Shown here in pieces: positions 1 to 64,000 of a stretch of DNA of 64,000 nucleotides. The DNA is from an uncultured virus (IMG/VR IMGVR_UViG_3300042319_001124) (lineage: Duplodnaviria > Heunggongvirae > Uroviricota > Caudoviricetes), in IMG/VR virus record IMGVR_UViG_3300042319_001124, one strand, 5' to 3'. The number at the start of each line of letters is the position of its first letter. The stretch's first letter is position 1. Under the pieces are notes generated by a model that was given only the letters and a program-made list of their open reading frames with translations, had not been told where the DNA came from and made no database searches. The translations under genes were made by a program, and so were the position numbers.

Positions 1-433
1 TAATGTCTTTAGGCTTATAGATTGGAGCTCCTGTTCTTAGATTAACATCTGACATACTAAATCCAATAAAGAACTGTTGCATCTTTTCAGCTGCAGATTT
101 AGCTGCCATATAATAGTTATAAGTTACTGAAGCTTCTGCTTGAAACTCTTTTAACTTATTTATACCTTGAATAAGTAACTTATCATTAGGGTCCCAATCA
201 GCTCTTGTAATGATATCCTTAATAATTTTATAAGGTCTTTCATTTTCAGGGTAACCTGAATAAGGGTTACTCTTTTGTATGGATGCCATAAACTCAATGT
301 AAGAGAAGTCCTCTATAGCATATCTTTTATCTGCAGAGTCATCTCTGTCCCAAATTTCTTTAAAAATTGGGACAAGAAGAGTTTCTGTTGTAGGAGAGAC
401 TACTTTGCTCTCCACTGTAAATAGTAAACTCAT
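1..433 (-). CDS. Conserved crAss-like protein, 3' end outside window (possibly terminase small subunit-like)
   Basis: Not in ORF track. ATG at 433 opens MSLLFTVESKVVSPTTETLLVPIFKEIWDRDDSADKRYAIEDFSYIEFM..., with no stop before base 1. The F-x-x-IW-x-RD pattern resembles a crAss-like gene I recall near the terminase. Confidence 0.6.
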   Translation of the reverse strand, partial: MSLLFTVESKVVSPTTETLLVPIFKEIWDRDDSADKRYAIEDFSYIEFMASIQKSNPYSGYPENERPYKIIKDIITRADWDPNDKLLIQGINKLKEFQAEASVTYNYYMAAKSAAEKMQQFFIGFSMSDVNLRTGAPIYKPKDI

Positions 434-445
434 AGGTTTATTTTT

Positions 446-688
446 TTATAAAATTTTTAATCTATCTATTAAATCTTCATAAGCTAAAGCACAAGAAAAG
501 TTTTCTTTTCCTATGTGTATAATGCAGTATTCATATCCATCTTTTTCTTCTCTAGGACTTACTGCATCAATATGGTAAAAGAACATCTTCTTTAACTCAC
601 ACTGAGTAATGTGAAAATCTAAATCTAAATCTTCTAACTGATCTGTTAGATCATTGTGAAAATAAATAGGAAGTTCTATACCTTTCAT
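446..688 (-). CDS. Hypothetical protein
   Basis: 80 aa, tightly packed in the minus-strand operon. Confidence 0.6.
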   Translation of the reverse strand: MKGIELPIYFHNDLTDQLEDLDLDFHITQCELKKMFFYHIDAVSPREEKDGYEYCIIHIGKENFSCALAYEDLIDRLKIL

Positions 689-690
689 AA

Positions 691-1269
691 CTATACTTTA
701 AAGATTGCTGTTGATCTATTTAACCACCCTTTTAAGAATTTACCTAACTTAATATTTGCTTTTACAAGTTGGTTGTAAGTTGTGTTTCTTGCTTTATAAA
801 GACATTCTTCAGTTACAAACTGCATTTTCTCCCTAGTAGCAGGACCAATGATTCCATCAGCAGGGACTTTAGCACATCCTTGCATTATCTTAATTGCTCT
901 AAGATTGCCCATGTTATAAGCAATATCAAAATACATAAGCCTAGATTCAAGAGGTAATATAAAAGCATTAATAGCTCTGTAGTATTTCGTGTAAGCCAAA
1001 GCTGCAGCTTCTTCATAACTTGTGTCTTTAAAATCATCAAAACTTTTAAATAATTCTTTGTTGTGATTGTAAGCAATTCCCCATAGTGTATACCCTCCTG
1101 AATCTCCTGCTACATTATGTAAGTTTCCTCCTGCTTTAGGGTTAGGAACTCCTTCCCATACTAAAGTTCTATTAAAGATGTATTCCTTAAAATATTCAAA
1201 CTCTTTCTCTACTGTCGGATTAGCTTTTGCTAACCTTAAGTAATCTTCTATACTTAGTTTATTTGCCAT
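691..1269 (-). CDS. Endolysin, glycoside hydrolase family 108 with C-terminal peptidoglycan-binding region
   Basis: WEG...GDSGGYTLWGI, DGIIGPAT and C-terminal KFLKGWLNR motifs typical of GH108 lysozymes. Confidence 0.85.
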   Translation of the reverse strand: MANKLSIEDYLRLAKANPTVEKEFEYFKEYIFNRTLVWEGVPNPKAGGNLHNVAGDSGGYTLWGIAYNHNKELFKSFDDFKDTSYEEAAALAYTKYYRAINAFILPLESRLMYFDIAYNMGNLRAIKIMQGCAKVPADGIIGPATREKMQFVTEECLYKARNTTYNQLVKANIKLGKFLKGWLNRSTAIFKV

Positions 1270-1459
1270 TTCTTTTAAATGTTATGTTAGGTTTAACGAT
1301 AATGTCTTTGTGTGTATACTGCCAAAGTTCTCCAGTTTGATTAATAATAACTGTATAAAGAGTATCTGTTTCATGACCATAGTCAGTAACAAGCCACACA
1401 ATTCCATCTCCTTTAGGAGTAGTTACATCAACCCTATTTATTGGCTCAAAGATTATCAT
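1259..1459 (-). CDS. Hypothetical protein
   Basis: 66 aa, overlaps both neighbours by a few nucleotides. Confidence 0.6.
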   Translation of the reverse strand: MIIFEPINRVDVTTPKGDGIVWLVTDYGHETDTLYTVIINQTGELWQYTHKDIIVKPNITFKRNGK

Positions 1460-1749
1460 TTACTTCTTGTTCCTTTGATTGTTAGTACATCTGTTGTACC
1501 ATCTTCATATTTAACGTCAATCCTTTTATTTATAGATTGTACTCCTGCTACTTGATTAGGCATAGCTGCATTACTATAAGTAACATTTAACTCTTTCTTT
1601 TTTTCATCGTATTTACTTGCAGTGCAACCACAATAAGCCTTTACTTCTTTAATCTTAGGTATATTAGGAAGAGCATTAAAAGTAAGTTTTACAGGACTGC
1701 CTGCTTTAATAAGTCCTAAGTTTATTACAGGATTTTTCCAGTGTGACAT
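1456..1749 (-). CDS. DUF1573-like Ig-fold protein
   Basis: VKAYCGCTA motif in a beta-rich 97-aa protein, typical of Bacteroidota DUF1573. Confidence 0.6.
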   Translation of the reverse strand: MSHWKNPVINLGLIKAGSPVKLTFNALPNIPKIKEVKAYCGCTASKYDEKKKELNVTYSNAAMPNQVAGVQSINKRIDVKYEDGTTDVLTIKGTRSK

Positions 1750-1750
1750 A

Positions 1751-2110
1751 TTAGATAATTTTATGGGTTATTCTTAGTTCAAACTCTCTTGGTTTAGATG
1801 AATTCCAATATCTAAACTCAATGTTATATTCTCTTTTGTAGATAAGCCAGTCAGTCTCATCCATCATAATAGGATAGCACTTACCTCCGCAAGTCTTATC
1901 AGCCATCTGTAATGCTGGAGTAGTACATCCACATTCAAGACACTCTCCATTAGAGTAACATTCTTTATTCATTACAAATAACCTATAGTTAATCTGCTCA
2001 AATATATGTAAAGGTAGTAACCAATTAAAGTACTTACTGTAGAAAAGTTTCTCTCTAAGATTTCCTTGTATGTATGCTTTAATGTTACTTAAGTTGATTT
2101 TTGCTTTCAT
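1751..2110 (-). CDS. Cys-rich (Zn-binding) hypothetical protein
   Basis: ECYSNGECLECGC...TCGGKCYP. Confidence 0.6.
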   Translation of the reverse strand: MKAKINLSNIKAYIQGNLREKLFYSKYFNWLLPLHIFEQINYRLFVMNKECYSNGECLECGCTTPALQMADKTCGGKCYPIMMDETDWLIYKREYNIEFRYWNSSKPREFELRITHKII

Positions 2111-2417
2111 CTTCTTTTCTTTTTAAAAATTTCTCAAATTGATCTTTCTTCTTGAAGTAATTTACAGGAGTAATCCTATGTTCTTTAAACATCTTTTCAT
2201 AAACCTTCAAATAATACTCTGCCCTCTTAGGGTATACAACAAAAGTACCAAAAAACTTTAACCTAGTAGTTGGAAACTCTCCTGATTCAATTCCTTTCCT
2301 TGCTTCTATAAAAGGAGCAGAACATATCTGATTTACTTGTTCTAAAGTAAGATGAGGGTAAGTCTGTTTGACATACTCATAATACTCATGTATAAGATCA
2401 GGATGCAACAGTTTCAT
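2085..2417 (-). CDS. IHF/HU-like DNA-binding protein
   Basis: Helical N-terminus followed by TRLKFFGTFVV, resembling the HU 'l.gFGtF' strand; IHF-like genes are typical of crAss-like late modules. Confidence 0.55.
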   Translation of the reverse strand: MKLLHPDLIHEYYEYVKQTYPHLTLEQVNQICSAPFIEARKGIESGEFPTTRLKFFGTFVVYPKRAEYYLKVYEKMFKEHRITPVNYFKKKDQFEKFLKRKEDESKNQLK

Positions 2418-2770
2418 TATTCCTGTACTATTTTAAATTGGTAGTTCTGTTGTTTCTCTTCGGGGAGTAGTATAGGAGCTATTTCAATTACTCCCAACAC
2501 TTCTCTAATTGCACCTTTACCTCTAAGGGAAGAAAGATGATTAGATAAGCCACCATCTGACATGGATAGCATTGTCTTTACTTCCTTTCTGAAAGTAGTA
2601 CCAAACCTGTCTTTCTCAGCAAGTTCTCCCTTAAATGACATAAATGTACCAAGAACTTCTCTTTCTTTTGGAGTCAATTCTATGGGTAAAAAAGGGTTAA
2701 TAATGCTTAAATGGTAGATGTAATATTGGGCATCTTTTAACCCAACAATTCCTTTTTGAATTATTTTCAT
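2417..2770 (-). CDS. Winged helix-turn-helix protein
   Basis: LTPKEREVL...MSDGGLSNHLSSLRGKGAI pattern. Confidence 0.6.
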   Translation of the reverse strand: MKIIQKGIVGLKDAQYYIYHLSIINPFLPIELTPKEREVLGTFMSFKGELAEKDRFGTTFRKEVKTMLSMSDGGLSNHLSSLRGKGAIREVLGVIEIAPILLPEEKQQNYQFKIVQE

Positions 2771-2802
2771 AAATATTTAGTTAATGTTCACTTTTTCTGA
2801 AC

Positions 2803-3456
2803 TTATTCATAAATTGAACTTGGGCATTCAGGTATATCATTTATTTTACCTCCTAAAATCTGTATAACAAAATAACCTACAATGTAATTACATAGATACC
2901 AACCATCAGGTACTGTAGAACAGTCTGTTCCTGGTATACTGTAAGCTTCATTACCTACAACAAAAGCAACAGTTTGCATTCCTATTACACTAGGTGTATA
3001 AGGAGGTTGCCCAGAATTTAGTGCTTCACAAGCTTCTTCTAAACTACCTGTAAAATTAATAGGACTACCATATCCTATCTCAGAATATAGCTTACAACTC
3101 TCTATAGGAGTGGGTCTAGTACAAGATGAAGGAGGTAATTCACCTTCAAAAGTCACTTCATCCCCTACAAAATCTACACGAGAGCCATCAGGATTCAGAA
3201 ATCTTACATTATAATCCCCTTCATAAGGATATCTTTCTAAAGCTTCAGCAGCATAGGCAGCCATTTCAGAAGTTTCCAATAAAGGATCCAATAAAAAAGC
3301 ATCATACCCATTAATTCTAAGATAATCTAGCTTTTTTCTAGTCACAAACATCTCTCTTAGTCTACTTCCAGAGATATAAGAAAATTCTGCAGTATCTGTT
3401 CCATAAATTTCAGGATAAATACTTACACTTTGATTATAACCTTTATTACTATCCAT
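2803..3456 (-). CDS. Hypothetical protein
   Basis: 217-aa ORF in operon orientation. Confidence 0.65.
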   Translation of the reverse strand: MDSNKGYNQSVSIYPEIYGTDTAEFSYISGSRLREMFVTRKKLDYLRINGYDAFLLDPLLETSEMAAYAAEALERYPYEGDYNVRFLNPDGSRVDFVGDEVTFEGELPPSSCTRPTPIESCKLYSEIGYGSPINFTGSLEEACEALNSGQPPYTPSVIGMQTVAFVVGNEAYSIPGTDCSTVPDGWYLCNYIVGYFVIQILGGKINDIPECPSSIYE

Positions 3457-3463
3457 AACAATA

Positions 3464-3787
3464 CTATTTAATAAGATTTTTTTCTAATCTGTTACACTCA
3501 TTTTCTTGATTATCATCTACCACATCCATCATATTTTGCTCACCTAACATAAGATACTTATACACATAAGCATGAAGTGCATGTATAGCCTTAGCCTCAG
3601 TCTTTTCTGTAACTCTAAAAGGAATTAAGTAATACTTTCCATCATATCTCTTTCTAACTAAACTGCTAAATGCAATCTCTTTACCTGCTTCTTCTCTTCT
3701 AACTACAGGGTACATAGGCAATGAAGCCTTTAAGTCAGGGGCACTTTTAAGTCTAAGTACTTCAATAAGATGTTGGGTTAATTCCAT
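3464..3787 (-). CDS. Hypothetical protein, first gene of the leftward operon
   Basis: 107 aa, immediately downstream of a Bacteroidota-type promoter. Confidence 0.65.
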   Translation of the reverse strand: MELTQHLIEVLRLKSAPDLKASLPMYPVVRREEAGKEIAFSSLVRKRYDGKYYLIPFRVTEKTEAKAIHALHAYVYKYLMLGEQNMMDVVDDNQENECNRLEKNLIK

Positions 3788-3810
3788 AGATATTTAAGAT
3801 TAATATTTAG

Positions 3811-3818
3811 CAAAGTTA
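3811..3818 (-). promoter_or_regulatory. Bacteroidota housekeeping-sigma -7 element (TAACTTTG) for leftward operon
   Basis: Reverse complement of caaagtta matches TAnnTTTG, about 24 nt upstream of the ATG at 3787. Confidence 0.65.
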
Positions 3819-3843
3819 AGAATAATATTTAAACATGGTGTGT

Positions 3844-3896
3844 AATTTTTATAAAATTTTATGGTTATACCCTGAATTTTTTATAAAATTTTCAGG
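3844..3896. repeat. AT-rich direct and inverted repeat at the strand switch
   Basis: tttttataaaatttt occurs twice; the second copy lies within the imperfect palindrome cctgaa...ttcagg (3871-3896). Confidence 0.6.
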
Positions 3897-3930
3897 TTGT
3901 AAATTATGAAAGTGTGAATGTGTCCTGAGA

Positions 3931-3958
3931 CAAGACCCCCACTAAGGTAGAGGATTAC
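3931..3958 (+). promoter_or_regulatory. Degenerate copy of the early promoter motif
   Basis: caagacccccactaaggtagaggattac aligns without gaps to the motif. Confidence 0.35.
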
Positions 3959-4014
3959 AAGTCCCCCCTAGGGGAAAACTAAACTTGTAATTCTTCGCGG
4001 GTAAAATACTATAT

Positions 4015-4042
4015 CAAAACCCACACTTATTCAGAGTATTAA
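4015..4042 (+). promoter_or_regulatory. Phage early promoter motif CAAAACCCWCACT-N7-AGTATTAA, copy 1
   Basis: caaaacccacacttattcagagtattaa, 17 nt before ATG 4060. Confidence 0.8.
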
Positions 4043-4059
4043 CTTTAATTCATAACGTC

Positions 4060-4332
4060 ATGACTTTATCTGAAATCAAAACTCAACTTGGTTACGAATC
4101 TTTATCTTTGAACACTGTAGCTACTGCTACTGGTGAGAAAACATCATGGATGAAACACTGGGACAACACTAATCGTGTAGCAGTACTCATCCATAAAGAT
4201 ACGTTAGCCAAGCTGAAGGCCAACATGGCTTGCTCATCATTGGGCATCAAGACTGCCACTAAACAAGGCAGCAAAGGCGAATACAATGCACATACCATTG
4301 TGATGTATAATCCTGCTGAGGAGACACTATAG
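4060..4332 (+). CDS. Early protein, paralog 1 of 3 (WxKHWDN family, ends EETL)
   Basis: Obvious similarity to 4708..4983 and 5504..5779. Confidence 0.85.
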   Translation: MTLSEIKTQLGYESLSLNTVATATGEKTSWMKHWDNTNRVAVLIHKDTLAKLKANMACSSLGIKTATKQGSKGEYNAHTIVMYNPAEETL

Positions 4333-4342
4333 TCTCCTTAGC
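4315..4342 (+). terminator. Hairpin overlapping the stop codon
   Basis: gctgaggagac-actata-gtctccttagc; no U-tract follows. Confidence 0.5.
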
Positions 4343-4410
4343 ATGCCTACAACTATATAGATGCGTAATCAATGCGTAAGGCGTAACTCCTTAAAGATTG
4401 AGGAAATACA

Positions 4411-4433
4411 GGAAGAGAGCAATCTCTTCCTTT
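4411..4433 (+). terminator. Intrinsic terminator
   Basis: ggaagaga-gcaa-tctcttcc followed by ttt. Confidence 0.65.
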
Positions 4434-4455
4434 ATTTCTAACCATAAGCCTTGAA

Positions 4456-4483
4456 CAAAACCCACACTCAGTGAGAGTATTAA
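4456..4483 (+). promoter_or_regulatory. Early promoter motif, copy 2
   Basis: caaaacccacactcagtgagagtattaa. Confidence 0.8.
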
Positions 4484-4501
4484 CCTTTAATCTTACTTGA
4501 T

Positions 4502-4579
4502 ATGCAAGACATGATTAACGATAGCTATACTGATATCTTCATAGATATCTTAGCTACAGCAGATGAAGAAGAGCAATAG
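4502..4579 (+). CDS. 25-aa acidic micro-protein MQDMINDSYTDIFIDILATADEEEQ
   Basis: Below the ORF-track cutoff. Lies 18 nt after promoter copy 2 and ends in its own terminator. Confidence 0.6.
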   Translation: MQDMINDSYTDIFIDILATADEEEQ

Positions 4580-4597
4580 CTCTTCTTCTTTTTTTTT
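4565..4597 (+). terminator. Intrinsic terminator
   Basis: gaagaagagc-aata-gctcttcttc followed by a T9 run. Confidence 0.8.
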
Positions 4598-4661
4598 ATT
4601 TGTTATAGATAGTTGAGTTGGTTTAGTTATTGAGTTGTTTTTAGTTAAGTGTAGCTTGTCT

Positions 4662-4689
4662 CAAAACCCTCACTTATGTAGAGTATTAA
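4662..4689 (+). promoter_or_regulatory. Early promoter motif, copy 3
   Basis: caaaaccctcacttatgtagagtattaa. Confidence 0.8.
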
Positions 4690-4707
4690 TCATAAAACCT
4701 TTTAGAT

Positions 4708-4983
4708 ATGGCAACAATTGCAGAAGTTAAAGCAGGATTAGGAATCTCTACACTTAGTTTGAACACAGTTAAAACAGCTGCTGGAGAGAGCACAAGTTGG
4801 TTAAAGCACTGGGATAACTCAGAGCGAGTAGCTGTGTTGATACACAGAGATACTCTAGATGCCATTAAGGCAAATAGAGGAGTTGCTTCATTGGGGATAA
4901 ATACCCAAGTTAAACAGGGAGCAAAGGGAGAATACGTGGCGAAGACCATTGTGCTCTACAAAGAAGCAGAAGAGACCTTATAG
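4708..4983 (+). CDS. Early protein, paralog 2 of 3
   Basis: WLKHWDNSERVAVLIH...KQGAKGEYVAKTIV...EETL. Confidence 0.85.
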   Translation: MATIAEVKAGLGISTLSLNTVKTAAGESTSWLKHWDNSERVAVLIHRDTLDAIKANRGVASLGINTQVKQGAKGEYVAKTIVLYKEAEETL

Positions 4984-5009
4984 GTCTCTTTTGCTTTATT
5001 TGTTTTTTT
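4965..5009 (+). terminator. Terminator hairpin overlapping the stop codon
   Basis: agcagaagagacct-tat-aggtctcttttgct followed by a T-rich tail. Confidence 0.7.
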
Positions 5010-5019
5010 ACCCTCAACT

Positions 5020-5047
5020 CAAAACCCACACTTATTTACAGTATTAA
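5020..5047 (+). promoter_or_regulatory. Early promoter motif, copy 4
   Basis: caaaacccacacttatttacagtattaa. Confidence 0.8.
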
Positions 5048-5063
5048 TTTAATCTTTATTGCT

Positions 5064-5336
5064 ATGAGATATGTCAGAGTAAATGCATTGTTGAGAGAGC
5101 CAAACTTAACAATTGAAAGATTAGCTGAATTAATGCTTCTCGATTCTATTAATCCTAATGAAAAGTTAGGAATAGTAGATAATAATGAAATTATTTATTC
5201 CTCTTTGAGTAATAATGATTTGTTATCTATTAGAGAAGTTATTAATAAGGAGCTAAATAGTAGACTTCTTGAGATAGAAGAACATTACCTATCTTTTAGA
5301 GATAAGGTAAAGGGTAAAGAAGAGAGGGAGCTTTAG
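5064..5336 (+). CDS. Early hypothetical protein
   Basis: 90 aa between promoter copy 4 and a terminator. Confidence 0.75.
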   Translation: MRYVRVNALLREPNLTIERLAELMLLDSINPNEKLGIVDNNEIIYSSLSNNDLLSIREVINKELNSRLLEIEEHYLSFRDKVKGKEEREL

Positions 5337-5350
5337 CTCCTTTTCTTTTT
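5318..5350 (+). terminator. Terminator overlapping the stop codon
   Basis: agaagagagggagc-ttta-gctccttttctttt. Confidence 0.7.
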
Positions 5351-5459
5351 ATAAAGTGTACCGAAGCTGGTGCATAGGGATAAAAGATAAGACATTGATA
5401 GCTTCTACAAGTGTCTTATCTTCCCTTTTTTTATTCATTTATTATAGGGGTCCTTGTCG

Positions 5460-5487
5460 CAAAACCCTCACTAATTTGGAGTATTAA
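5460..5487 (+). promoter_or_regulatory. Early promoter motif, copy 5
   Basis: caaaaccctcactaatttggagtattaa. Confidence 0.8.
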
Positions 5488-5503
5488 TTTTAAACTTTAA
5501 AAG

Positions 5504-5779
5504 ATGGCTACATTAGCAGAGATTAAAAATGTTTTAGGTTACGATGCTCTTAATTTAAATACAGTTACCACAGTTAGTGGAGAAAAGACTGATTGGATGA
5601 AGCATTGGGATAATAATAGCAGAGTTGCTGTTCTTATTCATAAGGATACATTAGCTAAAGTTAAAGCTAATGGTGCAATTGCCACATTGGGAATAAATAC
5701 CCAAATAAAGCAAGGTGCTAAAGGTGAATATGTTGCTAAAACTATAGTAGCATACACAGAAGCAGAGGAAACTTTATAG
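5504..5779 (+). CDS. Early protein, paralog 3 of 3
   Basis: WMKHWDNNSRVAVLIHKDTL...EETL. Confidence 0.85.
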   Translation: MATLAEIKNVLGYDALNLNTVTTVSGEKTDWMKHWDNNSRVAVLIHKDTLAKVKANGAIATLGINTQIKQGAKGEYVAKTIVAYTEAEETL

Positions 5780-5795
5780 TTTCTTCTGTTTCTTT
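5759..5795 (+). terminator. Hairpin overlapping the stop codon
   Basis: gaagcagaggaaact-ttat-agtttcttctgtttc. Confidence 0.6.
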
Positions 5796-6215
5796 CACAA
5801 ATAGATATGTGTTGGAAAACCCTCTCCTTCACATATCTACTTTTTTCAATTACAATAATTTGCTGTTATATACTATTAATAGCATTTTCTTATAATAAGT
5901 TAAAAAGCCTACACACAATCTGGTCATCCTTAATTACAGAGTGTAAACCTTTAGATATTAAATTAAGCTATGTTATCTATTGGACTTATTATTTTAATCA
6001 ATACATAGATGGGCTATTATATGCCAAGCATGTGGTAATGCAATGTATCCCAAAAAACTCAATAACTTTCCAAGATGTTGAGGACACCAGTTTCTTTAAG
6101 TTGTAAATATGCAGTGCTTAGTAATAAGTAATTAGTCCATACCATGTGGAGTGCAAAAATATCAGGTAACTATAAAGTTTTAGGTGTAAAACACAATCAT
6201 TTAATCCAACACAAG

Positions 6216-6440
6216 ATGAAAAATCTATTTATTATCGCATTCCTTTTCCTTTCTTTATCTATGTCAGCTCAAAAAGTTTACAACTTAGATAAAAAGAAAG
6301 AAGTAGCAACAGCTACTAAAACTGCAGACATTGCTATTTATCACGGTGAAGAACTACCTGTGTATAAATCAGCAAGAGGCAAATTCTTTATTTATGTTAC
6401 CTCTAAATCAGGTAATAAGTACAAAAAATACTTAAAATAA
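6216..6440 (+). CDS. Small exported protein with Sec signal peptide
   Basis: Likely start at 6216: MKNLFIIAFLFLSLSMSA|Q resembles a Bacteroidota SPI signal. The ORF track start (6144) is probably too early. Confidence 0.7.
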   Translation: MKNLFIIAFLFLSLSMSAQKVYNLDKKKEVATATKTADIAIYHGEELPVYKSARGKFFIYVTSKSGNKYKKYLK

Positions 6441-6444
6441 CATT

Positions 6445-6756
6445 ATGAGCAAAGAAATTGTTTATTGGACTATGAAAAGTGGTATACGAATTAATGTAGA
6501 CCACATGGATTTAAATCATTTGAGAAATACTCTCAAGATGATAATTAGAACTAATAGCAGTTCACCTCTTTCTAGACAACAGTTTAGAATGAATGGTGAA
6601 CTTGCTAATGATGATGCTGAATTAGCTATGCTATATAACATTTCTCCTGAACTAACATGTACATGTGATGAATATGGAGAATGTCAGCAATGCTATCAAG
6701 ACAGAAAGAATGAAAGTGACCTTAATGCATTTGAATCTCAAGTTTTTGAGTTATGA
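6445..6756 (+). CDS. Hypothetical protein with Cys cluster
   Basis: 103 aa; CTCDEYGECQQC. Confidence 0.65.
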   Translation: MSKEIVYWTMKSGIRINVDHMDLNHLRNTLKMIIRTNSSSPLSRQQFRMNGELANDDAELAMLYNISPELTCTCDEYGECQQCYQDRKNESDLNAFESQVFEL

Positions 6757-6938
6757 AGCAAGAAACCTTTCTAATTGTGGGGACATCAATTGTCCTCACA
6801 ATGGCTTTCTTTTTAGGAGGCAAGCACAAATCTTGTGCTCAAAGATTATTTACTAACCATGATACTGAATACAAAGAGTATAGATTCATCTCAACAGAGA
6901 TGGCAACTCAAACAGATTCATTATCAACAAACTATTAA
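6753..6938 (+). CDS. Small membrane protein
   Basis: ATGA overlap with upstream gene; N-terminal hydrophobic helix. Confidence 0.6.
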   Translation: MKQETFLIVGTSIVLTMAFFLGGKHKSCAQRLFTNHDTEYKEYRFISTEMATQTDSLSTNY

Positions 6939-6941
6939 AAG

Positions 6942-7172
6942 ATGAAACAAGAATTAACTTGCATCGTAGCTATTATAACAGTGTTTGTAATAGGAGCTTT
7001 CTTTGGCACTAAGCTAGAAGAAAGAAAAACAAGAGTAAACAAATATCCTTCTCCTGAATACCAATTTGTAGTAACTGATGATTCAATAGCAGTTCAAGAC
7101 TTTGGTAGAAAAGTAGGTACAGTTAAAATTGAAGGTCAATTAAAACAACTAATTGACAAAGACAATGAGTAA
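6942..7172 (+). CDS. Small membrane protein
   Basis: N-terminal TM helix; MKQE start and 'AFF.G.K...EY.F' layout resemble 6753..6938 (possible paralog). Confidence 0.65.
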   Translation: MKQELTCIVAIITVFVIGAFFGTKLEERKTRVNKYPSPEYQFVVTDDSIAVQDFGRKVGTVKIEGQLKQLIDKDNE

Positions 7173-7467
7173 TTTATGGGCTCTATCCAATAGAGCCTAT
7201 AAATAGCTTTTATTTAAATCCTATTACGGTAATAGGTCAGCTATAAAAAGATGCTGTTTATTAACTACTACTTATGTAGTCCTGTAGTCAAGTAATATCA
7301 GATATCTTGACCTTGAAACAAACTGAAGTGATTATTGTAGTAGTCACGCTATCATATAATTGTTTGTGGGTAAACATTACAGTAACCTTCCCTTTCTACA
7401 TTCACATACACAGTAGGTTAAGCTGTGTTATTTTAATCAATTATTTAATCCACTTATTTAATTTGTT

Positions 7468-7668
7468 ATGAACAAACAATTATTATTACAAATGCTTGAA
7501 TTAGCATCTGATAATCACCCTTCTAAAGCTCTTTCTGAACTATGTTTACAAATAGCTGTTGATCCTGACCTTGAAGACAATGTTTATGTACCTGATTTTA
7601 CTAATGAATTTTATTCAGTTCAAAGTATTAGATGGATTAAACAATGCTTTCATTTTAAGCTTACCTAA
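7468..7668 (+). CDS. Hypothetical protein
   Basis: 66-aa ORF. Confidence 0.55.
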   Translation: MNKQLLLQMLELASDNHPSKALSELCLQIAVDPDLEDNVYVPDFTNEFYSVQSIRWIKQCFHFKLT

Positions 7669-7779
7669 TCTACAAGATGTAATAACCACAGATAAAACTA
7701 TGTATTTAGTGGAATGTGATAGACTATGAGTTCTATTTGTTATTACATCTTATTTTTATAACCAATTATTTAATCCAAC

Positions 7780-8289
7780 ATGAAATCAGAAAAAGACATC
7801 ACAATTAATGCTAAATATAATATAGCATCAGAATGGTTAATATCTAGAGGATATAGCTTAACTTATAGCAATCATCCTTCATCAGATATTAGAGAGTTTC
7901 ACTTTATTAAAAATAAAGTTAGAATCAAAGTATTTATCAATGAAGAAGTATATTATTGTACTGCAGTGTGTCAACTAAATAGTGACCCTGTTTGTACTTT
8001 AAACACTGGAAGATATATGATACACAATGAAGATATCTTTGATGCAATTAATGTATTAGTTAAAAGCAAAGAAAAGATAGACTCAACTAAAAGAATGAGA
8101 GAACCTGTTATTCAAACAGGCTGGGAATTCTGGTTTGTATCTTCAGTAGTAGTAGTAATAGTAATGCTATTTTTAGGCACAATAGAAGACAGCAAAACCT
8201 TTCTTCCTTATTGGCCTTATTTTCTTGTACTTGCTTTTATCAACCTATTAACTTGTCTTTATTATGGAACAAGACCAATTAAAGACTAA
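7780..8289 (+). CDS. Membrane protein with two C-terminal TM helices
   Basis: WEFWFVSSVVVVIVMLFLG and YWPYFLVLAFINLLTCLYYG. Confidence 0.7.
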   Translation: MKSEKDITINAKYNIASEWLISRGYSLTYSNHPSSDIREFHFIKNKVRIKVFINEEVYYCTAVCQLNSDPVCTLNTGRYMIHNEDIFDAINVLVKSKEKIDSTKRMREPVIQTGWEFWFVSSVVVVIVMLFLGTIEDSKTFLPYWPYFLVLAFINLLTCLYYGTRPIKD

Positions 8290-8303
8290 ATAGTATTATA
8301 ATA

Positions 8304-8332
8304 AATAACCCCTCATATTCAGAGGGGTTATT
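8304..8332. terminator. Hairpin terminator, possibly bidirectional
   Basis: aataacccctc-atattca-gaggggttatt. Confidence 0.65.
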
Positions 8333-8471
8333 ACTATTTACATTTACTTTGTATACGACAAAAGAAAAAAGTACCAAAAAAGAAAACACTATAATACACC
8401 TCTTTATCAGCTGAAGCGATACAGAGCTTTATTCTGGACTTATGCGTAAGTGCAGAGAAAACTCTGAGAAG

Positions 8472-8502
8472 CAAAGTTATAAGAAATAATTGACATAGTC
8501 AA
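8472..8502 (-). promoter_or_regulatory. Bacteroidota-type promoter TTG-N20-TAACTTTG, antisense to the early genes
   Basis: rc of caaagtta (8472-8479) and rc of caa (8500-8502), 20-nt spacing. Confidence 0.5.
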
Positions 8503-8542
8503 TAGTTTTTAAGGTTTTTTTTATTTCTTTTAATCCTCCTCT

Positions 8543-8570
8543 CAAAACCCTCACTAATTTATAGCACTAA
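8543..8570 (+). promoter_or_regulatory. Early promoter motif, copy 6 (variant)
   Basis: caaaaccctcactaatttatagcactaa. Confidence 0.65.
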
Positions 8571-8629
8571 TCATAGTTGTTTAGTTGCTGCAGACATTTT
8601 GTAAGTTTAATTTATCCAACTTAAAGTAT

Positions 8630-8797
8630 ATGGCATCAAAAAGAACACACTTTAAAGTAGGTACACTAGTTGCATCTACTAATAGCTTGAAAAACATACA
8701 AGCTAAAAGACTGATTATGGCAGTGAAATATAGTACAGGATTCCCACCTAATATTATAAACACCACTGTCATAGATGTCAAAAAAAGAGATTATTAA
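8630..8797 (+). CDS. Small basic hypothetical protein
   Basis: Likely ATG start at 8630 (MASKRTHFKVG...); ORF track starts at 8585. Confidence 0.5.
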   Translation: MASKRTHFKVGTLVASTNSLKNIQAKRLIMAVKYSTGFPPNIINTTVIDVKKRDY

Positions 8798-8811
8798 CCA
8801 ACACATTTAGC

Positions 8812-9072
8812 ATGAACAAGCTTATTAAGACCTTTAGAACTAAAATATCTGCATTGTTGTCTCCAGAACCTGAAGTACAACAAGAATATGTAGATAAAGT
8901 AGTATATCTTTTACGAAGAGATTTTACTACTAAAGAACAGAATGAGATAATAGTTGCGATTGAACTTAAACTGACCAAATTAAGAGAAAAAGACATGCAA
9001 CAAATGGAAAATAATTATCTTATTCTTCAAAGAGATTACAATATCTTAAAAGATAGAGTAGTTATAAGTTAA
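8812..9072 (+). CDS. Hypothetical coiled-coil protein
   Basis: 86 aa. Confidence 0.65.
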   Translation: MNKLIKTFRTKISALLSPEPEVQQEYVDKVVYLLRRDFTTKEQNEIIVAIELKLTKLREKDMQQMENNYLILQRDYNILKDRVVIS

Positions 9073-9155
9073 ATTTGAGTTGGATTGAATTTAAGCAATG
9101 AGATATAAAGAGGGTAAATCTTCTATGGAAGTACCTCTTTATTTCTTATTTAAAA

Positions 9156-9527
9156 GGGGGTGATTTGGCTTTGACAGGTTATCAGTAATTAATACAATCA
9201 GCCAGAGAGATAACTGTAAACTAAGGTGAACCAATTAAATGGAAACACAAAAGAGAATACCCAAGTACAAGCTAATATGAGTAAAGTTTACTCACTTATT
9301 TCTTCTGTAGAAGAAGTGGCTGTGGCAGCTTAAGCCAAAGATTAAGCAGGTTAATACTCAGTTTGCCAGGATAGAAAACTGGATGGTGGAATCTACTGGT
9401 TACAGTTGACCCTTTTCCCAAGTTTAGTAGATTATTAGGAAGTAAATAATATTAAAATCTGCAAAAAGCTGTATAAATTGTATTAATGAATGTAATTTGG
9501 ACACGGGTTCGAATCCCGTCACCTCCA
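9156..9527 (+). ncRNA. ssrA: Transfer-messenger RNA (tmRNA)
   Basis: 5' GGGGGTG pairs with CACCTCC (9520-9526), giving a G3.U Ala identity pair and discriminator A9527. T-arm ACGGG-TTCGAAT-CCCGT. Tag frame 9241-9333 reads GNTKENTQVQANMSKVYSLISSVEEVAVAA*. Confidence 0.93.
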
Positions 9528-9792
9528 CTATAAACAAGAACTTAATCAGGTTGGTAATCCTATTGTATTCGAAATTATGATTTTATCATAATAGTAATCT
9601 AGTAAGCCCAGAAGTATTCTGTTCAGGTTTAGGCTAAGATAAAGAAACATGTCATCGCCCTCGGCTAACCACATGCAACCACCTTCTTAGCTTTTCTATA
9701 ACAAAAAGGCAAACACTAAAAATCAAAACAAATCTCTATGTATGGAACAGGTTATTGCCTTCCTATGAAGTATGTAGAACAAAAACAAAAGT

Positions 9793-10425
9793 ATGAATAC
9801 ACAAAGTTCAAACACAGACCAAAGAGTAAGAAAAGAAGTTTCTAAATCAGCTTTAGCTATTTCTAGAGTGTATGCTGCTAATTACCAAAAAGAAGGTACT
9901 TTGACAGCAGAAATTAAACAGACTGTGACTACAAAGTCATATTATCCATCAAAGTCTGTAAGTAACAACATGCAGGATAATCCATTCAGTACATCTGATT
10001 TTGGTTTTTCTGAAAATGAGTATACTTCTCAAGAAACTAGAGTTGTATGGGTTGATGTACCTATGGGTTCTACAGTAGAAAGCGTTGGAGCTAAATTAAG
10101 CTCTTTAGCTAATGCTACAATCTACAAAGTGTTAGCTAATAAGCCAATCTTGTCTGATAATCAACTTTATGCTATTAGTGCAGGGTTGACTACAAAAGAT
10201 GCTATTGCTGACAAACAAGTAGTTAGATATCCTTCAGGTCATCCTCAAGAGAACCAACTGATTCTTGACCCTAATGGTAAAGTTCAGTACAAAGCAACAT
10301 TCTTTAAATCTTCTATGAAAGAAGATGAAGATTTGCGAACAGAAGTTGTATCTGATTTCTATTCTACACCTGCTATGAATAGCGAGTTAGCGGGAATTAT
10401 TTCTGTACAACAAGAGACTTTATAG
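9793..10425 (+). CDS. Hypothetical protein (C-terminus QQETL)
   Basis: 210 aa, followed by a terminator. Confidence 0.8.
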   Translation: MNTQSSNTDQRVRKEVSKSALAISRVYAANYQKEGTLTAEIKQTVTTKSYYPSKSVSNNMQDNPFSTSDFGFSENEYTSQETRVVWVDVPMGSTVESVGAKLSSLANATIYKVLANKPILSDNQLYAISAGLTTKDAIADKQVVRYPSGHPQENQLILDPNGKVQYKATFFKSSMKEDEDLRTEVVSDFYSTPAMNSELAGIISVQQETL

Positions 10426-10434
10426 TCTAAATAA

Positions 10435-10476
10435 AAAGAAAGTGAGTGATTTATTCCTCACTTTCTTTCTTTTTTA
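10435..10476 (+). terminator. Intrinsic terminator
   Basis: aaagaaagtgag...ctcactttcttt followed by a T run. Confidence 0.7.
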
Positions 10477-10500
10477 TTTTTAACAGTTATTAAATTTATT

Positions 10501-11778
10501 ATGGCAAGTTTAACGCAACACCAACAAGAGAAATTTGATGAAATAGTTCAATTTCTAAATCAAGACAAAAAGCATATTCTACTTAAAGGTAGTGCAGGAG
10601 TAGGAAAAACTTTTTTAGTAAGTGAACTCATTAAATACTTAGAGATAAGAAAAAATGACAGAAAGTTTGAAAAGGTGTTGTGTTCTGCACCCACTCATAA
10701 AGCTTTATCAGTACTTATTAATAAGGTAGATTCTGATATTACTTTTAATACCTTACACTCTGCCTTACACTATAGAGCAGTAACTAATAGAATCACAGGC
10801 GAAAGAGAATTTATGTCTATGCCTAGTGAGAATTTTCCTCCATTAAAAAGAGTAAAATTTTGGGTAATTGATGAAGCTTCTATGGTAGACACTGTAATGT
10901 TAGAAAACATTATGGAACATGCTGAATTACAGGATACTACTGTAATTTATGTAGGAGATGAAAAGCAAATCAATCCTGTAGGAGAAGATAGCAGTCCTGT
11001 ATTTCACAAAGGTTTTCCTGAAGTAGAGCTTACACAGATTATCAGACAAGGAGAAGGTAATCCAATCATTGCTTTAAGTAGAAGCTTAAACCTAATAGAT
11101 TTTAAACAGAGTAATTTAATATCTAATCCTGAAGGAGAAGATATAGGTTATTTATTTACTGATAATCTAGCTAGAGTTATTGAAGAACTATCTAAAGTAA
11201 ATGGCACTGATGAGTTTAAATATCTTGCTTGGACTAATAAAGAAGTAGATAAGATTAATTCTCTAGTAAGACAAAGAATTTATGGAGAACATCCTGCTAA
11301 AGTAGAATTAGGAGAAAGCATTATTATAAACAAATCTTACAAAGATTATAGTACTAATGAAGAAGTAATAGTTACAGAGCTTCAAAGAACTCGTATTACT
11401 AAAAGTCTTTTATTAAAATCTACTTTTAAAGAAAAAGTTATAGAAGAAGTTACTTTTTCTGTGTACATAGTAAATAAAGATATTTACATTCTTGAAGATA
11501 GTTCTGTAAGCTTATTTAAAAAGTATGCAGCTATTATGAATAAAAGTTGTAAAGAAAAAACTTTAGATTTTGAAACTAGAAATAAGTTTTTAGATACTTT
11601 TGTAGACTTCAAATATAATCATGCATTAACTGTACATAAAAGTCAAGGTTCTACCTATAAAACTGCAGTAGTTAATGTAAGAGACATTAGATACAACTCT
11701 AATTCAGAAGAGAAACAAAGGTTATTCTACACAGGAGTAACAAGAGCAAGTGATTTATTAATTTTATATAATGTTTAA
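10501..11778 (+). CDS. SF1B (Dda/RecD-like) DNA helicase
   Basis: Walker A GSAGVGKT, APTHKA, IDEASM, VGDEKQ, LTQIIRQ, ALTVHKSQGST, YTGVTRA. Confidence 0.92.
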   Translation: MASLTQHQQEKFDEIVQFLNQDKKHILLKGSAGVGKTFLVSELIKYLEIRKNDRKFEKVLCSAPTHKALSVLINKVDSDITFNTLHSALHYRAVTNRITGEREFMSMPSENFPPLKRVKFWVIDEASMVDTVMLENIMEHAELQDTTVIYVGDEKQINPVGEDSSPVFHKGFPEVELTQIIRQGEGNPIIALSRSLNLIDFKQSNLISNPEGEDIGYLFTDNLARVIEELSKVNGTDEFKYLAWTNKEVDKINSLVRQRIYGEHPAKVELGESIIINKSYKDYSTNEEVIVTELQRTRITKSLLLKSTFKEKVIEEVTFSVYIVNKDIYILEDSSVSLFKKYAAIMNKSCKEKTLDFETRNKFLDTFVDFKYNHALTVHKSQGSTYKTAVVNVRDIRYNSNSEEKQRLFYTGVTRASDLLILYNV

Positions 11779-11781
11779 ACT

Positions 11782-12078
11782 ATGAGTAATCGAAAAAAGA
11801 TCACGTATTTAACAGGTTATTTCCAAGGAATGAGTAAACCTGAATTAATTTCAGTAGAAGGTAAACCTACAAAAAAGAGAAGTTTAGTAACTATTTTTAC
11901 AGAAGATGAACAAAGAGCTTACTTCGAAGTAAGAGATTCTGTTATTGCAAGAATAGAGAAATTAGGCATTCTTAAAGGAGATGAAGTACAAGTTGGATTT
12001 GTATTCATTGGCTCTGAAAAGGGTGGTAGAACTTATAATAATCTTTTCATTAATGAAATAGATTATGTCAGAGAGTGA
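11782..12078 (+). CDS. DUF3127-like OB-fold (SSB-like) protein
   Basis: KGDEVQVGFVFIGSEKGGRTYNNL resembles the C-terminal strands of DUF3127. Confidence 0.55.
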   Translation: MSNRKKITYLTGYFQGMSKPELISVEGKPTKKRSLVTIFTEDEQRAYFEVRDSVIARIEKLGILKGDEVQVGFVFIGSEKGGRTYNNLFINEIDYVRE

Positions 12079-12466
12079 AGACCTTAAAAAGAAAATTGAT
12101 GATACTAATCTTCAATTTATAGTTCTTCTTCAAATCATCATAGAAAAAATAGAATTCTTAGAAACTCAGAAATACTTTTTTGGGTCTATAAAATCTTTTC
12201 TCAAAAATGGAAAGGTTAAGTTTGAGAGATTTATTGAAGTAGTATTTAGATTAGAAGAGAAAGTTAATGATAACTCTGCTATGGATGCAGCAAACAAGTT
12301 ACTTGTTATGCAAGAAAGAGTTGAATTAGCTCTTGTTAATCAGTATATGCTTACTGTTGATGAAAGAAGAGATAGAGCTAGAGAAATCCTAGGTAAATAC
12401 TTAGTTAAACCTATGGTAGAAAAAGCCATTGAAGAAATGGAAGAAAGAAATTTGTTTAATTTTTAA
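12065..12466 (+). CDS. Hypothetical helical protein
   Basis: 133 aa in operon. Confidence 0.65.
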   Translation: MSESEDLKKKIDDTNLQFIVLLQIIIEKIEFLETQKYFFGSIKSFLKNGKVKFERFIEVVFRLEEKVNDNSAMDAANKLLVMQERVELALVNQYMLTVDERRDRAREILGKYLVKPMVEKAIEEMEERNLFNF

Positions 12467-12477
12467 AAATTATTATC

Positions 12478-12708
12478 ATGAAGAGATTTGAAACTGCCTC
12501 AGAATTATACAGCAACTTGTTAGCTCAAAGAACCACAAATGGTTTCTTTAATTGGTGTTGTGATTGTATCCTGTTTTATGCAAATAAATTAGGATGTACT
12601 TATGAAGAATTGAATATTATTTTATTTGTAATTCTTGAACCTTGTATTATTCTATTCTTATTATCCTTGTTAATCTTTAAAAGAAAAGATGAGATATACA
12701 ATATTTGA
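12478..12708 (+). CDS. Small membrane protein
   Basis: C-terminal hydrophobic stretch NIILFVILEPCIILFLLSLLIF. Confidence 0.6.
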   Translation: MKRFETASELYSNLLAQRTTNGFFNWCCDCILFYANKLGCTYEELNIILFVILEPCIILFLLSLLIFKRKDEIYNI

Positions 12709-14575
12709 TATTGAAACAGATGGTTTGTTAGAATCTCTGACTAGATTACATTGTCTTGTGGCACATACCTATGAAGATAACCAAATGATAGAAGAAACTA
12801 TCATTACAAATCCTTTGGAATTGGCTAACTTCTTAAGTAACCAAAGTATGCTAGTAGGTCATAATATCAAAAGGTATGACTTTCCTGCTATTGAAAAGCT
12901 TACAGGTTACAAGCATACAGGCTCTGTAATAGATACTTTAGCTTTGTCTTGGTATTTGTATCCTGAAAGAAAAGAGCATGGTCTCGAATCTTGGGGAGAT
13001 GAAATAGGTGTAGCTAAACCAATCATTAAAGATTGGGAGAATCTAAGCACTAATGACTATATTCATAGATGTAAGACAGATGTCATTATAAATAGTATTC
13101 TTTTTGGAAACTTTATCTCTTATCTTAAAGAGATATATGAAGACAAAGATTACCATAGAATAATGGCATATCTTACTTGGAAACTAGACTGTGCAGCAGA
13201 GCAAGAAGCAAATCCTCTAACTATTGATAGAGAATATTGTAAGAAAACTCTTTCAACTTTAAATAACCTTGTTGAAGAGAGAAAGAATAGTCTCGCACAG
13301 GCTATGCCAAGAATAAATAAGTATACTGTTAAAACACAGCCAAGCAAAATGTACACAGTTAAAGGAGAACTAACTAAAGCAGGACAAGCTTGGTTAGAAT
13401 TACTTGCTGAGAATGATTTAGAAGCTGATTTTAAAGGAGAAATTACTATTGTAAAATCTAGTGAACAACCTAACCCATCTTCTATTTCTCAACTTAAAGC
13501 TTGGTTATTTAGTCTAGGTTGGACACCAACTGTATTTAATCATACTCCTAATAAAGCAGGAGATATTAGAGCTATACCTCAGATACAAGATAAAGATAAA
13601 AAGCTTTGTCCTAATATTTTGGTACTAGCTGAAAGATATCCTGTATTGGAGAATCTTAAAGGTCTATTTATGCTTCAGCATAGAATAGGTGTATTAGAAG
13701 GATTCTTAGAATGCTCTAATGCAGAAGGTAAAATGCAAGCTCAGATAGCTGGTTTTACTAATACTCTCAGATTTAAACATAAAAAGCCTGTAACTAACCT
13801 TCCAAGTGTAGATAAACCTTATGGTAAGGAAATCAGAGGAGCTATTATAGCACCTGATGATAACCATCTCTTTTGTGGTAGTGATATGAGTTCATTGGAA
13901 GACACTACTAAGCAACACTACATGTATTTTTACGATCCTGAATATGTAAAAGCAATGAGAGTACCTGGGTTTGACCCACATCTTGACATTGCTGTACTAT
14001 CAGGTATGCTTACTACTGAACAAGTAGAACAGCATAAACTTTTTGAAACCACACATGGAGAGCAAGGTACATCTTACAAGAAGGTTAGAACAAAGGCCAA
14101 AGTAGTTAATTTCTCAGGAATTTATGGAGCAGGACCACCAAAGATAGCATTGACTACTGGTATGTCTTTAGAAGAAGCAAGCTTGCTACATAAAATCTAT
14201 TGGGAAAGAAATAAATCTGTAAAACAAGTCACTAATGATACTGTCTATAAAGAAGTCAGAGGTCAAATGTGGTTGTATAATCCTGTAAGTGGATTCTGGT
14301 ATTCATTAAGACAACCAAAAGATAGATTCAGTACTCTAAATCAAGGTACAGGAGTCTATTGTTTTGATACCCACATCAGAAGTGTAAGAGAACAAGGAAT
14401 TGTTATTAACTTACAATATCATGATGAGATAGGGTTTAGTCTAGAGAAAGGTACAGAACAAATTGTCAAAGAGAAACTAAATTTAGCTATTCAAAAGACT
14501 AATTTTTATTTAAAATTAAATGTTCCATTAGGCATTAGTATAGATTTTGGCAAAAACTATGCAGAATGTCATTAA
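12689..14575 (+). CDS. polA: DNA polymerase family A with 3'-5' exonuclease (T7-like)
   Basis: Exonuclease motifs FDIETDG and GHNIKRYD; motif A GSDMSSLE; motif B RTKAKVVNFSGIYGAG; motif C QYHDE. Confidence 0.93.
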   Translation: MRYTIFDIETDGLLESLTRLHCLVAHTYEDNQMIEETIITNPLELANFLSNQSMLVGHNIKRYDFPAIEKLTGYKHTGSVIDTLALSWYLYPERKEHGLESWGDEIGVAKPIIKDWENLSTNDYIHRCKTDVIINSILFGNFISYLKEIYEDKDYHRIMAYLTWKLDCAAEQEANPLTIDREYCKKTLSTLNNLVEERKNSLAQAMPRINKYTVKTQPSKMYTVKGELTKAGQAWLELLAENDLEADFKGEITIVKSSEQPNPSSISQLKAWLFSLGWTPTVFNHTPNKAGDIRAIPQIQDKDKKLCPNILVLAERYPVLENLKGLFMLQHRIGVLEGFLECSNAEGKMQAQIAGFTNTLRFKHKKPVTNLPSVDKPYGKEIRGAIIAPDDNHLFCGSDMSSLEDTTKQHYMYFYDPEYVKAMRVPGFDPHLDIAVLSGMLTTEQVEQHKLFETTHGEQGTSYKKVRTKAKVVNFSGIYGAGPPKIALTTGMSLEEASLLHKIYWERNKSVKQVTNDTVYKEVRGQMWLYNPVSGFWYSLRQPKDRFSTLNQGTGVYCFDTHIRSVREQGIVINLQYHDEIGFSLEKGTEQIVKEKLNLAIQKTNFYLKLNVPLGISIDFGKNYAECH

Positions 14576-14587
14576 TATGATAAGAAA

Positions 14588-14695
14588 ATGGCAAAAACTA
14601 AACAAAAGGAAACTACTAAATGTCAATATTGTGGATTAAAAAATGGAAACCACAAGCTAAGTTGTCCAGTAATTAAAGTAACAGTGTTATTATGA
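14588..14695 (+). CDS. 35-aa Zn-binding micro-protein
   Basis: MAKTKQKETTKCQYCGLKNGNHKLSCPVIKVTVLL; ATGA-coupled to 14692. Confidence 0.55.
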   Translation: MAKTKQKETTKCQYCGLKNGNHKLSCPVIKVTVLL

Positions 14696-15216
14696 AAGAA
14701 GAACTTAAAACATCTGAAGAATGGCAGAAACAATTTCCAAATACTAAAGTACTAGACCCAGATGGCTGGGATAGAAAAAATTACCAGTATTCTTGGTTTG
14801 AAGAGAAAATAACGTTAGCAGAATATACTACAAGATTATCTAGAAGTACTGTTTATGGCATAATTCTAAAAGAAGAACCTAAACAAGAATCATTTGTTGA
14901 AAAAATGATTCCTTTACAATTAAAATATAATTTAGCTATGTTAGATGTGATGAAACAAGAAACGCTTGAAGAAGTTAAAGATTTATCATACTACAAAACT
15001 AATGCTGAAGAAGATTATTTAAGAGTACCTATTAGTGTATTAAGATATATTTCTGAATTAGAACAAACTAAAGAAATAGGACAGAAAGAAGAAGAATTTG
15101 CTATTGAATTTGCAGCGTGGGTAGCGAACAGGATTAGATATGACAATGCTAAATTATATTTTAGACACTCGGCAAAAGAACTATTAGAAATCTATAAGCA
15201 AGAAAAAGAATTATGA
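14692..15216 (+). CDS. Hypothetical protein
   Basis: 174 aa; DPDGWDR and KQETLEE segments. Confidence 0.7.
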   Translation: MKEELKTSEEWQKQFPNTKVLDPDGWDRKNYQYSWFEEKITLAEYTTRLSRSTVYGIILKEEPKQESFVEKMIPLQLKYNLAMLDVMKQETLEEVKDLSYYKTNAEEDYLRVPISVLRYISELEQTKEIGQKEEEFAIEFAAWVANRIRYDNAKLYFRHSAKELLEIYKQEKEL

Positions 15217-15419
15217 AAACTTGGATAACAACTAAAATTCACAATCATTGTGATCAAATCTTAGAGATACAACCAAATCCAGAATTTAATGGAATTGAAA
15301 TTTATTTTTCAGAAGGAGACCTTACAAATACAACAAATGCTTACTATATAGATAAAGATGAGCTACCTGTAGTTCTCAAAAAACTTCAAGAAATGATGGA
15401 TTATGTCTCAAACAAGTAA
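15213..15419 (+). CDS. Hypothetical protein
   Basis: ATGA overlap. Confidence 0.6.
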   Translation: MKTWITTKIHNHCDQILEIQPNPEFNGIEIYFSEGDLTNTTNAYYIDKDELPVVLKKLQEMMDYVSNK

Positions 15420-15669
15420 AACACCTATACATTACACAGAAATCTTTCAGTTTTACTTACACACTCCTCTTGCAATATTTGATAATGCTCCAGAAGAACA
15501 AGTATTACAAGATTGCTATGAAATGGAAGCTATTCCTTTAGTTATTCTTAAAAGTAACACTAATAGTTTGTTTAGAAAATTAGAACAGGACTTTGAAAAG
15601 AAAGGAGTCACACAAAAATTAACTTCAATTGTCCTATGTATAGGATATGAAAAACCGTATTTAGCATGA
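15403..15669 (+). CDS. Hypothetical protein
   Basis: 88 aa in operon. Confidence 0.6.
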   Translation: MSQTSKTPIHYTEIFQFYLHTPLAIFDNAPEEQVLQDCYEMEAIPLVILKSNTNSLFRKLEQDFEKKGVTQKLTSIVLCIGYEKPYLA

Positions 15670-16934
15670 GAAAGTATTTTAGAGAGTTAGAGGTACTCTT
15701 CCAAAACCCAAAATCAATTCTGACCTATATTGACAAAATAGAAGCTTTAAGAGAGAATATTACTGAACCTCTTGCTGTTACTGAATTTGTAAATAAAGTT
15801 AGAGAAAAGGTCCAGAATGAAGCTATACAAGCTGTCATTGATAATAATGGAGGAATGGTAGCTATGGCTACAGGTTCAGGTAAGTCAAGAGTAGCAGTAG
15901 AATTAGCTAAATATTACTGTGAACCTTTCTTTTCTGATACTGCTTTATTAGTACCCACTGAAAAGCTTAGAGATGAAAATTGGGCAGAAGAGTTTAAGAA
16001 ATGGAATGCAAATAGCTTGTGGGAAGAGACTACAAGATTGTGCTATGCTTCTGCTTCTAAAATATCTGAAAAAGATTTTGAGTTAGCTATTCTTGATGAA
16101 GGTCATAACATTACAGAGTTGTCTTCTGAGTTCTTCTTAAACAATAAAGTAAAGAGAACTGTGTTACTTACTGCAACTCCTCCTGAAAACTTAACTAAAG
16201 TAGAAATACTTATTCAGTTAGGTATTAAACTTGTTTATGAATTAACTTTAGATCAAGCAGTTAGATTAGGTTTTGTAGCTCCATATAAGATTACTGTTGT
16301 TACTATTCCTTTAGATAATGTAACAAAAAACATTAAGGGAGGCAACAAAACTAATCCTTTTATGACTACAGAGTTTAGTACTTATTCTTATTGGACTAAG
16401 AGGATACAATCTTGTATGTCAGACTCTTCACCTCAAGGCAAAGCCAAAATGAAATTTGCAATATTAGGTAGAATGCAGTTTATCTATAAGTTACCTTCTA
16501 AAACTGCAGTTATTAAATACTTGCTAAATAAGGTTATTCCTGAAGATGATAGAACTATCATTTTTTGTGGTAACATAGAACAAGCTGAACAAGTTTGTCC
16601 TACATTTTATCATTCTAAGTCAGGTAATGTAGCTTATGATGCTTTTAAAGCAGAAGAAATCAACAGGTTATCTTGTGTAAAAGCTGTAAATGAAGGACAT
16701 AACTTTCCTGGAGTTGATTCAGGTATTATTGGTCAGCTTAATTCTAAGGAGAAAGATTTGGTTCAAAGAATTGGTAGGTTAATTAGGTTTAGACCAGGGC
16801 ATGAAGCTCATCTTTATATCTTAGTTTCTGAAGGAACACAAGATGAAAAATGGCTTGAAAATGCTATTGAAAATCTAGACCAATCAAAAATTGAGTATAT
16901 CAGATTCACTAACCTTAAAAGCAGATTTGAATGA
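15666..16934 (+). CDS. Superfamily 2 (DExH) helicase
   Basis: MATGSGKS, LDEGH, LTAT, NEG, QRIGRLIR. Confidence 0.9.
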   Translation: MRKYFRELEVLFQNPKSILTYIDKIEALRENITEPLAVTEFVNKVREKVQNEAIQAVIDNNGGMVAMATGSGKSRVAVELAKYYCEPFFSDTALLVPTEKLRDENWAEEFKKWNANSLWEETTRLCYASASKISEKDFELAILDEGHNITELSSEFFLNNKVKRTVLLTATPPENLTKVEILIQLGIKLVYELTLDQAVRLGFVAPYKITVVTIPLDNVTKNIKGGNKTNPFMTTEFSTYSYWTKRIQSCMSDSSPQGKAKMKFAILGRMQFIYKLPSKTAVIKYLLNKVIPEDDRTIIFCGNIEQAEQVCPTFYHSKSGNVAYDAFKAEEINRLSCVKAVNEGHNFPGVDSGIIGQLNSKEKDLVQRIGRLIRFRPGHEAHLYILVSEGTQDEKWLENAIENLDQSKIEYIRFTNLKSRFE

Positions 16935-17155
16935 GTGTAGTAGCTATCTACAAGTATCTTGGCTTAGGTAAATTTAAACAAGTAGCCAAAGAAGATGTTA
17001 AAGAGATAACCAATCCAAGTGCTGTGTGTACTGTGGATAGAGTTATGGTCTTACAGAGTTTTAATCAGAGTTTCAAACTAGAAGAAGTAAAAGAAATTAC
17101 TGAATTTGTTAAATCTTTAAAAAAGAAAAAGAATGGAAATAAATCCACAAATTAA
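16931..17155 (+). CDS. Hypothetical protein
   Basis: ATGA overlap. Confidence 0.6.
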   Translation: MSVVAIYKYLGLGKFKQVAKEDVKEITNPSAVCTVDRVMVLQSFNQSFKLEEVKEITEFVKSLKKKKNGNKSTN

Positions 17156-17675
17156 GTCAGTACTTGCACAATATGCAATACCTGTAGATGATGGTCTTGC
17201 TTATCTTTTGTCTATTTTCTTTAATTGTAGACCATCTTATACTCCCCCTTTATTAGTACAAAGAATGAATGTAACAAACATTCTTGGTATTGATGATAAC
17301 AGAGAAGTTATTTGGCATGTTCCTCTATTTATAGGAGAAAACCAAAGTAAATGGGATTGGGTTATGGAATGGAATGAAGAGTTTAAAAGAGTAAATCCAA
17401 AGAGAAAAGGGTCTAATAAAGACTGTATTACAAGAATGAAGGCATTCTTTGCTGATAATCCTGATGTGAGAAAAGAGGAAGTTATCGGAGCAACAAAGAT
17501 GTATTTTAGAAGCTTGTCTAGTGCAGAGTATATTATTAGTTCTCATTACTTTATTAGTAAAGGAGTGGGAAGAGACAGAACTTCAGCATTATTGGGCTGG
17601 GTAGAAAAGTATAAGGAAGCAATTTCTGATACCTCTAGCAATAATACTGCTGACATAACTTCAATGATGCAATAA
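17133..17675 (+). CDS. Hypothetical protein coupled to DnaB (possible loader or initiator)
   Basis: TAATG overlap with the helicase; function inferred from position only. Confidence 0.6.
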   Translation: MEINPQIKSVLAQYAIPVDDGLAYLLSIFFNCRPSYTPPLLVQRMNVTNILGIDDNREVIWHVPLFIGENQSKWDWVMEWNEEFKRVNPKRKGSNKDCITRMKAFFADNPDVRKEEVIGATKMYFRSLSSAEYIISSHYFISKGVGRDRTSALLGWVEKYKEAISDTSSNNTADITSMMQ

Positions 17676-18937
17676 TGAATTTTAGAGCAGCATTTGAAGC
17701 AGGTCAAAAAGGTAGTAATAAAGGTCTTCCTATGGGGGAGGGCCTTAAGACTATCTCACAGGCAATTAATGGAATCCAAAGAGGAAGAATCTACACTGTT
17801 GGTGCTGCCCCAAAGGGAGGGAAGTCAACTTTAGTAGATGTAGGTTTTTGTATAGAACCTGCCATCTATGTATTGGACCATAATGCCAAAATTAAAGCTT
17901 CTATGGAAGTTTTAGCCACTAGACTTGAAACAGTAACTGATGTTGACACTAGACATTCTCTTAATTTAGAGTATGAACAGTTAAATAGAAAGTTAATTGA
18001 TGTTGAGTTTATCTACAATTCTTATGAGATTGATAGAGTAAGTAAAGAGTTTGATTTTGTAGCCCATTTTCTGAACTCAGATTATGGTATTTATGAAATA
18101 AATTTACCTACTGGAAAGACTTATAAGCAAAAAAATGTTGTATCTTTATCCTCCGCTTTCCTAAAAGGCGAGTTAGAATATGATACTACAAACCCTGATG
18201 ATCCTAAAGAAGTTATCAAAGTTTCAAATGAATTGCTTGATCAAATCAAGAATGTTTATAGAAACAGGATAGTCCCTCTTTTTGGAGAATACAATGACAA
18301 GGGAGAAAAAGTTTCTAAGGGATTAATTAAGTTTTTGGAAATCAAAGACAATCCTACTGGAGTTAGAAATTATCTCATTGAGTATGCTAAAGAAAATGGT
18401 GAGTTTCTGTATAGAACTACTGTCAAGGATGGGGTAACCTTTCAGAGAATGATTGGTTATAGACCTAATAATCCTGCTAAGTATGTTATTATCATTACTG
18501 ACCACTTAAGAAAGCTACTTCCTGAGAGAGGTTTCAAAATGAAAGAAACTGTAGATAAATTCTCAGAATATGCTGTAGAGTTTAGAAACACTTGCAATTT
18601 TACTTTTGTGCACATTATCCACCTTAATAGAGCACTAAGTGACATTGGAAGAAGGCAATTTGATGATGACAGATTGTTTCCACAATCTGATGATATCAAA
18701 GAGACAGGTAATCTTAGCGAGGATAGTAATTACATCTTCACTATGTTTAATCCAAATGATGACAAGTTTAACTTGTCTAAGCATTTTGGTAAGGCAATTA
18801 GAAGACCTGATAAATCTCTTTTATATCCTTTTATGAGAACTATACATTTAGTTGAGTCTAGGCATTGTGTTTGTCCTCAACACTTTAGAGTCAACATGTA
18901 TGGTGATGTTAAGAAGTTTGAACCTTTAACTATTTAA
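17675..18937 (+). CDS. dnaB: DnaB-like replicative helicase
   Basis: GAAPKGGKST Walker A, IIITDH, IIHLNR, DIKETGNLSEDS. Confidence 0.85.
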   Translation: MNFRAAFEAGQKGSNKGLPMGEGLKTISQAINGIQRGRIYTVGAAPKGGKSTLVDVGFCIEPAIYVLDHNAKIKASMEVLATRLETVTDVDTRHSLNLEYEQLNRKLIDVEFIYNSYEIDRVSKEFDFVAHFLNSDYGIYEINLPTGKTYKQKNVVSLSSAFLKGELEYDTTNPDDPKEVIKVSNELLDQIKNVYRNRIVPLFGEYNDKGEKVSKGLIKFLEIKDNPTGVRNYLIEYAKENGEFLYRTTVKDGVTFQRMIGYRPNNPAKYVIIITDHLRKLLPERGFKMKETVDKFSEYAVEFRNTCNFTFVHIIHLNRALSDIGRRQFDDDRLFPQSDDIKETGNLSEDSNYIFTMFNPNDDKFNLSKHFGKAIRRPDKSLLYPFMRTIHLVESRHCVCPQHFRVNMYGDVKKFEPLTI

Positions 18938-18946
18938 AATTACAAA

Positions 18947-19657
18947 ATGGCAAAAGTGCTAGTATTAGCCCCAAGTGGGTTTGGTAAGTCCACCAGTATA
19001 GGACAGATTCCTGAATTGGGAATCAAAGGTTTAAATCCAGAAGAAACGTATTTGATTTCAGTTACTTCTAAACCTCTTCCTTTTAGAGGAAGTGGAGCAG
19101 CTTATCCTATTACTACTGCAGCTGATTTAAAATCAGGCAGAAGAGTAATCACTGATAACGCAAAAGACATAGAAACCATCTTTTTAAACTTAGTAAACAG
19201 TCCATACAAAAACATTGTGTGGGATGATTCAAACTATGTAATGCAGAATTGGTATATGGCTAATGCTTTAGCAAAAGGTTGGGATGCCCCTAAACAAATT
19301 GGTTTTATGATGGGTAAAATATTTGACGCTATTGAGAAACTAGATGCTGCAGGTAAAAATGTAATCATCTTAGCTCATGGTGACAGTGTTGCAGGCCCTG
19401 ATGGTAGAATCTACATGAAGTATAAATCTACAGGTAAGATGGTAGATGAGTATTTGACTGTAGAGGGTAAAGTAGATGTTACTCTTATTGGTATTAGTAG
19501 ATATGATGCTACTGAAAAGAAAGCTGTAAAAGAGTTCTTAACTAATGAGAATGAGCAATATTCTTCAGCTAAATCACCTATTGGTATGTTTGATAAACAA
19601 TTCATTCCAAATGATTTAGGGTATGTAACTGATAAAATCGCTGAATATTATGGATAA
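18947..19657 (+). CDS. P-loop ATPase (AAA_24/Sak4-like)
   Basis: APSGFGKSTS, VWDD, ILAH, AKSPIGMF. Confidence 0.8.
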   Translation: MAKVLVLAPSGFGKSTSIGQIPELGIKGLNPEETYLISVTSKPLPFRGSGAAYPITTAADLKSGRRVITDNAKDIETIFLNLVNSPYKNIVWDDSNYVMQNWYMANALAKGWDAPKQIGFMMGKIFDAIEKLDAAGKNVIILAHGDSVAGPDGRIYMKYKSTGKMVDEYLTVEGKVDVTLIGISRYDATEKKAVKEFLTNENEQYSSAKSPIGMFDKQFIPNDLGYVTDKIAEYYG

Positions 19658-19838
19658 TGGATTATTGCTTATAGCTTCTGTAATAGGAGTTATAATAGGA
19701 AGCCTTGTTACTATTGTTAGCCTAGCTTTATTAAGAAAAGATGCTCCTAGACAAGAAGAAGAAGCTACTCTTACTCTTACTTTAAAAGATGCACCTATTA
19801 AGAAAAAACCAGGTAGACCAAAAAAAGTTAAAATTTAA
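19650..19838 (+). CDS. Membrane-anchored protein with AT-hook-like tail
   Basis: N-terminal TM helix; C-terminal KKKPGRPKK. Confidence 0.55.
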   Translation: MDNGLLLIASVIGVIIGSLVTIVSLALLRKDAPRQEEEATLTLTLKDAPIKKKPGRPKKVKI

Positions 19839-19854
19839 TTAAACATTAGAAAAA

Positions 19855-20154
19855 ATGTCACAAGAAAAAATTCAAATTACTTTGTCAGTATTGACAGAAC
19901 AAGTTAATGCAGGTATGAAAAAAACTGCTTTAGCTCAACACTATGGCTTGAAAGAGTCTCAAATGACTAAAGTTTTACAAGCTGCAGGTCTTAAAATCAG
20001 AAAATTTCATGCACCAGTTTTTGAATTGGTAAATGATTTGAATGAAACTGAAGCTCCTCAAGCACAAGTAGAAGAAGTTACAAATCAACCTTTACTATTT
20101 GATGCTATAGAAGAAGAAGCACATGCTCCTGAACCAGTTGAAAATTGGAGTTAA
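19855..20154 (+). CDS. Small HTH-like protein with acidic tail
   Basis: GMKKTALAQHYGLKESQMTKVL. Confidence 0.6.
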   Translation: MSQEKIQITLSVLTEQVNAGMKKTALAQHYGLKESQMTKVLQAAGLKIRKFHAPVFELVNDLNETEAPQAQVEEVTNQPLLFDAIEEEAHAPEPVENWS

Positions 20155-20187
20155 TAAATTGTTTAATTAAATAAAAGAAGACTAGTT

Positions 20188-20961
20188 ATGTCACAATTAC
20201 AAGGATACGGATTTGTATCAGATTCAGATGAATCATTGAAAACCAAAAGTGGAGCAAGATTTGGTGGTAACTTTGGTGTTGCTACATTAGCAAAATTTGC
20301 TTATTCTCCTAATGTTGCTAAAGAAGGACAAGAGCCAAGAGAGGCTATTGAAATTGAATTGAAAGTAGGAGATAGAAGTTACAAAGAGTGGATTAATCCT
20401 GTAAATCGTGTTGTTGATAAAAACAATGCTGAGATTACAGATAAAGCTTCTGCAGAGTATATTGCAGGTTTTAACACTCTAGTAAATCAGCAAAATGCTA
20501 CAGTAACTCACTACTTAAAATCAGTAGGTGTAACTGAAGAAGCACTTAAAGCTGCATTTATTAACCCTGTAACTGGCTTTGCTGACTATGCAACAAGAAT
20601 TTGTTCTTTATTACCTATGGGTTATAACAACAAACCTCTTGACTTGTTCTTAGAGTACCAATGGAATTTTGGTAAGAAACAAGATGGAACTATGAATGAT
20701 AAAACTTATCCTACTTTGCCTAAGAACATGAAGGGTGGTTATTTCATTGTTCCTGCACAACCTGGAGTTTGGGTTGAGAAAAGAGCTGAAGATGGTTCTT
20801 TATCTTATGAGAACTCTAATGGACAGAAACATCCTTTTGAAAGAGATGCTAACTTCATGACAGGTAACAAAGGTACTCAACAAGTATTAGGTCAAGCTTC
20901 TGCTGCAGCTTCCCCAATGGGAGTAGCATCAGTAGCAGGTAATGCTGCAGGTAACTGGTAA
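20188..20961 (+). CDS. Putative ssDNA-binding protein
   Basis: Lies between the AAA ATPase and primase; flexible tail ending in W; function inferred. Confidence 0.5.
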   Translation: MSQLQGYGFVSDSDESLKTKSGARFGGNFGVATLAKFAYSPNVAKEGQEPREAIEIELKVGDRSYKEWINPVNRVVDKNNAEITDKASAEYIAGFNTLVNQQNATVTHYLKSVGVTEEALKAAFINPVTGFADYATRICSLLPMGYNNKPLDLFLEYQWNFGKKQDGTMNDKTYPTLPKNMKGGYFIVPAQPGVWVEKRAEDGSLSYENSNGQKHPFERDANFMTGNKGTQQVLGQASAAASPMGVASVAGNAAGNW

Positions 20962-20986
20962 TAAATTAATTTAATCCTCTTCTATT

Positions 20987-22033
20987 ATGAGCCCATATCA
21001 ATTTAATACAGATAACTTAGATAGAAGAGGTTTTATTAGTAAAGAAAGCATCTTACAATTAGTTTCACAAGAAGAGATATTCAAATTAGTTTTTGGATTT
21101 ATTCCTGTTGAATTTGACCTTGTTCACTCTCCTTTAAGAAAGGATAGGACTCCAGGGTGTTGGTTTGAATACCACATGGAAAAACTTAGATTCATAGATT
21201 TTGCTAATTCTAATGTTGTTAAAGGTATTAAGCTTTCCAATATGGATTGTTTTGATATGGTAACAGTTTATTTTAATCTTCCTAATTTCTATTTGACCCT
21301 TGAATTTATCTATAACTCTTTAATTAAAGGGAAAGAAATATCAAGACCTATAGTAAATAATACAGGGATAGTTAAAGAGGCTAAACCCAAAGTCAAAATC
21401 CTAATTGAAAGTAGACCTTTTAGTATTGCTGACAGAGATTATTGGAAGCAGTATGACATTAAGAAGAAGGATTTGATAGAAGATAAAGTTTTTCCTGTCA
21501 AAAAGTTTTATGCTTTAAATACAAGAGCAGGTCACATTATATCTGATTGCCATGATTTGGCATATAGTTATAATGATTTTCCTGAAGCAAGAAAAAAGCT
21601 TTATTTCCCTATGAGAACAGGTAAACAAAGATTCCTTACTAATTGTACAAAGAATGATATAGGTGGAATTACTTCATTGTTGACGTATGGTAAAGAATTA
21701 ATAATTACAAAGGCTTATAAGGATTATAGAGTGCTGAAGAACAGTGGTAAGAATGTAATATGGTTTCAGAATGAAGGTATGATACCAAATGATACTATCA
21801 TAAACAGATTGGTTAATCATTTTGAAAACATCATTGTCTGGTTTGATAATGACCAGGCTGGTATTACAGCTTCTGAAAAGATCAAATTACATATCAATAA
21901 CATTGTTCCATGTAAAGCAAAGAATTTATGGCTTCCTGAAAGAGGATTAGAAGTGGGAATTAAAGACCCTTCTGATTGTATAGCAAAAGACAAGCAATAT
22001 TTTTATCAATTTTTAAAAGATTTTACGAGGTGA
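20987..22033 (+). CDS. DNA primase (TOPRIM)
   Basis: SPLRKDRTPGC at the N-terminus; IITK..KD, WFDNDQAG, KDPSD. Confidence 0.85.
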   Translation: MSPYQFNTDNLDRRGFISKESILQLVSQEEIFKLVFGFIPVEFDLVHSPLRKDRTPGCWFEYHMEKLRFIDFANSNVVKGIKLSNMDCFDMVTVYFNLPNFYLTLEFIYNSLIKGKEISRPIVNNTGIVKEAKPKVKILIESRPFSIADRDYWKQYDIKKKDLIEDKVFPVKKFYALNTRAGHIISDCHDLAYSYNDFPEARKKLYFPMRTGKQRFLTNCTKNDIGGITSLLTYGKELIITKAYKDYRVLKNSGKNVIWFQNEGMIPNDTIINRLVNHFENIIVWFDNDQAGITASEKIKLHINNIVPCKAKNLWLPERGLEVGIKDPSDCIAKDKQYFYQFLKDFTR

Positions 22034-22569
22034 ACTTTAAACATATTCATCATTCATGGAAACCTCTTATGAATGAATTTAATACAGATGCTTTTCTTTA
22101 CTTTAAGAATGAAGTATTACCCCAAGAGAAATATTACCCTGAAGCTGATGAAGTCTTCAGGGTTTTTTCTATGCCTGTGTATAGTATCAGAGTAGTGATT
22201 GTAGGTAGATTTAAGCAATTAGACTTAGCCCCTAAAGATATAGAGGGCGTATTTAGGCTACCCATTTCCTTAACACAAGGTGCAGACACAGACCATACAG
22301 AACATTGGGAACCCTTCATTAAAAAGGTTATCTATTTTATTGCAAAAACAAATTCTTGCATTTGGGTTATGCCCACAACAGAAGCACAAAGATTTACAGC
22401 TAATCTACCTGGAAGATCTATTTTTAATGTGCTAAGATACACAGATGACAGCATCCAAGGTATCCCAACAAGTGTAGATTACAATTACATCTTTAAAGGC
22501 AAATATGTCAACTTAGACCATATTAATGTCATATTAAAGAAACTTAGAAAAAAAATAATTAACTGGTAA
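22030..22569 (+). CDS. Uracil-DNA glycosylase homolog with degenerate active site
   Basis: HHSWK, YYPEADEVFRVF, RVVIVG and HWEPFIKKVI match family-1 UNG, but GQDPY and HPSP are absent. Probable GTG start overlapping the primase stop. Confidence 0.7.
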   Translation: MNFKHIHHSWKPLMNEFNTDAFLYFKNEVLPQEKYYPEADEVFRVFSMPVYSIRVVIVGRFKQLDLAPKDIEGVFRLPISLTQGADTDHTEHWEPFIKKVIYFIAKTNSCIWVMPTTEAQRFTANLPGRSIFNVLRYTDDSIQGIPTSVDYNYIFKGKYVNLDHINVILKKLRKKIINW

Positions 22570-22587
22570 TTTTAAATTTAAAATCTC

Positions 22588-23193
22588 ATGAGAGAAATCA
22601 CTATTTATGCCACTAGAGGTGGTAACACACAGAAAATTAGCACTGATGTAACAACTTGGGGAGAATTGCAACCTTTAGTAAGAAATGCAGGTTTTGACTT
22701 GTCTTCTTTAATGGCAGCAGAGAATGTTAACAAGACAGACCTTGTTAATGATTTAGCAGTATTGCCTTCAAGTGACTTCAGATTATTCTTGAGACCTAAA
22801 CAAACTAAATCAGGTTCTGATAGAAAAATTCTTTTTGAAGCTATCAAAGAGTTTACTAAACAAAATCCTGATAAGAAAGGTTGTTTTGTTGTTGAAGGCA
22901 GAAACATGACTCAGTTAGCTACTTCTGTATTAGAAGATTTATACAACAGCATCATTGCAGCAGAAATGCAACAAGCTAGAGCTGAAGTTAAATCTGTAGC
23001 TGTAGAAGAAGCTGATGATGTTACTCGTGTACTTCAAGCTAGAAACACTATTGCTCCTTTATACAACTATGATAATTTTGACAAAGCTGACAAAGCTTTG
23101 AAGAAATTAGGTAAAGAAGCTAAAGGTTATCTTCCTAAGACTAGTACAGAAGAAGATGATTTGGCTAGAGAAGCTAGAGAATTAGGTTATTAA
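22588..23193 (+). CDS. Ubiquitin-like (beta-grasp) protein with C-terminal extension
   Basis: Residues 1-76 show a beta-beta-alpha (TWGEL) ... beta (FRLFLRP) pattern ending KQTKSG, followed by a 125-aa helical tail; adjacent to E2, JAB and E1. Confidence 0.7.
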   Translation: MREITIYATRGGNTQKISTDVTTWGELQPLVRNAGFDLSSLMAAENVNKTDLVNDLAVLPSSDFRLFLRPKQTKSGSDRKILFEAIKEFTKQNPDKKGCFVVEGRNMTQLATSVLEDLYNSIIAAEMQQARAEVKSVAVEEADDVTRVLQARNTIAPLYNYDNFDKADKALKKLGKEAKGYLPKTSTEEDDLAREARELGY

Positions 23194-23201
23194 TATTAAC
23201 C

Positions 23202-23231
23202 AAAGGGCTTGTGAAATACCAAGCCCTTTTT
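23202..23231 (+). terminator. Intrinsic terminator or attenuator between Ubl and E2
   Basis: aaagggcttg-tgaaatac-caagcccttttt. Confidence 0.7.
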
Positions 23232-23243
23232 AATTTTTAAATT

Positions 23244-24449
23244 ATGCATAGTATTGATGAAACTATTGTATTCAGACCTTCAAGTCTAATACAGCGTTAT
23301 TTACTTAATGCTGAAAATGTAGGGATTCATAGACAAAGACCTGTTATTGAATTTGTATTTCGTAAGTATTTATCTTTTAATATTTATGAAGATGATTTAG
23401 AAGACTGTATTGAGCAGTTTGTAGAAATTACAGAGTTATTTTACAACAAATACAAAGCAAATGTTTCTTTAGGTTTTAGAAAAGTAGATGATAGAACCTT
23501 GTTTGAACCTTTCTTTAAAGTAATTTATCCTGAAATAGTTATTACTAATTCTAATAGGAAATCTCACACTATAAAAGACCTTATTGTAGTTCATACATTT
23601 TCTTATTCTAATAGTAAGTTATATCCTTTAAGACCTTTGGGTACAAGAGGTAAATTAACTCTTAAAGAAGAAGCTGCAGGTTATTTACACAGCCATTTAC
23701 CTAGTAAAAGTGATTGGGTAGATGCACCATTAAAATTAGGTACTTTTTGTATTGGTAATGATACTGATGTAAGTAGAATGTTAGCTGAAATAGAGTGTAC
23801 AGAGTGGGACATAAATAGATATGAATTGTATTTATTTTGTGTAGATACTATGATGCACTGGGAATCTTTAGAAGGTGTTCCTCATATTAGAATGGAAAAT
23901 ATTGATAATGCTTTGTCTAAAAGAGTACTTTCTTTTTCTTCTTCTTTGGGTGATAAATTAGTAGACAAGATATTGCATCATAAAATACCTTTAAATGTAG
24001 ATTTCTATGTAGATGAAGGTAGATACAAAATAGTAGCTAATGAAAAAAGTAATCTTTTTATAAAAGAACAAATACTGAACTTTATTCATCTTGACCGTAG
24101 AAGTATATTAGTCACTAGAGTTCCTAATAAATATGAAAATTACTTAGAAATGCCTTTAAATGTTTCTAGAGAAGCAAGACCAAAGAATTTTACTTCTAAG
24201 TATACTAAGTTTGGTAATACTAAATATTACCCTAGCAGAATCCTTGATGCCCCCCAAAAAAGAAATGTCGAGAATGATCTTGACAATTTTATTGTTTATC
24301 CTAAATTTTTAAATTATGTCCTTAGAGAACTCGAATATCAAATTTACAAAGCCGCAATTACCAAAAGTGCAGCTAACCTCCTTAGTCAAAGTGATAATGC
24401 CAGAAATGGTGCTGAATCAGATACAATATCTGTGCAAGTTAATTTCTAA
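23244..24449 (+). CDS. Prokaryotic E2 (ubiquitin-conjugating enzyme)-like protein
   Basis: YLHSHLP...GTFCIG corresponds to the E2 HxH/N...C(L/I)G signature (Cys codon 23748-23750); gene context supports this. Confidence 0.65.
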   Translation: MHSIDETIVFRPSSLIQRYLLNAENVGIHRQRPVIEFVFRKYLSFNIYEDDLEDCIEQFVEITELFYNKYKANVSLGFRKVDDRTLFEPFFKVIYPEIVITNSNRKSHTIKDLIVVHTFSYSNSKLYPLRPLGTRGKLTLKEEAAGYLHSHLPSKSDWVDAPLKLGTFCIGNDTDVSRMLAEIECTEWDINRYELYLFCVDTMMHWESLEGVPHIRMENIDNALSKRVLSFSSSLGDKLVDKILHHKIPLNVDFYVDEGRYKIVANEKSNLFIKEQILNFIHLDRRSILVTRVPNKYENYLEMPLNVSREARPKNFTSKYTKFGNTKYYPSRILDAPQKRNVENDLDNFIVYPKFLNYVLRELEYQIYKAAITKSAANLLSQSDNARNGAESDTISVQVNF

Positions 24450-25530
24450 AGTAGAGTGGTCAGGAGCTCTATTCTATACTACAGAGGGTAATATAGAAGA
24501 TCCTGAAAATTTTGTCATTACTCTTAAAACTATACTTCCTCTAGATATGGGTTCTCAAGCCTATACTGAGTACAATCTTGATGAAAGATTTATAGATTTT
24601 ATAGATGCAGATTTTGATGAAAGATGCACTTGGAAATTAGGGCATATCCATAGCCATAATACTATGGCAGTATTTTTCTCAGGTACAGACCTAGCAGAAT
24701 TAAATGATAATGCACCTAGCCATAACTTTTATCTTTCTCTTATTGTAAACAACTTTATGGATTTTACTGCTAAAGTTGCTTTTATTGGAGAAGCTAAACA
24801 AAGTATTAAACAGGTTCCTTTTACAGCTATGAATGTGAAGGGTCATAGTTACATTATTGAAGAGCAAGACTTTGTAGTTGATAGTAAGAAACTATTTATG
24901 TATGATTGTGATATACAGTCTCCATTAGTTTCTATTACTGTTGATGAAGATTTTGCAAATCAGGTAAAAGAGATTATGAAACCTAAACCTGTAGCTCCCA
25001 GGAATAATTATTTACCAACCAGCTATACTCCAAATGCCTGGACTAAGGGAGCCCATACAGATCCAAACAGCTCCAAAAAATTTCAAGACTATAGTCAAAA
25101 TTCTCTCTACAGTAAAAACAACTATAATCAAAGGACTTTATTTGATGACTGGGATACGCCTATGCAAGGATATGGATTAATTGAACACGAAGAAGATATC
25201 CAAAACTTATGTATGGACTTATTCAATGTGTCTAATTTAAGACTAGAACACAATGATACTTTAGAAGATATTATAGAACTTTTACAAGAAGTGCCTATGA
25301 CTCCTCAAGAGATAGCTAAAAGTGTAATTACAAATTATGCTAAGTCATTTAATAAGTATTTTCCAAAGGCTACTTCAGAAGAGTTTGTACAGTATTCAGG
25401 AGAAGTTGTTGACTTATTAGATGAACATGTAATAATGTATCCTTTTATTAAACCAAGTGTAACCACCATAGAAAATATGGTAATAAAATTCATGGAAGAT
25501 GGCACAGAATCTACAAAATTCAAGATTTAA
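24316..25530 (+). CDS. JAB/JAMM (MPN+) metallo-isopeptidase
   Basis: VEWSG plus canonical HxH-x7-S-x2-D: HSHNTMAVFFSGTD. Confidence 0.88.
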   Translation: MSLENSNIKFTKPQLPKVQLTSLVKVIMPEMVLNQIQYLCKLISKVEWSGALFYTTEGNIEDPENFVITLKTILPLDMGSQAYTEYNLDERFIDFIDADFDERCTWKLGHIHSHNTMAVFFSGTDLAELNDNAPSHNFYLSLIVNNFMDFTAKVAFIGEAKQSIKQVPFTAMNVKGHSYIIEEQDFVVDSKKLFMYDCDIQSPLVSITVDEDFANQVKEIMKPKPVAPRNNYLPTSYTPNAWTKGAHTDPNSSKKFQDYSQNSLYSKNNYNQRTLFDDWDTPMQGYGLIEHEEDIQNLCMDLFNVSNLRLEHNDTLEDIIELLQEVPMTPQEIAKSVITNYAKSFNKYFPKATSEEFVQYSGEVVDLLDEHVIMYPFIKPSVTTIENMVIKFMEDGTESTKFKI

Positions 25531-26197
25531 AGATGCTGCTTGGTTTCCTCAAGAAGAAGGAGTTACTACTCTTGTTGGTGGAGCAGGTGGTATAGGCAGT
25601 TGGTTAGCTTTTTTCCTGTCTCGGATAGGATATAAAGTTAACATTTATGACTTTGACTTAGTGGAAGACCACAATTTAGGTGGACAATTATTTACTGAAA
25701 AAGATTTAGGTAGATCTAAAGTATCTGCTGTATCTAATATGGTATATAGTTTTTCAACAAATAGGGATATAAGAACTCACGCAGAGCCTGTTACTATAAA
25801 CACTCCTACTCATTGGTTTTGTTTTTCTGCTTTTGACAATATGGAAGCAAGAAATGCATTATTTGAAGTATGGAGAAGGTCTTGGGAAATTGTTCCTGAA
25901 GGTGTTACTCCTTTATTTATTGATGGTAGACTAGAGTTAGAGCAATTACAAGTATTTTGTGTAACTCCTGAAAATGCAAATAGGTATAAAACAGAACATT
26001 TATTTGATGACAGCGTTGTAGAAGAAGCTCCATGTACTATGAAGCAAACTTCTCATACTGCAGCAATGATAGGTTCTATTATGACTGCATTTTTCACTAA
26101 TCATATCGCTAACACTTATGCAGAAGAGACTATCAGAGAAGTCCCTTTCTACTATGAATTTGTAGTTCCTATGAACTACACTTACAGTGAGATATGA
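25499..26197 (+). CDS. E1/ThiF-family adenylyltransferase
   Basis: VGGAGGIGS, YDFDLVEDHNLGGQ, AFDNMEAR, IDGR; candidate catalytic Cys in EEAPCT. Confidence 0.9.
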   Translation: MAQNLQNSRFKDAAWFPQEEGVTTLVGGAGGIGSWLAFFLSRIGYKVNIYDFDLVEDHNLGGQLFTEKDLGRSKVSAVSNMVYSFSTNRDIRTHAEPVTINTPTHWFCFSAFDNMEARNALFEVWRRSWEIVPEGVTPLFIDGRLELEQLQVFCVTPENANRYKTEHLFDDSVVEEAPCTMKQTSHTAAMIGSIMTAFFTNHIANTYAEETIREVPFYYEFVVPMNYTYSEI

Positions 26198-27057
26198 GAA
26201 TTACAAGTTATGATAGATATGGAGGGAGACCATTAGACAGGTTTAATTTAACTATGCCTGATCTTTGTCCTTATCTTCCAATTTATGCAGTGTATTTAAG
26301 TCATGCAATAGATGGAGACCACTATTTCTCTAAACCTAATTTTTATGAGGCTATTCCTAAAAGCAATACCTTGAATAATATAAAAATGGGTTTAGAAGAA
26401 TCTTTAACACCTCTGAAAATATCAGTTAATTCCAATACTCTTTATTTTGTTAAAGGTGCTATATATGATGCACTGTATAATCCTTTACTTATGTTAGCAA
26501 GTAAAGAAAACAAATTTGTATCTCATGATGAGAGATATGAAAACTTCTCCTACAATAATTACGTTTTATTTTATTCTACTTCTTTTTTTACTAACCCAAA
26601 TTTAAAAGCTCTAGACAGAAGACTTCAAAAAGAAATATTACTGTCTTGTTATCAAAAAGGTATAGAGGTCAGATTAGTTACCTCTCAAGAAATTGAAAGA
26701 AATACCTTTACAAGACTATTTGAAGTCAAGAAAACTAGTTCAATTAATCAACTAGATATGTACATGAAAGCAGTATTACCTAATTTTATCTATACAGGAA
26801 ACGAGGACTATCCTGAAGAACAAAAGAGAGTAATAATTGCCCCTATTTCTGAAACTCTTTCTTTAGAAGAAGAAGCTTTGCTATTTGATGCAGGTGCTTC
26901 TATTAATATAGAAGAACTTCTAAGAGAAGAGAGAAGAGAAGAAATGGAAAACTACATAGCCCAGCAGAGAACTACCCATATAGAAACTGCAGTGATCAAT
27001 TCTACTATTTTAGCAGAAAGAGACACATGGAGATTAGTTGATGATTTACAGAACTAG
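26194..27057 (+). CDS. Hypothetical protein translationally coupled to E1
   Basis: ATGA overlap; 287 aa with acidic C-terminal region. Confidence 0.7.
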   Translation: MRITSYDRYGGRPLDRFNLTMPDLCPYLPIYAVYLSHAIDGDHYFSKPNFYEAIPKSNTLNNIKMGLEESLTPLKISVNSNTLYFVKGAIYDALYNPLLMLASKENKFVSHDERYENFSYNNYVLFYSTSFFTNPNLKALDRRLQKEILLSCYQKGIEVRLVTSQEIERNTFTRLFEVKKTSSINQLDMYMKAVLPNFIYTGNEDYPEEQKRVIIAPISETLSLEEEALLFDAGASINIEELLREERREEMENYIAQQRTTHIETAVINSTILAERDTWRLVDDLQN

Positions 27058-27099
27058 TAAGGTATTTAAGTTTTTATTAATAATCCTTAAAAATCTTAT

Positions 27100-27612
27100 A
27101 TGGGAATTGGAGCCACAAACAAAAGAAAGGGTAGTACTGCAGAAAGATACTATGCCAAATTCTTTAGAGAATTAGGTTTTAATTTCTGTGAAACTGCCCG
27201 ATTTGGAAGTAAAAAACATGACAATGCAAAGATTGACTTGTTGTATATTCCTTTTAATGTGCAAATTAAAGCAGGTGTACAAAAGAACATGAATCCTGGG
27301 AAGGAATTATTTATGATGTCCACCTCTATTGCTGCAATGTTTCCCCCTGAAGATGAAGTTTCTAAAAGACCTTGTATATTGTTTCATTACAAGCAAGGTA
27401 AGCCTGGAGCAAGAAGAACTCCAGACATGGAAATGGTTTATATGTCTATGATACAGTTTGATGTATTTAGAAGTATAAGTCCTAACTTACAGTATTCTAT
27501 GATGAAAGACTTTAAGTTTGACTTAGATTCTGAATTTAAGACTATAGTAGGAATGACTTTAGACCATTTCAAAGAAGAAGTAATCATTAAACAGTATGTA
27601 ACATGCCAGTAA
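27100..27612 (+). CDS. PD-(D/E)XK Holliday junction resolvase-like nuclease
   Basis: NKRKGSTAER, KIDL, NVQIK. Confidence 0.7.
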   Translation: MGIGATNKRKGSTAERYYAKFFRELGFNFCETARFGSKKHDNAKIDLLYIPFNVQIKAGVQKNMNPGKELFMMSTSIAAMFPPEDEVSKRPCILFHYKQGKPGARRTPDMEMVYMSMIQFDVFRSISPNLQYSMMKDFKFDLDSEFKTIVGMTLDHFKEEVIIKQYVTCQ

Positions 27613-28769
27613 TTGTAGCCACAAAAGAAGAAGTACAAGAGTACTATGAATCTGATGCATTAGGTCAGTCTAAATTAAAACTGTTGTTAGGAGATTTGTC
27701 TTCTTTCAACAAAGAGTTTGATTCTTCTGCAGAACACTTTCTAATAGGTTCTGCAGTAGATCAAATATTAACCTCTTCAGTAGAGGATTTCAGTAACTCT
27801 CATTATATCTCAGAGGTAAGTAAATTACCTTCTGATGCTATTATAGAGATATTGAAACTTGTATATGAAGATGTATTGCAAGATTATGCTGAAAGCTTAG
27901 AAGTTATAACAGCAGATGAATCTCTGCCTGTTACCCCATTTTACGAGTTTGTAGGAGAACTTGCTCATTGGGGAGCTTATATTTTAGATGCTTGTGAAAA
28001 AACAGGATGGCAACCAAGATGGGGTGCTGATGCTAAACTTAAGAATATTACAGAACAAGGTTCTGAGTATTTTATAGATATGGCTAAAGCTTTGGGTAAA
28101 ACTGTAATCAGTACTACTCAAGCCAATCTTATTGCAGATGTTGTTTCTTCCTTGCAGAATAATCCTAGAACTGCAGGATTCTTTGACAGACATATTTATT
28201 CAAACTTACCTGATATTACAGTGTATTATCAGTTTCCAATATACTTTGAGTATAGAGGAGTAGAATGTAAGGCTTTGTTAGATATTGTATTTGTTGAAAG
28301 AACTGAAGAAGGTAAAATTATTTCTATTACAGGTGCAGATTTGAAAACTATGCATGGTAATACTTATCATTTTACATCTAGTATTAAATCTAGAAGATAT
28401 GACATTCAAGCTGCTTGGTATACTCTTGCACTACAAAAACATTTTGCAGTCCCTGAAGGCTCTGATGTTATTAAACCTTTCCAATTTGTAGTAGAATCTA
28501 CTACATATCAAGGAAAACCTTTGAATTTTATAGTTGCTGACAGCCTTCTTGGCATAGGCAGATTTGGTAGAAGAGCTATTTCCCTTCATGAAACAGACAT
28601 GTTTAATGGAGATGGTATGGCAAGTGCTATTATTCAATATGAAATCAAAGGCTTTGAACAACTCTTAGACCTTTACATTTATCATTCTGAGAATGGTTTT
28701 AGTGAAGAAAGAGAAATTCAAGAAGCAGGTTTAAAACCATTAGTTGTTGATTGGGATGGTATTGTCTAA
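27603..28769 (+). CDS. PD-(D/E)XK exonuclease (RecE/ExoVIII-like)
   Basis: GSAVD, CKALLD, DLKT, YDIQAAWY. Confidence 0.8.
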   Translation: MPVIVATKEEVQEYYESDALGQSKLKLLLGDLSSFNKEFDSSAEHFLIGSAVDQILTSSVEDFSNSHYISEVSKLPSDAIIEILKLVYEDVLQDYAESLEVITADESLPVTPFYEFVGELAHWGAYILDACEKTGWQPRWGADAKLKNITEQGSEYFIDMAKALGKTVISTTQANLIADVVSSLQNNPRTAGFFDRHIYSNLPDITVYYQFPIYFEYRGVECKALLDIVFVERTEEGKIISITGADLKTMHGNTYHFTSSIKSRRYDIQAAWYTLALQKHFAVPEGSDVIKPFQFVVESTTYQGKPLNFIVADSLLGIGRFGRRAISLHETDMFNGDGMASAIIQYEIKGFEQLLDLYIYHSENGFSEEREIQEAGLKPLVVDWDGIV

Positions 28770-28785
28770 AATAGCAGAATCAGGT

Positions 28786-29391
28786 ATGGAAATTGAGATT
28801 GGGAAATTGTACTCTAATAAAACTTTAAAGTATTTAGTTCCTGCTCTCAATTACTATGGGCCTACTCTAAAGACTAAGTTAAACTTAATCTTTAAATTGG
28901 CTTTTGGTGTTCATGATACACTCTTAGAAGGTTCTTACCTAGAAGGTCAAAAGAATATCTTTATTCTAGTAGACAAATTAGTAAGAACTGATTTATACCA
29001 AAACTTTATGGATTGGGTAAAGCATCAAGAGTATTATGTAACAGACTATGCTTATGATGCTATAATGGAAGCTCACAGTAGAAAGCAAATGATTGTATTA
29101 GCTTTTCCTCCTTCTATGGGAGATACTTATGAAAAGTTTCTAAAAGGCAAGTATAGCAAGATGTATACTAAAAAAGAAATCCAAGATTACTTTGGAGATG
29201 AAAACAAAGCAGCAGCTAGGCATGTATTTGCTAGAACAGTGTATGCTAGAAGAGAGTTTCAACTCAAAATCAAAGAAGTCTTTGACGTAGTTTTAGAAGA
29301 CAAGGACTTTTTAAAAGGTTCTTGGGAGTATGACCTTCCTCCTAGTAAAGAGGAAGAATTTTTTAACACTTGGAAACCTTTGGGGGAGTAA
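28786..29391 (+). CDS. Hypothetical protein
   Basis: Likely start MEIEIGK (ORF track starts at 28744). Confidence 0.65.
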   Translation: MEIEIGKLYSNKTLKYLVPALNYYGPTLKTKLNLIFKLAFGVHDTLLEGSYLEGQKNIFILVDKLVRTDLYQNFMDWVKHQEYYVTDYAYDAIMEAHSRKQMIVLAFPPSMGDTYEKFLKGKYSKMYTKKEIQDYFGDENKAAARHVFARTVYARREFQLKIKEVFDVVLEDKDFLKGSWEYDLPPSKEEEFFNTWKPLGE

Positions 29392-29422
29392 TCCCCCTTA
29401 AGTTTTCATTAATGCCTGAGAC

Positions 29423-29779
29423 ATGGAAGAAACAGAAAACATATTAAGTCCAGAGGGTTTTGAAGAAATCGTTGAACAAAGATTAAATGCTATAGGTGCA
29501 ACTCTTGTTATTAAAGGTAAAGAGTACAGAAGAAATAATGACCCTTTACACAATTTTAGAGTAGCTGCTAGAGTATTAAATACTACACAGGAAAAAGCTT
29601 TGTGGGGATTTGCTGCTAAACACTACGTATCTTTTCTAGATATGCTGAATGACATAGAGCAAGGAAACTTGCCTAAAGAAGAAACAGTCAATGAAAAGAT
29701 AGGAGACTTAATTAACTACTTGATTCTATGTGAAGCAAGTATCAAAGAAAAATTAATCTTAAAAGAATTAGATTTATGA
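29423..29779 (+). CDS. All-alpha nucleotide pyrophosphohydrolase-like protein (DUF1599/Nmad-like)
   Basis: KGKEY...DPLHNF...EKIGDLINYLIL. Confidence 0.65.
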   Translation: MEETENILSPEGFEEIVEQRLNAIGATLVIKGKEYRRNNDPLHNFRVAARVLNTTQEKALWGFAAKHYVSFLDMLNDIEQGNLPKEETVNEKIGDLINYLILCEASIKEKLILKELDL

Positions 29780-30060
29780 GAAGTCTCAATGGAAACTACA
29801 TCATTTTAAAAGAAGTCCTTACTCCTGTAGAAACAGAAGTGACTCTTTTAGAATACATAGGTAGTATTATTCGTAAAGAAAGAGTTGCTAAGAACTTTAC
29901 TCAAGCACAGTTAAGTTTTATGACAGGAGATTTAGTGTCTGGTGCTACTATTAGTCAAATAGAAACTGCAGTAACAAATCCTTCTGTAAATATTTTAGAT
30001 GCTATTGCACAAGCTTTAGATTTAGAAATCTCTGATTTATTTCCACCTAAAAACGGTTAA
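29776..30060 (+). CDS. XRE-family HTH regulator
   Basis: IRKERVAKNFTQAQLS...TISQIE...NPSVNILDAIAQAL. Confidence 0.88.
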   Translation: MRSLNGNYIILKEVLTPVETEVTLLEYIGSIIRKERVAKNFTQAQLSFMTGDLVSGATISQIETAVTNPSVNILDAIAQALDLEISDLFPPKNG

Positions 30061-30064
30061 CCTT

Positions 30065-30304
30065 ATGGGTCAAAAAATTAAAGTAGGACAATTAAATGTC
30101 AGTGTATTTTTTAGTAAATATGATAAGTTAACTAAGAAAAGAACAGAGATTGAGGGTCATGAATTGACTCACAGAGACATCAAAGCCATACATGAAGGCT
30201 TAGATAGTACTGATTTTGGAGAGTTTTATACCTACTCTGATTCAGAGAAAGAAATTACTGGAATGTTTAATGTTATAGATTCAGAACAAGAAGAAAATGA
30301 CTAG
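30065..30304 (+). CDS. Hypothetical protein
   Basis: 79 aa in operon. Confidence 0.6.
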   Translation: MGQKIKVGQLNVSVFFSKYDKLTKKRTEIEGHELTHRDIKAIHEGLDSTDFGEFYTYSDSEKEITGMFNVIDSEQEEND

Positions 30305-30482
30305 TTTACAAGAATTAGCTGTATGGGCTAAAGAAGTTAGAACAAATCATCCTCAGCATTCTTCTGAAATACTAGACTTTCTTTTTTTATGTCAAGATGA
30401 GATAGAAGGAGGAGGTTCAGAATCTCATGAAGTTCAACTTTGTTACAATGATATCTGTGATTTAGTAGGATTAGACCAGTAA
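30297..30482 (+). CDS. Hypothetical protein
   Basis: 61 aa, coupled to neighbours. Confidence 0.6.
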   Translation: MTSLQELAVWAKEVRTNHPQHSSEILDFLFLCQDEIEGGGSESHEVQLCYNDICDLVGLDQ

Positions 30483-31327
30483 TGCAAATCAAAAGACAGA
30501 AGACTAAAACTTTAGTCACTAGAGATAATGGTAGGAGCAGTGATGCTATTGCTCCTAACTTTATCTATGGCTGTTTAGGAGGGTGTATGAAATCTTATTG
30601 TTATGTGGCTAGGTATAACCATGATAAAGTCTACATTAATGAGAATACAGATGAAATTTTGTCCTCTATCCAGTCTTGGGTTGAGACTAAACCTTGGCCT
30701 AAAGTGCCAAATCAAGTAGATGACACTTACTATTGTGTAGACATAGGTTGTAGTACTGATGTATCTTTGCATCATAAACACTATGATTGGCAGTTAGTGA
30801 TGGATTTTTTCAACAATAGCCCTAAGCTTAAGACTACTTTTGCTACTAAATACCCTACTAAATTTCCAATAGTCAAGTATAACTTGACACCTGGAAAGCA
30901 CAGGATAAGAGTAAGTCTTATGCCTCAAAAGATCTCAAGTATCTTAGAACCCAATACTGACAGCATAGCTGATAGGATTGCTATGATACCTGTACTCCAA
31001 ACAAAAATGGAGGTGCACATAAATTTTAGTCCTATAGTTTACTATCCTACTTGGCTAGAAGACTATGAAGAATTGTTTCAACAACTTAAAGGATTAGAAT
31101 TTAAATCTGAGTGTATCTTTGTGACTTACAATAAGATGCAAGCTGAAAGAAATAACTCTGAAGTCAACTATTATCTGTGGCAACCTCTGATTCAAGAAGC
31201 TAAAGATTCTGAGTATGCAGCAGATAATATTAGATATGAAAGACATTTTAAGCAAAAGCTTATAAATGATTTTCAAGTGTTATACAGTAAATATTTTCCT
31301 TTAGAGAGTATCAGATATATTTTCTAA
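30482..31327 (+). CDS. Spore photoproduct lyase (SplB)-like radical SAM protein
   Basis: GCLGGCMKSYCYV, DIGCSTD, TFATK, RIRVSLMP, HINFSP, final YIF. Confidence 0.8.
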   Translation: MQIKRQKTKTLVTRDNGRSSDAIAPNFIYGCLGGCMKSYCYVARYNHDKVYINENTDEILSSIQSWVETKPWPKVPNQVDDTYYCVDIGCSTDVSLHHKHYDWQLVMDFFNNSPKLKTTFATKYPTKFPIVKYNLTPGKHRIRVSLMPQKISSILEPNTDSIADRIAMIPVLQTKMEVHINFSPIVYYPTWLEDYEELFQQLKGLEFKSECIFVTYNKMQAERNNSEVNYYLWQPLIQEAKDSEYAADNIRYERHFKQKLINDFQVLYSKYFPLESIRYIF

Positions 31328-31344
31328 AGGTTAATATTTTTCTT

Positions 31345-31352
31345 TATATTTG
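31345..31352 (+). promoter_or_regulatory. Bacteroidota -7 element TATATTTG upstream of groES
   Basis: Matches TAnnTTTG, 21 nt before ATG 31374. Confidence 0.6.
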
Positions 31353-31373
31353 TAAACAAATAAATTTAAAAAG

Positions 31374-31682
31374 ATGAAAATCATTGGTAAAAGAGTTCTA
31401 GTAGAACAAACTAGTATAAAAAAAGATACTAAAATTATTCTAACTGAAAAAAGTAAAGAGCAAAATTTAACAGTAACTTTTAAAGTCCTTCAAATGGGTA
31501 ATGAGTGCCCAACAGGAGAAGGGCATGTTCAAGTAGGTGATGTACCTATTTTTAGTGAACATGTGACTTTTGATGGCTTCAAAATGATTGAAGTTGACAA
31601 AGCTCCTAATGGAGAAGTTCTTAAAGCTACAGCTCATACTGTAGTATGGTATGATGATATTATAGCTACTGAAAATGACTAA
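31374..31682 (+). CDS. groES: Co-chaperonin GroES (Cpn10)
   Basis: MKIIGKRVLVE...IIL...VQVGD...DDIIA; 102 aa. Confidence 0.75.
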   Translation: MKIIGKRVLVEQTSIKKDTKIILTEKSKEQNLTVTFKVLQMGNECPTGEGHVQVGDVPIFSEHVTFDGFKMIEVDKAPNGEVLKATAHTVVWYDDIIATEND

Positions 31683-31684
31683 TT

Positions 31685-31903
31685 ATGGCAAACATTGTAA
31701 AAGAGCTTAAAGCTCAAGCCAAAGAATTGTGTAATTTAGGTAATTCTAAAGAACAAGCTGAAGGTCATGGAATGATGAAAGTACTTGAAGAAATTGGTAA
31801 ATACTATTATGGATTTCAAGAGTATGATTGTTATTTTGATAGTATTTCAGATGAAGAAAAACCTAAGTTAAATAAAAAACTTAAAAAACTTAAAATTTAT
31901 TAA
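31685..31903 (+). CDS. Hypothetical protein
   Basis: 72 aa. Confidence 0.6.
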   Translation: MANIVKELKAQAKELCNLGNSKEQAEGHGMMKVLEEIGKYYYGFQEYDCYFDSISDEEKPKLNKKLKKLKIY

Positions 31904-31904
31904 A

Positions 31905-32486
31905 ATGAGTAAAATTCAAACAATTCTTGAATACCAAGGATTAGCAGCTAGAACCTGCCCAGACTTACCAGGAGAGTATGAAAATGAAAGACACATGAAT
32001 CTTGGTGTTATCACTGAGATTGGAGAAGCTTTAGACATTTTCAAGAAACTATTGGCTTATAATAAACCTATGGATGTAGTTAACTTGGGAGAAGAGTTAG
32101 CAGATATCTCTTGGTACATTATAAATAAATGTAGATTCTTTAGTATTCCTTTAGAAGAAGATTTTTCAAAAGTTGTACAAGAAGTTGCAGATCTTGAAAA
32201 AGAAGGTTTATTTAGTGAAAAAGCTTTAACTTCAGAGTTAAAATCAGAAGCTTTATTGACTGCTGTATTAACTACTTACTTATCTCCTGTAGAAAACTTC
32301 TTTGCTGCACCTGTAGTGCAGTTAGCAATCTTTTCTAATATTGCAAGTTGGTATGGTTTGGATTACTTCCAATTACTTACTAATAACATTGATAAGTTAA
32401 GAGTAAGATACCCTGAAAAATTCACTGAAGAAGCTGCTCAAAACCGAGACTTAGAAGCTGAAAGAGTTGAATTAGAGAAAGAGTAA
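31905..32486 (+). CDS. MazG-like nucleotide pyrophosphohydrolase
   Basis: EYQ...TEIGEALDIFKK...EELADISWY...NIDKLRVRYP. Confidence 0.8.
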   Translation: MSKIQTILEYQGLAARTCPDLPGEYENERHMNLGVITEIGEALDIFKKLLAYNKPMDVVNLGEELADISWYIINKCRFFSIPLEEDFSKVVQEVADLEKEGLFSEKALTSELKSEALLTAVLTTYLSPVENFFAAPVVQLAIFSNIASWYGLDYFQLLTNNIDKLRVRYPEKFTEEAAQNRDLEAERVELEKE

Positions 32487-32511
32487 TTAACTAAAATGTC
32501 AAGTATTTTGT

Positions 32512-32886
32512 ATGGAATACTTGACATTTTTTATCTATTTCATTATGAATATGAAACCTGAAGATGTGTTGTCTTTACCTCTGTTCCCAAAATGGGAATT
32601 AAATGAGTTGCTTGAAGATACTATTCTTATAGAATCTGCAGTCTATGTGCACTTAGATTGTGGAGAGACAGTAGAAGTGTATCTTCAACCTGTTAGCAGT
32701 GAATTTGTTATAAGCAAAAAGAGAACTAAAGAAATGGCTTATGTAGAAGAGCATTTATCAACTTGTTTACGAATATCTAAATACTGTAATGTAACACCAG
32801 GATATGCAAAGATGCTCCCATTAGTTGCAACCTTAGATAAAAGGGATAAGTACTTCTTACATGACTTACATTATGAATATCCTTAA
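32512..32886 (+). CDS. Hypothetical protein
   Basis: Last plus-strand ORF; start uncertain. Confidence 0.55.
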   Translation: MEYLTFFIYFIMNMKPEDVLSLPLFPKWELNELLEDTILIESAVYVHLDCGETVEVYLQPVSSEFVISKKRTKEMAYVEEHLSTCLRISKYCNVTPGYAKMLPLVATLDKRDKYFLHDLHYEYP

Positions 32887-32890
32887 ATGA

Positions 32891-32924
32891 TACAAAGTAA
32901 GGGGTAATTCCCTTACTTTTTGTA
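32891..32924. terminator. Bidirectional terminator between convergent blocks
   Basis: aaagtaaggg-gtaatt-cccttacttt, T-rich on both strands. Confidence 0.75.
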
Positions 32925-32965
32925 TTAGAGTCAAAGCAAAGCCTCACTCTATTTCTTTTTTTTCA

Positions 32966-33856
32966 TTACAGAAAATTCTTTGAAAGAAACTTTAGATAAA
33001 GAACATAGGAAGCATTACTTACCTCATAGGTATGATTGCATATATTACAATTCATAAGCCTTCTGATGGCTCCCATAGGAGTAGTATTTAGTTTTAAATA
33101 CTCTACTTTAGTAGAACTACAAGAAGGACAACTAAACTTAAATCTTCCTTCTAAAACTCCTTCATGTGTATTTTGTTTGAAGTAGCATTTCATTTCTTGG
33201 TAGACAGCTTCTAATACTATAACATCTTGGTCACAATATTCTCCCATAGTATTTAAAGCCTCAAGGTCATTGTCCATTACTCTTTTCCAAAGATCATAAC
33301 CACCTGTTTCCATCTTAGCCCCTACATTAAGGAATTTAGCAATATAGTCTAACTTATTAGAGTTAAAGTAAAAGCCTGACTTTGCTTTTTTTAAAGTATC
33401 AAGAGTCCTATATTGAGGAAACATAGGTATTCTATGAAAGATGCATCTAGTTCTAATCCATTTGATGTCAAATCTGTCTCCATTATGAGCTATAAGTTCA
33501 TCAGCAGTATTAGCTATATTAATAAAAGAAACAAGCATTTTCTTGTCATCTTGGTTCTCATCCCAGGTGAGTCTGTGTACTTTGTCTTTACCTTCCCACT
33601 TATAAGAGATACAGATGATTCTTCTTTCTTCTATAATACTTTCAGGAGTTATGGTGATATTCCAACCTGCTCTCCAAGTATATACTATATTAGGAGAAGT
33701 TTCAATGTCAAAGAATAATCTTCCTACATTGCTTTGCTCTTCTCTTAATTTTAGCAACTTTTCTAATTTTTCTCCTTTCAATCTATACCTCTTAGTTTTT
33801 ACAAAAGGTAAATTTAGAGCTGTGATTTCATAGTTCTTTAATACTAGACGTTGCAT
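32966..33856 (-). CDS. DnaQ/RNase H-like 3'-5' exonuclease with C-terminal Zn ribbon
   Basis: FFDIETSP, AHNGDRFD, YCDQDV; CPSC...CNIC. Confidence 0.85.
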   Translation of the reverse strand: MQRLVLKNYEITALNLPFVKTKRYRLKGEKLEKLLKLREEQSNVGRLFFDIETSPNIVYTWRAGWNITITPESIIEERRIICISYKWEGKDKVHRLTWDENQDDKKMLVSFINIANTADELIAHNGDRFDIKWIRTRCIFHRIPMFPQYRTLDTLKKAKSGFYFNSNKLDYIAKFLNVGAKMETGGYDLWKRVMDNDLEALNTMGEYCDQDVIVLEAVYQEMKCYFKQNTHEGVLEGRFKFSCPSCSSTKVEYLKLNTTPMGAIRRLMNCNICNHTYEVSNASYVLYLKFLSKNFL

Positions 33857-33875
33857 AATAAGGTGGATTTAATTA

Positions 33876-34043
33876 TTACTTGCCTTTTACCTTCTTAAGG
33901 TTTGGGTTTTTTGCTTTTGCAGCAGGTGAAGCATTTCTAGTAGCAGAAGCAAGAATTGCTCCTGCTGCTTTTTGAGATACTCCTTGTTTAGAAGCAATAC
34001 TAGATTGTACTGCTTTAAATCCTGGGTGTTTTTTAGTTGCCAT
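33876..34043 (-). CDS. 55-aa basic Ala/Lys-rich protein
   Basis: Not in ORF track: MATKKHPGFKAVQSSIASKQGVSQKAAGAILASATRNASPAAKAKNPNLKKVKGK, filling the gap between two genes. Confidence 0.75.
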   Translation of the reverse strand: MATKKHPGFKAVQSSIASKQGVSQKAAGAILASATRNASPAAKAKNPNLKKVKGK

Positions 34044-37000
34044 CATTTATTCTTTTTTGGTTTTCATCATACAAAGCTCTATTTGGCATAGGATTTTGTA
34101 TTTCTAACTCTTTATTAATAATAGTTGTAATTCTGTCTTCAACAATTTTTTTACTTATTGGGTCTAGATTATTGAAATCAAATTCTTTTTCCCAATACTC
34201 TTTTCTTTCTCTTTTAAATTCTTTTCTAGCATTCTTTGCTTCTCTTTTATCTATCTTAAAATCTGTATCATACCAAGTATCTATAATTTGATTATTTTTC
34301 AAATCTTTTTCCATATAGTTACCATAATTTGCAAGATCTAAAGTATTTTTTATAAATCCTTCATCATCATCTTCTTTGTCTTCAAAAATACTATTGGTAA
34401 TTAAACCAGGAACAATTGCTTTAGAGATTGATACTCCTATTCTAGAATGTCCTTTATTAATACCAGTTTCAAGAACATCTTCTTCTCCTTTAAATACAAC
34501 TTTAATTACTTGTTCTCCAATTTTACCTATTTTATTAGACCAACCTTCTATAGAAGCAGAGCTAAAAGTAGAGTTGTATAACTCTCCTGAATTATAGAAA
34601 AGAGACCCTGAGTTAATTAAATCTGTTAAAGTATTTTCTAAAAGAAAAAGAGTAGACTTGTCATCATCAGCAGCCTGATCTTGATAGTAATAAGGATTAG
34701 GATGTTTCCCATCTATAGTTTTAGATTCTTCTTCTTCATCATCTCCTCCAAATAAACTTTTTACTAATACAACAGATAAGAAAGTAGTTAAAAGCAAAGT
34801 AGCTTCATTAACTAAGAATCTTAAATTTTGTTTCTCTTTTTCTGAAATGTCTAATTCATTAAAAGTATGAGCTTTTATAATGTTTTTACCTGATACAAAA
34901 TTTATAGGAACTCCTACAGATTTTTTAACTATACCTTGTATAGCTGCTGCCATTTGTTTTAAAGCTTTAGAGTCTTCCTGCATAGATTTTCTTCTTAGGT
35001 AAGCTTGTCTTGCAGCATATCCTGACATACCTATAACAGATAATCCACCTCCTATTAAACCTAAAGTACCACCTGAAGCAAGTACTCCTACTCCAATACC
35101 TACTGACATTAAAGTAGCTCCTGCAATACCAGTTTTATTAGATTTTAGAGAGCCTGTATAAGCACCATCAAAATCTTTTAACCCTAGGTTTATATTACTT
35201 TGATTAGATGCAAATCTTGTATATATGTTAGTAGCTATCCAAGTTTTAAAACCCATTAAACTTCTTCCTAATGGAGCTTGTTTAATTACAGTATTAGAAT
35301 CACTTCTGTAGTCTCCATTAAGCAAAGCTAAAGTAGTATCTATCTTTTTAGTAATAGAAGATGCTTCTTCAGTTGAAAAGTTTTCCCAAGTAGCTTTATT
35401 ATTGTCTGAAACATCTTTATTACTGTCTGATGTCATTTCAGGTTTTAAAACTAATTGTCCATTTTTTACATTAAAAGCAGGTAGACCATATTCTATAGTG
35501 TACATACTTCCATCTTGTAATTTTACTTTTTGAGTATTCCCATTAAATACAGGAATTCTTAAAGGATTGCCATGTTCATCTAATAAAGTAGGATGTTCTA
35601 TACTTTGATCCATTAACATAGCTAAAATCTGAGGAACCTGGTTATGCCACTCTACATATTCAGTAAGGTAAAAAGGATTAACTTTTTTAGCAATACCTCT
35701 AAGACCAGAATCTCCTTTAGCTCTATCTAATTCATTAGTAGCATCTTGAATTACACCTAGTTTTTCTACAAGTAATTTTACTTTTCTAACTTCATGTTTA
35801 TAGGTAGTCATTCCAGGAATATATCTTAAACCTTTTCTATTTACAAAAGAATTAGCAGCATATATATTTCCTTCTTTCCAATATCTTCCTGTATCATGAA
35901 CAAGAGAAGACCAAACTCCCTGCATTCTGTTCATTACCTGAGCTTTTACATTCCAACCAAGTCCTAATAAAATAGCCCATCTATTAATAAGAGCATCATA
36001 GATAGCTGCTGCAGTATAAAACTGTCCAATATTGTCTAAAACATTTTGGATATCTGCAATTTCTGCTTGGATAGCTTCTATTTCTCCTGGTTCTGTAGTA
36101 TTATTTAATCTATTATTTAAACTTGCTAAGTATATTTCAGCTTCTTTTTTAAAGTCAGCTTCTCCTTTAGTGTAGTTTTTTCCTAGTTTTAACCAATACT
36201 TTTTATCTTCAGAACCTTTTACAGACTTGTTTATCCAATAGTTCATTCTTGTCTGACTATTGACTCTTTTATTTTCAATACCTTTTTTAGTTCTGTTATT
36301 TCTGATAGCTTGGTTTACTTGACTATTTTCTTGATCTGCAGGTTGATGTTTAACCTTATCTTCATAAATACCTTTTAAGATATTTATTTTAGGTAAACTT
36401 TCTTTTTGTGCTGCATAGGTAGAAGTAGCATCAAGATAAGCTCTTAACATTACAGGTAAATTAAAAGTCTGTTCTTGGATAACTTGATGAGTAATATGCT
36501 CTCTAAGTATAGATACAGGTACAGAAGTACCATATTCTTGCATAATTTGAGAACGATTTTTACCTATAGTTTTTTCAAAAATATCAATTACCGAATTAGG
36601 AGCAGTTTGTAAATCTATTACAGTCTTAGGAGAAACAGAAACTCCTAAAATAGTAGATAATTTCATTTCAATTATCTTCATATTTTTATTTACAGGCTCT
36701 TCAATAGTCTTAATAATACCTTTGCTAATGTAATCTGATTGGTCTACACTAGTGTTTCTTACATTCTGAGAAAATAAACCTTTAAAAGTATCTGCAGTTG
36801 CTCTTAACAAAGGCATAAACTTTTTAAGTATCCCTACATTTTTATTTAAAAGAACATCTCCTACAAGAGATTTCTCCATTGCTAACAAGGAATTATGACT
36901 TAAAGAAGTATTAGAGTCACTTAACTTAGAGTTCATCCATTCTACAGCATCACTGACAGTTTCCCAAAATTTAAGAAGTGCAGGATCAGATTCAATCTGA

Positions 37001-39006
37001 GAAAAGTCTTTATCGTAAAAACCTGAGTCTTCAGTAAAAGTAATTCCTGACACAGGGTCATATTTTTCAACTTCTTTTTTAGGAATATGAGTGTTGTAAT
37101 TAAGATAAGATTGATATTGATTTCCCTGTTGTCCTACAAAATAATCCACTCTACCTTCTTGTCCTGTGTTATGAGATTGCATAAACTCAAAAGGACTGTG
37201 TCTTTTAGTGAAGATGTTAAAGTGATCAATAATATTTAAGGGTAAATTAGCAGGAGAAGTAACATTGTTAGCATTCATAATAGCTGCTAACTCATTGGAT
37301 ATCTTTTGATTAAAATCCTCTATTAAAAGAGTTTGTTGAATTACTAATCTGTTGTATTCATATTGACCTATAGTAGCTATAAGTTTTTGTTTGTAAGCAT
37401 CTGCATCTGCAGGATTAAAATAACTAGAGTATTGTGCAAAAGCTGGATTGCTAATTATCTCTGGAAGTCTAGTTAAATCTACAAAATCTGTATTCTGATT
37501 TAACCAACTGTACTTATTTACTAAAGCATTGTTTAGTTCTGACTCACTTTGATTAGTGATAGCTTTCTCTATAGCTTTCATGTTAGAACCAATGAAACTA
37601 TTTAAAGTCTTAAACCAAGAATGAGAGTATTTACCAATTAATCTACCTGTTTTAGACCCCCTAGCAGTTTTTTGATAGAACATATCATAACTTACATCAG
37701 AGAAGAATTTTCCTAACCAAGGGATTCTACTAAAATAAGTAATACCTTTACCTAAACCAAGTAAAGCTTTTCTAGCATCTGCTTCTGTATCATTAATTTT
37801 TTGAGCATGGTCTTTAGATTGAGCTTTATTTTTATACTTAGCTTCTTTTAAGATGTCTACAATAAGTTGTCCAAGAATGTCTTGAGGTCCTGAAAAATTT
37901 AAGTCTGCACTTAAGAATATCATGCTTACTTTATCTATGTCTCCTTCAAAAGCATTAATAATATCTCTAATTTCTTCTGTAGAGTTATTACTAAACATCT
38001 TTTTAAGTTCAGGAGTCTGTTCAATTACTTCAAGTAAATATTCTTTTTTAGCTTGATTAATATCTGTTTTCAACTCTTTGACTGTTCTTGTCATTTTGTC
38101 TAATAACTCTTTTACTTCAGGTTCAATAGCAGTGTAATCAGAAGTATCTACTAAAGTATTATCAGGATTTTGAGAACTGTAATCAGTAATAGTTTCAAAG
38201 TAAGATAAATGATATTCAGCTAAATCCAAATTCTCCATAGTAGGATTAGCAACAAGACTCTTAATAAAACTTAAATCTTTATAAAAGACTTGCATAGTCC
38301 TGTCAAAAATGTCAGGATCAGTTTCTAAGTTTTTAATCTGTTCTGTTACTCTATCTTTTAAATCTTGAAGTTCTTGAGCTTCTTTTTTAAGAGCACTGTT
38401 TTTTACAGTTCTTCTTAAACTGTTAATGTCATTAAGTCTTTTTTCAATTTTGCTTAATACATTCTTTTTAAAAGATATGACACTGCCATAATTAGTAGGG
38501 TTATAATTAGTAGTAGGCATAAAGAAAGTACTCTGATCCTGTCTTCTAGCAGCATCTACATCTTCTTGAGATGCGTATACTTCTCCTTGATATTCATAAG
38601 TACCTGTGTCAGCTAAAAGTTGTTCTTCTTTTAGGTTTTCATTTTGCTCTCTTAATTTCTTTTTGTATTCTGCATAAGAAATTTGATCTTCATAAATCCC
38701 TAACTGTTTTCTTCTTTTATCTATTTCTGCAAAAGCTGCATCAATAGGTTCAACTCTTTCAGTTATTTTCTTTTCGTATCTACCTTTAAAATCATCCCCT
38801 ACAGTATTTGACTCAATAGTGTACAAAGAAGTCAAAGAAAGATTATAAGCAGAGTTAGCTATTCTTAATTCTTTAGCATGGTAAGCTTGAAATTCATCTC
38901 TTTTATCAAGAGGTAAAATTCTTGTACCTACAATTAATCCTTTTTCTTCTAGTTTATTAAGAGCATTTAATTTTGACTCTTTATAAGGTAATCTACAGTT
39001 GTCCAT
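34033..39006 (-). CDS. Large virion cargo/ejection protein
   Basis: 1657 aa, helical, with C-terminal hydrophobic segments; follows the virion RNAP as in crAss-like genomes. Confidence 0.75.
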   Translation of the reverse strand: MDNCRLPYKESKLNALNKLEEKGLIVGTRILPLDKRDEFQAYHAKELRIANSAYNLSLTSLYTIESNTVGDDFKGRYEKKITERVEPIDAAFAEIDKRRKQLGIYEDQISYAEYKKKLREQNENLKEEQLLADTGTYEYQGEVYASQEDVDAARRQDQSTFFMPTTNYNPTNYGSVISFKKNVLSKIEKRLNDINSLRRTVKNSALKKEAQELQDLKDRVTEQIKNLETDPDIFDRTMQVFYKDLSFIKSLVANPTMENLDLAEYHLSYFETITDYSSQNPDNTLVDTSDYTAIEPEVKELLDKMTRTVKELKTDINQAKKEYLLEVIEQTPELKKMFSNNSTEEIRDIINAFEGDIDKVSMIFLSADLNFSGPQDILGQLIVDILKEAKYKNKAQSKDHAQKINDTEADARKALLGLGKGITYFSRIPWLGKFFSDVSYDMFYQKTARGSKTGRLIGKYSHSWFKTLNSFIGSNMKAIEKAITNQSESELNNALVNKYSWLNQNTDFVDLTRLPEIISNPAFAQYSSYFNPADADAYKQKLIATIGQYEYNRLVIQQTLLIEDFNQKISNELAAIMNANNVTSPANLPLNIIDHFNIFTKRHSPFEFMQSHNTGQEGRVDYFVGQQGNQYQSYLNYNTHIPKKEVEKYDPVSGITFTEDSGFYDKDFSQIESDPALLKFWETVSDAVEWMNSKLSDSNTSLSHNSLLAMEKSLVGDVLLNKNVGILKKFMPLLRATADTFKGLFSQNVRNTSVDQSDYISKGIIKTIEEPVNKNMKIIEMKLSTILGVSVSPKTVIDLQTAPNSVIDIFEKTIGKNRSQIMQEYGTSVPVSILREHITHQVIQEQTFNLPVMLRAYLDATSTYAAQKESLPKINILKGIYEDKVKHQPADQENSQVNQAIRNNRTKKGIENKRVNSQTRMNYWINKSVKGSEDKKYWLKLGKNYTKGEADFKKEAEIYLASLNNRLNNTTEPGEIEAIQAEIADIQNVLDNIGQFYTAAAIYDALINRWAILLGLGWNVKAQVMNRMQGVWSSLVHDTGRYWKEGNIYAANSFVNRKGLRYIPGMTTYKHEVRKVKLLVEKLGVIQDATNELDRAKGDSGLRGIAKKVNPFYLTEYVEWHNQVPQILAMLMDQSIEHPTLLDEHGNPLRIPVFNGNTQKVKLQDGSMYTIEYGLPAFNVKNGQLVLKPEMTSDSNKDVSDNNKATWENFSTEEASSITKKIDTTLALLNGDYRSDSNTVIKQAPLGRSLMGFKTWIATNIYTRFASNQSNINLGLKDFDGAYTGSLKSNKTGIAGATLMSVGIGVGVLASGGTLGLIGGGLSVIGMSGYAARQAYLRRKSMQEDSKALKQMAAAIQGIVKKSVGVPINFVSGKNIIKAHTFNELDISEKEKQNLRFLVNEATLLLTTFLSVVLVKSLFGGDDEEEESKTIDGKHPNPYYYQDQAADDDKSTLFLLENTLTDLINSGSLFYNSGELYNSTFSSASIEGWSNKIGKIGEQVIKVVFKGEEDVLETGINKGHSRIGVSISKAIVPGLITNSIFEDKEDDDEGFIKNTLDLANYGNYMEKDLKNNQIIDTWYDTDFKIDKREAKNARKEFKRERKEYWEKEFDFNNLDPISKKIVEDRITTIINKELEIQNPMPNRALYDENQKRINDGN

Positions 39007-39009
39007 ATC

Positions 39010-42000
39010 TTATATTGCTAAACCTCCATTACAAGGTAATTCTTCTTCTTCTGCAACAGGTAATAAATTTTCTTCTGCTTCTTCTGAAGAATCTTGAGAT
39101 AAATCTATATCTTCAGAGAAACCTTGACTTTCCATTTCTTCCCTATCTAGTTCAAATTGTTCTAGTAAGTTTCTTTCTTCTTCAGAGATTTCTGAATCAA
39201 AGTCCTCAAAGTTAGGCATTTCTTCTGAAATAGCTCTTTCTGTTTCTAAGAAATCTAAAACTGTATTTAGAGTAGCTTCAGCTAAAGAGTCTTCTTTAAT
39301 GTCTGGGCTGATAGTTCTAATAAGGTCTTTTAAAATTTCTGCAAATTTTTGTAGTAAAGTCAATGGTCCATTATTGTAAGGTATTTCAGAAAGGTGTTTT
39401 TGGAAAACCTCTGATTCCATAGCTAAAGACAAGAACTCAAAAATATCTATACCTGCATAGTTTAATTCTGTATCTCTGTTAGTAAAGTTAACTTGTTTCT
39501 TTTGTCTAAGAAGAGTTATCTTATCTTTCATTGAACTAACCTCTTTAGGGTCCAAAGAAGCTATAGCTTGTTTCCAGATATCATCTAAAGCAACTACATG
39601 AGGAGGAGCTGAAGGATCTAATACAGTGAAGAAACCATTTTCATCAGCAGTATAGTATTTTTTCAACTCTCTAACAGACAAGGCATGTACTAATTCATGC
39701 ATGAAAAGTCCTATTTCTTTACCTTTTTTACCTGAAGCATAAGCAAGGTCCATAAAAATGTAATCTTTTTGCTCATCATAGAATCCTGCAACAGGTGCAC
39801 CATACACTTCAACACTATTTCCAGTTGTAATTTTTAAACTAGGAGATACAAAAGGCAGTAATGCTTTAGCTAAAAACTTGTATCGTTCCATATTCTTATT
39901 AGTAGAATTGGCAATACTTTCTATTACACTAGCAGCAGTAACATTATTTGAAATAAGAGTTCCTGTAGTTCCTGATAAAGTAGGTTGACCACTTTTCTCA
40001 GTTCTTACTTCTGATTTAGGAGCTTCTTTTTGTTTAGTAAACACTGAGTTAACTTTATTATATCCTGCTTGGTATTCATTCATACCTGTAGTTCCTAAAA
40101 CAGGTACTTTTACATACTGACCTGATCCCAAATGTTGGAATAAGTCATACTTATGCTGTTTTAATTTAGAATAGGTTTTGATTTTTACATGAAAGAAATC
40201 AGGATAAAAATCTTTACCTACTAGAGCAATTGTATCTGCTTCTCTTATTTCTTCATCTGTTAATCCTAACTTAGTAGGAGTCATTACAGTAGTCTTTTCA
40301 GGATTGTGTTGAAAGTATTGTTTTATAAATAAAGACTTACCTTGTATAGTATTTATATCTCCTAAAAGATGTTTAAATAATTCAGGGTTTCTCTTAGTAT
40401 TTAATCTTTGTAACAAAGAAGCAGTAGAAACAAACTTACCTTCTTCTTTTATTCCAACTTCTTCCAAATACTCTAAAGGTACATACTTAATAAATTGAGT
40501 AGCTTCTTGAACTCCTCCTTCTATAAAAGAATAGGTAATCAACTCTTGAGCCAATAATCTAGTAGAAAAAGGTTGACCATTAAAATCAGGCAAAGGAGAA
40601 TCATTTATAATCATTTCTGCAAATGTGTTATAAAGGTATTTCTCATTCAAGTCATCACTAATTGTATTGTTAAACTTAATTAAAGAAGGTCTTCCATCAG
40701 TTTGAACTTCATAAGTAAACCTGTTTAATAATTTATTAGCTGCAATAAGAGCCTCTCTAGAATTACTATTTAAGTAATTAGCTAAAGACATATTTGTATT
40801 AGTGTCTATAAATAGTCTTTGTCTTTCAGAAGTAGCTGTACCTTCAAAGATTCCAAACTTATTCCAAGAGTTAAGGTATTTTTTAACTTCATCAAATACA
40901 TCCTGGAAAGCCTCTACTTGTTTAAATTTACTATCTGTAGGTACACCTGAAGAAATAAACACAGACTCCATTACTTTTTTCAAGTAAGGATCATCATAAG
41001 GGAAGAAATCTGCCCACAATGTTTTAGCTGCTTTTAAACTATTAACTACAATACTACCTTGAGGAGTTGTAGGTTTTACAAAGAAACTGCCTATTACTTG
41101 GTATCCTTCAGGTTTAATAAGATTTTCTTCAACAGGAATAAAATCTCCAATTAAGGAAGAGATGTTTTCAAAAGATTTGTTCTTACCTAAGTTTTCTAAA
41201 TCTTCGTATCTTAAATGAGTTTCAAAAATAGATTTATCTAATTGTCTTAGACCTACTACACTTTGAACTTTAGCCATGTTTTTAGCATAGTCATTTAATT
41301 CTGTAAATAATTTTAAAGCTGCAACTTGTACATCTCCATTTAAACCACTTTTTCTTATTCCATCTATTAAGTTGTTTCCTGTAAGAATATCACTTGAAAT
41401 ATCTTCAAATTTTGTTCCAGTCTGATACTTAGCAAATAGTTTTTCTATAATCTCTTGCTCTGCATTAGGATTATACTCAGCGGTTACTCCTCTTGATTTT
41501 TGTAATTCTTCTACATACTCTTTTATAATAGGTTGTGAAAGAATAGCATAAGATAAAGACAAGTCTTTTCTATTATTTTGGTCATCAATATAAGAAGTTT
41601 TATCATACCCTAATAAAGTCAATAAAGAGTCTACACCAATAGTATGAGAACTAATATTTACTCTACCTAAGATTTGTTCTTTCTCATTATCTGTAGCTGT
41701 ATTCTGTCTTTCAGCAAAAGCTTCTGCAATACTTCTAGAACCATCTAAAGTATTTACTAAACCTAATACACCTTTAGAAACCTGACCTCCAATATTTATT
41801 TCTTTAGGTTCATATTTTTTTGAAACAGGATCATATTCCCCTACCATTCTAATAGGTCTTCTAGTCTGCTGAATCAAAGAGTGTAGAGTAACATAGTTAG
41901 AATAGATTCCAATAGCCATTTTACCTGCAGCTCCTAATCCCATTTTATTTTTCTGATAGTCATCAGAAAGAATAGTGAAGTTATTATTTGCTCTAGGTGC

Positions 42001-45000
42001 AAGTCCTTTAGCCTCTGGAGCAGAAACTCCTTCTTCAGTCAGTTCTAATTCTAATTGACGTACTTTGCTTTCTTCTGTTAACTCTTCAATCAAGTCAGCC
42101 TGTTCTCTAGCAAAATCCATAGAAAGAACCTTGTTGATTTTCTTTTGTACTTCAGGATTAGGATTATTAAATACAGCAGAGTGTATTCTAATAAAGTCAT
42201 TCTCAAGAAGTTTTTGAGTTAACTTAGCTTCTATGTTAGCATATTTTTCTTTCTGAGATGCCTCATCATTTAAAACCTCTTGTAATAAATCTTCTCCAAA
42301 GAATTTAGCTAAATCAATTCTACCTTCTCCTTCTAAAGCTCCATACTGACCTAGTAACTCTGCAGCTTCTTCAGGTAAAAGATTTCTTTGAAGTTTTATT
42401 CTTTGTAATTCTAGTTTGTCTAAAACTTTTTGTATTTCCTTTAAAGTCTTTTCTTTATGTTTTTCAGAAAAAACTTCAACTTTACCTGTTTTATAATCAG
42501 TAATATGGTGTAATTGATATACATTTTCTTTATCAACATCAAAGTCAAGACCTTTTTGTTTAGTAAAGTTTTTAGGTACAATCATTAAGTCTCCACTTTC
42601 AGGAGGAAGGATACCAGCTATCTCAATAGTAGATGCAGATACATGTGAAGAGGTAGGAGTTCTAAAACTAAACTGAGCTAATAACTCAGGATCTATTACT
42701 CCATCTTTTAATCTCCAAGTACCATTCTCTCTTTTCTCAATATAAATGTTCTCTCCTTTTTCATTTTTAGCAAACAAGTCTACTAACTTACCTTGACTAT
42801 CTTTGAATTTAGAAGGTACAAATACTTGAGCTTTTTTAAATTGTCTTACACCATTTTCATCAGCCTCTGCATGAAGTACTCCTTTAAGTTCTTTTCCATC
42901 ATAATCATCCATAAAGATAATTCTGGATTGGTCTATACCTTCAAGGTTTTCTTTAAATCCAAATCCATTTTCAGAAGCAGCTACAAATGAGTTTCCAGGA
43001 ATCTTGTGTTTAACTAATCTATTACTAACAATAGCATTCAATAAAGATTCGTATCTATTACTGTTTGTAGATAACCACAATGGAATATTAAACTCATAAT
43101 ATGGATTACCTTGGGTATCATAAAGAGTTTTTAATTCAAGTCCTTTAATATCTTTTAAAGGGTAGTTTCTTTCAAGAGCTTCTTTCTGTAATAAATTCTG
43201 AACTTTTAAAATTGTTTCAGTTTCATTAATAGGAGTACCTGTAGAATCTAATCCAAGTTCAGTATACAACTGTTGTTTTTTACTTTCTACAAGAGCCTGG
43301 AAAGTAGCATTATATTCATCATATAATTTTTCCCCTTTGTAAGTTTTACCTTTATATTCAAAACCTTCTATGTCTAAAATCCCATCTCCAAATAATAATT
43401 TAAAGATTTGAGTTCCCATAGATATCTTATCCTCTTTCTTCTTGTCAGATTTAAAAGGTACATCCTGTTGAATTCTAAAATTATTTCTATCTAGTTCAAC
43501 CATGGCTGCTTCAATGTTCTGAAGACTTTGTGGATTTAAAGGGTCTACAGTATTAGCATCTATTACAGCACCTACCTTATTAGCAGACTGATAAGAAGCT
43601 CTTACAGGCATTCCATACCCTCCTTGGTCTGCAGGTTTTTCTAAGTTTTCTAAAGCAACTCTCAAGTTGTCAATTTGCAAACCTGCAGTAAGTTCTTTGA
43701 TTAAAGGAAAAGAAGAAGACTTAATATAAATAGGTCTTGACATATCTTTTTCAGAATCTAAAGTTTGACCAGTATATACAGGTTTAATAGGCTGCATAAC
43801 TAATTTTATATCTTCATAAGCTAGAGTATCTCCTCTTTCTACTTTGTCTAAGATTCTTTTGTAATCATCTTCAGAAAGTCTTTCTTGATTGTAAAGGATT
43901 CCAATATGTTCTTTTACTGTAGTATACTCTTGAGCATCAGTAGTATCAATATCAAAGTAATCTCCAATAGAAGGAAATAAATCTTGTAGTCCTTTTCTTA
44001 CTACAGCTTGACTAGCAGGAGTTAAAGTAGGATACTTGTCAATCATATCTGATACAGTACTTCCCATAAAAGATTCTTTCAATCTTTCTTTACCTTCATA
44101 TAAAGAAATAAGGTACTTGCTATTTTGAGAAATACCTTTGTCATCTTTTAAGAATACTTGTTTGTATTTAGCATCTTTAGAATCAGCTAAAGTAGTTCCA
44201 GGAGCAGAAAGATAAGCTAACCTTTTACCAATATTTACTCCTTGTTTCTTAGCAAGTTTCATATAAGCAGCATCACTACTCATAGCATAAGGAGGAGTAT
44301 CTTTTTCAAAGTTTTTGTCTTGTGAAAAGAAAGCTGGGTCTCCTGCTATAGTTGAGAAAGTGTCTGCATTAGTTAATACAGAGTTTAAAACAAAGTCATA
44401 AGCTGCGTGTTTTAATCTTTCTTCTATAGTTACATTAGCAGGATTAGAAGCTAAGTAAGCACTGTCTAAGAAATTAACTTTTGTAATATTGCCTGCTGCA
44501 TCTTTTTCTACAAAAGAATCAAAAGCTTCTACTTTCTGTTGAGCTAAACTGTGCATTACATCTTCTACAACATTGATAAGGTCTTCTTTAAATAATGCCT
44601 CTACATCTTCTACAGATTTTTGAGTTAAGTGTTGGATAATTCTATACCCATCTTTGTCTTTTACATTATTTAAAGCAGGAATCATATTAAAGATTTGTGC
44701 TGCTTTGTCATAGTCTTTTACAGAAGTTTCTTTTACACTTCTATGAAAGTTAGAAATTCTTTTTAATTCAGGTAATACCAATTTTTGGTACAACAATTCT
44801 CTTAAGTCTTCAGTAAAGATAAGTTCTCCTTCATTATCTGTTTCAAAAGCAGAGTTAGATTCTTTCATAAAGTCTATTACTGCAGTATTTAAAACAAGCA
44901 TTTGAGATTTATCTGACATAGTAGGCAAGAACATTCTAGCCATTCTCATTCTAAATCCTCCTTCTTTAAAAGTAGCAGGAACTTCTCCTTGTTGTTGGTC

Positions 45001-48000
45001 TTGGAAGAAGCCTAGTTTAGTAAGTTCATGGTCTACAATATTTAAGTCAGTGATAGAAGAAAAAGAATTTGCTTTCTTTCCATACTGTTTCAAGGCTGTA
45101 ATACCTAAATGGTTTAATTCTAATTTTTTTGCAAAATCAGGATATTCCATTAGTAATTTTAACATAGTAGAACCTGAACCTATAGAAGTATTTCTTAAAT
45201 CAGAAATCATTTTCTTATCTTCAGACATAGCACTTCTAATCAAATCATCTACTCTATTTGTAACATAGGTAGGATTAGTTATACCTGTAATACTTTTTTG
45301 TCCATCTCTAAAAGAAGTACTAGTTGTTCTATTAGTAAATCTACTTTCTCCTTTAGAAATGTTTTTAAGAACTCCAGACATATCTTTAAAAGGATGTGCT
45401 TTAGGATTCTCTTCAAATTTTAAGTTTTGAATATAGTTTACATTTTGAGGATTAGTTATTCTATCTAAGTAAATACCTAAGTATCCCATAGGAGTATTAG
45501 GACTAGAAAACAATAAATTATAAGGAATGTATTTTCCTTTATCCATCATCCCTACTTCTTTTAATTCTCTCCAGTACTCATCTGAGAAATCTATACCAAA
45601 ATTAGATAACCAATTTCTTATAACTTGATCATCTTGTAAGTGCCCTTCTGTACCCCAAGACTTGTATTGATCATATAATTTTATTGCAGTATCCCTGTTT
45701 ATAGAATACTGTCCTTTGTCTAAAACAACTAAAGGTGAAGTAGTAAAATTATTAGCCCAAGTATTGGTAATAACTCTAGTGATTTCATTAGCATTAGTAT
45801 CATAAACTTGAAGTTTAGGGTCTTTAGATCTGTTATCATACATCATGAACTTCATGTTGATAGCATGTTTTCTATAGTTTAATACAAGACCTTTTCTTAA
45901 TTGTTCATCTGCATTATCATACTTCTCTATTAATTCTTTTATCCAAGGATGTGTATTAGACATCTGAAGAAGTTTAGCTTTCATAGTATTATAGTCTGAT
46001 TCAATGTAAACACCTGAACCTAATAAACTATAAATAGAGTCATAGATTTCATTGAAAGACATGTACTGAGGAAGATCTAAGAATCCTTTAACAGGTTGTC
46101 CTTGGTTATCTACTTTAGTAATACCAGACATAAATCTTTTTTGTCGGAAACTAGTCTTAGTCTTAAAGTTTTCAGTCAAAGCAGCAGCATCATCAAAAGT
46201 TTTTTCTCTTAATGATAAATCTTCTTCTTCCTCTTCTTGCTCTTCAACTGCTTCTTTGTTCTCAGATATGTCAGAGGTTTCAGAAACTTCTTGAATAGCT
46301 TTCTCTAAGATACCTACTTGACCTGTATAAGGTAATCCTGATACAGTTAATACTTTTTTAATGTTGTCAACATTCCAGTTTTTCTCTAAATTCTCTAAAG
46401 CTTGTAAAGCTGCTTTTAAAGAATTTATAGTGTTTGCTAATTGTGGGCTAGGAGTAGCAGCTTGTAAAGCTTCCACTTTTTCTAAAACTGTATTTATGTT
46501 TTCTATTGAAGGACTTACAATATCTTTAAAAGAATTTTGTAACTTCTTCATTAACAATGCTTTATTAACTTTACCTTTAAATTCACTATCAATAAGAGCA
46601 TTAATGTATTGAACAGTAAAGTTTAATAGTTGAGATTCTTGAGCTATAGAAAGTCCTGGAGTAGTATTTAAGATATTTCTTAAGTGCTCTACACCATTCA
46701 TTGTTACAGGCATTGCTTGTATTTGCTGAGTACTAAAACCTAACTTAGACAATAAGTCATTAGCTTTTTGTATTACCTCATCTGGAGATTCTACTTTAGC
46801 AATTTCTTCTTTTATTTGTTCTGCCTCTATTTTATTTTGTTGTGTCTGAGTTACAGCATTTTGTTCAGGCATTCCTGTTTCATATTCAAATACAATCTTA
46901 GGTTGTATTGAAGTAGCATATACAGGTTTATCTGCAGTACCCACATTAAAAGATTTTACATCTGTCTTAAGTGTAGTTTTTAAATAGTCTGAATAAGTTT
47001 TATTAGTAGAAACAACTTTACCATTTACAATCATAGGTACAGTACAGTTCTTCTGTAAACCATCTCTTGAAGTATGTTGAGCAAAAGTATTTAAGTTACC
47101 TGTATATAAAGTTCTACCAAATTGAGCATTAGAATCTCCTGATCTAGGTTGCATAAACAATTTAAAGAAACTAGAAGCTTCTTCAAAGTTCATTAAATTA
47201 TACCCTGTCAAAGCTTTAATGTCTTTAATAATTTCTTTAGCTTGTTCAGGAGTTAATTGGTATTCAGGAGGTAAAAAATCATTTCTTACTTCTTGAATAA
47301 TTTTTGACTTCTTAGAACCTTGTAAAGTTTCTTTATGGTCAAAGAAAGAATATGCAGACCAAGCCCACTTAATTGTTTCTAGTTCTTCTTCTTTAGGATA
47401 TCTTACAACATTAAAAGCTCTCCAAGTTTCTCTTCCTTGTTCATCTACACCTATTCTTCTTAAGTGCCAAGTAGTTCCTTGTTTCTTTTGAGCAATTTCA
47501 TTTTTATTTACTATGACTCTTTTTTCATTTTCAAAAGCCATGTTGTTTCCTTTTTCTAAAACATTTTGTTTACCTTGAGTAACAATATGAGAATCAGGAT
47601 TAGCTTCTTCTATAGTGTATAGTGGAAGTAATTTTCCAGTGTTAGGGTCAACTTTATTAGCAATAGAATAATAAGGTCCTTCTGTTTTTTCTTTTATTTT
47701 AATTTTAGAAACCTGTTTAGAAAAAACTGATTGTCTAAACTTACTTGCAGCTACTCTAGCATCATCAATAGCTTGTTTATGAGCTAAAGTAATACCTCTA
47801 GGATTTATAACTCCTGTTGCATTAGCAGGGTCAGCTACATTCCATTCATTATACCAAGAAGAATCATGGATATAAGCTAAAGGAGTACCTTTGTTATCAT
47901 AAGCAAACATAGGCACTGACTCAACAAACTCAACAGTATTTCTGTAGTTAGGGTCTTTTTCTTCTTTTTCTTTTAAGATATCTGCATAAGATTTTAGAAT

Positions 48001-51000
48001 AGGTTTATTCTGTTGGTCTCTTCCTACATTAATCATAATAGTAGACCAAGAATCTTCAGGAGCTACTCCTACATTGACAGAGTCTCCAGGATTATACATG
48101 TCAGGATTAAGTAAATCCTTATAGTCAATCTGAGTGTTCTCATCATTAAGACTATCAGTGATAACTGTTTGTCTAATAAATGTACCTGTACCAATACCTT
48201 GAGCATCTAATATCTCTACTTCTTCGTATCTAATAGCATTAAAACCTAATCTTAAAGCAGGACTAGTTATTCTATTTTCATTCTCAGTTCTAATAGGAAC
48301 ATTATTCTCAGTAAAATTATTAATAGAAGTTTGATTAGATTCTACTTGTCTTAATTCTACAGGAGAGTTTTCTCTTAAAGAATCTTCTGTTTCTGTAAAA
48401 GAGTTTTGAGAACCATAAATACTTTCAATAAAAGAATCTGCAGCTAATATGCTATCTCTAGAAGGCTCAAATATTTCATTGTAAACATCATCATAGTTAG
48501 TAGCTGCAAAACCATTTGCTTCCCAACCAGCTCTATACATATCAAAGAAAGTCTCTGCTTTTACTTTATTGGTAAACTTAATAAAGTGGTATACCATTTC
48601 TTTAAAAGAAGGTTCTCTACCAAATTGTTTTTTAAGGTCTTCATGTACTTTACCAATAACTTGCTTAAGACCTTTAAGAGCATCTTCTGTAAGATTTGTA
48701 GCAGGGTTTAATTGGAAAGTAGATAAAGTATCTTCTTCATCAATAACTATTTCATCAGGATCAAAATCTCCTTCAGGACTAATAATGTTTTCAATATCAG
48801 ATTGAGCATTTTGAATTCCTTCTGCTACTGTCTCTAAAGAGTTAATAGGTTTGTCTTCTTCTGTTTCTTTTTTACCAGGAAGAGTCATATTATGATTTAA
48901 AGCAAAAGCTAATGCCTCTGCTTCTGGATCAGATAAATGAGGAAACTGTTCTCTTAACTGTCCTCTAGTCATACCCATACCTTGGGTAGCTAAATCTACT
49001 ATTAATGGTAAACTACTTTCTACTTTTTCAATATAGTCATTATCGTATTTATCATTTTCTAAAATGACAGGATGACTTAAAAGAATTTCTCTAGCAGTAT
49101 CTACATTTTCTTCATAAGCTTCAATCTCTTCCTGAGAAGCCATCTCTACATTATCTTCTTCAAACAATCTTAGTTGAGTGCCTTCTATAGGATTTAACTT
49201 AGCATCTTCTTCTGCTTTCTTTTTATCTGCCTTTTTTTGTTTTTGCTCTTGAATTACTATCTGAGCTTGATCATATAAAGAGTTAATACGATTATTAGCT
49301 TGCATTGCTCTTTGAGCTTCTTGAATCTCAACCATGTTCAAGTAGTCTTGCTTGATAGCTTCAAAGTCTTTTTCTTTTACTCCTTGAGTAGAAATAACAC
49401 GATTAAAAGTGTGCTCAATAAAATCTTTTCCTATTCTAGCTTTACCATTAGAATCTATTTCTAATCCAAGAGAAGAAAGATTATTAGCTTCTGCAAATTC
49501 AATACTATCTCTAATTTGTTTATTGATAGCTCTTTTAACTTCTTGGTTTTTAAGTAACTCTGCTTCTCTTGTAGAACTTGTCTCTTCATTAAACAATTTC
49601 ATAGTTTCTCTGTGAGAGTATCTCATTTCTTCTTGAGTCTCTAACAATCTAATATAAGCTTGAATAGCAGGACTATTAGCTTCATCAATACTTTTTACAA
49701 AAGCAAAAGTACCATCTTCCATCTCCTCTTGAGTAAAAGGATTGTCATTTAAGATAGTATCAATGTCAGCATCTTTTAAATGATCAGGAGCATTGCTTCT
49801 TAAGGTTTCTAGTTCTTCATTAGCCAGAGCTCTTTGAGTACTTATCTCTGAAGAAATATTTTGAAGACCTTGTTTTATAGCTAATTTTTTATTTGCTAGG
49901 TCTACTATAGTATTTACATTAGTTCTACCTTTATATTGTTCATGAGTACTTTTTATCTTTTCAATCTTTTCTTTAGCTAACTGAATGTTTTGAAGAGTTT
50001 CAGGAGACATACCACCTTCCCCTAAAGAACTCTGAGATCTTTTTAATAGGTTATCTAAAGTCATCTCAAATTGATCTAGAGTATTTGTTTGCATAGCAAT
50101 AGTTGCCATATTAACAAATTTCTTTTGTTCTAGTTCATCTGCAGCTTTGAATTGTTTTTTATCTCTTAGTTCTTCTATCTTAGCATCATAGTCAGCAATA
50201 CTGTAATTGGTACCTGCAGTACTCATTACAATAGTGTTTGCTAAATCTTCATCTGTAACTGCTTTGTCAATGGCTTTATATTTTTTAATGATGTTTCTTT
50301 TTGCATCATACATTTTTCCATTTTGTCTCCAGTTAATTGCAGAAGAAACTCCTCCTACAGTAGTAAACATTCCTCCCATCATTGCAGTCTGAGCAAGTAC
50401 ATCTACATAGAAAGAAGGATCTTTTAATTGTTTTAATTGCTCAGAGTAATCTCTATTAATTGAAGGAGTTAACTGAGACAATACTTCTTCAAACATCTCT
50501 TCAGGTAATCCTTGTATAATTCTATTTGAACCTGTTCTGTAAGCTGCTTTACCAGTAATCTTACCTACAACAGAATTTGTATATCTCTCTGCTCCTTCTT
50601 TGTATAGGTTTGAAACTCCTTTGTAAGCTTTTGTAGTAAGGTGAGTAGGCTTTAAAGCAAACTTACCTATTTCAGTTTTTGCAGCCCAACCTGCTACTTT
50701 ACCTAATGCTTTTCCTGCTATTTCTCCTCCTGCTAATTCAATAAAGTTTTCTTTAGCAGTTTCCCAAGTTCCATAAGCAGCACTTTCAAACCAAGACTTA
50801 GGTCTTAAAGTATTAAACTCTTGATTTAGTTGATCTTGGTCACTTTCTATTTGATCTAATCTTTCTTTTTCTTCTTCTGATAAATTTTCTTTAGCTTGTA
50901 ATTTTGCTTTCTCTTTTTCAAGTAAAGAATTTTTATAGTTATAGTCTCTTTGATATGCTTTAAAAATACCATCTCTTACAAGATATCTATTTTCTCCATC

Positions 51001-52398
51001 ATTGTCTTTTATTATTTCTATGCCTCCATTATGTTCTTGTAAAGTATTTGTTCCAGAACCAGGAGATAAAGGAGAACTAAGAACTGCACCTGTAAGTTGA
51101 GCTGTTTTTTGTAAACCATACAAACCTATCTTTCTTTGTAAAGATTTTCTAACAGTGTTTTTTAATACACTTTTTGTTAGAGTCTTACCTAAAGTAGACT
51201 CTATTAATCCTTTTTCAATAAGTGCAGTAGGACCTCCAGTAAAGAACATTTGTTCCATAAATACAAGAGAGTCTGCAGTACCATCAGCATGTCTATACCA
51301 ATCTACTCCATCTTTTTCAAACATACCTGCAGTAGCCTTATTTTGTCTAAGGTCATCATGTACTGCATTAGTTTTTATTAATTGTTGTTCAGCATAAGTT
51401 AAAGAATCAAAAGCTGCTTTCTCATTTCCTAATTCATTAATAAGTCTATTAAACTTATTTATAACAGGAGTTTTGTAAGCAAGCTCTTCTGTAAAAGAAT
51501 ACAAACCTAAAGTCATTAAGTCTGATCCTTTGTTTTTAAGACCATCCCATACATTGTTTTTTCCTTTTAAGAAATCATCAGTGTATTTAATAGTCTCTTG
51601 TCTTTTTCTCATTGCTGAGTTAAGAATAGCTAACTCATCTAATTCACCTGAGTCTTGTTTTGTATCTGAACCTGGAAGATATATTTTAGACATCAAATCT
51701 TTAAAAGACATGCTTTGCATTCTTTTTTCATCTGCTTTTCTGTCTTTATAAATTGTACCTGCTAATTTATCTCTTTGTATTTTATCTTGGGTTTGTTCTG
51801 CCCAAAGTTTTTGATTAAGAAGTTTAATAGTAGGAGTAATCTCTTTATTAATTTCAGTCTGAGTTTTTGTAATAGCAGGTTTAAGAGCAGCTAGTTCTTT
51901 TTCTTCTGTATCTGATCTTCCCCATTTATTTTCCTCACTTGCAAAAACATCTCTTAATTTCCAGATAGGTGCAAAAATATTAAGACCATTCTCATCCCAT
52001 AAATCTGTTGACTTATTTTCTATCTGAGTCTTTCTTTCTTTTTGTTTATCAAGGTTTCTAAGTTTTGTTTTAAAGTCTACAAACTTTTTATCATCCTTTA
52101 ATACTTGTTTGTGTAACTCTTCAAGATCATTTTGAGGTTTAGCTAAGTAAGCCTCTCTTTCTTTTTTAATCTGTTTAAACTTTTCATTATCTAAAACATT
52201 TTGTCTAGAAAAAGAAGCAAGTTTACTAGCTCTGTCTCCTGCAAAACCTTGATTAGAAGCTTCTAACTGTTCTGCTGATACACTATAATTTCCACCTGCA
52301 GTTTGTGTAATAAAATCTTGAGGAGCCCCTTGTCCTGAAGCTTCTTGGGTAAAGGCTTTATCAAAAGCATTGCTAGTTTTTTTCTTAGGTTGAAGCAT
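39010..52398 (-). CDS. Virion-packaged RNA polymerase with C-terminal zincin domain
   Basis: 4462 aa; catalytic GLDFDVDK (42532-42546), FRTPTSS, TTDAQ; HELVH (39685-39699). Confidence 0.9.
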   Translation of the reverse strand: MLQPKKKTSNAFDKAFTQEASGQGAPQDFITQTAGGNYSVSAEQLEASNQGFAGDRASKLASFSRQNVLDNEKFKQIKKEREAYLAKPQNDLEELHKQVLKDDKKFVDFKTKLRNLDKQKERKTQIENKSTDLWDENGLNIFAPIWKLRDVFASEENKWGRSDTEEKELAALKPAITKTQTEINKEITPTIKLLNQKLWAEQTQDKIQRDKLAGTIYKDRKADEKRMQSMSFKDLMSKIYLPGSDTKQDSGELDELAILNSAMRKRQETIKYTDDFLKGKNNVWDGLKNKGSDLMTLGLYSFTEELAYKTPVINKFNRLINELGNEKAAFDSLTYAEQQLIKTNAVHDDLRQNKATAGMFEKDGVDWYRHADGTADSLVFMEQMFFTGGPTALIEKGLIESTLGKTLTKSVLKNTVRKSLQRKIGLYGLQKTAQLTGAVLSSPLSPGSGTNTLQEHNGGIEIIKDNDGENRYLVRDGIFKAYQRDYNYKNSLLEKEKAKLQAKENLSEEEKERLDQIESDQDQLNQEFNTLRPKSWFESAAYGTWETAKENFIELAGGEIAGKALGKVAGWAAKTEIGKFALKPTHLTTKAYKGVSNLYKEGAERYTNSVVGKITGKAAYRTGSNRIIQGLPEEMFEEVLSQLTPSINRDYSEQLKQLKDPSFYVDVLAQTAMMGGMFTTVGGVSSAINWRQNGKMYDAKRNIIKKYKAIDKAVTDEDLANTIVMSTAGTNYSIADYDAKIEELRDKKQFKAADELEQKKFVNMATIAMQTNTLDQFEMTLDNLLKRSQSSLGEGGMSPETLQNIQLAKEKIEKIKSTHEQYKGRTNVNTIVDLANKKLAIKQGLQNISSEISTQRALANEELETLRSNAPDHLKDADIDTILNDNPFTQEEMEDGTFAFVKSIDEANSPAIQAYIRLLETQEEMRYSHRETMKLFNEETSSTREAELLKNQEVKRAINKQIRDSIEFAEANNLSSLGLEIDSNGKARIGKDFIEHTFNRVISTQGVKEKDFEAIKQDYLNMVEIQEAQRAMQANNRINSLYDQAQIVIQEQKQKKADKKKAEEDAKLNPIEGTQLRLFEEDNVEMASQEEIEAYEENVDTAREILLSHPVILENDKYDNDYIEKVESSLPLIVDLATQGMGMTRGQLREQFPHLSDPEAEALAFALNHNMTLPGKKETEEDKPINSLETVAEGIQNAQSDIENIISPEGDFDPDEIVIDEEDTLSTFQLNPATNLTEDALKGLKQVIGKVHEDLKKQFGREPSFKEMVYHFIKFTNKVKAETFFDMYRAGWEANGFAATNYDDVYNEIFEPSRDSILAADSFIESIYGSQNSFTETEDSLRENSPVELRQVESNQTSINNFTENNVPIRTENENRITSPALRLGFNAIRYEEVEILDAQGIGTGTFIRQTVITDSLNDENTQIDYKDLLNPDMYNPGDSVNVGVAPEDSWSTIMINVGRDQQNKPILKSYADILKEKEEKDPNYRNTVEFVESVPMFAYDNKGTPLAYIHDSSWYNEWNVADPANATGVINPRGITLAHKQAIDDARVAASKFRQSVFSKQVSKIKIKEKTEGPYYSIANKVDPNTGKLLPLYTIEEANPDSHIVTQGKQNVLEKGNNMAFENEKRVIVNKNEIAQKKQGTTWHLRRIGVDEQGRETWRAFNVVRYPKEEELETIKWAWSAYSFFDHKETLQGSKKSKIIQEVRNDFLPPEYQLTPEQAKEIIKDIKALTGYNLMNFEEASSFFKLFMQPRSGDSNAQFGRTLYTGNLNTFAQHTSRDGLQKNCTVPMIVNGKVVSTNKTYSDYLKTTLKTDVKSFNVGTADKPVYATSIQPKIVFEYETGMPEQNAVTQTQQNKIEAEQIKEEIAKVESPDEVIQKANDLLSKLGFSTQQIQAMPVTMNGVEHLRNILNTTPGLSIAQESQLLNFTVQYINALIDSEFKGKVNKALLMKKLQNSFKDIVSPSIENINTVLEKVEALQAATPSPQLANTINSLKAALQALENLEKNWNVDNIKKVLTVSGLPYTGQVGILEKAIQEVSETSDISENKEAVEEQEEEEEDLSLREKTFDDAAALTENFKTKTSFRQKRFMSGITKVDNQGQPVKGFLDLPQYMSFNEIYDSIYSLLGSGVYIESDYNTMKAKLLQMSNTHPWIKELIEKYDNADEQLRKGLVLNYRKHAINMKFMMYDNRSKDPKLQVYDTNANEITRVITNTWANNFTTSPLVVLDKGQYSINRDTAIKLYDQYKSWGTEGHLQDDQVIRNWLSNFGIDFSDEYWRELKEVGMMDKGKYIPYNLLFSSPNTPMGYLGIYLDRITNPQNVNYIQNLKFEENPKAHPFKDMSGVLKNISKGESRFTNRTTSTSFRDGQKSITGITNPTYVTNRVDDLIRSAMSEDKKMISDLRNTSIGSGSTMLKLLMEYPDFAKKLELNHLGITALKQYGKKANSFSSITDLNIVDHELTKLGFFQDQQQGEVPATFKEGGFRMRMARMFLPTMSDKSQMLVLNTAVIDFMKESNSAFETDNEGELIFTEDLRELLYQKLVLPELKRISNFHRSVKETSVKDYDKAAQIFNMIPALNNVKDKDGYRIIQHLTQKSVEDVEALFKEDLINVVEDVMHSLAQQKVEAFDSFVEKDAAGNITKVNFLDSAYLASNPANVTIEERLKHAAYDFVLNSVLTNADTFSTIAGDPAFFSQDKNFEKDTPPYAMSSDAAYMKLAKKQGVNIGKRLAYLSAPGTTLADSKDAKYKQVFLKDDKGISQNSKYLISLYEGKERLKESFMGSTVSDMIDKYPTLTPASQAVVRKGLQDLFPSIGDYFDIDTTDAQEYTTVKEHIGILYNQERLSEDDYKRILDKVERGDTLAYEDIKLVMQPIKPVYTGQTLDSEKDMSRPIYIKSSSFPLIKELTAGLQIDNLRVALENLEKPADQGGYGMPVRASYQSANKVGAVIDANTVDPLNPQSLQNIEAAMVELDRNNFRIQQDVPFKSDKKKEDKISMGTQIFKLLFGDGILDIEGFEYKGKTYKGEKLYDEYNATFQALVESKKQQLYTELGLDSTGTPINETETILKVQNLLQKEALERNYPLKDIKGLELKTLYDTQGNPYYEFNIPLWLSTNSNRYESLLNAIVSNRLVKHKIPGNSFVAASENGFGFKENLEGIDQSRIIFMDDYDGKELKGVLHAEADENGVRQFKKAQVFVPSKFKDSQGKLVDLFAKNEKGENIYIEKRENGTWRLKDGVIDPELLAQFSFRTPTSSHVSASTIEIAGILPPESGDLMIVPKNFTKQKGLDFDVDKENVYQLHHITDYKTGKVEVFSEKHKEKTLKEIQKVLDKLELQRIKLQRNLLPEEAAELLGQYGALEGEGRIDLAKFFGEDLLQEVLNDEASQKEKYANIEAKLTQKLLENDFIRIHSAVFNNPNPEVQKKINKVLSMDFAREQADLIEELTEESKVRQLELELTEEGVSAPEAKGLAPRANNNFTILSDDYQKNKMGLGAAGKMAIGIYSNYVTLHSLIQQTRRPIRMVGEYDPVSKKYEPKEINIGGQVSKGVLGLVNTLDGSRSIAEAFAERQNTATDNEKEQILGRVNISSHTIGVDSLLTLLGYDKTSYIDDQNNRKDLSLSYAILSQPIIKEYVEELQKSRGVTAEYNPNAEQEIIEKLFAKYQTGTKFEDISSDILTGNNLIDGIRKSGLNGDVQVAALKLFTELNDYAKNMAKVQSVVGLRQLDKSIFETHLRYEDLENLGKNKSFENISSLIGDFIPVEENLIKPEGYQVIGSFFVKPTTPQGSIVVNSLKAAKTLWADFFPYDDPYLKKVMESVFISSGVPTDSKFKQVEAFQDVFDEVKKYLNSWNKFGIFEGTATSERQRLFIDTNTNMSLANYLNSNSREALIAANKLLNRFTYEVQTDGRPSLIKFNNTISDDLNEKYLYNTFAEMIINDSPLPDFNGQPFSTRLLAQELITYSFIEGGVQEATQFIKYVPLEYLEEVGIKEEGKFVSTASLLQRLNTKRNPELFKHLLGDINTIQGKSLFIKQYFQHNPEKTTVMTPTKLGLTDEEIREADTIALVGKDFYPDFFHVKIKTYSKLKQHKYDLFQHLGSGQYVKVPVLGTTGMNEYQAGYNKVNSVFTKQKEAPKSEVRTEKSGQPTLSGTTGTLISNNVTAASVIESIANSTNKNMERYKFLAKALLPFVSPSLKITTGNSVEVYGAPVAGFYDEQKDYIFMDLAYASGKKGKEIGLFMHELVHALSVRELKKYYTADENGFFTVLDPSAPPHVVALDDIWKQAIASLDPKEVSSMKDKITLLRQKKQVNFTNRDTELNYAGIDIFEFLSLAMESEVFQKHLSEIPYNNGPLTLLQKFAEILKDLIRTISPDIKEDSLAEATLNTVLDFLETERAISEEMPNFEDFDSEISEEERNLLEQFELDREEMESQGFSEDIDLSQDSSEEAEENLLPVAEEEELPCNGGLAI

Positions 52399-52433
52399 GT
52401 TAAAAAGATTTTAAAATGTAAAGATAATAGTAT

Positions 52434-54503
52434 TTAATCAAATAATAAGTGTCCTACTTCAATTTGTAGACCAGGATCATTAAGAGAAACTGTTTTAGCT
52501 TTTCCATTAACTGTCCTTGTTACACTTCCAGCAGGATAAATTATTTTACCATTATTTTTAACAGCTCTTCCGTGGTATACATAATTACTATTAGGAATAG
52601 GAAAGTTTTCTACATTACGTGCATTCTTATCTAAGTAAGCAGTTGTCTTAAATCTTAAAGCATTATCTCCAGAATTAAGTTTTCTAGTCATTTCTGTACT
52701 AACTCCTTCTACTCTTCCAAAGTGAGTTTTACCACCTATAGTAACTCCAAAACCAAATTCAATGTCATCACTATCATTGTATCCCCAAATTGGTGTAAAG
52801 TTTCTTTCAGAAGTATCTAAGTTAATATATTCATTTCCATTTACAGCTTGAAACTGTGTAGCAATTCCTGTATTTCCAGCATATCCTGTAGGAGTATCTA
52901 CCTTAACCATTTTAATAACACCATTATTTATTAAGTCATTAATACTGAATTTAGCTCCATTAGTACCTCCTACATTTACACCTCCAATTTTAGTTCCAGG
53001 TTCAAAGTAAATAGGTACATCCATGTGTTTTCCTCCTTGGAAAAATTCTTTAGCTGCTGCTTTTTTCTGAATATCAGTCATACCAGTACCTTCCCAAGTC
53101 ATTTGTCTGTTTACAGGTTTACTAGCATTCTTACTTAAAAACTCATTCCATTTTTTTAATGTCTCAGGACTATTAGTAATATTATAATAACTTAAACCTG
53201 TGTCTTTACTAAACTGAGCAATTTGAGAATTTAATGCAGCTCTATCTACTTGTGCTCTTTTATATTGAGTTTGTGCAGCTCTACCTACAGGAGTATTAGC
53301 AATAGGACTAAAGTCTCCTTTTCTAATTTGCTCATATATCTTATAGTTTTTAGGACTAGTTCTAAATTGTTCTAGTCTATCATTAGCAGCTTCAGTAGGA
53401 TCTTTCTTATCTGACTTATAGTGTAAGTCAGCATAAGCTTGTAGACCTTTAGTAAGTGCTTGATTCTCATTATTTTTAGTAGAGGTATATGCACTATAAA
53501 ATTGGTTATTATCTCTACCTGCTATACTAGTAAGAGCCCCTCCTACTTCAGTAGTTAAGTTTACTGTATCATGTTCATCTTTAGCAATAGCATAACCAAG
53601 AGTATTCATAGTAGAACCTCCTCCTGTTGTAGTTTTATGTCCTCCATATTTTTCTTGCAGTTGATCCATAGAAGTTTTAAACCAACTACCTTCATCAAAA
53701 GAAACTGCTCCTTGGTCATTAAAACTACCTTGATAAGGAGCATAACCTAAATCTTTTCTTTGTTTTACAGCAGAAATTATTCCAGGATTAGTACTAAGGT
53801 GGTTAACCCACATATTTTGTAATTGTTCAGGAGTATAAAATTCTTCAGCAGTATCACTTTTAACAGTCCATCCTCCTTTATCTTGATTCCAACTAGTACT
53901 TTTATTATACCCTTTAATAGAACCTTCCATTAATTCTTTTAAAATCTCTGCAGAGTTTTTAAGCCCTAAAGCATCTTCAGTACTAATAGATTTATAATCT
54001 CCTGTTGGATCATAACTAGTTCCCCCTGCTTGATTAAATTCAGCCAATTTAGCAGCAGTTAATCTTTTAACCATGTCTGCATCATACTCATCAGGTTTAG
54101 CTTTAACTTTAGCTTTCAATTCTTCTTCCCAAGCATCATAGCTAGCTTTGTTACCTTGGATCTTAGCAACTTCTCCTGAAGTCCAATCTAATCCTATTTT
54201 CTTTTTAAGGTTGTTTATTTTAGGTATGTAAGAAGATGCATTCATAGCATCATTATAAATAGAATTAGTAATATCCTCAATTTGAGAAGAGTACCCTTGT
54301 CTAATTAATTTAGCCTTTTCTTCATCTACTCCTTGTAAAGCAGCTATCTTTTCAATCATACCATTTAAGGCATCATTAGATTCTATAGCAGTTTCTACTT
54401 GTTTATCTTTCTTGTCTATAACTGTCCCCATTAATTCATAAGGCAATTTAAACATTGCATCATCTAAGAAAGTAGCTTCTGTTCCTTTATAAAACTGTCC
54501 CAT
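52434..54503 (-). CDS. Virion cargo/ejection protein
   Basis: 689 aa directly upstream of the virion RNAP; N-terminal FKLPYE pattern. Confidence 0.7.
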   Translation of the reverse strand: MGQFYKGTEATFLDDAMFKLPYELMGTVIDKKDKQVETAIESNDALNGMIEKIAALQGVDEEKAKLIRQGYSSQIEDITNSIYNDAMNASSYIPKINNLKKKIGLDWTSGEVAKIQGNKASYDAWEEELKAKVKAKPDEYDADMVKRLTAAKLAEFNQAGGTSYDPTGDYKSISTEDALGLKNSAEILKELMEGSIKGYNKSTSWNQDKGGWTVKSDTAEEFYTPEQLQNMWVNHLSTNPGIISAVKQRKDLGYAPYQGSFNDQGAVSFDEGSWFKTSMDQLQEKYGGHKTTTGGGSTMNTLGYAIAKDEHDTVNLTTEVGGALTSIAGRDNNQFYSAYTSTKNNENQALTKGLQAYADLHYKSDKKDPTEAANDRLEQFRTSPKNYKIYEQIRKGDFSPIANTPVGRAAQTQYKRAQVDRAALNSQIAQFSKDTGLSYYNITNSPETLKKWNEFLSKNASKPVNRQMTWEGTGMTDIQKKAAAKEFFQGGKHMDVPIYFEPGTKIGGVNVGGTNGAKFSINDLINNGVIKMVKVDTPTGYAGNTGIATQFQAVNGNEYINLDTSERNFTPIWGYNDSDDIEFGFGVTIGGKTHFGRVEGVSTEMTRKLNSGDNALRFKTTAYLDKNARNVENFPIPNSNYVYHGRAVKNNGKIIYPAGSVTRTVNGKAKTVSLNDPGLQIEVGHLLFD

Positions 54504-54505
54504 GA

Positions 54506-57500
54506 TTATGTTACTTGAATTAATTTATTGTCTTTACCTAATTTAAACTTGGTCTTACCATCTGGACCTAAAAATATTTGTTCTTCTTTCTTGGTAGAAA
54601 CTGCATTTTTATTAGTTAATTTTCCTGATTTATCTACAGTGACATAAGTACCATAGTTTTGCATAAGATTTTCAATCATCTTGTTCTCTTTCATAGAGTT
54701 AAAGTCTGCTCCCATTTGTTGTAAACCTTTAGCAAAATCTTGTCTACCTTGAGTTAAAGCAGTAGTAAAAGCATCTTTGCTAGCCATGTTAGCCATATTA
54801 GTTTGGTACTCTCCTTGACCTTTCATCTGGTCTCTATTCATAAGAATACCTGTTTTAGTTTGACCTAATTGAGCAATCTGAGCTTGAGTATTTTTTACAA
54901 TTTCATTAGCAGCACTTGTAGCTGCAGTATCATATAACCAATTCATGGCTCTTTTTGTATTAACACTTCTAGTACTATTATTTGCTGACTTAGTAGCAGT
55001 TCTTTGTTGAGTAGTATTATTAACTAAAGCCTGAGCTTTTTGTCCTTCAATACTTGCTTGCATACCTTCAAGAGCTTTTAAAGCATCTTCTCCTGCTTTA
55101 GCAAATGGATTTGTCTGAGTGACATCAGAAGCTCTTTGATCATAAGCACCTTTCATTCCTGCAGTCATACCCATATAGTTACCTGCAAGTTTAGTAAGGT
55201 CTCCTATACTAGGAGCATTCCCTCCCATTTGTTCAAGAATAGTTCTGAGTTTACCAGAACCTTTTTCTTTTTCTGCAGTAGCTTCACCTTTAAAATTAGG
55301 AAAATTTTCTGATTGATAATCTATACTATCAGGTACAGAAGGATCTATTACTCCTGCAGGTAAAGGATTTTGTTTTGCCCAAGCATCTCCTGCACCTTTT
55401 AAAGCAAAAGGATCTGTAGTATCAAAAAGAGACATTCCTTTTTTTCTTGCACTAGGAGTATAAGTAGGATCAAAACCAGTAGGAAGATTAAAATATCCTG
55501 CTACTTGTCCAGGAGTACTTTTTTGAGGTCCATACCCATCAGGTGCTTTATTTTTATTTTTAGCTAACCAATCTTGTGAAGCTTTATAAGTAGTAGGACC
55601 AAAAATTTCTCCAAATTTTGGAGTCTTACTATCAATACCTAAATCTCCTTGAATGTATTTCATATCCATTACACCTCCAGGATTTAACTCATTGTATTTA
55701 TCAAAGAAATCTTTAAACATAGATGCATCATATCCTTTACCATATACAATTCCTGCAGGAGGAGTTCCTCCAGCATATTTCTTCATTCCTCTTGCACCTG
55801 TGCCATAACCATATCTCATAGAGTCTCCTATAGGATTATCTTGAATACCTTCCATAGCTGTACCAAAAGCAAAAGCTTGTACAGCCATATCAGCCATTTG
55901 TTGCATTTCATTAACTTGACCTTGGAAAGCTAAATCCATTTGTTGTTCTTTTTGAATAGCTGCCATCTTTCTTTTGATAGCATTCTTAACAGCTTGATCT
56001 ATATTAGGTTGACTAGCTTGTTTTTCAAGATTAGCAGTTTGTCTTTCTCTTGTAGCTTCTCTTTCAGCAATAGTTTTATCTCCTACTTTAAGTCTATCAG
56101 AAAAAATTTGTGTACCTTCAGGTGCTTGACCTTCTTTAGGATTAGCATTAGGGTCTTGAGTTACTTGTAAAGGAATACCATTTTCTTCATGAGTAGCTCC
56201 TTTAAATTCTCCTGTTTGACCTGCAGGAGTTTTATATCTTTCTCCGTCTTCAACTTCTACATCTTGCTGAACATTGTTCATTCCCATAGCAGCTTGAACA
56301 CCTACACCTAAAGAAGCATCAATATCTCCTCCTGTATTTATTCCTTTTTTAATTAAACTTGCTCCTTTAGATTCAGTAACTGCATCAGTATTTCCTGCTA
56401 TGTTTTTACTTCCTAACTTACCTGCAAGACTTCCAACAGCTTGTTGAGCAAGACCTCCAACAAGAGATACTACAGGTAACCAAGGATTACTCATAGATTC
56501 TTGACTTGCTTTTGCTAACATGATATCATAATCATTCATAGTTTCAGCAGGAGTCTCTATATAGTTAGAAGCCCCTATGCCTCCTAAGTTACTGCCATTA
56601 GCATATCTTTTTCTAGGGTTCATTTTTGATTTCATAATTCCTTCTTGATTAGTTCCGTTAGCAAACCTGTATTTAACACCTGCATTAATATTAGGTCCAC
56701 TTAAGTCAGAGTAGTTAACTCCTGCATTATAGTTAAACCCTTTTCCTTGTTGAAAAGCTTTAGTACTATAGTCTAAGGCTCCTGAAATAAAAGTATCTTC
56801 TGGATTTACTCCTGCCCCTATAGAACTATTTAAAGTTCCTACAGGTTCTCCTGAAGCTCCCATAATTTCATTATTAAAAGAAAGATTAGTATTGATACTA
56901 TCTCCTTCTGCATTCTTTAAATAATCCATAATAAGTCTTAACTTATCTGAACCTGCACTTACATTACCTGTAACAAACTCATTATCATTTGTTTTAGAAT
57001 AACCTAAAGAAGCATTTATATTCTTATTACCATAACCTGCATTAGCATTAAGGCCATAGTTTCCTTCAGGTCTTTGAGTAAACTCTCCAGAAGCATTGAA
57101 TCCTTTCTTATTAAAAGAACCTCCTACTCTTCCATACAAGTCTTCAGGATTAAATCCTACACCTGCATTTAAGCCAAAGTTTTTACTACTTGTACTAAAA
57201 CCTACATCAGCTAAACCATTAGAAGTTAAACTAGACTCATCAAATAGTTTTCTTTTATTAGGATCTACCCCTTCTGCATCAGTACCTAAAACATATTTTT
57301 TAGAAACATATTGTAAATTCCCTTGTTCATTTTCAATTAAATCTAAGTTCTTTTGTAACTCAGGGTTTAATGTATATGCCATTATCTCCATACCTCTAGT
57401 AGGATGTTTTTTAGATTTAAGCCATTCACCTGTTTCAAAATCAACTGAAGGCCAATGTCCTGTTTCATCTGGCATATACCCAAGCTCTAAAGCTCTTTTC

Positions 57501-58864
57501 ATATTATAATCTTCAGTACTAAGATTATTTGTTTTATAATCTGTTTGGAAAATATTTGAAGGTTTAAACAATCCTAAAGGAGGATCTCCTATCCCTTTTT
57601 TTCCTGTACCATAAGCAAGTTCTTGCTCTTCTCCAGGTATTTTTCCAATTAAATTAGGTTTTTTACCATCATCAGGTAATGCTGTTCCTGCATAAGCTCT
57701 AACTTTTTTATAAAAAGTATCTGCCTTTTCAGGATCTGTTTTAGAAAAATCATAAGAATCATATATCTCTGTTTCTCCTAGTGCATTCTTTTTATAAGAA
57801 ACTCTACCTAATATAGTAGCTGCTTGTATATCAGGGTCACTAGAAATCATTTGTTTCTTACCTGCTGACATTCCTTGAAAAGCTTTTTCAACTTCAGGGC
57901 TGTAATCAATGTATTGTGTTCCTCCTGAATCTTTACCTGTTCTTTTTTGAGCATTCTTTACACTCTTAATTAAAGCTTCTTGTTGCTCTGGAGTTAATTC
58001 TTCAAGTCCTAACTTATTATCTTTAGTTACAATAGCAGAAAGAAACTGAGCAGCCTGATCTGGTAACACAGTTCCTAAAACTCCTCTAGCTACTTTAGTT
58101 TTTAAATCTGAAGTAACAGGCACATTGTTCTGAGCTTTCCATTTTTCTAACTGAACTGAATTAGATATAGGTACATATTGTACTCCTTCTTCCTCTCCAG
58201 GTTTTTCTACTTTTCCATTTTTAGGATTAGTATTATAATAAACTACTTTAGGTTTTTTTGATTCAACAGGAGTTTCTTTTCTGTTTACAGCTCCTGCTAC
58301 ATCACTTAAAGTATTAACTGTATTTATAGTTGATACTGTTTCATTGATAACTCTTTTATTTGCAGGAGCCTTTTTTATAATTTCTTTAACTCCTTTTTTA
58401 GTAACCTTTTCAACTACTTTAGTAGCTTTTTGAAAAGCCTCTGCTCCCATTCCTATTCCCATACTTGCTACTGCTACGGGATTGCCTTTTCCTGCTTTAC
58501 TTCCTTGTTGAATTGTTTTTCCAACTTCTTTTCCGTACTTTAAAATTTTGGGTACAACTTTTTCAGCTTTTGATGTAACTTTATTTACTTTACTTAAAGC
58601 TTTTAAGTATTTACTTGTTGTATTTGCAATCTTAATTCCTTTACCTGCTTTACCTATAATAGGAAGAGCTCCTAAAACTTCTAATCCTGTTTCCCAAGAA
58701 AGTAGTCCATTCTTTTTATAACTTCTATAGACATCATCATAAGAAGATATCCCTGTAGGATCAAAGATTTCAAAAACATCCTCAGCTAAAGAATCTCCTT
58801 TCTTAGCATTACTGTACTTCTTATTTACAGAAGCTTTCTTATTTTTTTTATTAGGTTGTAACAT
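54506..58864 (-). CDS. Modular virion cargo protein
   Basis: 1452 aa; VEVEDGE...GATHEENGI region, repeated aromatic-x-x-G linker motifs, coiled-coil C-terminus. Confidence 0.75.
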   Translation of the reverse strand: MLQPNKKNKKASVNKKYSNAKKGDSLAEDVFEIFDPTGISSYDDVYRSYKKNGLLSWETGLEVLGALPIIGKAGKGIKIANTTSKYLKALSKVNKVTSKAEKVVPKILKYGKEVGKTIQQGSKAGKGNPVAVASMGIGMGAEAFQKATKVVEKVTKKGVKEIIKKAPANKRVINETVSTINTVNTLSDVAGAVNRKETPVESKKPKVVYYNTNPKNGKVEKPGEEEGVQYVPISNSVQLEKWKAQNNVPVTSDLKTKVARGVLGTVLPDQAAQFLSAIVTKDNKLGLEELTPEQQEALIKSVKNAQKRTGKDSGGTQYIDYSPEVEKAFQGMSAGKKQMISSDPDIQAATILGRVSYKKNALGETEIYDSYDFSKTDPEKADTFYKKVRAYAGTALPDDGKKPNLIGKIPGEEQELAYGTGKKGIGDPPLGLFKPSNIFQTDYKTNNLSTEDYNMKRALELGYMPDETGHWPSVDFETGEWLKSKKHPTRGMEIMAYTLNPELQKNLDLIENEQGNLQYVSKKYVLGTDAEGVDPNKRKLFDESSLTSNGLADVGFSTSSKNFGLNAGVGFNPEDLYGRVGGSFNKKGFNASGEFTQRPEGNYGLNANAGYGNKNINASLGYSKTNDNEFVTGNVSAGSDKLRLIMDYLKNAEGDSINTNLSFNNEIMGASGEPVGTLNSSIGAGVNPEDTFISGALDYSTKAFQQGKGFNYNAGVNYSDLSGPNINAGVKYRFANGTNQEGIMKSKMNPRKRYANGSNLGGIGASNYIETPAETMNDYDIMLAKASQESMSNPWLPVVSLVGGLAQQAVGSLAGKLGSKNIAGNTDAVTESKGASLIKKGINTGGDIDASLGVGVQAAMGMNNVQQDVEVEDGERYKTPAGQTGEFKGATHEENGIPLQVTQDPNANPKEGQAPEGTQIFSDRLKVGDKTIAEREATRERQTANLEKQASQPNIDQAVKNAIKRKMAAIQKEQQMDLAFQGQVNEMQQMADMAVQAFAFGTAMEGIQDNPIGDSMRYGYGTGARGMKKYAGGTPPAGIVYGKGYDASMFKDFFDKYNELNPGGVMDMKYIQGDLGIDSKTPKFGEIFGPTTYKASQDWLAKNKNKAPDGYGPQKSTPGQVAGYFNLPTGFDPTYTPSARKKGMSLFDTTDPFALKGAGDAWAKQNPLPAGVIDPSVPDSIDYQSENFPNFKGEATAEKEKGSGKLRTILEQMGGNAPSIGDLTKLAGNYMGMTAGMKGAYDQRASDVTQTNPFAKAGEDALKALEGMQASIEGQKAQALVNNTTQQRTATKSANNSTRSVNTKRAMNWLYDTAATSAANEIVKNTQAQIAQLGQTKTGILMNRDQMKGQGEYQTNMANMASKDAFTTALTQGRQDFAKGLQQMGADFNSMKENKMIENLMQNYGTYVTVDKSGKLTNKNAVSTKKEEQIFLGPDGKTKFKLGKDNKLIQVT

Positions 58865-58892
58865 CTTTCTTTAACTTATTAAAGGTGGAACT

Positions 58893-61800
58893 TTATCTTT
58901 CAGATATTTTTTTATCAAGAGCTGAAAAATTAAAAATAAGCTTCTTATCAGCAAATGTATCAAATATTAACCTTACAACCAAGAACTTATCTCTGAAACT
59001 TTCTAGTTGAGTCCAGTCTTTATTATAGTCAATAGCAGCAGGATTAATGATCTTATCTATGTAATAATTAGACTGCAAAAGACTTGCTTCTTTCATAAAC
59101 ATAGGTACAGTATAATCATCTCTTAAATCTCTAAAACTATTAAAAGTCCAATCTCTTTCATTTCTATCTAAAGGAGTATCTCCAATAAGACTGTTCTTAG
59201 TTTGGTCTAATAAATAGTTTGAATTTCCATTTGCTTTAGGAACTAAGTTTAATAGTCCACTTATCTGATGAGTGTTATAAAGAATTGCTTTATTAAAAGT
59301 AACATCTTTTACATCATAATAGTCTTGTACATCAGGATTAAATACTTTAGCTTCACTTTGAAACAAAACATTATCCCATACTTTATTAATAATAGCACTA
59401 GGATTATCTACAAACTCTACAATAAAAGGATATCTAATACCATAAAAAGTTTGGTAACTTCCTTCTACATTGTGTTTGTATAAATGATTTAATCCATTCT
59501 TCCAAGAGTAGAACTTATTCTGTACATGCATGTAGAAGTCAGGTAAATAAGGATGCCAACTTCTCCACTCTTGTCTTTTAAGAGAGTAACTCATAGTCCA
59601 ACTATGATTTACAAAGTTTTCAGGAGAAAGTTCAAATTCTGTTCCTTGTTCATATTCTATTACATCTTGATAAGAAATAAAAATTTCTTCTTCTATTCCT
59701 TTAGTCCAATATCCAGGAGTAATTGAAGTAGTATAACAATTATTAGTGGTAGCTGCAGTTACTACATAGTCTCCTATTGTTACTCCAGGATCTGCAATTG
59801 TAATATCAATATTAGAATAATCTTCTCCTAAGATAACACAACTATTAATAAGTAAAAGAACTGTTCCTGTATCCCCTTCTACAGCATAAGATAAATCTTT
59901 AGTTGCTGTTTTTTCTACTCCAAGACAGTTTGTTATAGTTGCAGTTACAGAAGTTGAAGGAGTTTCTTCAGGGTCATCTATAGTAAAAGAAATAGCAACT
60001 GATACTATGTTTTCACATTCAGGATCAAGAGGTATAATTTGAGTTACAGGAGGATGCCAAATATTTATAGAATTAGTTATAGTTGTTTCAACTTCTTGAG
60101 ACTTAATAAATTTTAAACTACAATTTTCTATACCTAAATAAGTCCAACCATCACTTTCTCTATCCCCTATAGTTTGACTTATATTACTAAATAAAGTTAC
60201 TGTAGTACCATCACTACAAAGTTCATAGTCAGAAGTAGGTAAGTTAGTTATCTCAAAATCTTTTTTAGTAATAATAAGTCTTTCTTTAGCAGTATCATAA
60301 GTAGATAAATAACCTATTCCAATAAGATTAGAAGGATTATTATTATATGGATACTCTGTAGAGTTAGCATTATAGTATTGGTTTAACATTTTAAAATCCA
60401 TATTCTGAAGAAACCAAGAATAGTTTCCTTTATCAGATATAGGTTGTAATTGCTCTCCATTAAATAAATACCATTTCTTTTCTTTATAAGAAGGAAATAA
60501 AACTCCAAACTTAGTTTTGGTTCTAGCCCACTTATGTTTATTACCTGCAGAAGAGTTGTTATCATCAACCATTTTTCTAGGAGGAATAGAGAAATATTCT
60601 CCTGTACCTATGAAGGAAATGACATCAGCTGTTACTCTTTCTTGGAAAGTTTGAGGACAGTACCACAATCCTTCTTCAGTATGCACATAAAGGTTATTTT
60701 GTACTCTAAATATATCTGTAATTCTTCCTGTCTCTCCTTCTAAATCTTTGTAGTTATTAGGTAAGAACATTCTAAAGTTATCAGTAAGCTCTTCTTGAAA
60801 AGCTTGTTCTGACCAGTGCCATCTGTGAGGAAAGGTTTCAACACAATCAGTACAACAATCATATTCTAATCCTAAATGAAAGAAAGATTTTTGTTTGTTT
60901 CTTCTTGTGTAATCAGGATTTAAGAGATACATTTCTGCAGCAGGTAAACCTATATATGCTTTTGAACTCTTTCTCTCTATATCAAAATAAGTTAATTTTC
61001 TAACCATGTGATTATCTAGAGTACTTGTAGGAGGAACATCACTGCTACCTGAACCTACAGAGTAAGTACCAAAAAATTCCCATTCCCACTCTACTAATCT
61101 AGTACCAGGTTCTCCATCTCCAGGAGCCCCTAAAAAATCAGGTGTACCATCTGAAGAACCATGTCTTAATCCCATATTAACTGAAGACTCAAACCAAAGG
61201 TTAGCACAATCTCCTAACCATTGTATTTCATCATCTTCAGGATTTTTCCAAAAACCTCTTTCATAACCAGATACAGTATCTCTATCATGTAATAAATAAT
61301 GATCAGAAATAGTATCTCTAAGTCCTTCTTTATACAATCTATCATAAGCTTTATTCCAAGCATCTTGTTCTATACCTGAAAGAACTAAAGAAGTAGCTAC
61401 TCCTACAAGACCTGCAGCTAAAGTACCTAAAGCAATAGAACCTGCTATCCCTACTCCAGGAATAAATAATATTGCTACTGCTGCTACTGCTAAGAAAAAA
61501 GCACCCACATAGTTCATAACACTAGTTTGTCCTACTCTATATCTAACTCTGTTTTCATAAAAAATACTATTAGTATATCTAATAGGATTTATATAAGAAT
61601 CTCCATTAAATATCTCACAAGTTTGAGGAGGAACAACATTAGTCTTAGGAAAGTAGTGAGGATTTTTACTTTCTTTATAGTAAGGATCTAATCTAAAGTT
61701 AGAATAAGGATTCTTATTTTCTCTGTACAAATAAGCATAAGGTAAATTAGAAGGACTTATTATCTTATTATTTTTAAGAGACATGATTCCTATCTTATTA

Positions 61801-64000
61801 TCTGCAGCAAGATTAAATACATCATGAGAAGTTCCTGAACTATCTTCTATAACTTTATCCCCTAAAGCATTAAGATAAAATACTTCTTTAATATCACTAT
61901 TAAAATCTATTTGAAGTGTAGTAGAAGGAGAAAATTTAGTATGATTGTCTCTAGTTTTAACATGTAAACTAAAACCATCTGAATCTCTTTCAGAATCCTT
62001 GTGTCTACTTCCTCTATAACTAGTACCTGGACTAACATCATTAATTTTAGATAAACTACGAATTCTTTTTTGTAATACAAAGTCTCCTTGTTGTATAAGA
62101 CTTGTAAAATTATTGTAGACTTTATTATTAAACTTATGTTCAGGTATAAGTAATCCAAAAATATCTTCTTTAATAGTTGCTTTTCTTGCACTAGTAGGAT
62201 TTAACTCAGGATAAAGAAGACCTTGAGAAACAAAATGTTTATTTTTTAAAGTAGGCATTATTACTGCACTATCTAAAATAGTTCTTTCTTCTTCTGTTCT
62301 TTCATTTCTTACAATGTAGTAACCAATAATATCTTGTCCATTAGTATCTGCTATACTTGGTTTAACTATATTAGAAAACTTAATACCCATTATATCAGTT
62401 ACATATTGTTTTGACTCTGTGTCAAAAGAACTTTCACTAATAGTAATTTTATATTTTAAATTAGTAACAGGAGAAATTACAGTAGTATATACATCCATAC
62501 TTGTACTACTTACAGAACCAGCTATAGCAAGAGGAGGATTAGTTACACCTGCTATAACTTCACTTATACCTATGAATCCAAGTGTAGTAGTAGGTATAGG
62601 ACCAGAGTTAAAAAATATATTAACATTTTCTGTAGCTGCTACTGGAGGAGTCTGAGCTGTAGCTGCAAAATCATCTAGTTCTACTGATTCTATATAATGT
62701 TGAGTAGAAGTTCCATCAGTATAAGTTAAGTCAAAATTATGGAAATCTACAAAAGTGTTTACACAAGATGCATTATAATATTGTTCTCCTTCTCCAGGAC
62801 AAATTGTAGGTACTGTAACATTAACACCTATTGCTTCTACTTGAATAAATTTTAAAGCTGTAGTTAAAGTAGGTCCTGTAAGTTCTTGTACAAATCTTAA
62901 TCCATAATCAGTTCTTAAAGGAAATCTATGATGTCTTACAGGTTGATTTGTTAAAGGTAAACCTTTGTAATCAGTGCCCCAAAATAAGTCTTGACCACAA
63001 GTAGCATTATCAATGTATGCAGAATCTTCAGCAGAGTTATTTGTACTTGGCATTCCATATACATTGTTTCCTGTAGTGTATACAAGATTAGAAGGTACTG
63101 AAGGTCCTTTACCTGGAATATGAAATACAGGAGATAAAGAGTTGTCTGCAAAAATATATACAATACCAAAAGAATAAATTTCTCCTGGCATATAACCTAA
63201 GCCATTAAAGTGAGCAGCAGGGTCTTTAGAGTTAGCATCATCTACAGGAACAGAGTTTAAAAAAACTTCTTTTGTAACTACATCAGAAGTAATCTGACTT
63301 GCATATTTTTGCAACTTACAAAAGTTAACCTGCTTACCTTCAACATCTCCCAGAATAAGTCTGTTTTCAATTTGCTCTATACTAGTTGCTTTTTCTATAA
63401 TTTGATTATAAGTAGTGACTTCTTCTTGAGTACCTTGAGTTTCAAAATTAACTCCAGTGTAATAAAATACAGTATCTCTAGTTGAAATTTCTTGTGTGTA
63501 TTTAGTGTCACTAACTAATCCATTACCACTATTAGCTTCAGTAATAGCAATCTGATAAAAAGGAAAAGTAATATCTAAGGAATTAGGGTCTAAAGTAATT
63601 TTAATAGCTTTATTACTATTACTAAAATTTAAATAAGAACCATTTGTTTCTTTAGTAGCTCCTCTTATATCTTTGTATTCAGTATTTAAAGGACTATTAT
63701 AAATCATAACAGTCTCAGTACTTGTAACAAATTCTGTAGGATTAAAATCAGCGTCTAAGTATCTAATAGAAAAGTTATAACTTCCAGGAGCAAGTTGTCC
63801 TGCACCATCTACAACTTCAATATCAGTTACTACAGGAATAGATTGATAGGATTTAAAAAGATTAAACTTAGAGATTTCCCAATCTCCTGTAACAGAGTTT
63901 TGAAACTCTTCAGGTTTATCAAAAACAAATAGTCTAGGTTTTGGATCTACCCAATATACAGTTCTTTCACAACCTCTTCTTAATCTAAAAGTTGCATCAA
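58893..64000 (-). CDS. Tail muzzle/stabilization-like protein, 5' end outside window
   Basis: Frame remains open from 63707 to 64000 (...GQLAPGSYNFSIRYLD...); GYMPGEIYSFGIVY and WRSWHPYLP resemble crAss-like tail proteins. Confidence 0.7.
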   Translation of the reverse strand, partial: DATFRLRRGCERTVYWVDPKPRLFVFDKPEEFQNSVTGDWEISKFNLFKSYQSIPVVTDIEVVDGAGQLAPGSYNFSIRYLDADFNPTEFVTSTETVMIYNSPLNTEYKDIRGATKETNGSYLNFSNSNKAIKITLDPNSLDITFPFYQIAITEANSGNGLVSDTKYTQEISTRDTVFYYTGVNFETQGTQEEVTTYNQIIEKATSIEQIENRLILGDVEGKQVNFCKLQKYASQITSDVVTKEVFLNSVPVDDANSKDPAAHFNGLGYMPGEIYSFGIVYIFADNSLSPVFHIPGKGPSVPSNLVYTTGNNVYGMPSTNNSAEDSAYIDNATCGQDLFWGTDYKGLPLTNQPVRHHRFPLRTDYGLRFVQELTGPTLTTALKFIQVEAIGVNVTVPTICPGEGEQYYNASCVNTFVDFHNFDLTYTDGTSTQHYIESVELDDFAATAQTPPVAATENVNIFFNSGPIPTTTLGFIGISEVIAGVTNPPLAIAGSVSSTSMDVYTTVISPVTNLKYKITISESSFDTESKQYVTDIMGIKFSNIVKPSIADTNGQDIIGYYIVRNERTEEERTILDSAVIMPTLKNKHFVSQGLLYPELNPTSARKATIKEDIFGLLIPEHKFNNKVYNNFTSLIQQGDFVLQKRIRSLSKINDVSPGTSYRGSRHKDSERDSDGFSLHVKTRDNHTKFSPSTTLQIDFNSDIKEVFYLNALGDKVIEDSSGTSHDVFNLAADNKIGIMSLKNNKIISPSNLPYAYLYRENKNPYSNFRLDPYYKESKNPHYFPKTNVVPPQTCEIFNGDSYINPIRYTNSIFYENRVRYRVGQTSVMNYVGAFFLAVAAVAILFIPGVGIAGSIALGTLAAGLVGVATSLVLSGIEQDAWNKAYDRLYKEGLRDTISDHYLLHDRDTVSGYERGFWKNPEDDEIQWLGDCANLWFESSVNMGLRHGSSDGTPDFLGAPGDGEPGTRLVEWEWEFFGTYSVGSGSSDVPPTSTLDNHMVRKLTYFDIERKSSKAYIGLPAAEMYLLNPDYTRRNKQKSFFHLGLEYDCCTDCVETFPHRWHWSEQAFQEELTDNFRMFLPNNYKDLEGETGRITDIFRVQNNLYVHTEEGLWYCPQTFQERVTADVISFIGTGEYFSIPPRKMVDDNNSSAGNKHKWARTKTKFGVLFPSYKEKKWYLFNGEQLQPISDKGNYSWFLQNMDFKMLNQYYNANSTEYPYNNNPSNLIGIGYLSTYDTAKERLIITKKDFEITNLPTSDYELCSDGTTVTLFSNISQTIGDRESDGWTYLGIENCSLKFIKSQEVETTITNSINIWHPPVTQIIPLDPECENIVSVAISFTIDDPEETPSTSVTATITNCLGVEKTATKDLSYAVEGDTGTVLLLINSCVILGEDYSNIDITIADPGVTIGDYVVTAATTNNCYTTSITPGYWTKGIEEEIFISYQDVIEYEQGTEFELSPENFVNHSWTMSYSLKRQEWRSWHPYLPDFYMHVQNKFYSWKNGLNHLYKHNVEGSYQTFYGIRYPFIVEFVDNPSAIINKVWDNVLFQSEAKVFNPDVQDYYDVKDVTFNKAILYNTHQISGLLNLVPKANGNSNYLLDQTKNSLIGDTPLDRNERDWTFNSFRDLRDDYTVPMFMKEASLLQSNYYIDKIINPAAIDYNKDWTQLESFRDKFLVVRLIFDTFADKKLIFNFSALDKKISER

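Follow-up and report, generated by a model that had tools for sequence, protein, structure and literature searches.

A phage ubiquitin-like protein probably made as a precursor, with a candidate JAB processing peptidase and an E1-like enzyme encoded downstream

To our knowledge, ubiquitin-like conjugation in bacteria has up to now been linked with defence against phages, in the Bil, Bub and type II CBASS systems. In the eukaryotic fusions Ub-eL40 and Ub-eS31, an N-terminal 76-residue ubiquitin is followed by an extension and is released after its terminal Gly, the two products being formed in equal amounts; eukaryotic ubiquitin has a terminal GG, the enzymes that cut it are cysteine deubiquitinases, and the extensions are bona fide ribosomal proteins. 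QbsE/QbsD and CysO/Mec are sulfur-carrier pairs with JAB trimming.

The JAB domain within BubCD cuts the pre-protein BubAB directly after the conserved G229 (Ye et al., bioRxiv 2024, PMC11601596), and BilC cuts BilA between G97 and A98 (Chambers et al., PMC10557695). In phages lambda and T1, TAPI consists of a ubiquitin-like (Ubl) domain fused to a C-terminal domain, and release by the JAB of TAPK at the C-terminal-most Gly of the Ub domain has been predicted (Iyer, Burroughs and Aravind 2006, PMC1779556). Gene neighbourhoods of ThiS/MoaD and ThiF/MoeB with JAB are given in the same source.

The window, the whole stretch of 64,000 nucleotides of crAss-like phage DNA analysed here, contains the following features.

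22588-23193, + strand: Ubl precursor open reading frame, 201 aa plus stop (phrog_15560, E 4.5e-31)
22588-22815, + strand: ubiquitin-like beta-grasp domain, residues 1-76, flexible tail 68-76 included
22804-22815, + strand: T73-K74-S75-G76 junction, with the predicted scissile bond G76|S77
22816-23190, + strand: helical tail, residues 77-201 (125 aa), from the AF2 model and the alignment
23202-23239, + strand: hairpin with T-run resembling an intrinsic terminator, stem at 23202-23229
23244-24449, + strand: protein X, 401 aa, conserved, with invariant S150-H151, C169, D175 and WESLEGxP at 206-213
24316-25530, + strand: JAB/MPN (JAMM) metallopeptidase, 404 aa, with a C-terminal helical domain
25499-26197, + strand: ThiF-type E1-like adenylating enzyme, 232 aa, single domain (Pfam ThiF, E 3.8e-15)
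26194-27057, + strand: protein Y, 287 aa, variable (225-410 aa in relatives)

Every related locus of sufficient length retains the order of the five genes. Invariant residues of the JAB are E47/E57, H110, H112, S122 and D125, of which H110-x-H112, S122 and D125 were found in 11 of 11 aligned homologues; its matches were Pfam Prok-JAB, at a sub-threshold level (E 0.0064, 16.8 bits against a cut-off of 25), and the JAB model of PADLOC (3.4e-4). In the E1, the GGAGGIGS nucleotide loop, C154 and C179 are invariant; PDB profile matches were obtained to MccB (7.9e-7) and to SAE2, UBA3 and UBA5 (about 1e-6), and the best NCBIfam match was ThiF (1.3e-14, under its cut-off). Judging from these motifs, which are intact, the operon appears to encode both a cognate E1-type enzyme and a processing peptidase. 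Protein X gave no match in Pfam (as a single sequence and with 11 family members, E<=10), PADLOC, NCBIfam, PDB sequences or the ESM Atlas, and an E2 role for it, suggested by the invariant His151 and Cys169, is a guess. Searches of the operon with Pfam (for the family of protein X up to E<=10), PADLOC and NCBIfam revealed no E2, no rhodanese and no further downstream enzyme. The Atlas matches of protein Y were discarded as meaningless, the pLDDT of its model being 0.33.

Among proven systems, the one that comes closest is the BubAB pre-protein of Type I Bub operons. In both cases the Ubl stands at the N-terminus of a longer protein and is (for the phage, is predicted to be) cut right behind a conserved single Gly by a JAB/JAMM peptidase that the operon itself encodes; the exposed Gly is then the substrate of an E1-type adenylating enzyme (proposed for the phage). 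The part released in Bub, however, is an E2 (BubB), whereas the phage tail is predicted to be helical and showed no E2 likeness in the VIA search; JAB and E1 form one polypeptide in Bub but are separate open reading frames in the phage (24316-25530 and 25499-26197); and Bub includes a DUF6527 serine protease (BubE), to which none of the nine phage open reading frames scanned was matched (Pfam, E<=0.1), neighbour genes giving only weak sub-threshold Pfam matches. Bub is also bacterial and presumably defensive, while the phage operon sits in a replication module.

The resemblance to Bil lies in the pre-processing of the Ubl by a JAB peptidase, which exposes a single C-terminal Gly (G97|A98), and the Bil design equals a 76-78-aa form with KSG plus 1-2 residues found in a sister clade of the phage family (see below). 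Bil differs by its E2 (BilB), to which no match was found in the phage operon (PADLOC), and by a large three-domain E1 (BilD, IAD-AAD-CYS), against the 232-aa single domain of the phage E1, which matched the BilD model of PADLOC over residues 46-122 only (E 8.6e-4). The propeptide is 1 aa in Bil against 125 aa in the phage. With Ub-eL40 and Ub-eS31, the phage protein shares a 76-residue Ubl fold plus a C-terminal extension, but no sequence relationship beyond the fold; in the Steigviridae homologue cr126_1, the tail even has a ribosomal bL12 C-terminal domain. TAPI/TAPK (PMC1779556) likewise combines a phage Ubl with a fused C-terminal domain and a predicted JAB release, but differs by its tail-assembly context, the lack of E1, a Gly-rich linker and the fusion of JAB to an NlpC/P60 peptidase. 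The ThiS/MoaD-ThiF/MoeB neighbourhoods of that source resemble the phage locus in having a small ThiF-like E1 and no recognisable E2, and there too JAB could trim a C-terminal extension. These carriers end in GG, in contrast to SG in the window, though KSGG is found in the FpV4 group; the phage system stands in a DNA replication context, and no sulfurtransferase, rhodanese or cofactor-synthesis gene was detected in its operon (Pfam, NCBIfam).

A total of 603 homologues of the Ubl precursor were identified at E<=1e-3, and 1039 representative clusters were matched by the Ubl domain in a profile search. The beta-grasp had been claimed in an earlier note to end as LFLRPKQTKSG at residue 76; in agreement with this, codon 22813-22815 is GGT and encodes G76, and the sequence around the junction reads ...FRLFLRPKQTKSG|SDRK, with G76 before the bar. 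The AF2 model of the Ubl domain alone had a pLDDT of 82.6 and a pTM of 0.68. Nearly all of the top 50 Foldseek matches of this model were Ubl, ubiquitin, SUMO or ferredoxin structures (best E 6.3e-3, prob 0.98), and all 50 rows of VIA matches were ubiquitin-superfold domains, with Z 5.4-6.6 and rmsd 2.4-3.5 A over 64-74 residues for UBL, UBX and ubiquitin; scores of this moderate level are usual for an 80-residue domain. The models point to a beta-grasp (ubiquitin-like) fold for residues 1-76. In the full-length model the pLDDT fell below 50 at residues 72-75, as expected for a free Ubl tail. The full-length protein gave no match in Foldseek against PDB at E<=1e-3, only its own uncharacterised relatives in BFVD, and, as a profile against PDB sequences, only weak Get1 coiled-coil matches (E 0.12).

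The junction itself is highly conserved. All 25 sequences of an alignment (A1) with 50-69% identity share T73, K74, S75 and G76, and KSG was found in all 29 complete open reading frames among 37 viral loci, the remaining eight being cut by contig ends. Among the best 150 of the 1039 representative clusters, the junction was K[SAG]G in 140, K[LQ]G in four and KSV in one (P0182), the other five being fragments or unresolved by the junction pattern. The Steigviridae have IKSG (crAss001 Gp79 and cr128_1) or IRSG (cr126_1). Conservation of K-x-G together with a variable tail, put forward earlier as a check of the precursor idea, is thus what the homologues display; the single, non-GG glycine proposed at the same time holds for the window (S75-G76) but not throughout, as KSGG occurs in the FpV4 group and KGG in a few representatives. 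The entropy of the junction columns is 1 bit or less at -3 to 0, columns -2 and 0 being fixed by the search pattern, and above 3 bits from +1 onward. Thus, in the aligned sequences, a conserved Gly appears to end the flexible tail after the last strand and to be followed by variable residues. D78, R79, K80, F83, I86 and K87, just past this Gly, are invariant in alignment A1, and because the stretch after Gly is conserved within subfamilies, the same pattern could come from a permanently fused two-domain protein. One open reading frame (locus L029) in which Ubl seemed to be fused directly after KSGS to primase sequence was rejected as an assembly artefact, since the last 179 nt of its contig repeat position 4922 onward, where the primase reads NTKSGS.

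A natural short form of the Ubl was identified in the sister clade, as ten 90%-identity clusters of 76-77-aa proteins that surfaced only via the profile search. All nine C-termini read (from eight cluster representatives and one 78-aa member) consist of ...SG plus K, K, K, K, L, N, Q, N or EK. The first cluster has its members on 34 contigs, the longest of 25.5 kb, and another cluster is found on a contig of 95.5 kb. In one such locus (L040), synteny is kept, with the order primase-UDG-Ubl (77 aa)-hairpin-X-JAB-E1-Y-RusA, and no tail homologue was found by tblastn in the 10 kb of the locus. A Ubl that ends with KSG plus 1-2 variable residues while the operon is kept is a hallmark of a processed modifier, and indicates that the tail is dispensable. 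Two kinds of candidates were set aside: tblastn matches in L040 at 5106-5228 were a residue of the Ubl domain in badly trimmed queries, and standalone short forms near the sequence of the window itself were only two fragments on contigs shorter than 1 kb.

The tail of the window protein consists of a conserved helix-hairpin-helix (residues 77-134), a variable linker and acidic C-terminal helices ending ...REARELGY; helices in the full-length AF2 model are at 77-92, 94-100, 112-134, 144-158, 164-178 and 188-198. The length of 125 aa and the helical nature were as noted before, but the acidity is only mild (23 D/E against 20 K/R, pI 5.1). The tail in this model is helical with one small hairpin and had no Pfam match; across VIA it gave generic helical bundles only (residues 76-138, best Z 5.3) and no known fold. 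The tail is conserved yet variable in length and content, but it does not count as a core component, as the sister clade lacks it. Its release as a second product is plausible.

A complex of JAB(1-230) with Ubl(1-92) was modelled with a median score of 0.72, the best of three controls reaching 0.24; of 157 solved complexes, 116 attain the score mark applied, as do 2 of 215 mismatched pairs. At least 51% of contacts were shared between runs, and the partner pLDDT was at least 77. The modelled interface is formed by Ubl residues 5, 7, 9-12, 14, 40-41, 44, 46, 49-50, 65, 67 and 69-74 and by JAB residues 85-110 (H110 included) and 128-137, so that the beta-grasp and residues 69-74 are placed at the zinc ligand H110; confident contacts end at residue 74. 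The passing score may reflect memory by the model of solved JAMM-ubiquitin complexes.

The predicted cleavage by JAB after G76 is strongly supported by the comparison of sequences. We place at about 70% the probability that Ubl is made as a pre-protein, freed by JAB at G76|S77 and then adenylated by E1. The course of cleavage, adenylation, Ubl fate and expression ratio that we infer is as follows. The beta-grasp (1-67), carrying a flexible C-terminal tail at 68-76 (RPKQTKSG) and the fused helical extension 77-201, would be bound by JAB, encoded two genes downstream, which would cut the G76|S77 peptide bond and thereby release Ubl as 76 residues that end in a Gly carboxylate, along with a second fragment of 125 residues. 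After cleavage, the small ThiF-type E1 would adenylate G76. The hairpin would end or attenuate the upstream replication-gene transcript, leaving X, JAB, E1 and Y to be expressed by read-through, less strongly than Ubl. Once cleaved, Ubl would on balance be transferred to a protein target, possibly with help from protein X, while a thiocarboxylate (sulfur-carrier) form would account for a minor share of such cases.

A different reading of the same locus is that the protein is never cut and serves as a permanent N-terminal adaptor, like UBL/UBX domains, docking the helical part onto JAB, E1 or another partner, with KSG as a docking or hinge motif. The fused form prevails, with at least 190 aa in 124 of the 136 representatives matching the junction pattern, residues 78-120 are conserved within the close Ubl family, and the best structural matches include the non-conjugated UBL of Ddi2 (Z 6.6) and UBX of UBXD7 (Z 6.2). 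We nevertheless regard a permanent fusion as unlikely: the sister clade has the operon and yet its Ubl stops at KSG plus 1-2 variable residues, variability jumps at +1, the adjoining adenylating E1 requires a free carboxylate, and the model threads residues 69-74 toward the zinc site of JAB. It is far less probable still that the reactive end is the true C-terminus, with Y201 trimmed, G200 exposed and the whole 200-residue protein activated by E1, in the way that Cap2 activates the C-terminus of the CBASS enzyme. The evidence pointing that way includes the PADLOC matches of the E1, which are Cap2-type E1-E2 models (best 1.8e-9), and the end of the tail itself: G200-Y201 is invariant in A1 (variants ending GYR or GYL), homologues of the FpV4 type terminate exactly at ...KMFG, and among the 124 long representatives, Gly is present within the last six residues in 105 and is followed by F, Y, L, M or I near the C-terminus in 87. 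Such a Gly is, however, absent from L032 (...KMFE), cr128_1 (...MFDFV) and crAss001 (...MFDFVD), and in cr126_1 (...FGGWAQ) Gly-Gly is kept with three residues beyond; the sister clade without the tail still has JAB, E1, X and Y; the full-length model shows a helical C-terminal segment whose confidence is low at 181-186; and it is the beta-grasp that seats on JAB in the complex model, for which Ubl(1-92) was the input.

The precursor reading also concerns the hairpin that separates Ubl from the enzyme genes. A hairpin with a U-tract at this position, as stated in the earlier note, is present and occupies the gap before protein X. Its stem has 10 pairs (5 G-C) with an 8-nt loop and is followed by TTAATTTTTA, the next ATG being at 23244; its MFE is -19.2 kcal/mol (z = -3.85), with equally good folds in none of 200 shuffles. 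It is the strongest among 17 terminator-like sites observed in 17000-31000, against 5.4 expected. Alternatively, it could act as a stabilising stem-loop at the 3' end, as a site of processing or as some other RNA element, with expression of the downstream genes independent of it: the T-run is interrupted (TTTTTAATTTTT), the stem ends 14 nt from the start codon of X and could affect its translation initiation, and crAss-like phages have their own RNA polymerases and poorly defined terminators. This appears rather unlikely, as all 25 related loci that were folded show a hairpin plus T-run behind the Ubl stop, the stems having at least six unrelated sequences, and so do L040 and crAss001 (a stem of about 14 bp, then T9). 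The constant position of stem and T-run despite the unrelated stems gives the signature of a factor-independent terminator, and a G+C-rich stem-loop, a U-run, a location at the 3' end of a gene and a conserved position, the characters of an intrinsic terminator, are all present in the sequence. The proposal that Ubl has its own terminator and is thereby made in excess stands only in part. The hairpin is real and positionally conserved; but the Ubl gene starts 18 bp after the preceding open reading frame, and between 17000 and the hairpin the + strand has no terminator-like site that approaches it in strength, all those listed for this strand being located at or past 23202, so that the hairpin would close the whole DnaB-primase-Ubl unit rather than a Ubl-only transcript. 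No full match to promoter motifs of the Bacteroidetes type was found in 15000-30000; one -7-like TAATTTTG at 23073, inside the Ubl open reading frame, is uninformative.

The locus offers a mirror case to the bacterial systems, as a Ubl/JAB/E1 operon conserved in a very abundant phage group that includes the cultured crAss001 and FpV4. The pre-protein, if cleaved, would couple the arming of a tag to the release of a second protein, and the precursor reading yields a clean cleavage site that can be tested directly, as crAss001 and phages of Flavobacterium psychrophilum can be grown in the laboratory. A wider picture can be drawn tentatively, with more doubt than confidence: the replication module of crAss-like phages, in a range that spans Flavobacterium phages and gut Steigviridae such as crAss001, may house a self-contained Ubl modification system that has no E2. 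The tag would be fused to variable cargo (including the bL12 C-terminal domain in one genus), JAB cleavage would be a switch by which the tag is armed and the cargo set free at once, and the tag would modify host or phage proteins during replication, for example in countering Bil- or CBASS-type defence. The precursor-Ubl design is known from bacteria and eukaryotes but appears not to have been described yet for these phages; a search of literature outside subscription journals, judged mainly by titles and the first lines of abstracts, gave no paper linking crAss-like phages or Crassvirales to ubiquitin-like systems. A phage protein family resembling UBA5 is noted in a preprint (10.64898/2026.03.05.709809).

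The window is part of the genome of a crAss-like phage, in which the open reading frame (ORF) of 201 aa is surrounded by a tightly packed replication module on the + strand. The closest named DNA relatives were the FpV4-group phages of Flavobacterium psychrophilum (68-69% identity across 36-40% of 8 kb), and homologues of the 201-aa protein extended to the gut Steigviridae, including Gp79 of crAss001.

Genes of the module, in order of position
17675-18937, + strand: DnaB-type helicase, the first of the module genes given
between the DnaB-type helicase and the primase, + strand: ATPase
20987-22033, + strand: primase
21976-22569, + strand: ORF of 197 aa that follows the primase gene and precedes the Ubl gene
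22588-23193, + strand: predicted precursor of a ubiquitin-like protein (Ubl), 201 aa
23244-24449, + strand: protein X, 401 aa, no assigned family, after the 201-aa ORF
24316-25530, + strand: JAB/MPN peptidase
25499-26197, + strand: ThiF-type E1, 232 aa
26194-27057, + strand: protein Y, 287 aa, no assigned family, after E1
after protein Y, + strand: RusA-like resolvase and exonuclease VIII homologue

The 201-aa protein is predicted to be a Ubl precursor from which the modifier would be released by cleavage, a reading well supported by comparison and given a probability of about 0.7. The elements described in the earlier note, that is, the junction at G76 (codon 22813-22815, in ...FRLFLRPKQTKSG followed by SDRK), the tail of 125 residues and the hairpin after the gene, were all found at the places it named. 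When the N-terminal domain was folded alone with 12 aligned sequences, a confident model was obtained (pLDDT 82.6, pTM 0.68), for which the top 50 Foldseek matches in the PDB were, with few exceptions, ubiquitin, SUMO, UBL domains or ferredoxins (best E 6.3e-3, none at 1e-3; probability up to 0.98). Against chains of UBL, UBX and ubiquitin, VIA-align gave Z of 5.4-6.6, with 64-74 of the 80 residues aligned at an rmsd of 2.4-3.5 A. The scores are moderate, which is usual in a domain of such small size; the list of matches is uniform and the whole domain is covered. The last strand stopped at residue 67 in the model of the whole protein, where pLDDT fell below 50 at residues 72-75, a pattern matching the free tail of a Ubl.

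The expectation that a K-x-G motif would be conserved among homologues, with variable sequence after it, was borne out by alignment. T73-K74-S75-G76 was invariant in 25 homologues of 50-69% identity, and each of the 29 complete ORFs from a set of 37 related viral loci carried KSG, the ORF in the remaining eight being cut by contig ends. A profile of the Ubl domain alone collected 1039 representative clusters at E<=1e-3, and among the best 150 of these, 140 carried K-[S/A/G]-G (TKSG 106, TKAG 15, VKSG 8, others 11), four K-[L/Q]-G and one KSV, while five were fragments or unresolved by the search pattern. The position-wise entropy stayed at or below about 1 bit from -3 to 0 and exceeded 3 bits from +1 on, with the caveat that the pattern used fixes positions -2 and 0. 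The motif was kept even in the distant Steigviridae, as IKSG in cr128_1 and crAss001 and as IRSG in cr126_1. At one related locus (L029:5968-6404) the Ubl ORF was seemingly fused, directly after KSGS, to primase sequence; this fusion was rejected as an assembly artefact at the contig end, where the last 179 nt repeat position 4922 onward, and the primase of that phage itself reads NTKSGS at the repeat.

The most telling line for a junction at G76 is a natural short form. In a sister clade the protein is a stand-alone Ubl of 76-78 residues, with ten 90%-identity clusters at 76-77 aa, and in nine of nine C-termini (representatives of eight of these clusters plus one 78-aa cluster member) the residues after SG are K, K, K, K, L, N, Q, N or EK. 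Modifier precursors classically have a conserved Gly with one or two variable residues after it; in the window's protein, the 125 residues come after that same Gly position. That the short forms are fragments was ruled out by the contigs, since members of the first cluster were spread over 34 contigs, the longest of 25.5 kb, and another cluster on a contig of 95.5 kb. At L040, an example locus of this clade, the order around the 77-aa gene agrees with that of the window: primase, uracil-DNA glycosylase (UDG), Ubl, hairpin with T-run, X (460 aa), JAB (400 aa), E1 (234 aa), Y (282 aa) and RusA-like gene.

The JAB protein kept E47/E57, H110-x-H112, S122 and D125 in all 11 aligned sequences, and its match to Pfam Prok-JAB (E 0.0064) was below the curated cut-off. 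A complex model of JAB 1-230 with Ubl 1-92 passed a mark that 116 of 157 solved complexes attained, against 2 of 215 mismatched pairs (median score 0.72, best of three controls 0.24; at least 51% contact agreement between runs; partner pLDDT at least 77). The modelled interface was formed by the beta-sheet face of Ubl (5, 7, 9-12, 44, 46, 49, 65, 67) and its tail 69-74 with JAB residues 85-110, including the zinc ligand H110, and 128-137. The model supports a Ubl bound as in JAMM-ubiquitin complexes, cleavage lying beyond its reach, and its pass may be due in part to memory of JAMM-ubiquitin structures. Close relatives, the wider family, the short form and the complex model altogether say that G76 is the junction. 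The C-terminal helical domain of JAB (residues about 340-404, 25330-25527) matched the MIT domain of a katanin-type AAA ATPase at E 0.45, which is very weak and no basis for reliance; MIT domains are also present in AMSH-type JAMM enzymes.

The tail is predicted to be mostly helical and is mildly acidic (23 D/E against 20 K/R, pI 5.1), and structure searches gave no specific match to its fold. It is conserved but plastic, with a length of 114-210 residues (median 154.5) in the long representatives and a low-complexity A/P/E/K linker of variable length. In the 308-aa fusion protein of the uncultured phage cr126_1 (L042:1501-2427; junction KIRSG), a ribosomal bL12 C-terminal domain is inserted in the tail (PF00542, residues 158-220, E 5.1e-12, above cut-off), a phage echo of the eukaryotic ubiquitin-ribosomal protein fusions, the textbook analogue. 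In 87 of 124 long representatives the tail closed with an acidic helix and a Gly, then one aromatic or aliphatic residue and 0-3 further residues, and the last 25 residues carried a mean net charge of -4.5 (residues 177-201, 23116-23190, in the window). This pattern might place the reactive end at the true C-terminus of the 201-aa protein. Such a placement is improbable, however, because the terminal Gly is absent in L032 (a related viral locus), cr128_1 and crAss001, the cr126_1 protein ends ...FGGWAQ, three residues past Gly-Gly, and the sister clade keeps all four downstream genes yet has no tail at all. Single-strand-binding proteins have docking tails of such a kind, and it is these that the acidic end of the tail looks like.

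The Ubl gene is followed by the largest gap in the neighbourhood (50 bp). The gap holds a hairpin with a 10-bp stem (five G-C pairs) and a T-run, the folding energy of which (-19.2 kcal/mol, z = -3.85) was equalled by none of 200 shuffles. A G+C-rich stem and then a T-run, about 60 nt or less past the stop, was present in 25 of 25 folded related loci (a further locus was too short to fold, and three were left out because their proteins were identical), with at least six unrelated stem sequences; in crAss001 the stem is about 14 bp and is followed by T9. Position and form kept while sequence changes would be expected of a working terminator. The earlier note had proposed that Ubl has its own terminator and is made in excess. 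The hairpin is real in form and conservation, but the proposed role has partial support only: 18 bp lie between the preceding ORF and the Ubl gene, and all listed + strand terminator-like sites lie at or beyond the hairpin, which would therefore close the whole helicase-primase-Ubl unit and not a private Ubl transcript. With the start codon of X just 14 nt past the stem, the enzyme genes would most simply be expressed by read-through, fitting lower enzyme levels.

In Type I Bub operons, the JAB domain of BubCD is described as cutting the BubAB pre-protein directly after the conserved G229, releasing Ubl and E2 (PMC11601596), and BilA is cut by BilC between G97 and A98 (PMC10557695). For the TAPI fusion of lambda and T1, JAB release of Ubl was put forward as a prediction only (PMC1779556). 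The window's locus would work like these systems and the ubiquitin-ribosomal fusions and is a member of neither Bub nor Bil: it is carried by a phage, JAB and E1 are encoded by two genes, the E1 consists of one minimal domain, no E2 or DUF6527 protease was found at the locus, and the tail, unlike that of Bub, is no recognisable E2. The literature searched held nothing on a Ubl/JAB/E1 operon in crAss-like phages; a family of phage proteins similar to UBA5 is noted in one preprint (10.64898/2026.03.05.709809).

The E1 consists of one adenylation domain, in which the GGAGGIGS loop and two cysteines, C154 and C179, are invariant, and its profile matched MccB and the E1s of SUMO, NEDD8 and UFM1 about equally (8e-7 to 5e-6). 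No E2 was found at the locus, and the freed Ubl might either be attached to proteins or serve as a sulfur carrier. Protein X gave no match in Pfam, PADLOC, NCBIfam, PDB sequences or the ESM Atlas, and its S150-H151, C169, D175 and WESLEGxP motif are invariant. The last 134 nt of the gene for X (24316-24449) overlap the beginning of the JAB gene in another frame; both frames are conserved, with an invariant M1-S2 start of JAB and a C-terminus of X alignable across relatives; the overlap is similar (roughly 110-135 nt) at related loci. The 197-aa ORF, with a TTG start and a 58-nt overlap with the primase, occupies the UDG slot of FpV4 and L040; its one match is to the C-terminal half of phrog_12143, Pfam giving none, and it may be a diverged or shortened UDG. 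In crAss001 the order past JAB differs (E1, Gp75, then UDG), and the ThiF-annotated E1 (Gp76, L041:9260-10411) is 383 aa against 232 aa in the window, so the Steigviridae E1 has an extra domain.

Follow-up and report, generated by a model that had tools for sequence, protein, structure and literature searches.

A real and conserved accessory module, consisting of a two-faced β-sheet cassette that terminates in a strand with the pattern of an outer-membrane β-signal, is present in a protein that is likely ejected by a crAss-like phage, while its insertion into the host outer membrane and its function there are candidate readings. The module lies in a modular extension preceding the conserved core of the protein, and it is optional and swappable, as seen among the relatives of this protein. 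The genome is complete, with 91,740 bases and direct terminal repeats, and the window analyzed is its first 64 kb.

Genomic setting and the cargo protein

By Pfam, the genome encodes the crassvirus major capsid protein (PF23898, E 1.7e-160), as well as three ring-protein families and the muzzle. The nearest cultured relatives of the cargo gene come from FpV4-type phages of Flavobacterium psychrophilum (29 records), and a Flavobacterium-like host is likely on this basis. Nine sequencing runs hold at least one quarter of the stretch, all of them lake-water metagenomes, and three of the nine are possible sources of the window; no RNA dataset is listed among these holding runs.

The earlier note had placed the module inside a cargo protein, and this location was borne out, the protein being C1-like and its gene following that of the muzzle (Table 1). 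The succession of muzzle, cargo gene, 689-aa gene and 4462-aa gene reproduces the order of gp44-gp47 in crAss001, and the protein is likely of the C1 type mainly because of this order, since the alignment between its core and the portal-bound stretch of gp45 is weak (hhalign, 37% identity over 65 columns, E 0.016, probability 2.9%). Regarding homology to gp45, the cargo protein gave no match among PDB sequences and no match to C1 in Pfam. As described in the available passages of PMC10172136, gp45 is found in the virion and binds the portal through residues 425-552, its ejection is expected to proceed from N to C and it is expected to help form a transmembrane channel; the tail capacity of crAss001 is given as about 0.4 MDa, equal to 12 copies of 245 residues. 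In addition, gp45 bears repeated linkers of the aromatic-Ala-x-Gly-Gly type, as read in its sequence, which those passages do not name.

The match to PHROG 15413 starts at residue 744 of the cargo protein, FpV4 gp30 matches residues 743-1419 with 31% identity and the close relative L007 likewise starts at around residue 744; as all three begin there, residues 1-743 are considered an extension. In a relative, P0003, a peptidoglycan-binding match (Pfam, E 0.013, below the cut-off) lies in the variable middle of the protein, the other relatives being without it, and this faint match fits a core that would be periplasmic.

The possibility of a short form produced by an internal restart at Met744 was also considered and is not supported, as the upstream context of this codon, evaluated with a genome-trained matrix, has a score exceeding those of just 10% of 62 gene starts and similar to those of 18% of 515 internal ATGs. 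The true start of the cargo gene is also modest in the same context scoring.

Table 1. Coordinates of the cargo gene, its neighbors and the elements discussed in the text (positions in the window)
Feature	Position	Strand	Remarks
Muzzle gene	58893..64000 (to 64370 in the genome)	-	Directly upstream of the cargo gene; PF25731 (E 2e-36), PF25729
C1-like cargo protein, 1452 aa	54506..58864	-	Modular N-terminal extension (1-743) and conserved core (744-1452); PHROG 15413, FpV4 gp30
Leader (1 to ~250) and further module (~251-415)	57620..58864	-	Present in other relatives, in differing order
Linker LAYGTGKKGI, residues 416-425	57590..57619	-	
Second cassette, residues 421-523	57296..57604	-	No family match; single member among 29 relatives
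Upstream linker YVLGTDAEGV, residues 524-533	57266..57295	-	
Amphipathic β-sheet cassette, residues 550-734	56663..57217	-	13 predicted strands, turns of 2-7 residues
β-signal-like last strand GVKYRF, residues 729-734	56663..56680	-	Motif according to PMC13067283
Downstream linker FANGTNQEGI, residues 734-743	56636..56665	-	Phe in common with the last strand; leads into the core
Core stretch, residues 884-962	55979..56215	-	Resembles the portal-bound domain of crAss001 gp45 (hhalign, weak)
689-aa and 4462-aa genes	39010..54503	-	Downstream; places of crAss001 gp46 and gp47, by gene order

The sheet cassette and its distribution

All six strand peptides quoted by the earlier note are in frame in the cargo ORF, at residues 563-734, and the barrel-like domain it delimited coincides exactly with the cassette, F734 being the first residue of FANGT; both bounding linkers are present as well, YVLGT (524-528) and FANGT (734-738). 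The amphipathicity of the cassette at period 2 has a z of 3.4, with 3 of 2000 composition-preserving shuffles equal or higher, and in each of two standalone homologues none of 1000 shuffles is as high. When the faces are fixed on this protein, the hydrophobic share of the two faces in its homologues is 75% and 9% (P0007), 72% and 11% (P0028) and 71% and 0% (P0008), the polar face being composed of 61-74% Gly/Ser/Asn with 14-25% charged residues. This two-faced pattern persists in homologues down to 31% identity, and aromatic residues stand at the strand ends in the manner of a girdle, as judged by eye from the face strings.

The genome contains one copy of the cassette. An assembly artefact at the junction between sheet and core was ruled out, as position 56663 is bridged without differences by contigs of two runs, X5 and X8, which lie outside those marked as possible sources of the window. 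Cassette-less variants were not seen in four lake runs, where only joints with fewer than 31 letters on one side were found, contigs being prone to drop rare variants.

Compared with sequence families, the domain has no match above the cut-off in Pfam, PHROGs or NCBIfam. Below the Pfam cut-off, the last strands of P0007 resemble the YadA anchor (E 0.0087) and P0011 resembles LptD (E 0.011), weak leads that point toward a membrane-type sheet. A tblastn search against cultured phages returned one row for the domain (E 0.7) and none for the standalone form, and a scan of 185,579 prokaryote genomes, using exact peptide patterns of limited sensitivity, gave no relatives. Meanwhile, the HMMER scan of 1.84 billion representatives yielded four matches, including the query. 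Signal peptides are absent from nine fused and three standalone proteins according to the hydropathy of the first 40 residues, where the best 9-residue value is at most 1.17 in all 12, on a simple scale rather than with a dedicated predictor.

One match of that scan, P0008, is a standalone protein of 210 aa (E 9e-5) with 31% identity over 189 residues, and two further clusters of this form were found after it. In the loci L004 and L005, belonging to an unrelated phage-like contig, the P0008-type gene lies between a small basic gene and GroEL/GroES, followed by lysis-like and virion-like genes as read from the ORFs, few of which are named by PHROGs. The standalone gene was found in none of 34 loci reached through the neighboring GroEL, some of them with little upstream DNA, and one of the loci examined (L011) has a GroEL with 98% identity and a different gene in the slot; the standalone gene is likewise accessory in its phage. 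It has no match in the viral contigs searched. Its product has no signal peptide, and its C-terminus consists of Phe-Gly and basic residues, common to the small neighboring proteins, a tail that may be a packaging tag.

The distribution of the cassette was studied in 29 long relatives, 28 of them (including the query) from a core search of proteins with 798-2541 aa and one being P0005, short forms being excluded by design. Their extensions are formed by a leader, followed by a few modules at most or by none, and a linker of ten residues closes each module. Ten of the 29 carry the sheet module, in every case as the module nearest to the core, and it is absent from the other 19, as well as from L007, L009 and cultured FpV4, L007 and FpV4 gp30 being short forms. 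In a quick tree of the core with 32 rows (the 29 long relatives, L007, L009 and FpV4), the presence of the sheet requires at least seven label changes, compared to a mean of 8.8 after shuffling, with as few changes in 58 of 500 shuffles. The sheet of P0005 is 87% identical to this one, and in the tree the P0005 core falls among carriers of other subtypes. These sequences are most simply read as the outcome of repeated gain, loss or swapping of the cassette. The sheet is therefore an optional, swappable cassette of the N-terminal extension.

This distribution bears on the genome or cargo passage that the earlier note had considered as a role. An essential conduit for DNA or cargo through the outer membrane would profit from the place of the module, ahead of the portal-bound region of the protein likely ejected first, and from the width that a dimer of 26 strands would have. 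Nevertheless, because most relatives manage without the module, such a role is very improbable, and the ejection pores described are helical, such as that of DEV gp73 in the portions of PMC11445570 available.

The same counts could be taken to favor a mere passenger, whether captured as a gene and tolerated by the flexible extension or serving as packing material, with a pattern that is a relic, given that the 19 relatives lack it and that the standalone gene occupies a variable slot. This is quite improbable, though, in view of the conservation of the cassette: it is better conserved than its flanks in close relatives (74-92%), the number of strands, the faces and the end motif are retained across 31-44% identity, and its position next to the core is kept in every carrier.

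Predicted fold and terminal strand

AlphaFold models the fused domain (pLDDT 77, pTM 0.67) and the standalone form (pLDDT 79.5, pTM 0.63) as all-β meanders, each from a 7-row alignment. Both models have 13 strands, with connections of 2-7 residues in the fused form, where one broken strand is counted once, and 2-4 residues in the standalone form. The lowest confidence in both is found at strand 1 and the region preceding it, and instead of 13 strands there may be a 14th in this N-terminus or 12 strands and a plug. The soluble sandwich, solenoid or disorder that had been named as outcomes contrary to a barrel did not occur in these models.

In the VIA search, 47 of the 50 rows for the fused model are outer-membrane or organellar barrels by title (Z 7.9-10.3), with an rmsd of 6.6-12.6 Å to the barrel rows, which is high for whole barrels. 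The standalone model overlays only part of a barrel in 8b43 (rmsd 3.8 Å over 158 residues, Z 9.8) and 6r2q_B (3.9 Å over 159 residues, Z 9.4), and its best fits, at 3.8-4.6 Å over about 150-164 residues, are to TonB-dependent transporters and the Mtr chain, large barrels of 22 and 26 strands. Similarly, the Atlas model of P0008 fits parts of usher and LptD-type barrels (TM 0.63-0.69). In Foldseek, no PDB entry reached E<=0.001, TM by query being at most 0.36, and one viral row was returned (E 3e-4, TM 0.34); among all the fold matches, no closed barrel of 12 or 14 strands was prominent. Rather than a closed porin, the models resemble one half of a large barrel with 22-26 strands, and they may fail to close because the 7-row alignments are shallow. 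Thus, the AlphaFold and Foldseek check suggested by the earlier note returned an all-β meander with no PDB counterpart at that threshold, and of the porin-like barrel that it proposed, the membrane-type amphipathic β-fold was retained while the closed porin was not, considering the 13 strands and the overlay on barrel parts. The transmembrane-type pattern predicted for the cassette has a strong membrane-sheet character. Bacterial outer-membrane proteins have an even number of strands and outer loops of 11-25 residues, according to the available passages of PMC13067283; the cassette, with 13 predicted strands, has an odd number, and its models have no loops of that length.

The open appearance of the models would also suit a soluble sheet that never crosses the membrane, its hydrophobic face either lining a concave lipid groove like those of TamB/AsmA and BPI or packing against another virion protein; a membrane-inserted sheet would instead have this face convex and turned to the lipid. 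The only matches in a PDB profile search with the domain are to BPI (E 0.53, not significant), and single-layer sheets are found low in the VIA list (9cuy, 6orj and 4by2, Z 8.1-8.4). It is an unlikely reading, as the polar face, with the composition given above, is more similar to a barrel lumen than to a solvent-exposed surface, judging from known barrels; moreover, the strands, 8-11 residues long and aromatic at their ends, are suited to a bilayer, and the last strand has the β-signal pattern.

Attacins have a membrane-permeabilising activity, and a glycine-rich sheet could likewise lie on or enter the outer membrane unaided by BAM, disrupting membrane or LPS and loosening the entry site in the manner of the insect attacin/gloverin peptides. 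Among the ESM neighbors of the two forms are Attacin_C (0.82 and 0.85) and Gloverin (0.81 and 0.84), all below the bar of 0.9 and valid as leads only. We consider such a disruptor improbable: Pfam gives no attacin or gloverin match (PF03769/PF10793) at E<=1, the domain is not cationic, with a net charge (K+R minus D+E) of about -6 to +1 per 100 residues, and the conserved G-x-x-Y-x-F end would not be needed.

The β-signal is defined as GXXΦXΦ in PMC13067283, where, in the passages available, some outer-membrane proteins are described as having the motif only internally. G-x-x-Y-x-F terminates all ten fused sheet cassettes, which are relatives in three subtypes rather than independent cases, and the full motif is found in none of the 19 other pre-core junctions. 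In the standalone forms, Leu replaces the first aromatic residue. By chance, a GxxΦxΦ end arises in 0.18% of 100,000 shuffles of the domain, or 1.7% if the last residue is already aromatic, and the 84 ORFs of the genome contain 22 occurrences in 28,925 residues. Of the 19 sheet-free junctions, 13 open the linker with Leu and two with Phe, and the terminal Phe of the cassette cannot count as independent evidence because it fills this hydrophobic first slot of the linker. The Gly and Tyr of the motif persist where the basic residues do not, and they belong to the sheet, as the specific part of the putative β-signal. Hence, the β-signal recognized by the earlier note holds as regards the match of GVKYRF and its recurrence in the fused homologues, the final Phe adding nothing of its own. 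It can be observed that this Phe is also part of a phage tag, both in the fused proteins, where the tag is the linker, and in the standalone ones, where it is the F-G-basic tail.

The linkers follow a ten-residue consensus, [YLF]-A-x-G-[TS]-x-x-x-G-[IVML], with 134 matches in the 29-protein set. In the DNA, similarity between the linkers does not exceed about 70% over 54 nt, so the repeat is maintained at the protein level. Regarding a linker protease, no peptidase family was found with 75 Pfam queries from the genome, most of them unannotated.

With moderate confidence, the cassette is proposed to be an accessory delivered by the virion and likely to enter the outer membrane from the periplasmic side, where it would anchor the ejected cargo as an oligomer or imperfect barrel. 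By analogy with crAss001 gp45, the cargo protein would be packaged and ejected early with its N-terminus first, so that the cassette would travel ahead of the portal-bound domain. It would reach the periplasm unfolded and for this reason would not need a Sec signal. The last strand would then act as an internal β-signal engaging the host BamA, the core remaining as a periplasmic tail. OmpA is arranged in this way, its periplasmic tail coming after an internal β-signal, and cleavage would thus not be needed, although it would be possible at the linker. The sheet would close with a second copy, giving 26 strands, or as an imperfect barrel of 12-13 strands, serving as an accessory anchor or auxiliary pore and not as an essential DNA conduit. 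Because 13 is an odd count, the two ends of the sheet would lie on opposite sides of the membrane, with the upstream modules outside and the core inside. A 743-residue extension in 12 copies would be too big for a crAss001-type tail, where the space is around 0.4 MDa. This excess counts against any simple model.

A bolder version, which we hold as doubtful, regards the cassette as a half-barrel and a 13-strand, signal-free BAM substrate, forming a 26-strand pore with a second copy beside the ejection channel or a hybrid locked to BamA, and thus acting as an interchangeable envelope effector on a linker-punctuated cargo protein. In a related alternative, the sheet would be a decoy, binding BamA strand 1 without being able to close and stalling BAM as a hybrid barrel, which would weaken the outer membrane or block the assembly of receptors for competing phages. 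BAM interference and superinfection exclusion, both proposed by the earlier note, are candidate rival roles. The conserved β-signal-like strand at the end of an odd-stranded, apparently open sheet would suit such a decoy, as would the pairing of the β-signal with BamA strand 1 and its mimicry by inhibitors, as reported in the PMC13067283 passages, and an accessory cassette that is often swapped fits a role in conflict. The decoy is nevertheless unlikely, as it would need only the last strands, yet all 13 keep their number and two-faced pattern at 31% identity; in addition, some 12 copies per virion, as given for crAss001 in the portion of PMC10172136 available, would face 3-4000 BamA in E. coli according to that of PMC13067283.

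Significance and comparison with known systems

BAM substrates normally come via Sec. If the proposed insertion is true, a virion-delivered β-sheet with a β-signal would reach BAM by a second route and would exemplify an undescribed means for phages to place proteins in the outer membrane of the host; a half-barrel with an odd number of strands would also stand apart from most bacterial membrane proteins. The array of cassettes means that the cargo protein first ejected by a crAss-like phage can hold variable payloads, and FpV4, which is cultured and cassette-free, offers a natural control. If the module is soluble or inert, the cassette architecture would still stand, as would the domain as a new accessory family. 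In the literature on phage and crAss cargo, ejection, attacin, barrel and FpV4 proteomics, which included few subscription papers, no such module is described and no proteomics of this lineage was found, and the ejection-pore preprints, in the portions available, contain no β-barrel case.

Phage-encoded outer-membrane proteins, such as Aeromonas phage phiAS5 E1A206 and those of the Lom/Ail type, are encoded by separate genes and exported through Sec in the infected or lysogenic cell, unlike the cassette, which is signal-less and fused into a cargo protein. They are likewise phage-coded β-proteins of membrane type, and the Foldseek rows linking such proteins to the cassette are weak (E 2.5e-2 and 2.2e-3, TM ~0.3). 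With the barrels folded by BAM, such as porins, TonB-dependent transporters and those of LptD/MtrB size, the cassette has in common the alternating faces, the aromatic ends, the membrane-length strands and the GxxΦxΦ end, but it differs in having 13 predicted strands, short loops, no signal peptide and a motif internal to a virion-type protein, and it has no sequence match above the cut-off to any family.

Among ejected proteins, T7 gp14, P22 gp7 and DEV gp73 also pass from the virion to the outer membrane without a signal, a route that for the cassette is assumed; as far as the available passages of PMC11445570 describe them, however, these are conserved parts of the ejection channel, gp73 having hydrophobic helices, while the cassette is an optional β-sheet. 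Among cultured phages, Flavobacterium phage FpV4 (Fipvunavirus) has in gp30 the closest relative of the core and shares the gene order, but with 598 aa gp30 begins at the start of the core and possesses neither extension nor sheet. Finally, the gene of phiCrAss001 gp45 lies between the muzzle gene and the remaining genes for cargo and RNA polymerase, as does the cargo gene here, and gp45 has linkers of the aromatic-Ala-x-Gly-Gly type compared to aromatic-Ala-x-Gly-Thr here, with a weakly similar portal-bound stretch; in contrast, its predicted membrane element is a single helix (136-158) and no β-sheet module is described in the passages of PMC10172136 available, the modular extension of 743 residues being the feature by which the present protein differs from it.

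Sheet cassette and its junction with the core

Within the fused sheet, strands 2-5 resemble strands 10-13, with an NPED turn repeated 115 residues apart, a likeness that is lost in the standalone form and that hints at a possible internal duplication. Regarding the junction between extension and core, the DNA directly 5' of the short-form (core only) start in the close relative L007 is similar to the linker DNA before Met744 in the window, which is consistent with gain or loss of the extension at this junction. In the variable middle of the core, a faint PG_binding_1 match (E 0.013) is seen in one relative, P0003, and no such match is found in the window's own counterpart.

Features of the window and of related contigs
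Feature	Position	Strand	Remarks
GH108 lysin gene	691-1269	-	
ThiF-family gene	25499-26197	+	
Spore photoproduct lyase-like gene	30482-31327	+	PF20903
Variable middle region between core blocks	about 55540-55700	-	P0003 counterpart, residues 663-687
Strands 2-5 and 10-13 of fused sheet	56663-57180	-	
Array of further cassettes	57296-58864	-	
103-residue cassette	57296-57604	-	contains GHWPS...KSKKHPT stretch
Leader helix pair	about 58640-58770	-	residues ~33-75; conserved DPTG...LGALP
DNA 5' of short-form start	L007 5938-6003		
Sites in GroEL/GroES contigs	L004 4536-5356; L005 6344-7164, 9819-10055; L011 5407-5968; L015 2887-3060		

Further cassettes and phage-like contigs

The C1-like protein and its long relatives (P0003-P0007, P0014-P0036) carry a shuffled array of further cassettes separated by linkers of the same type as those around the sheet, comprising at least five module families besides the sheet. 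None of these cassettes has Pfam or PHROG matches, and each is a candidate delivered effector. The 103-residue cassette, for which a family match was not found, is present in only one of the 29 relatives.

The GroEL/GroES-encoding phage-like contigs form a family and possess small Lys/Met-rich proteins with a C-terminal Phe and a basic tail, as well as a variable gene slot immediately before GroEL.

Leader helix pair

The DPTG...LGALP region of the leader has no Pfam match; its helix pair is reminiscent of pre-toxin TG modules.
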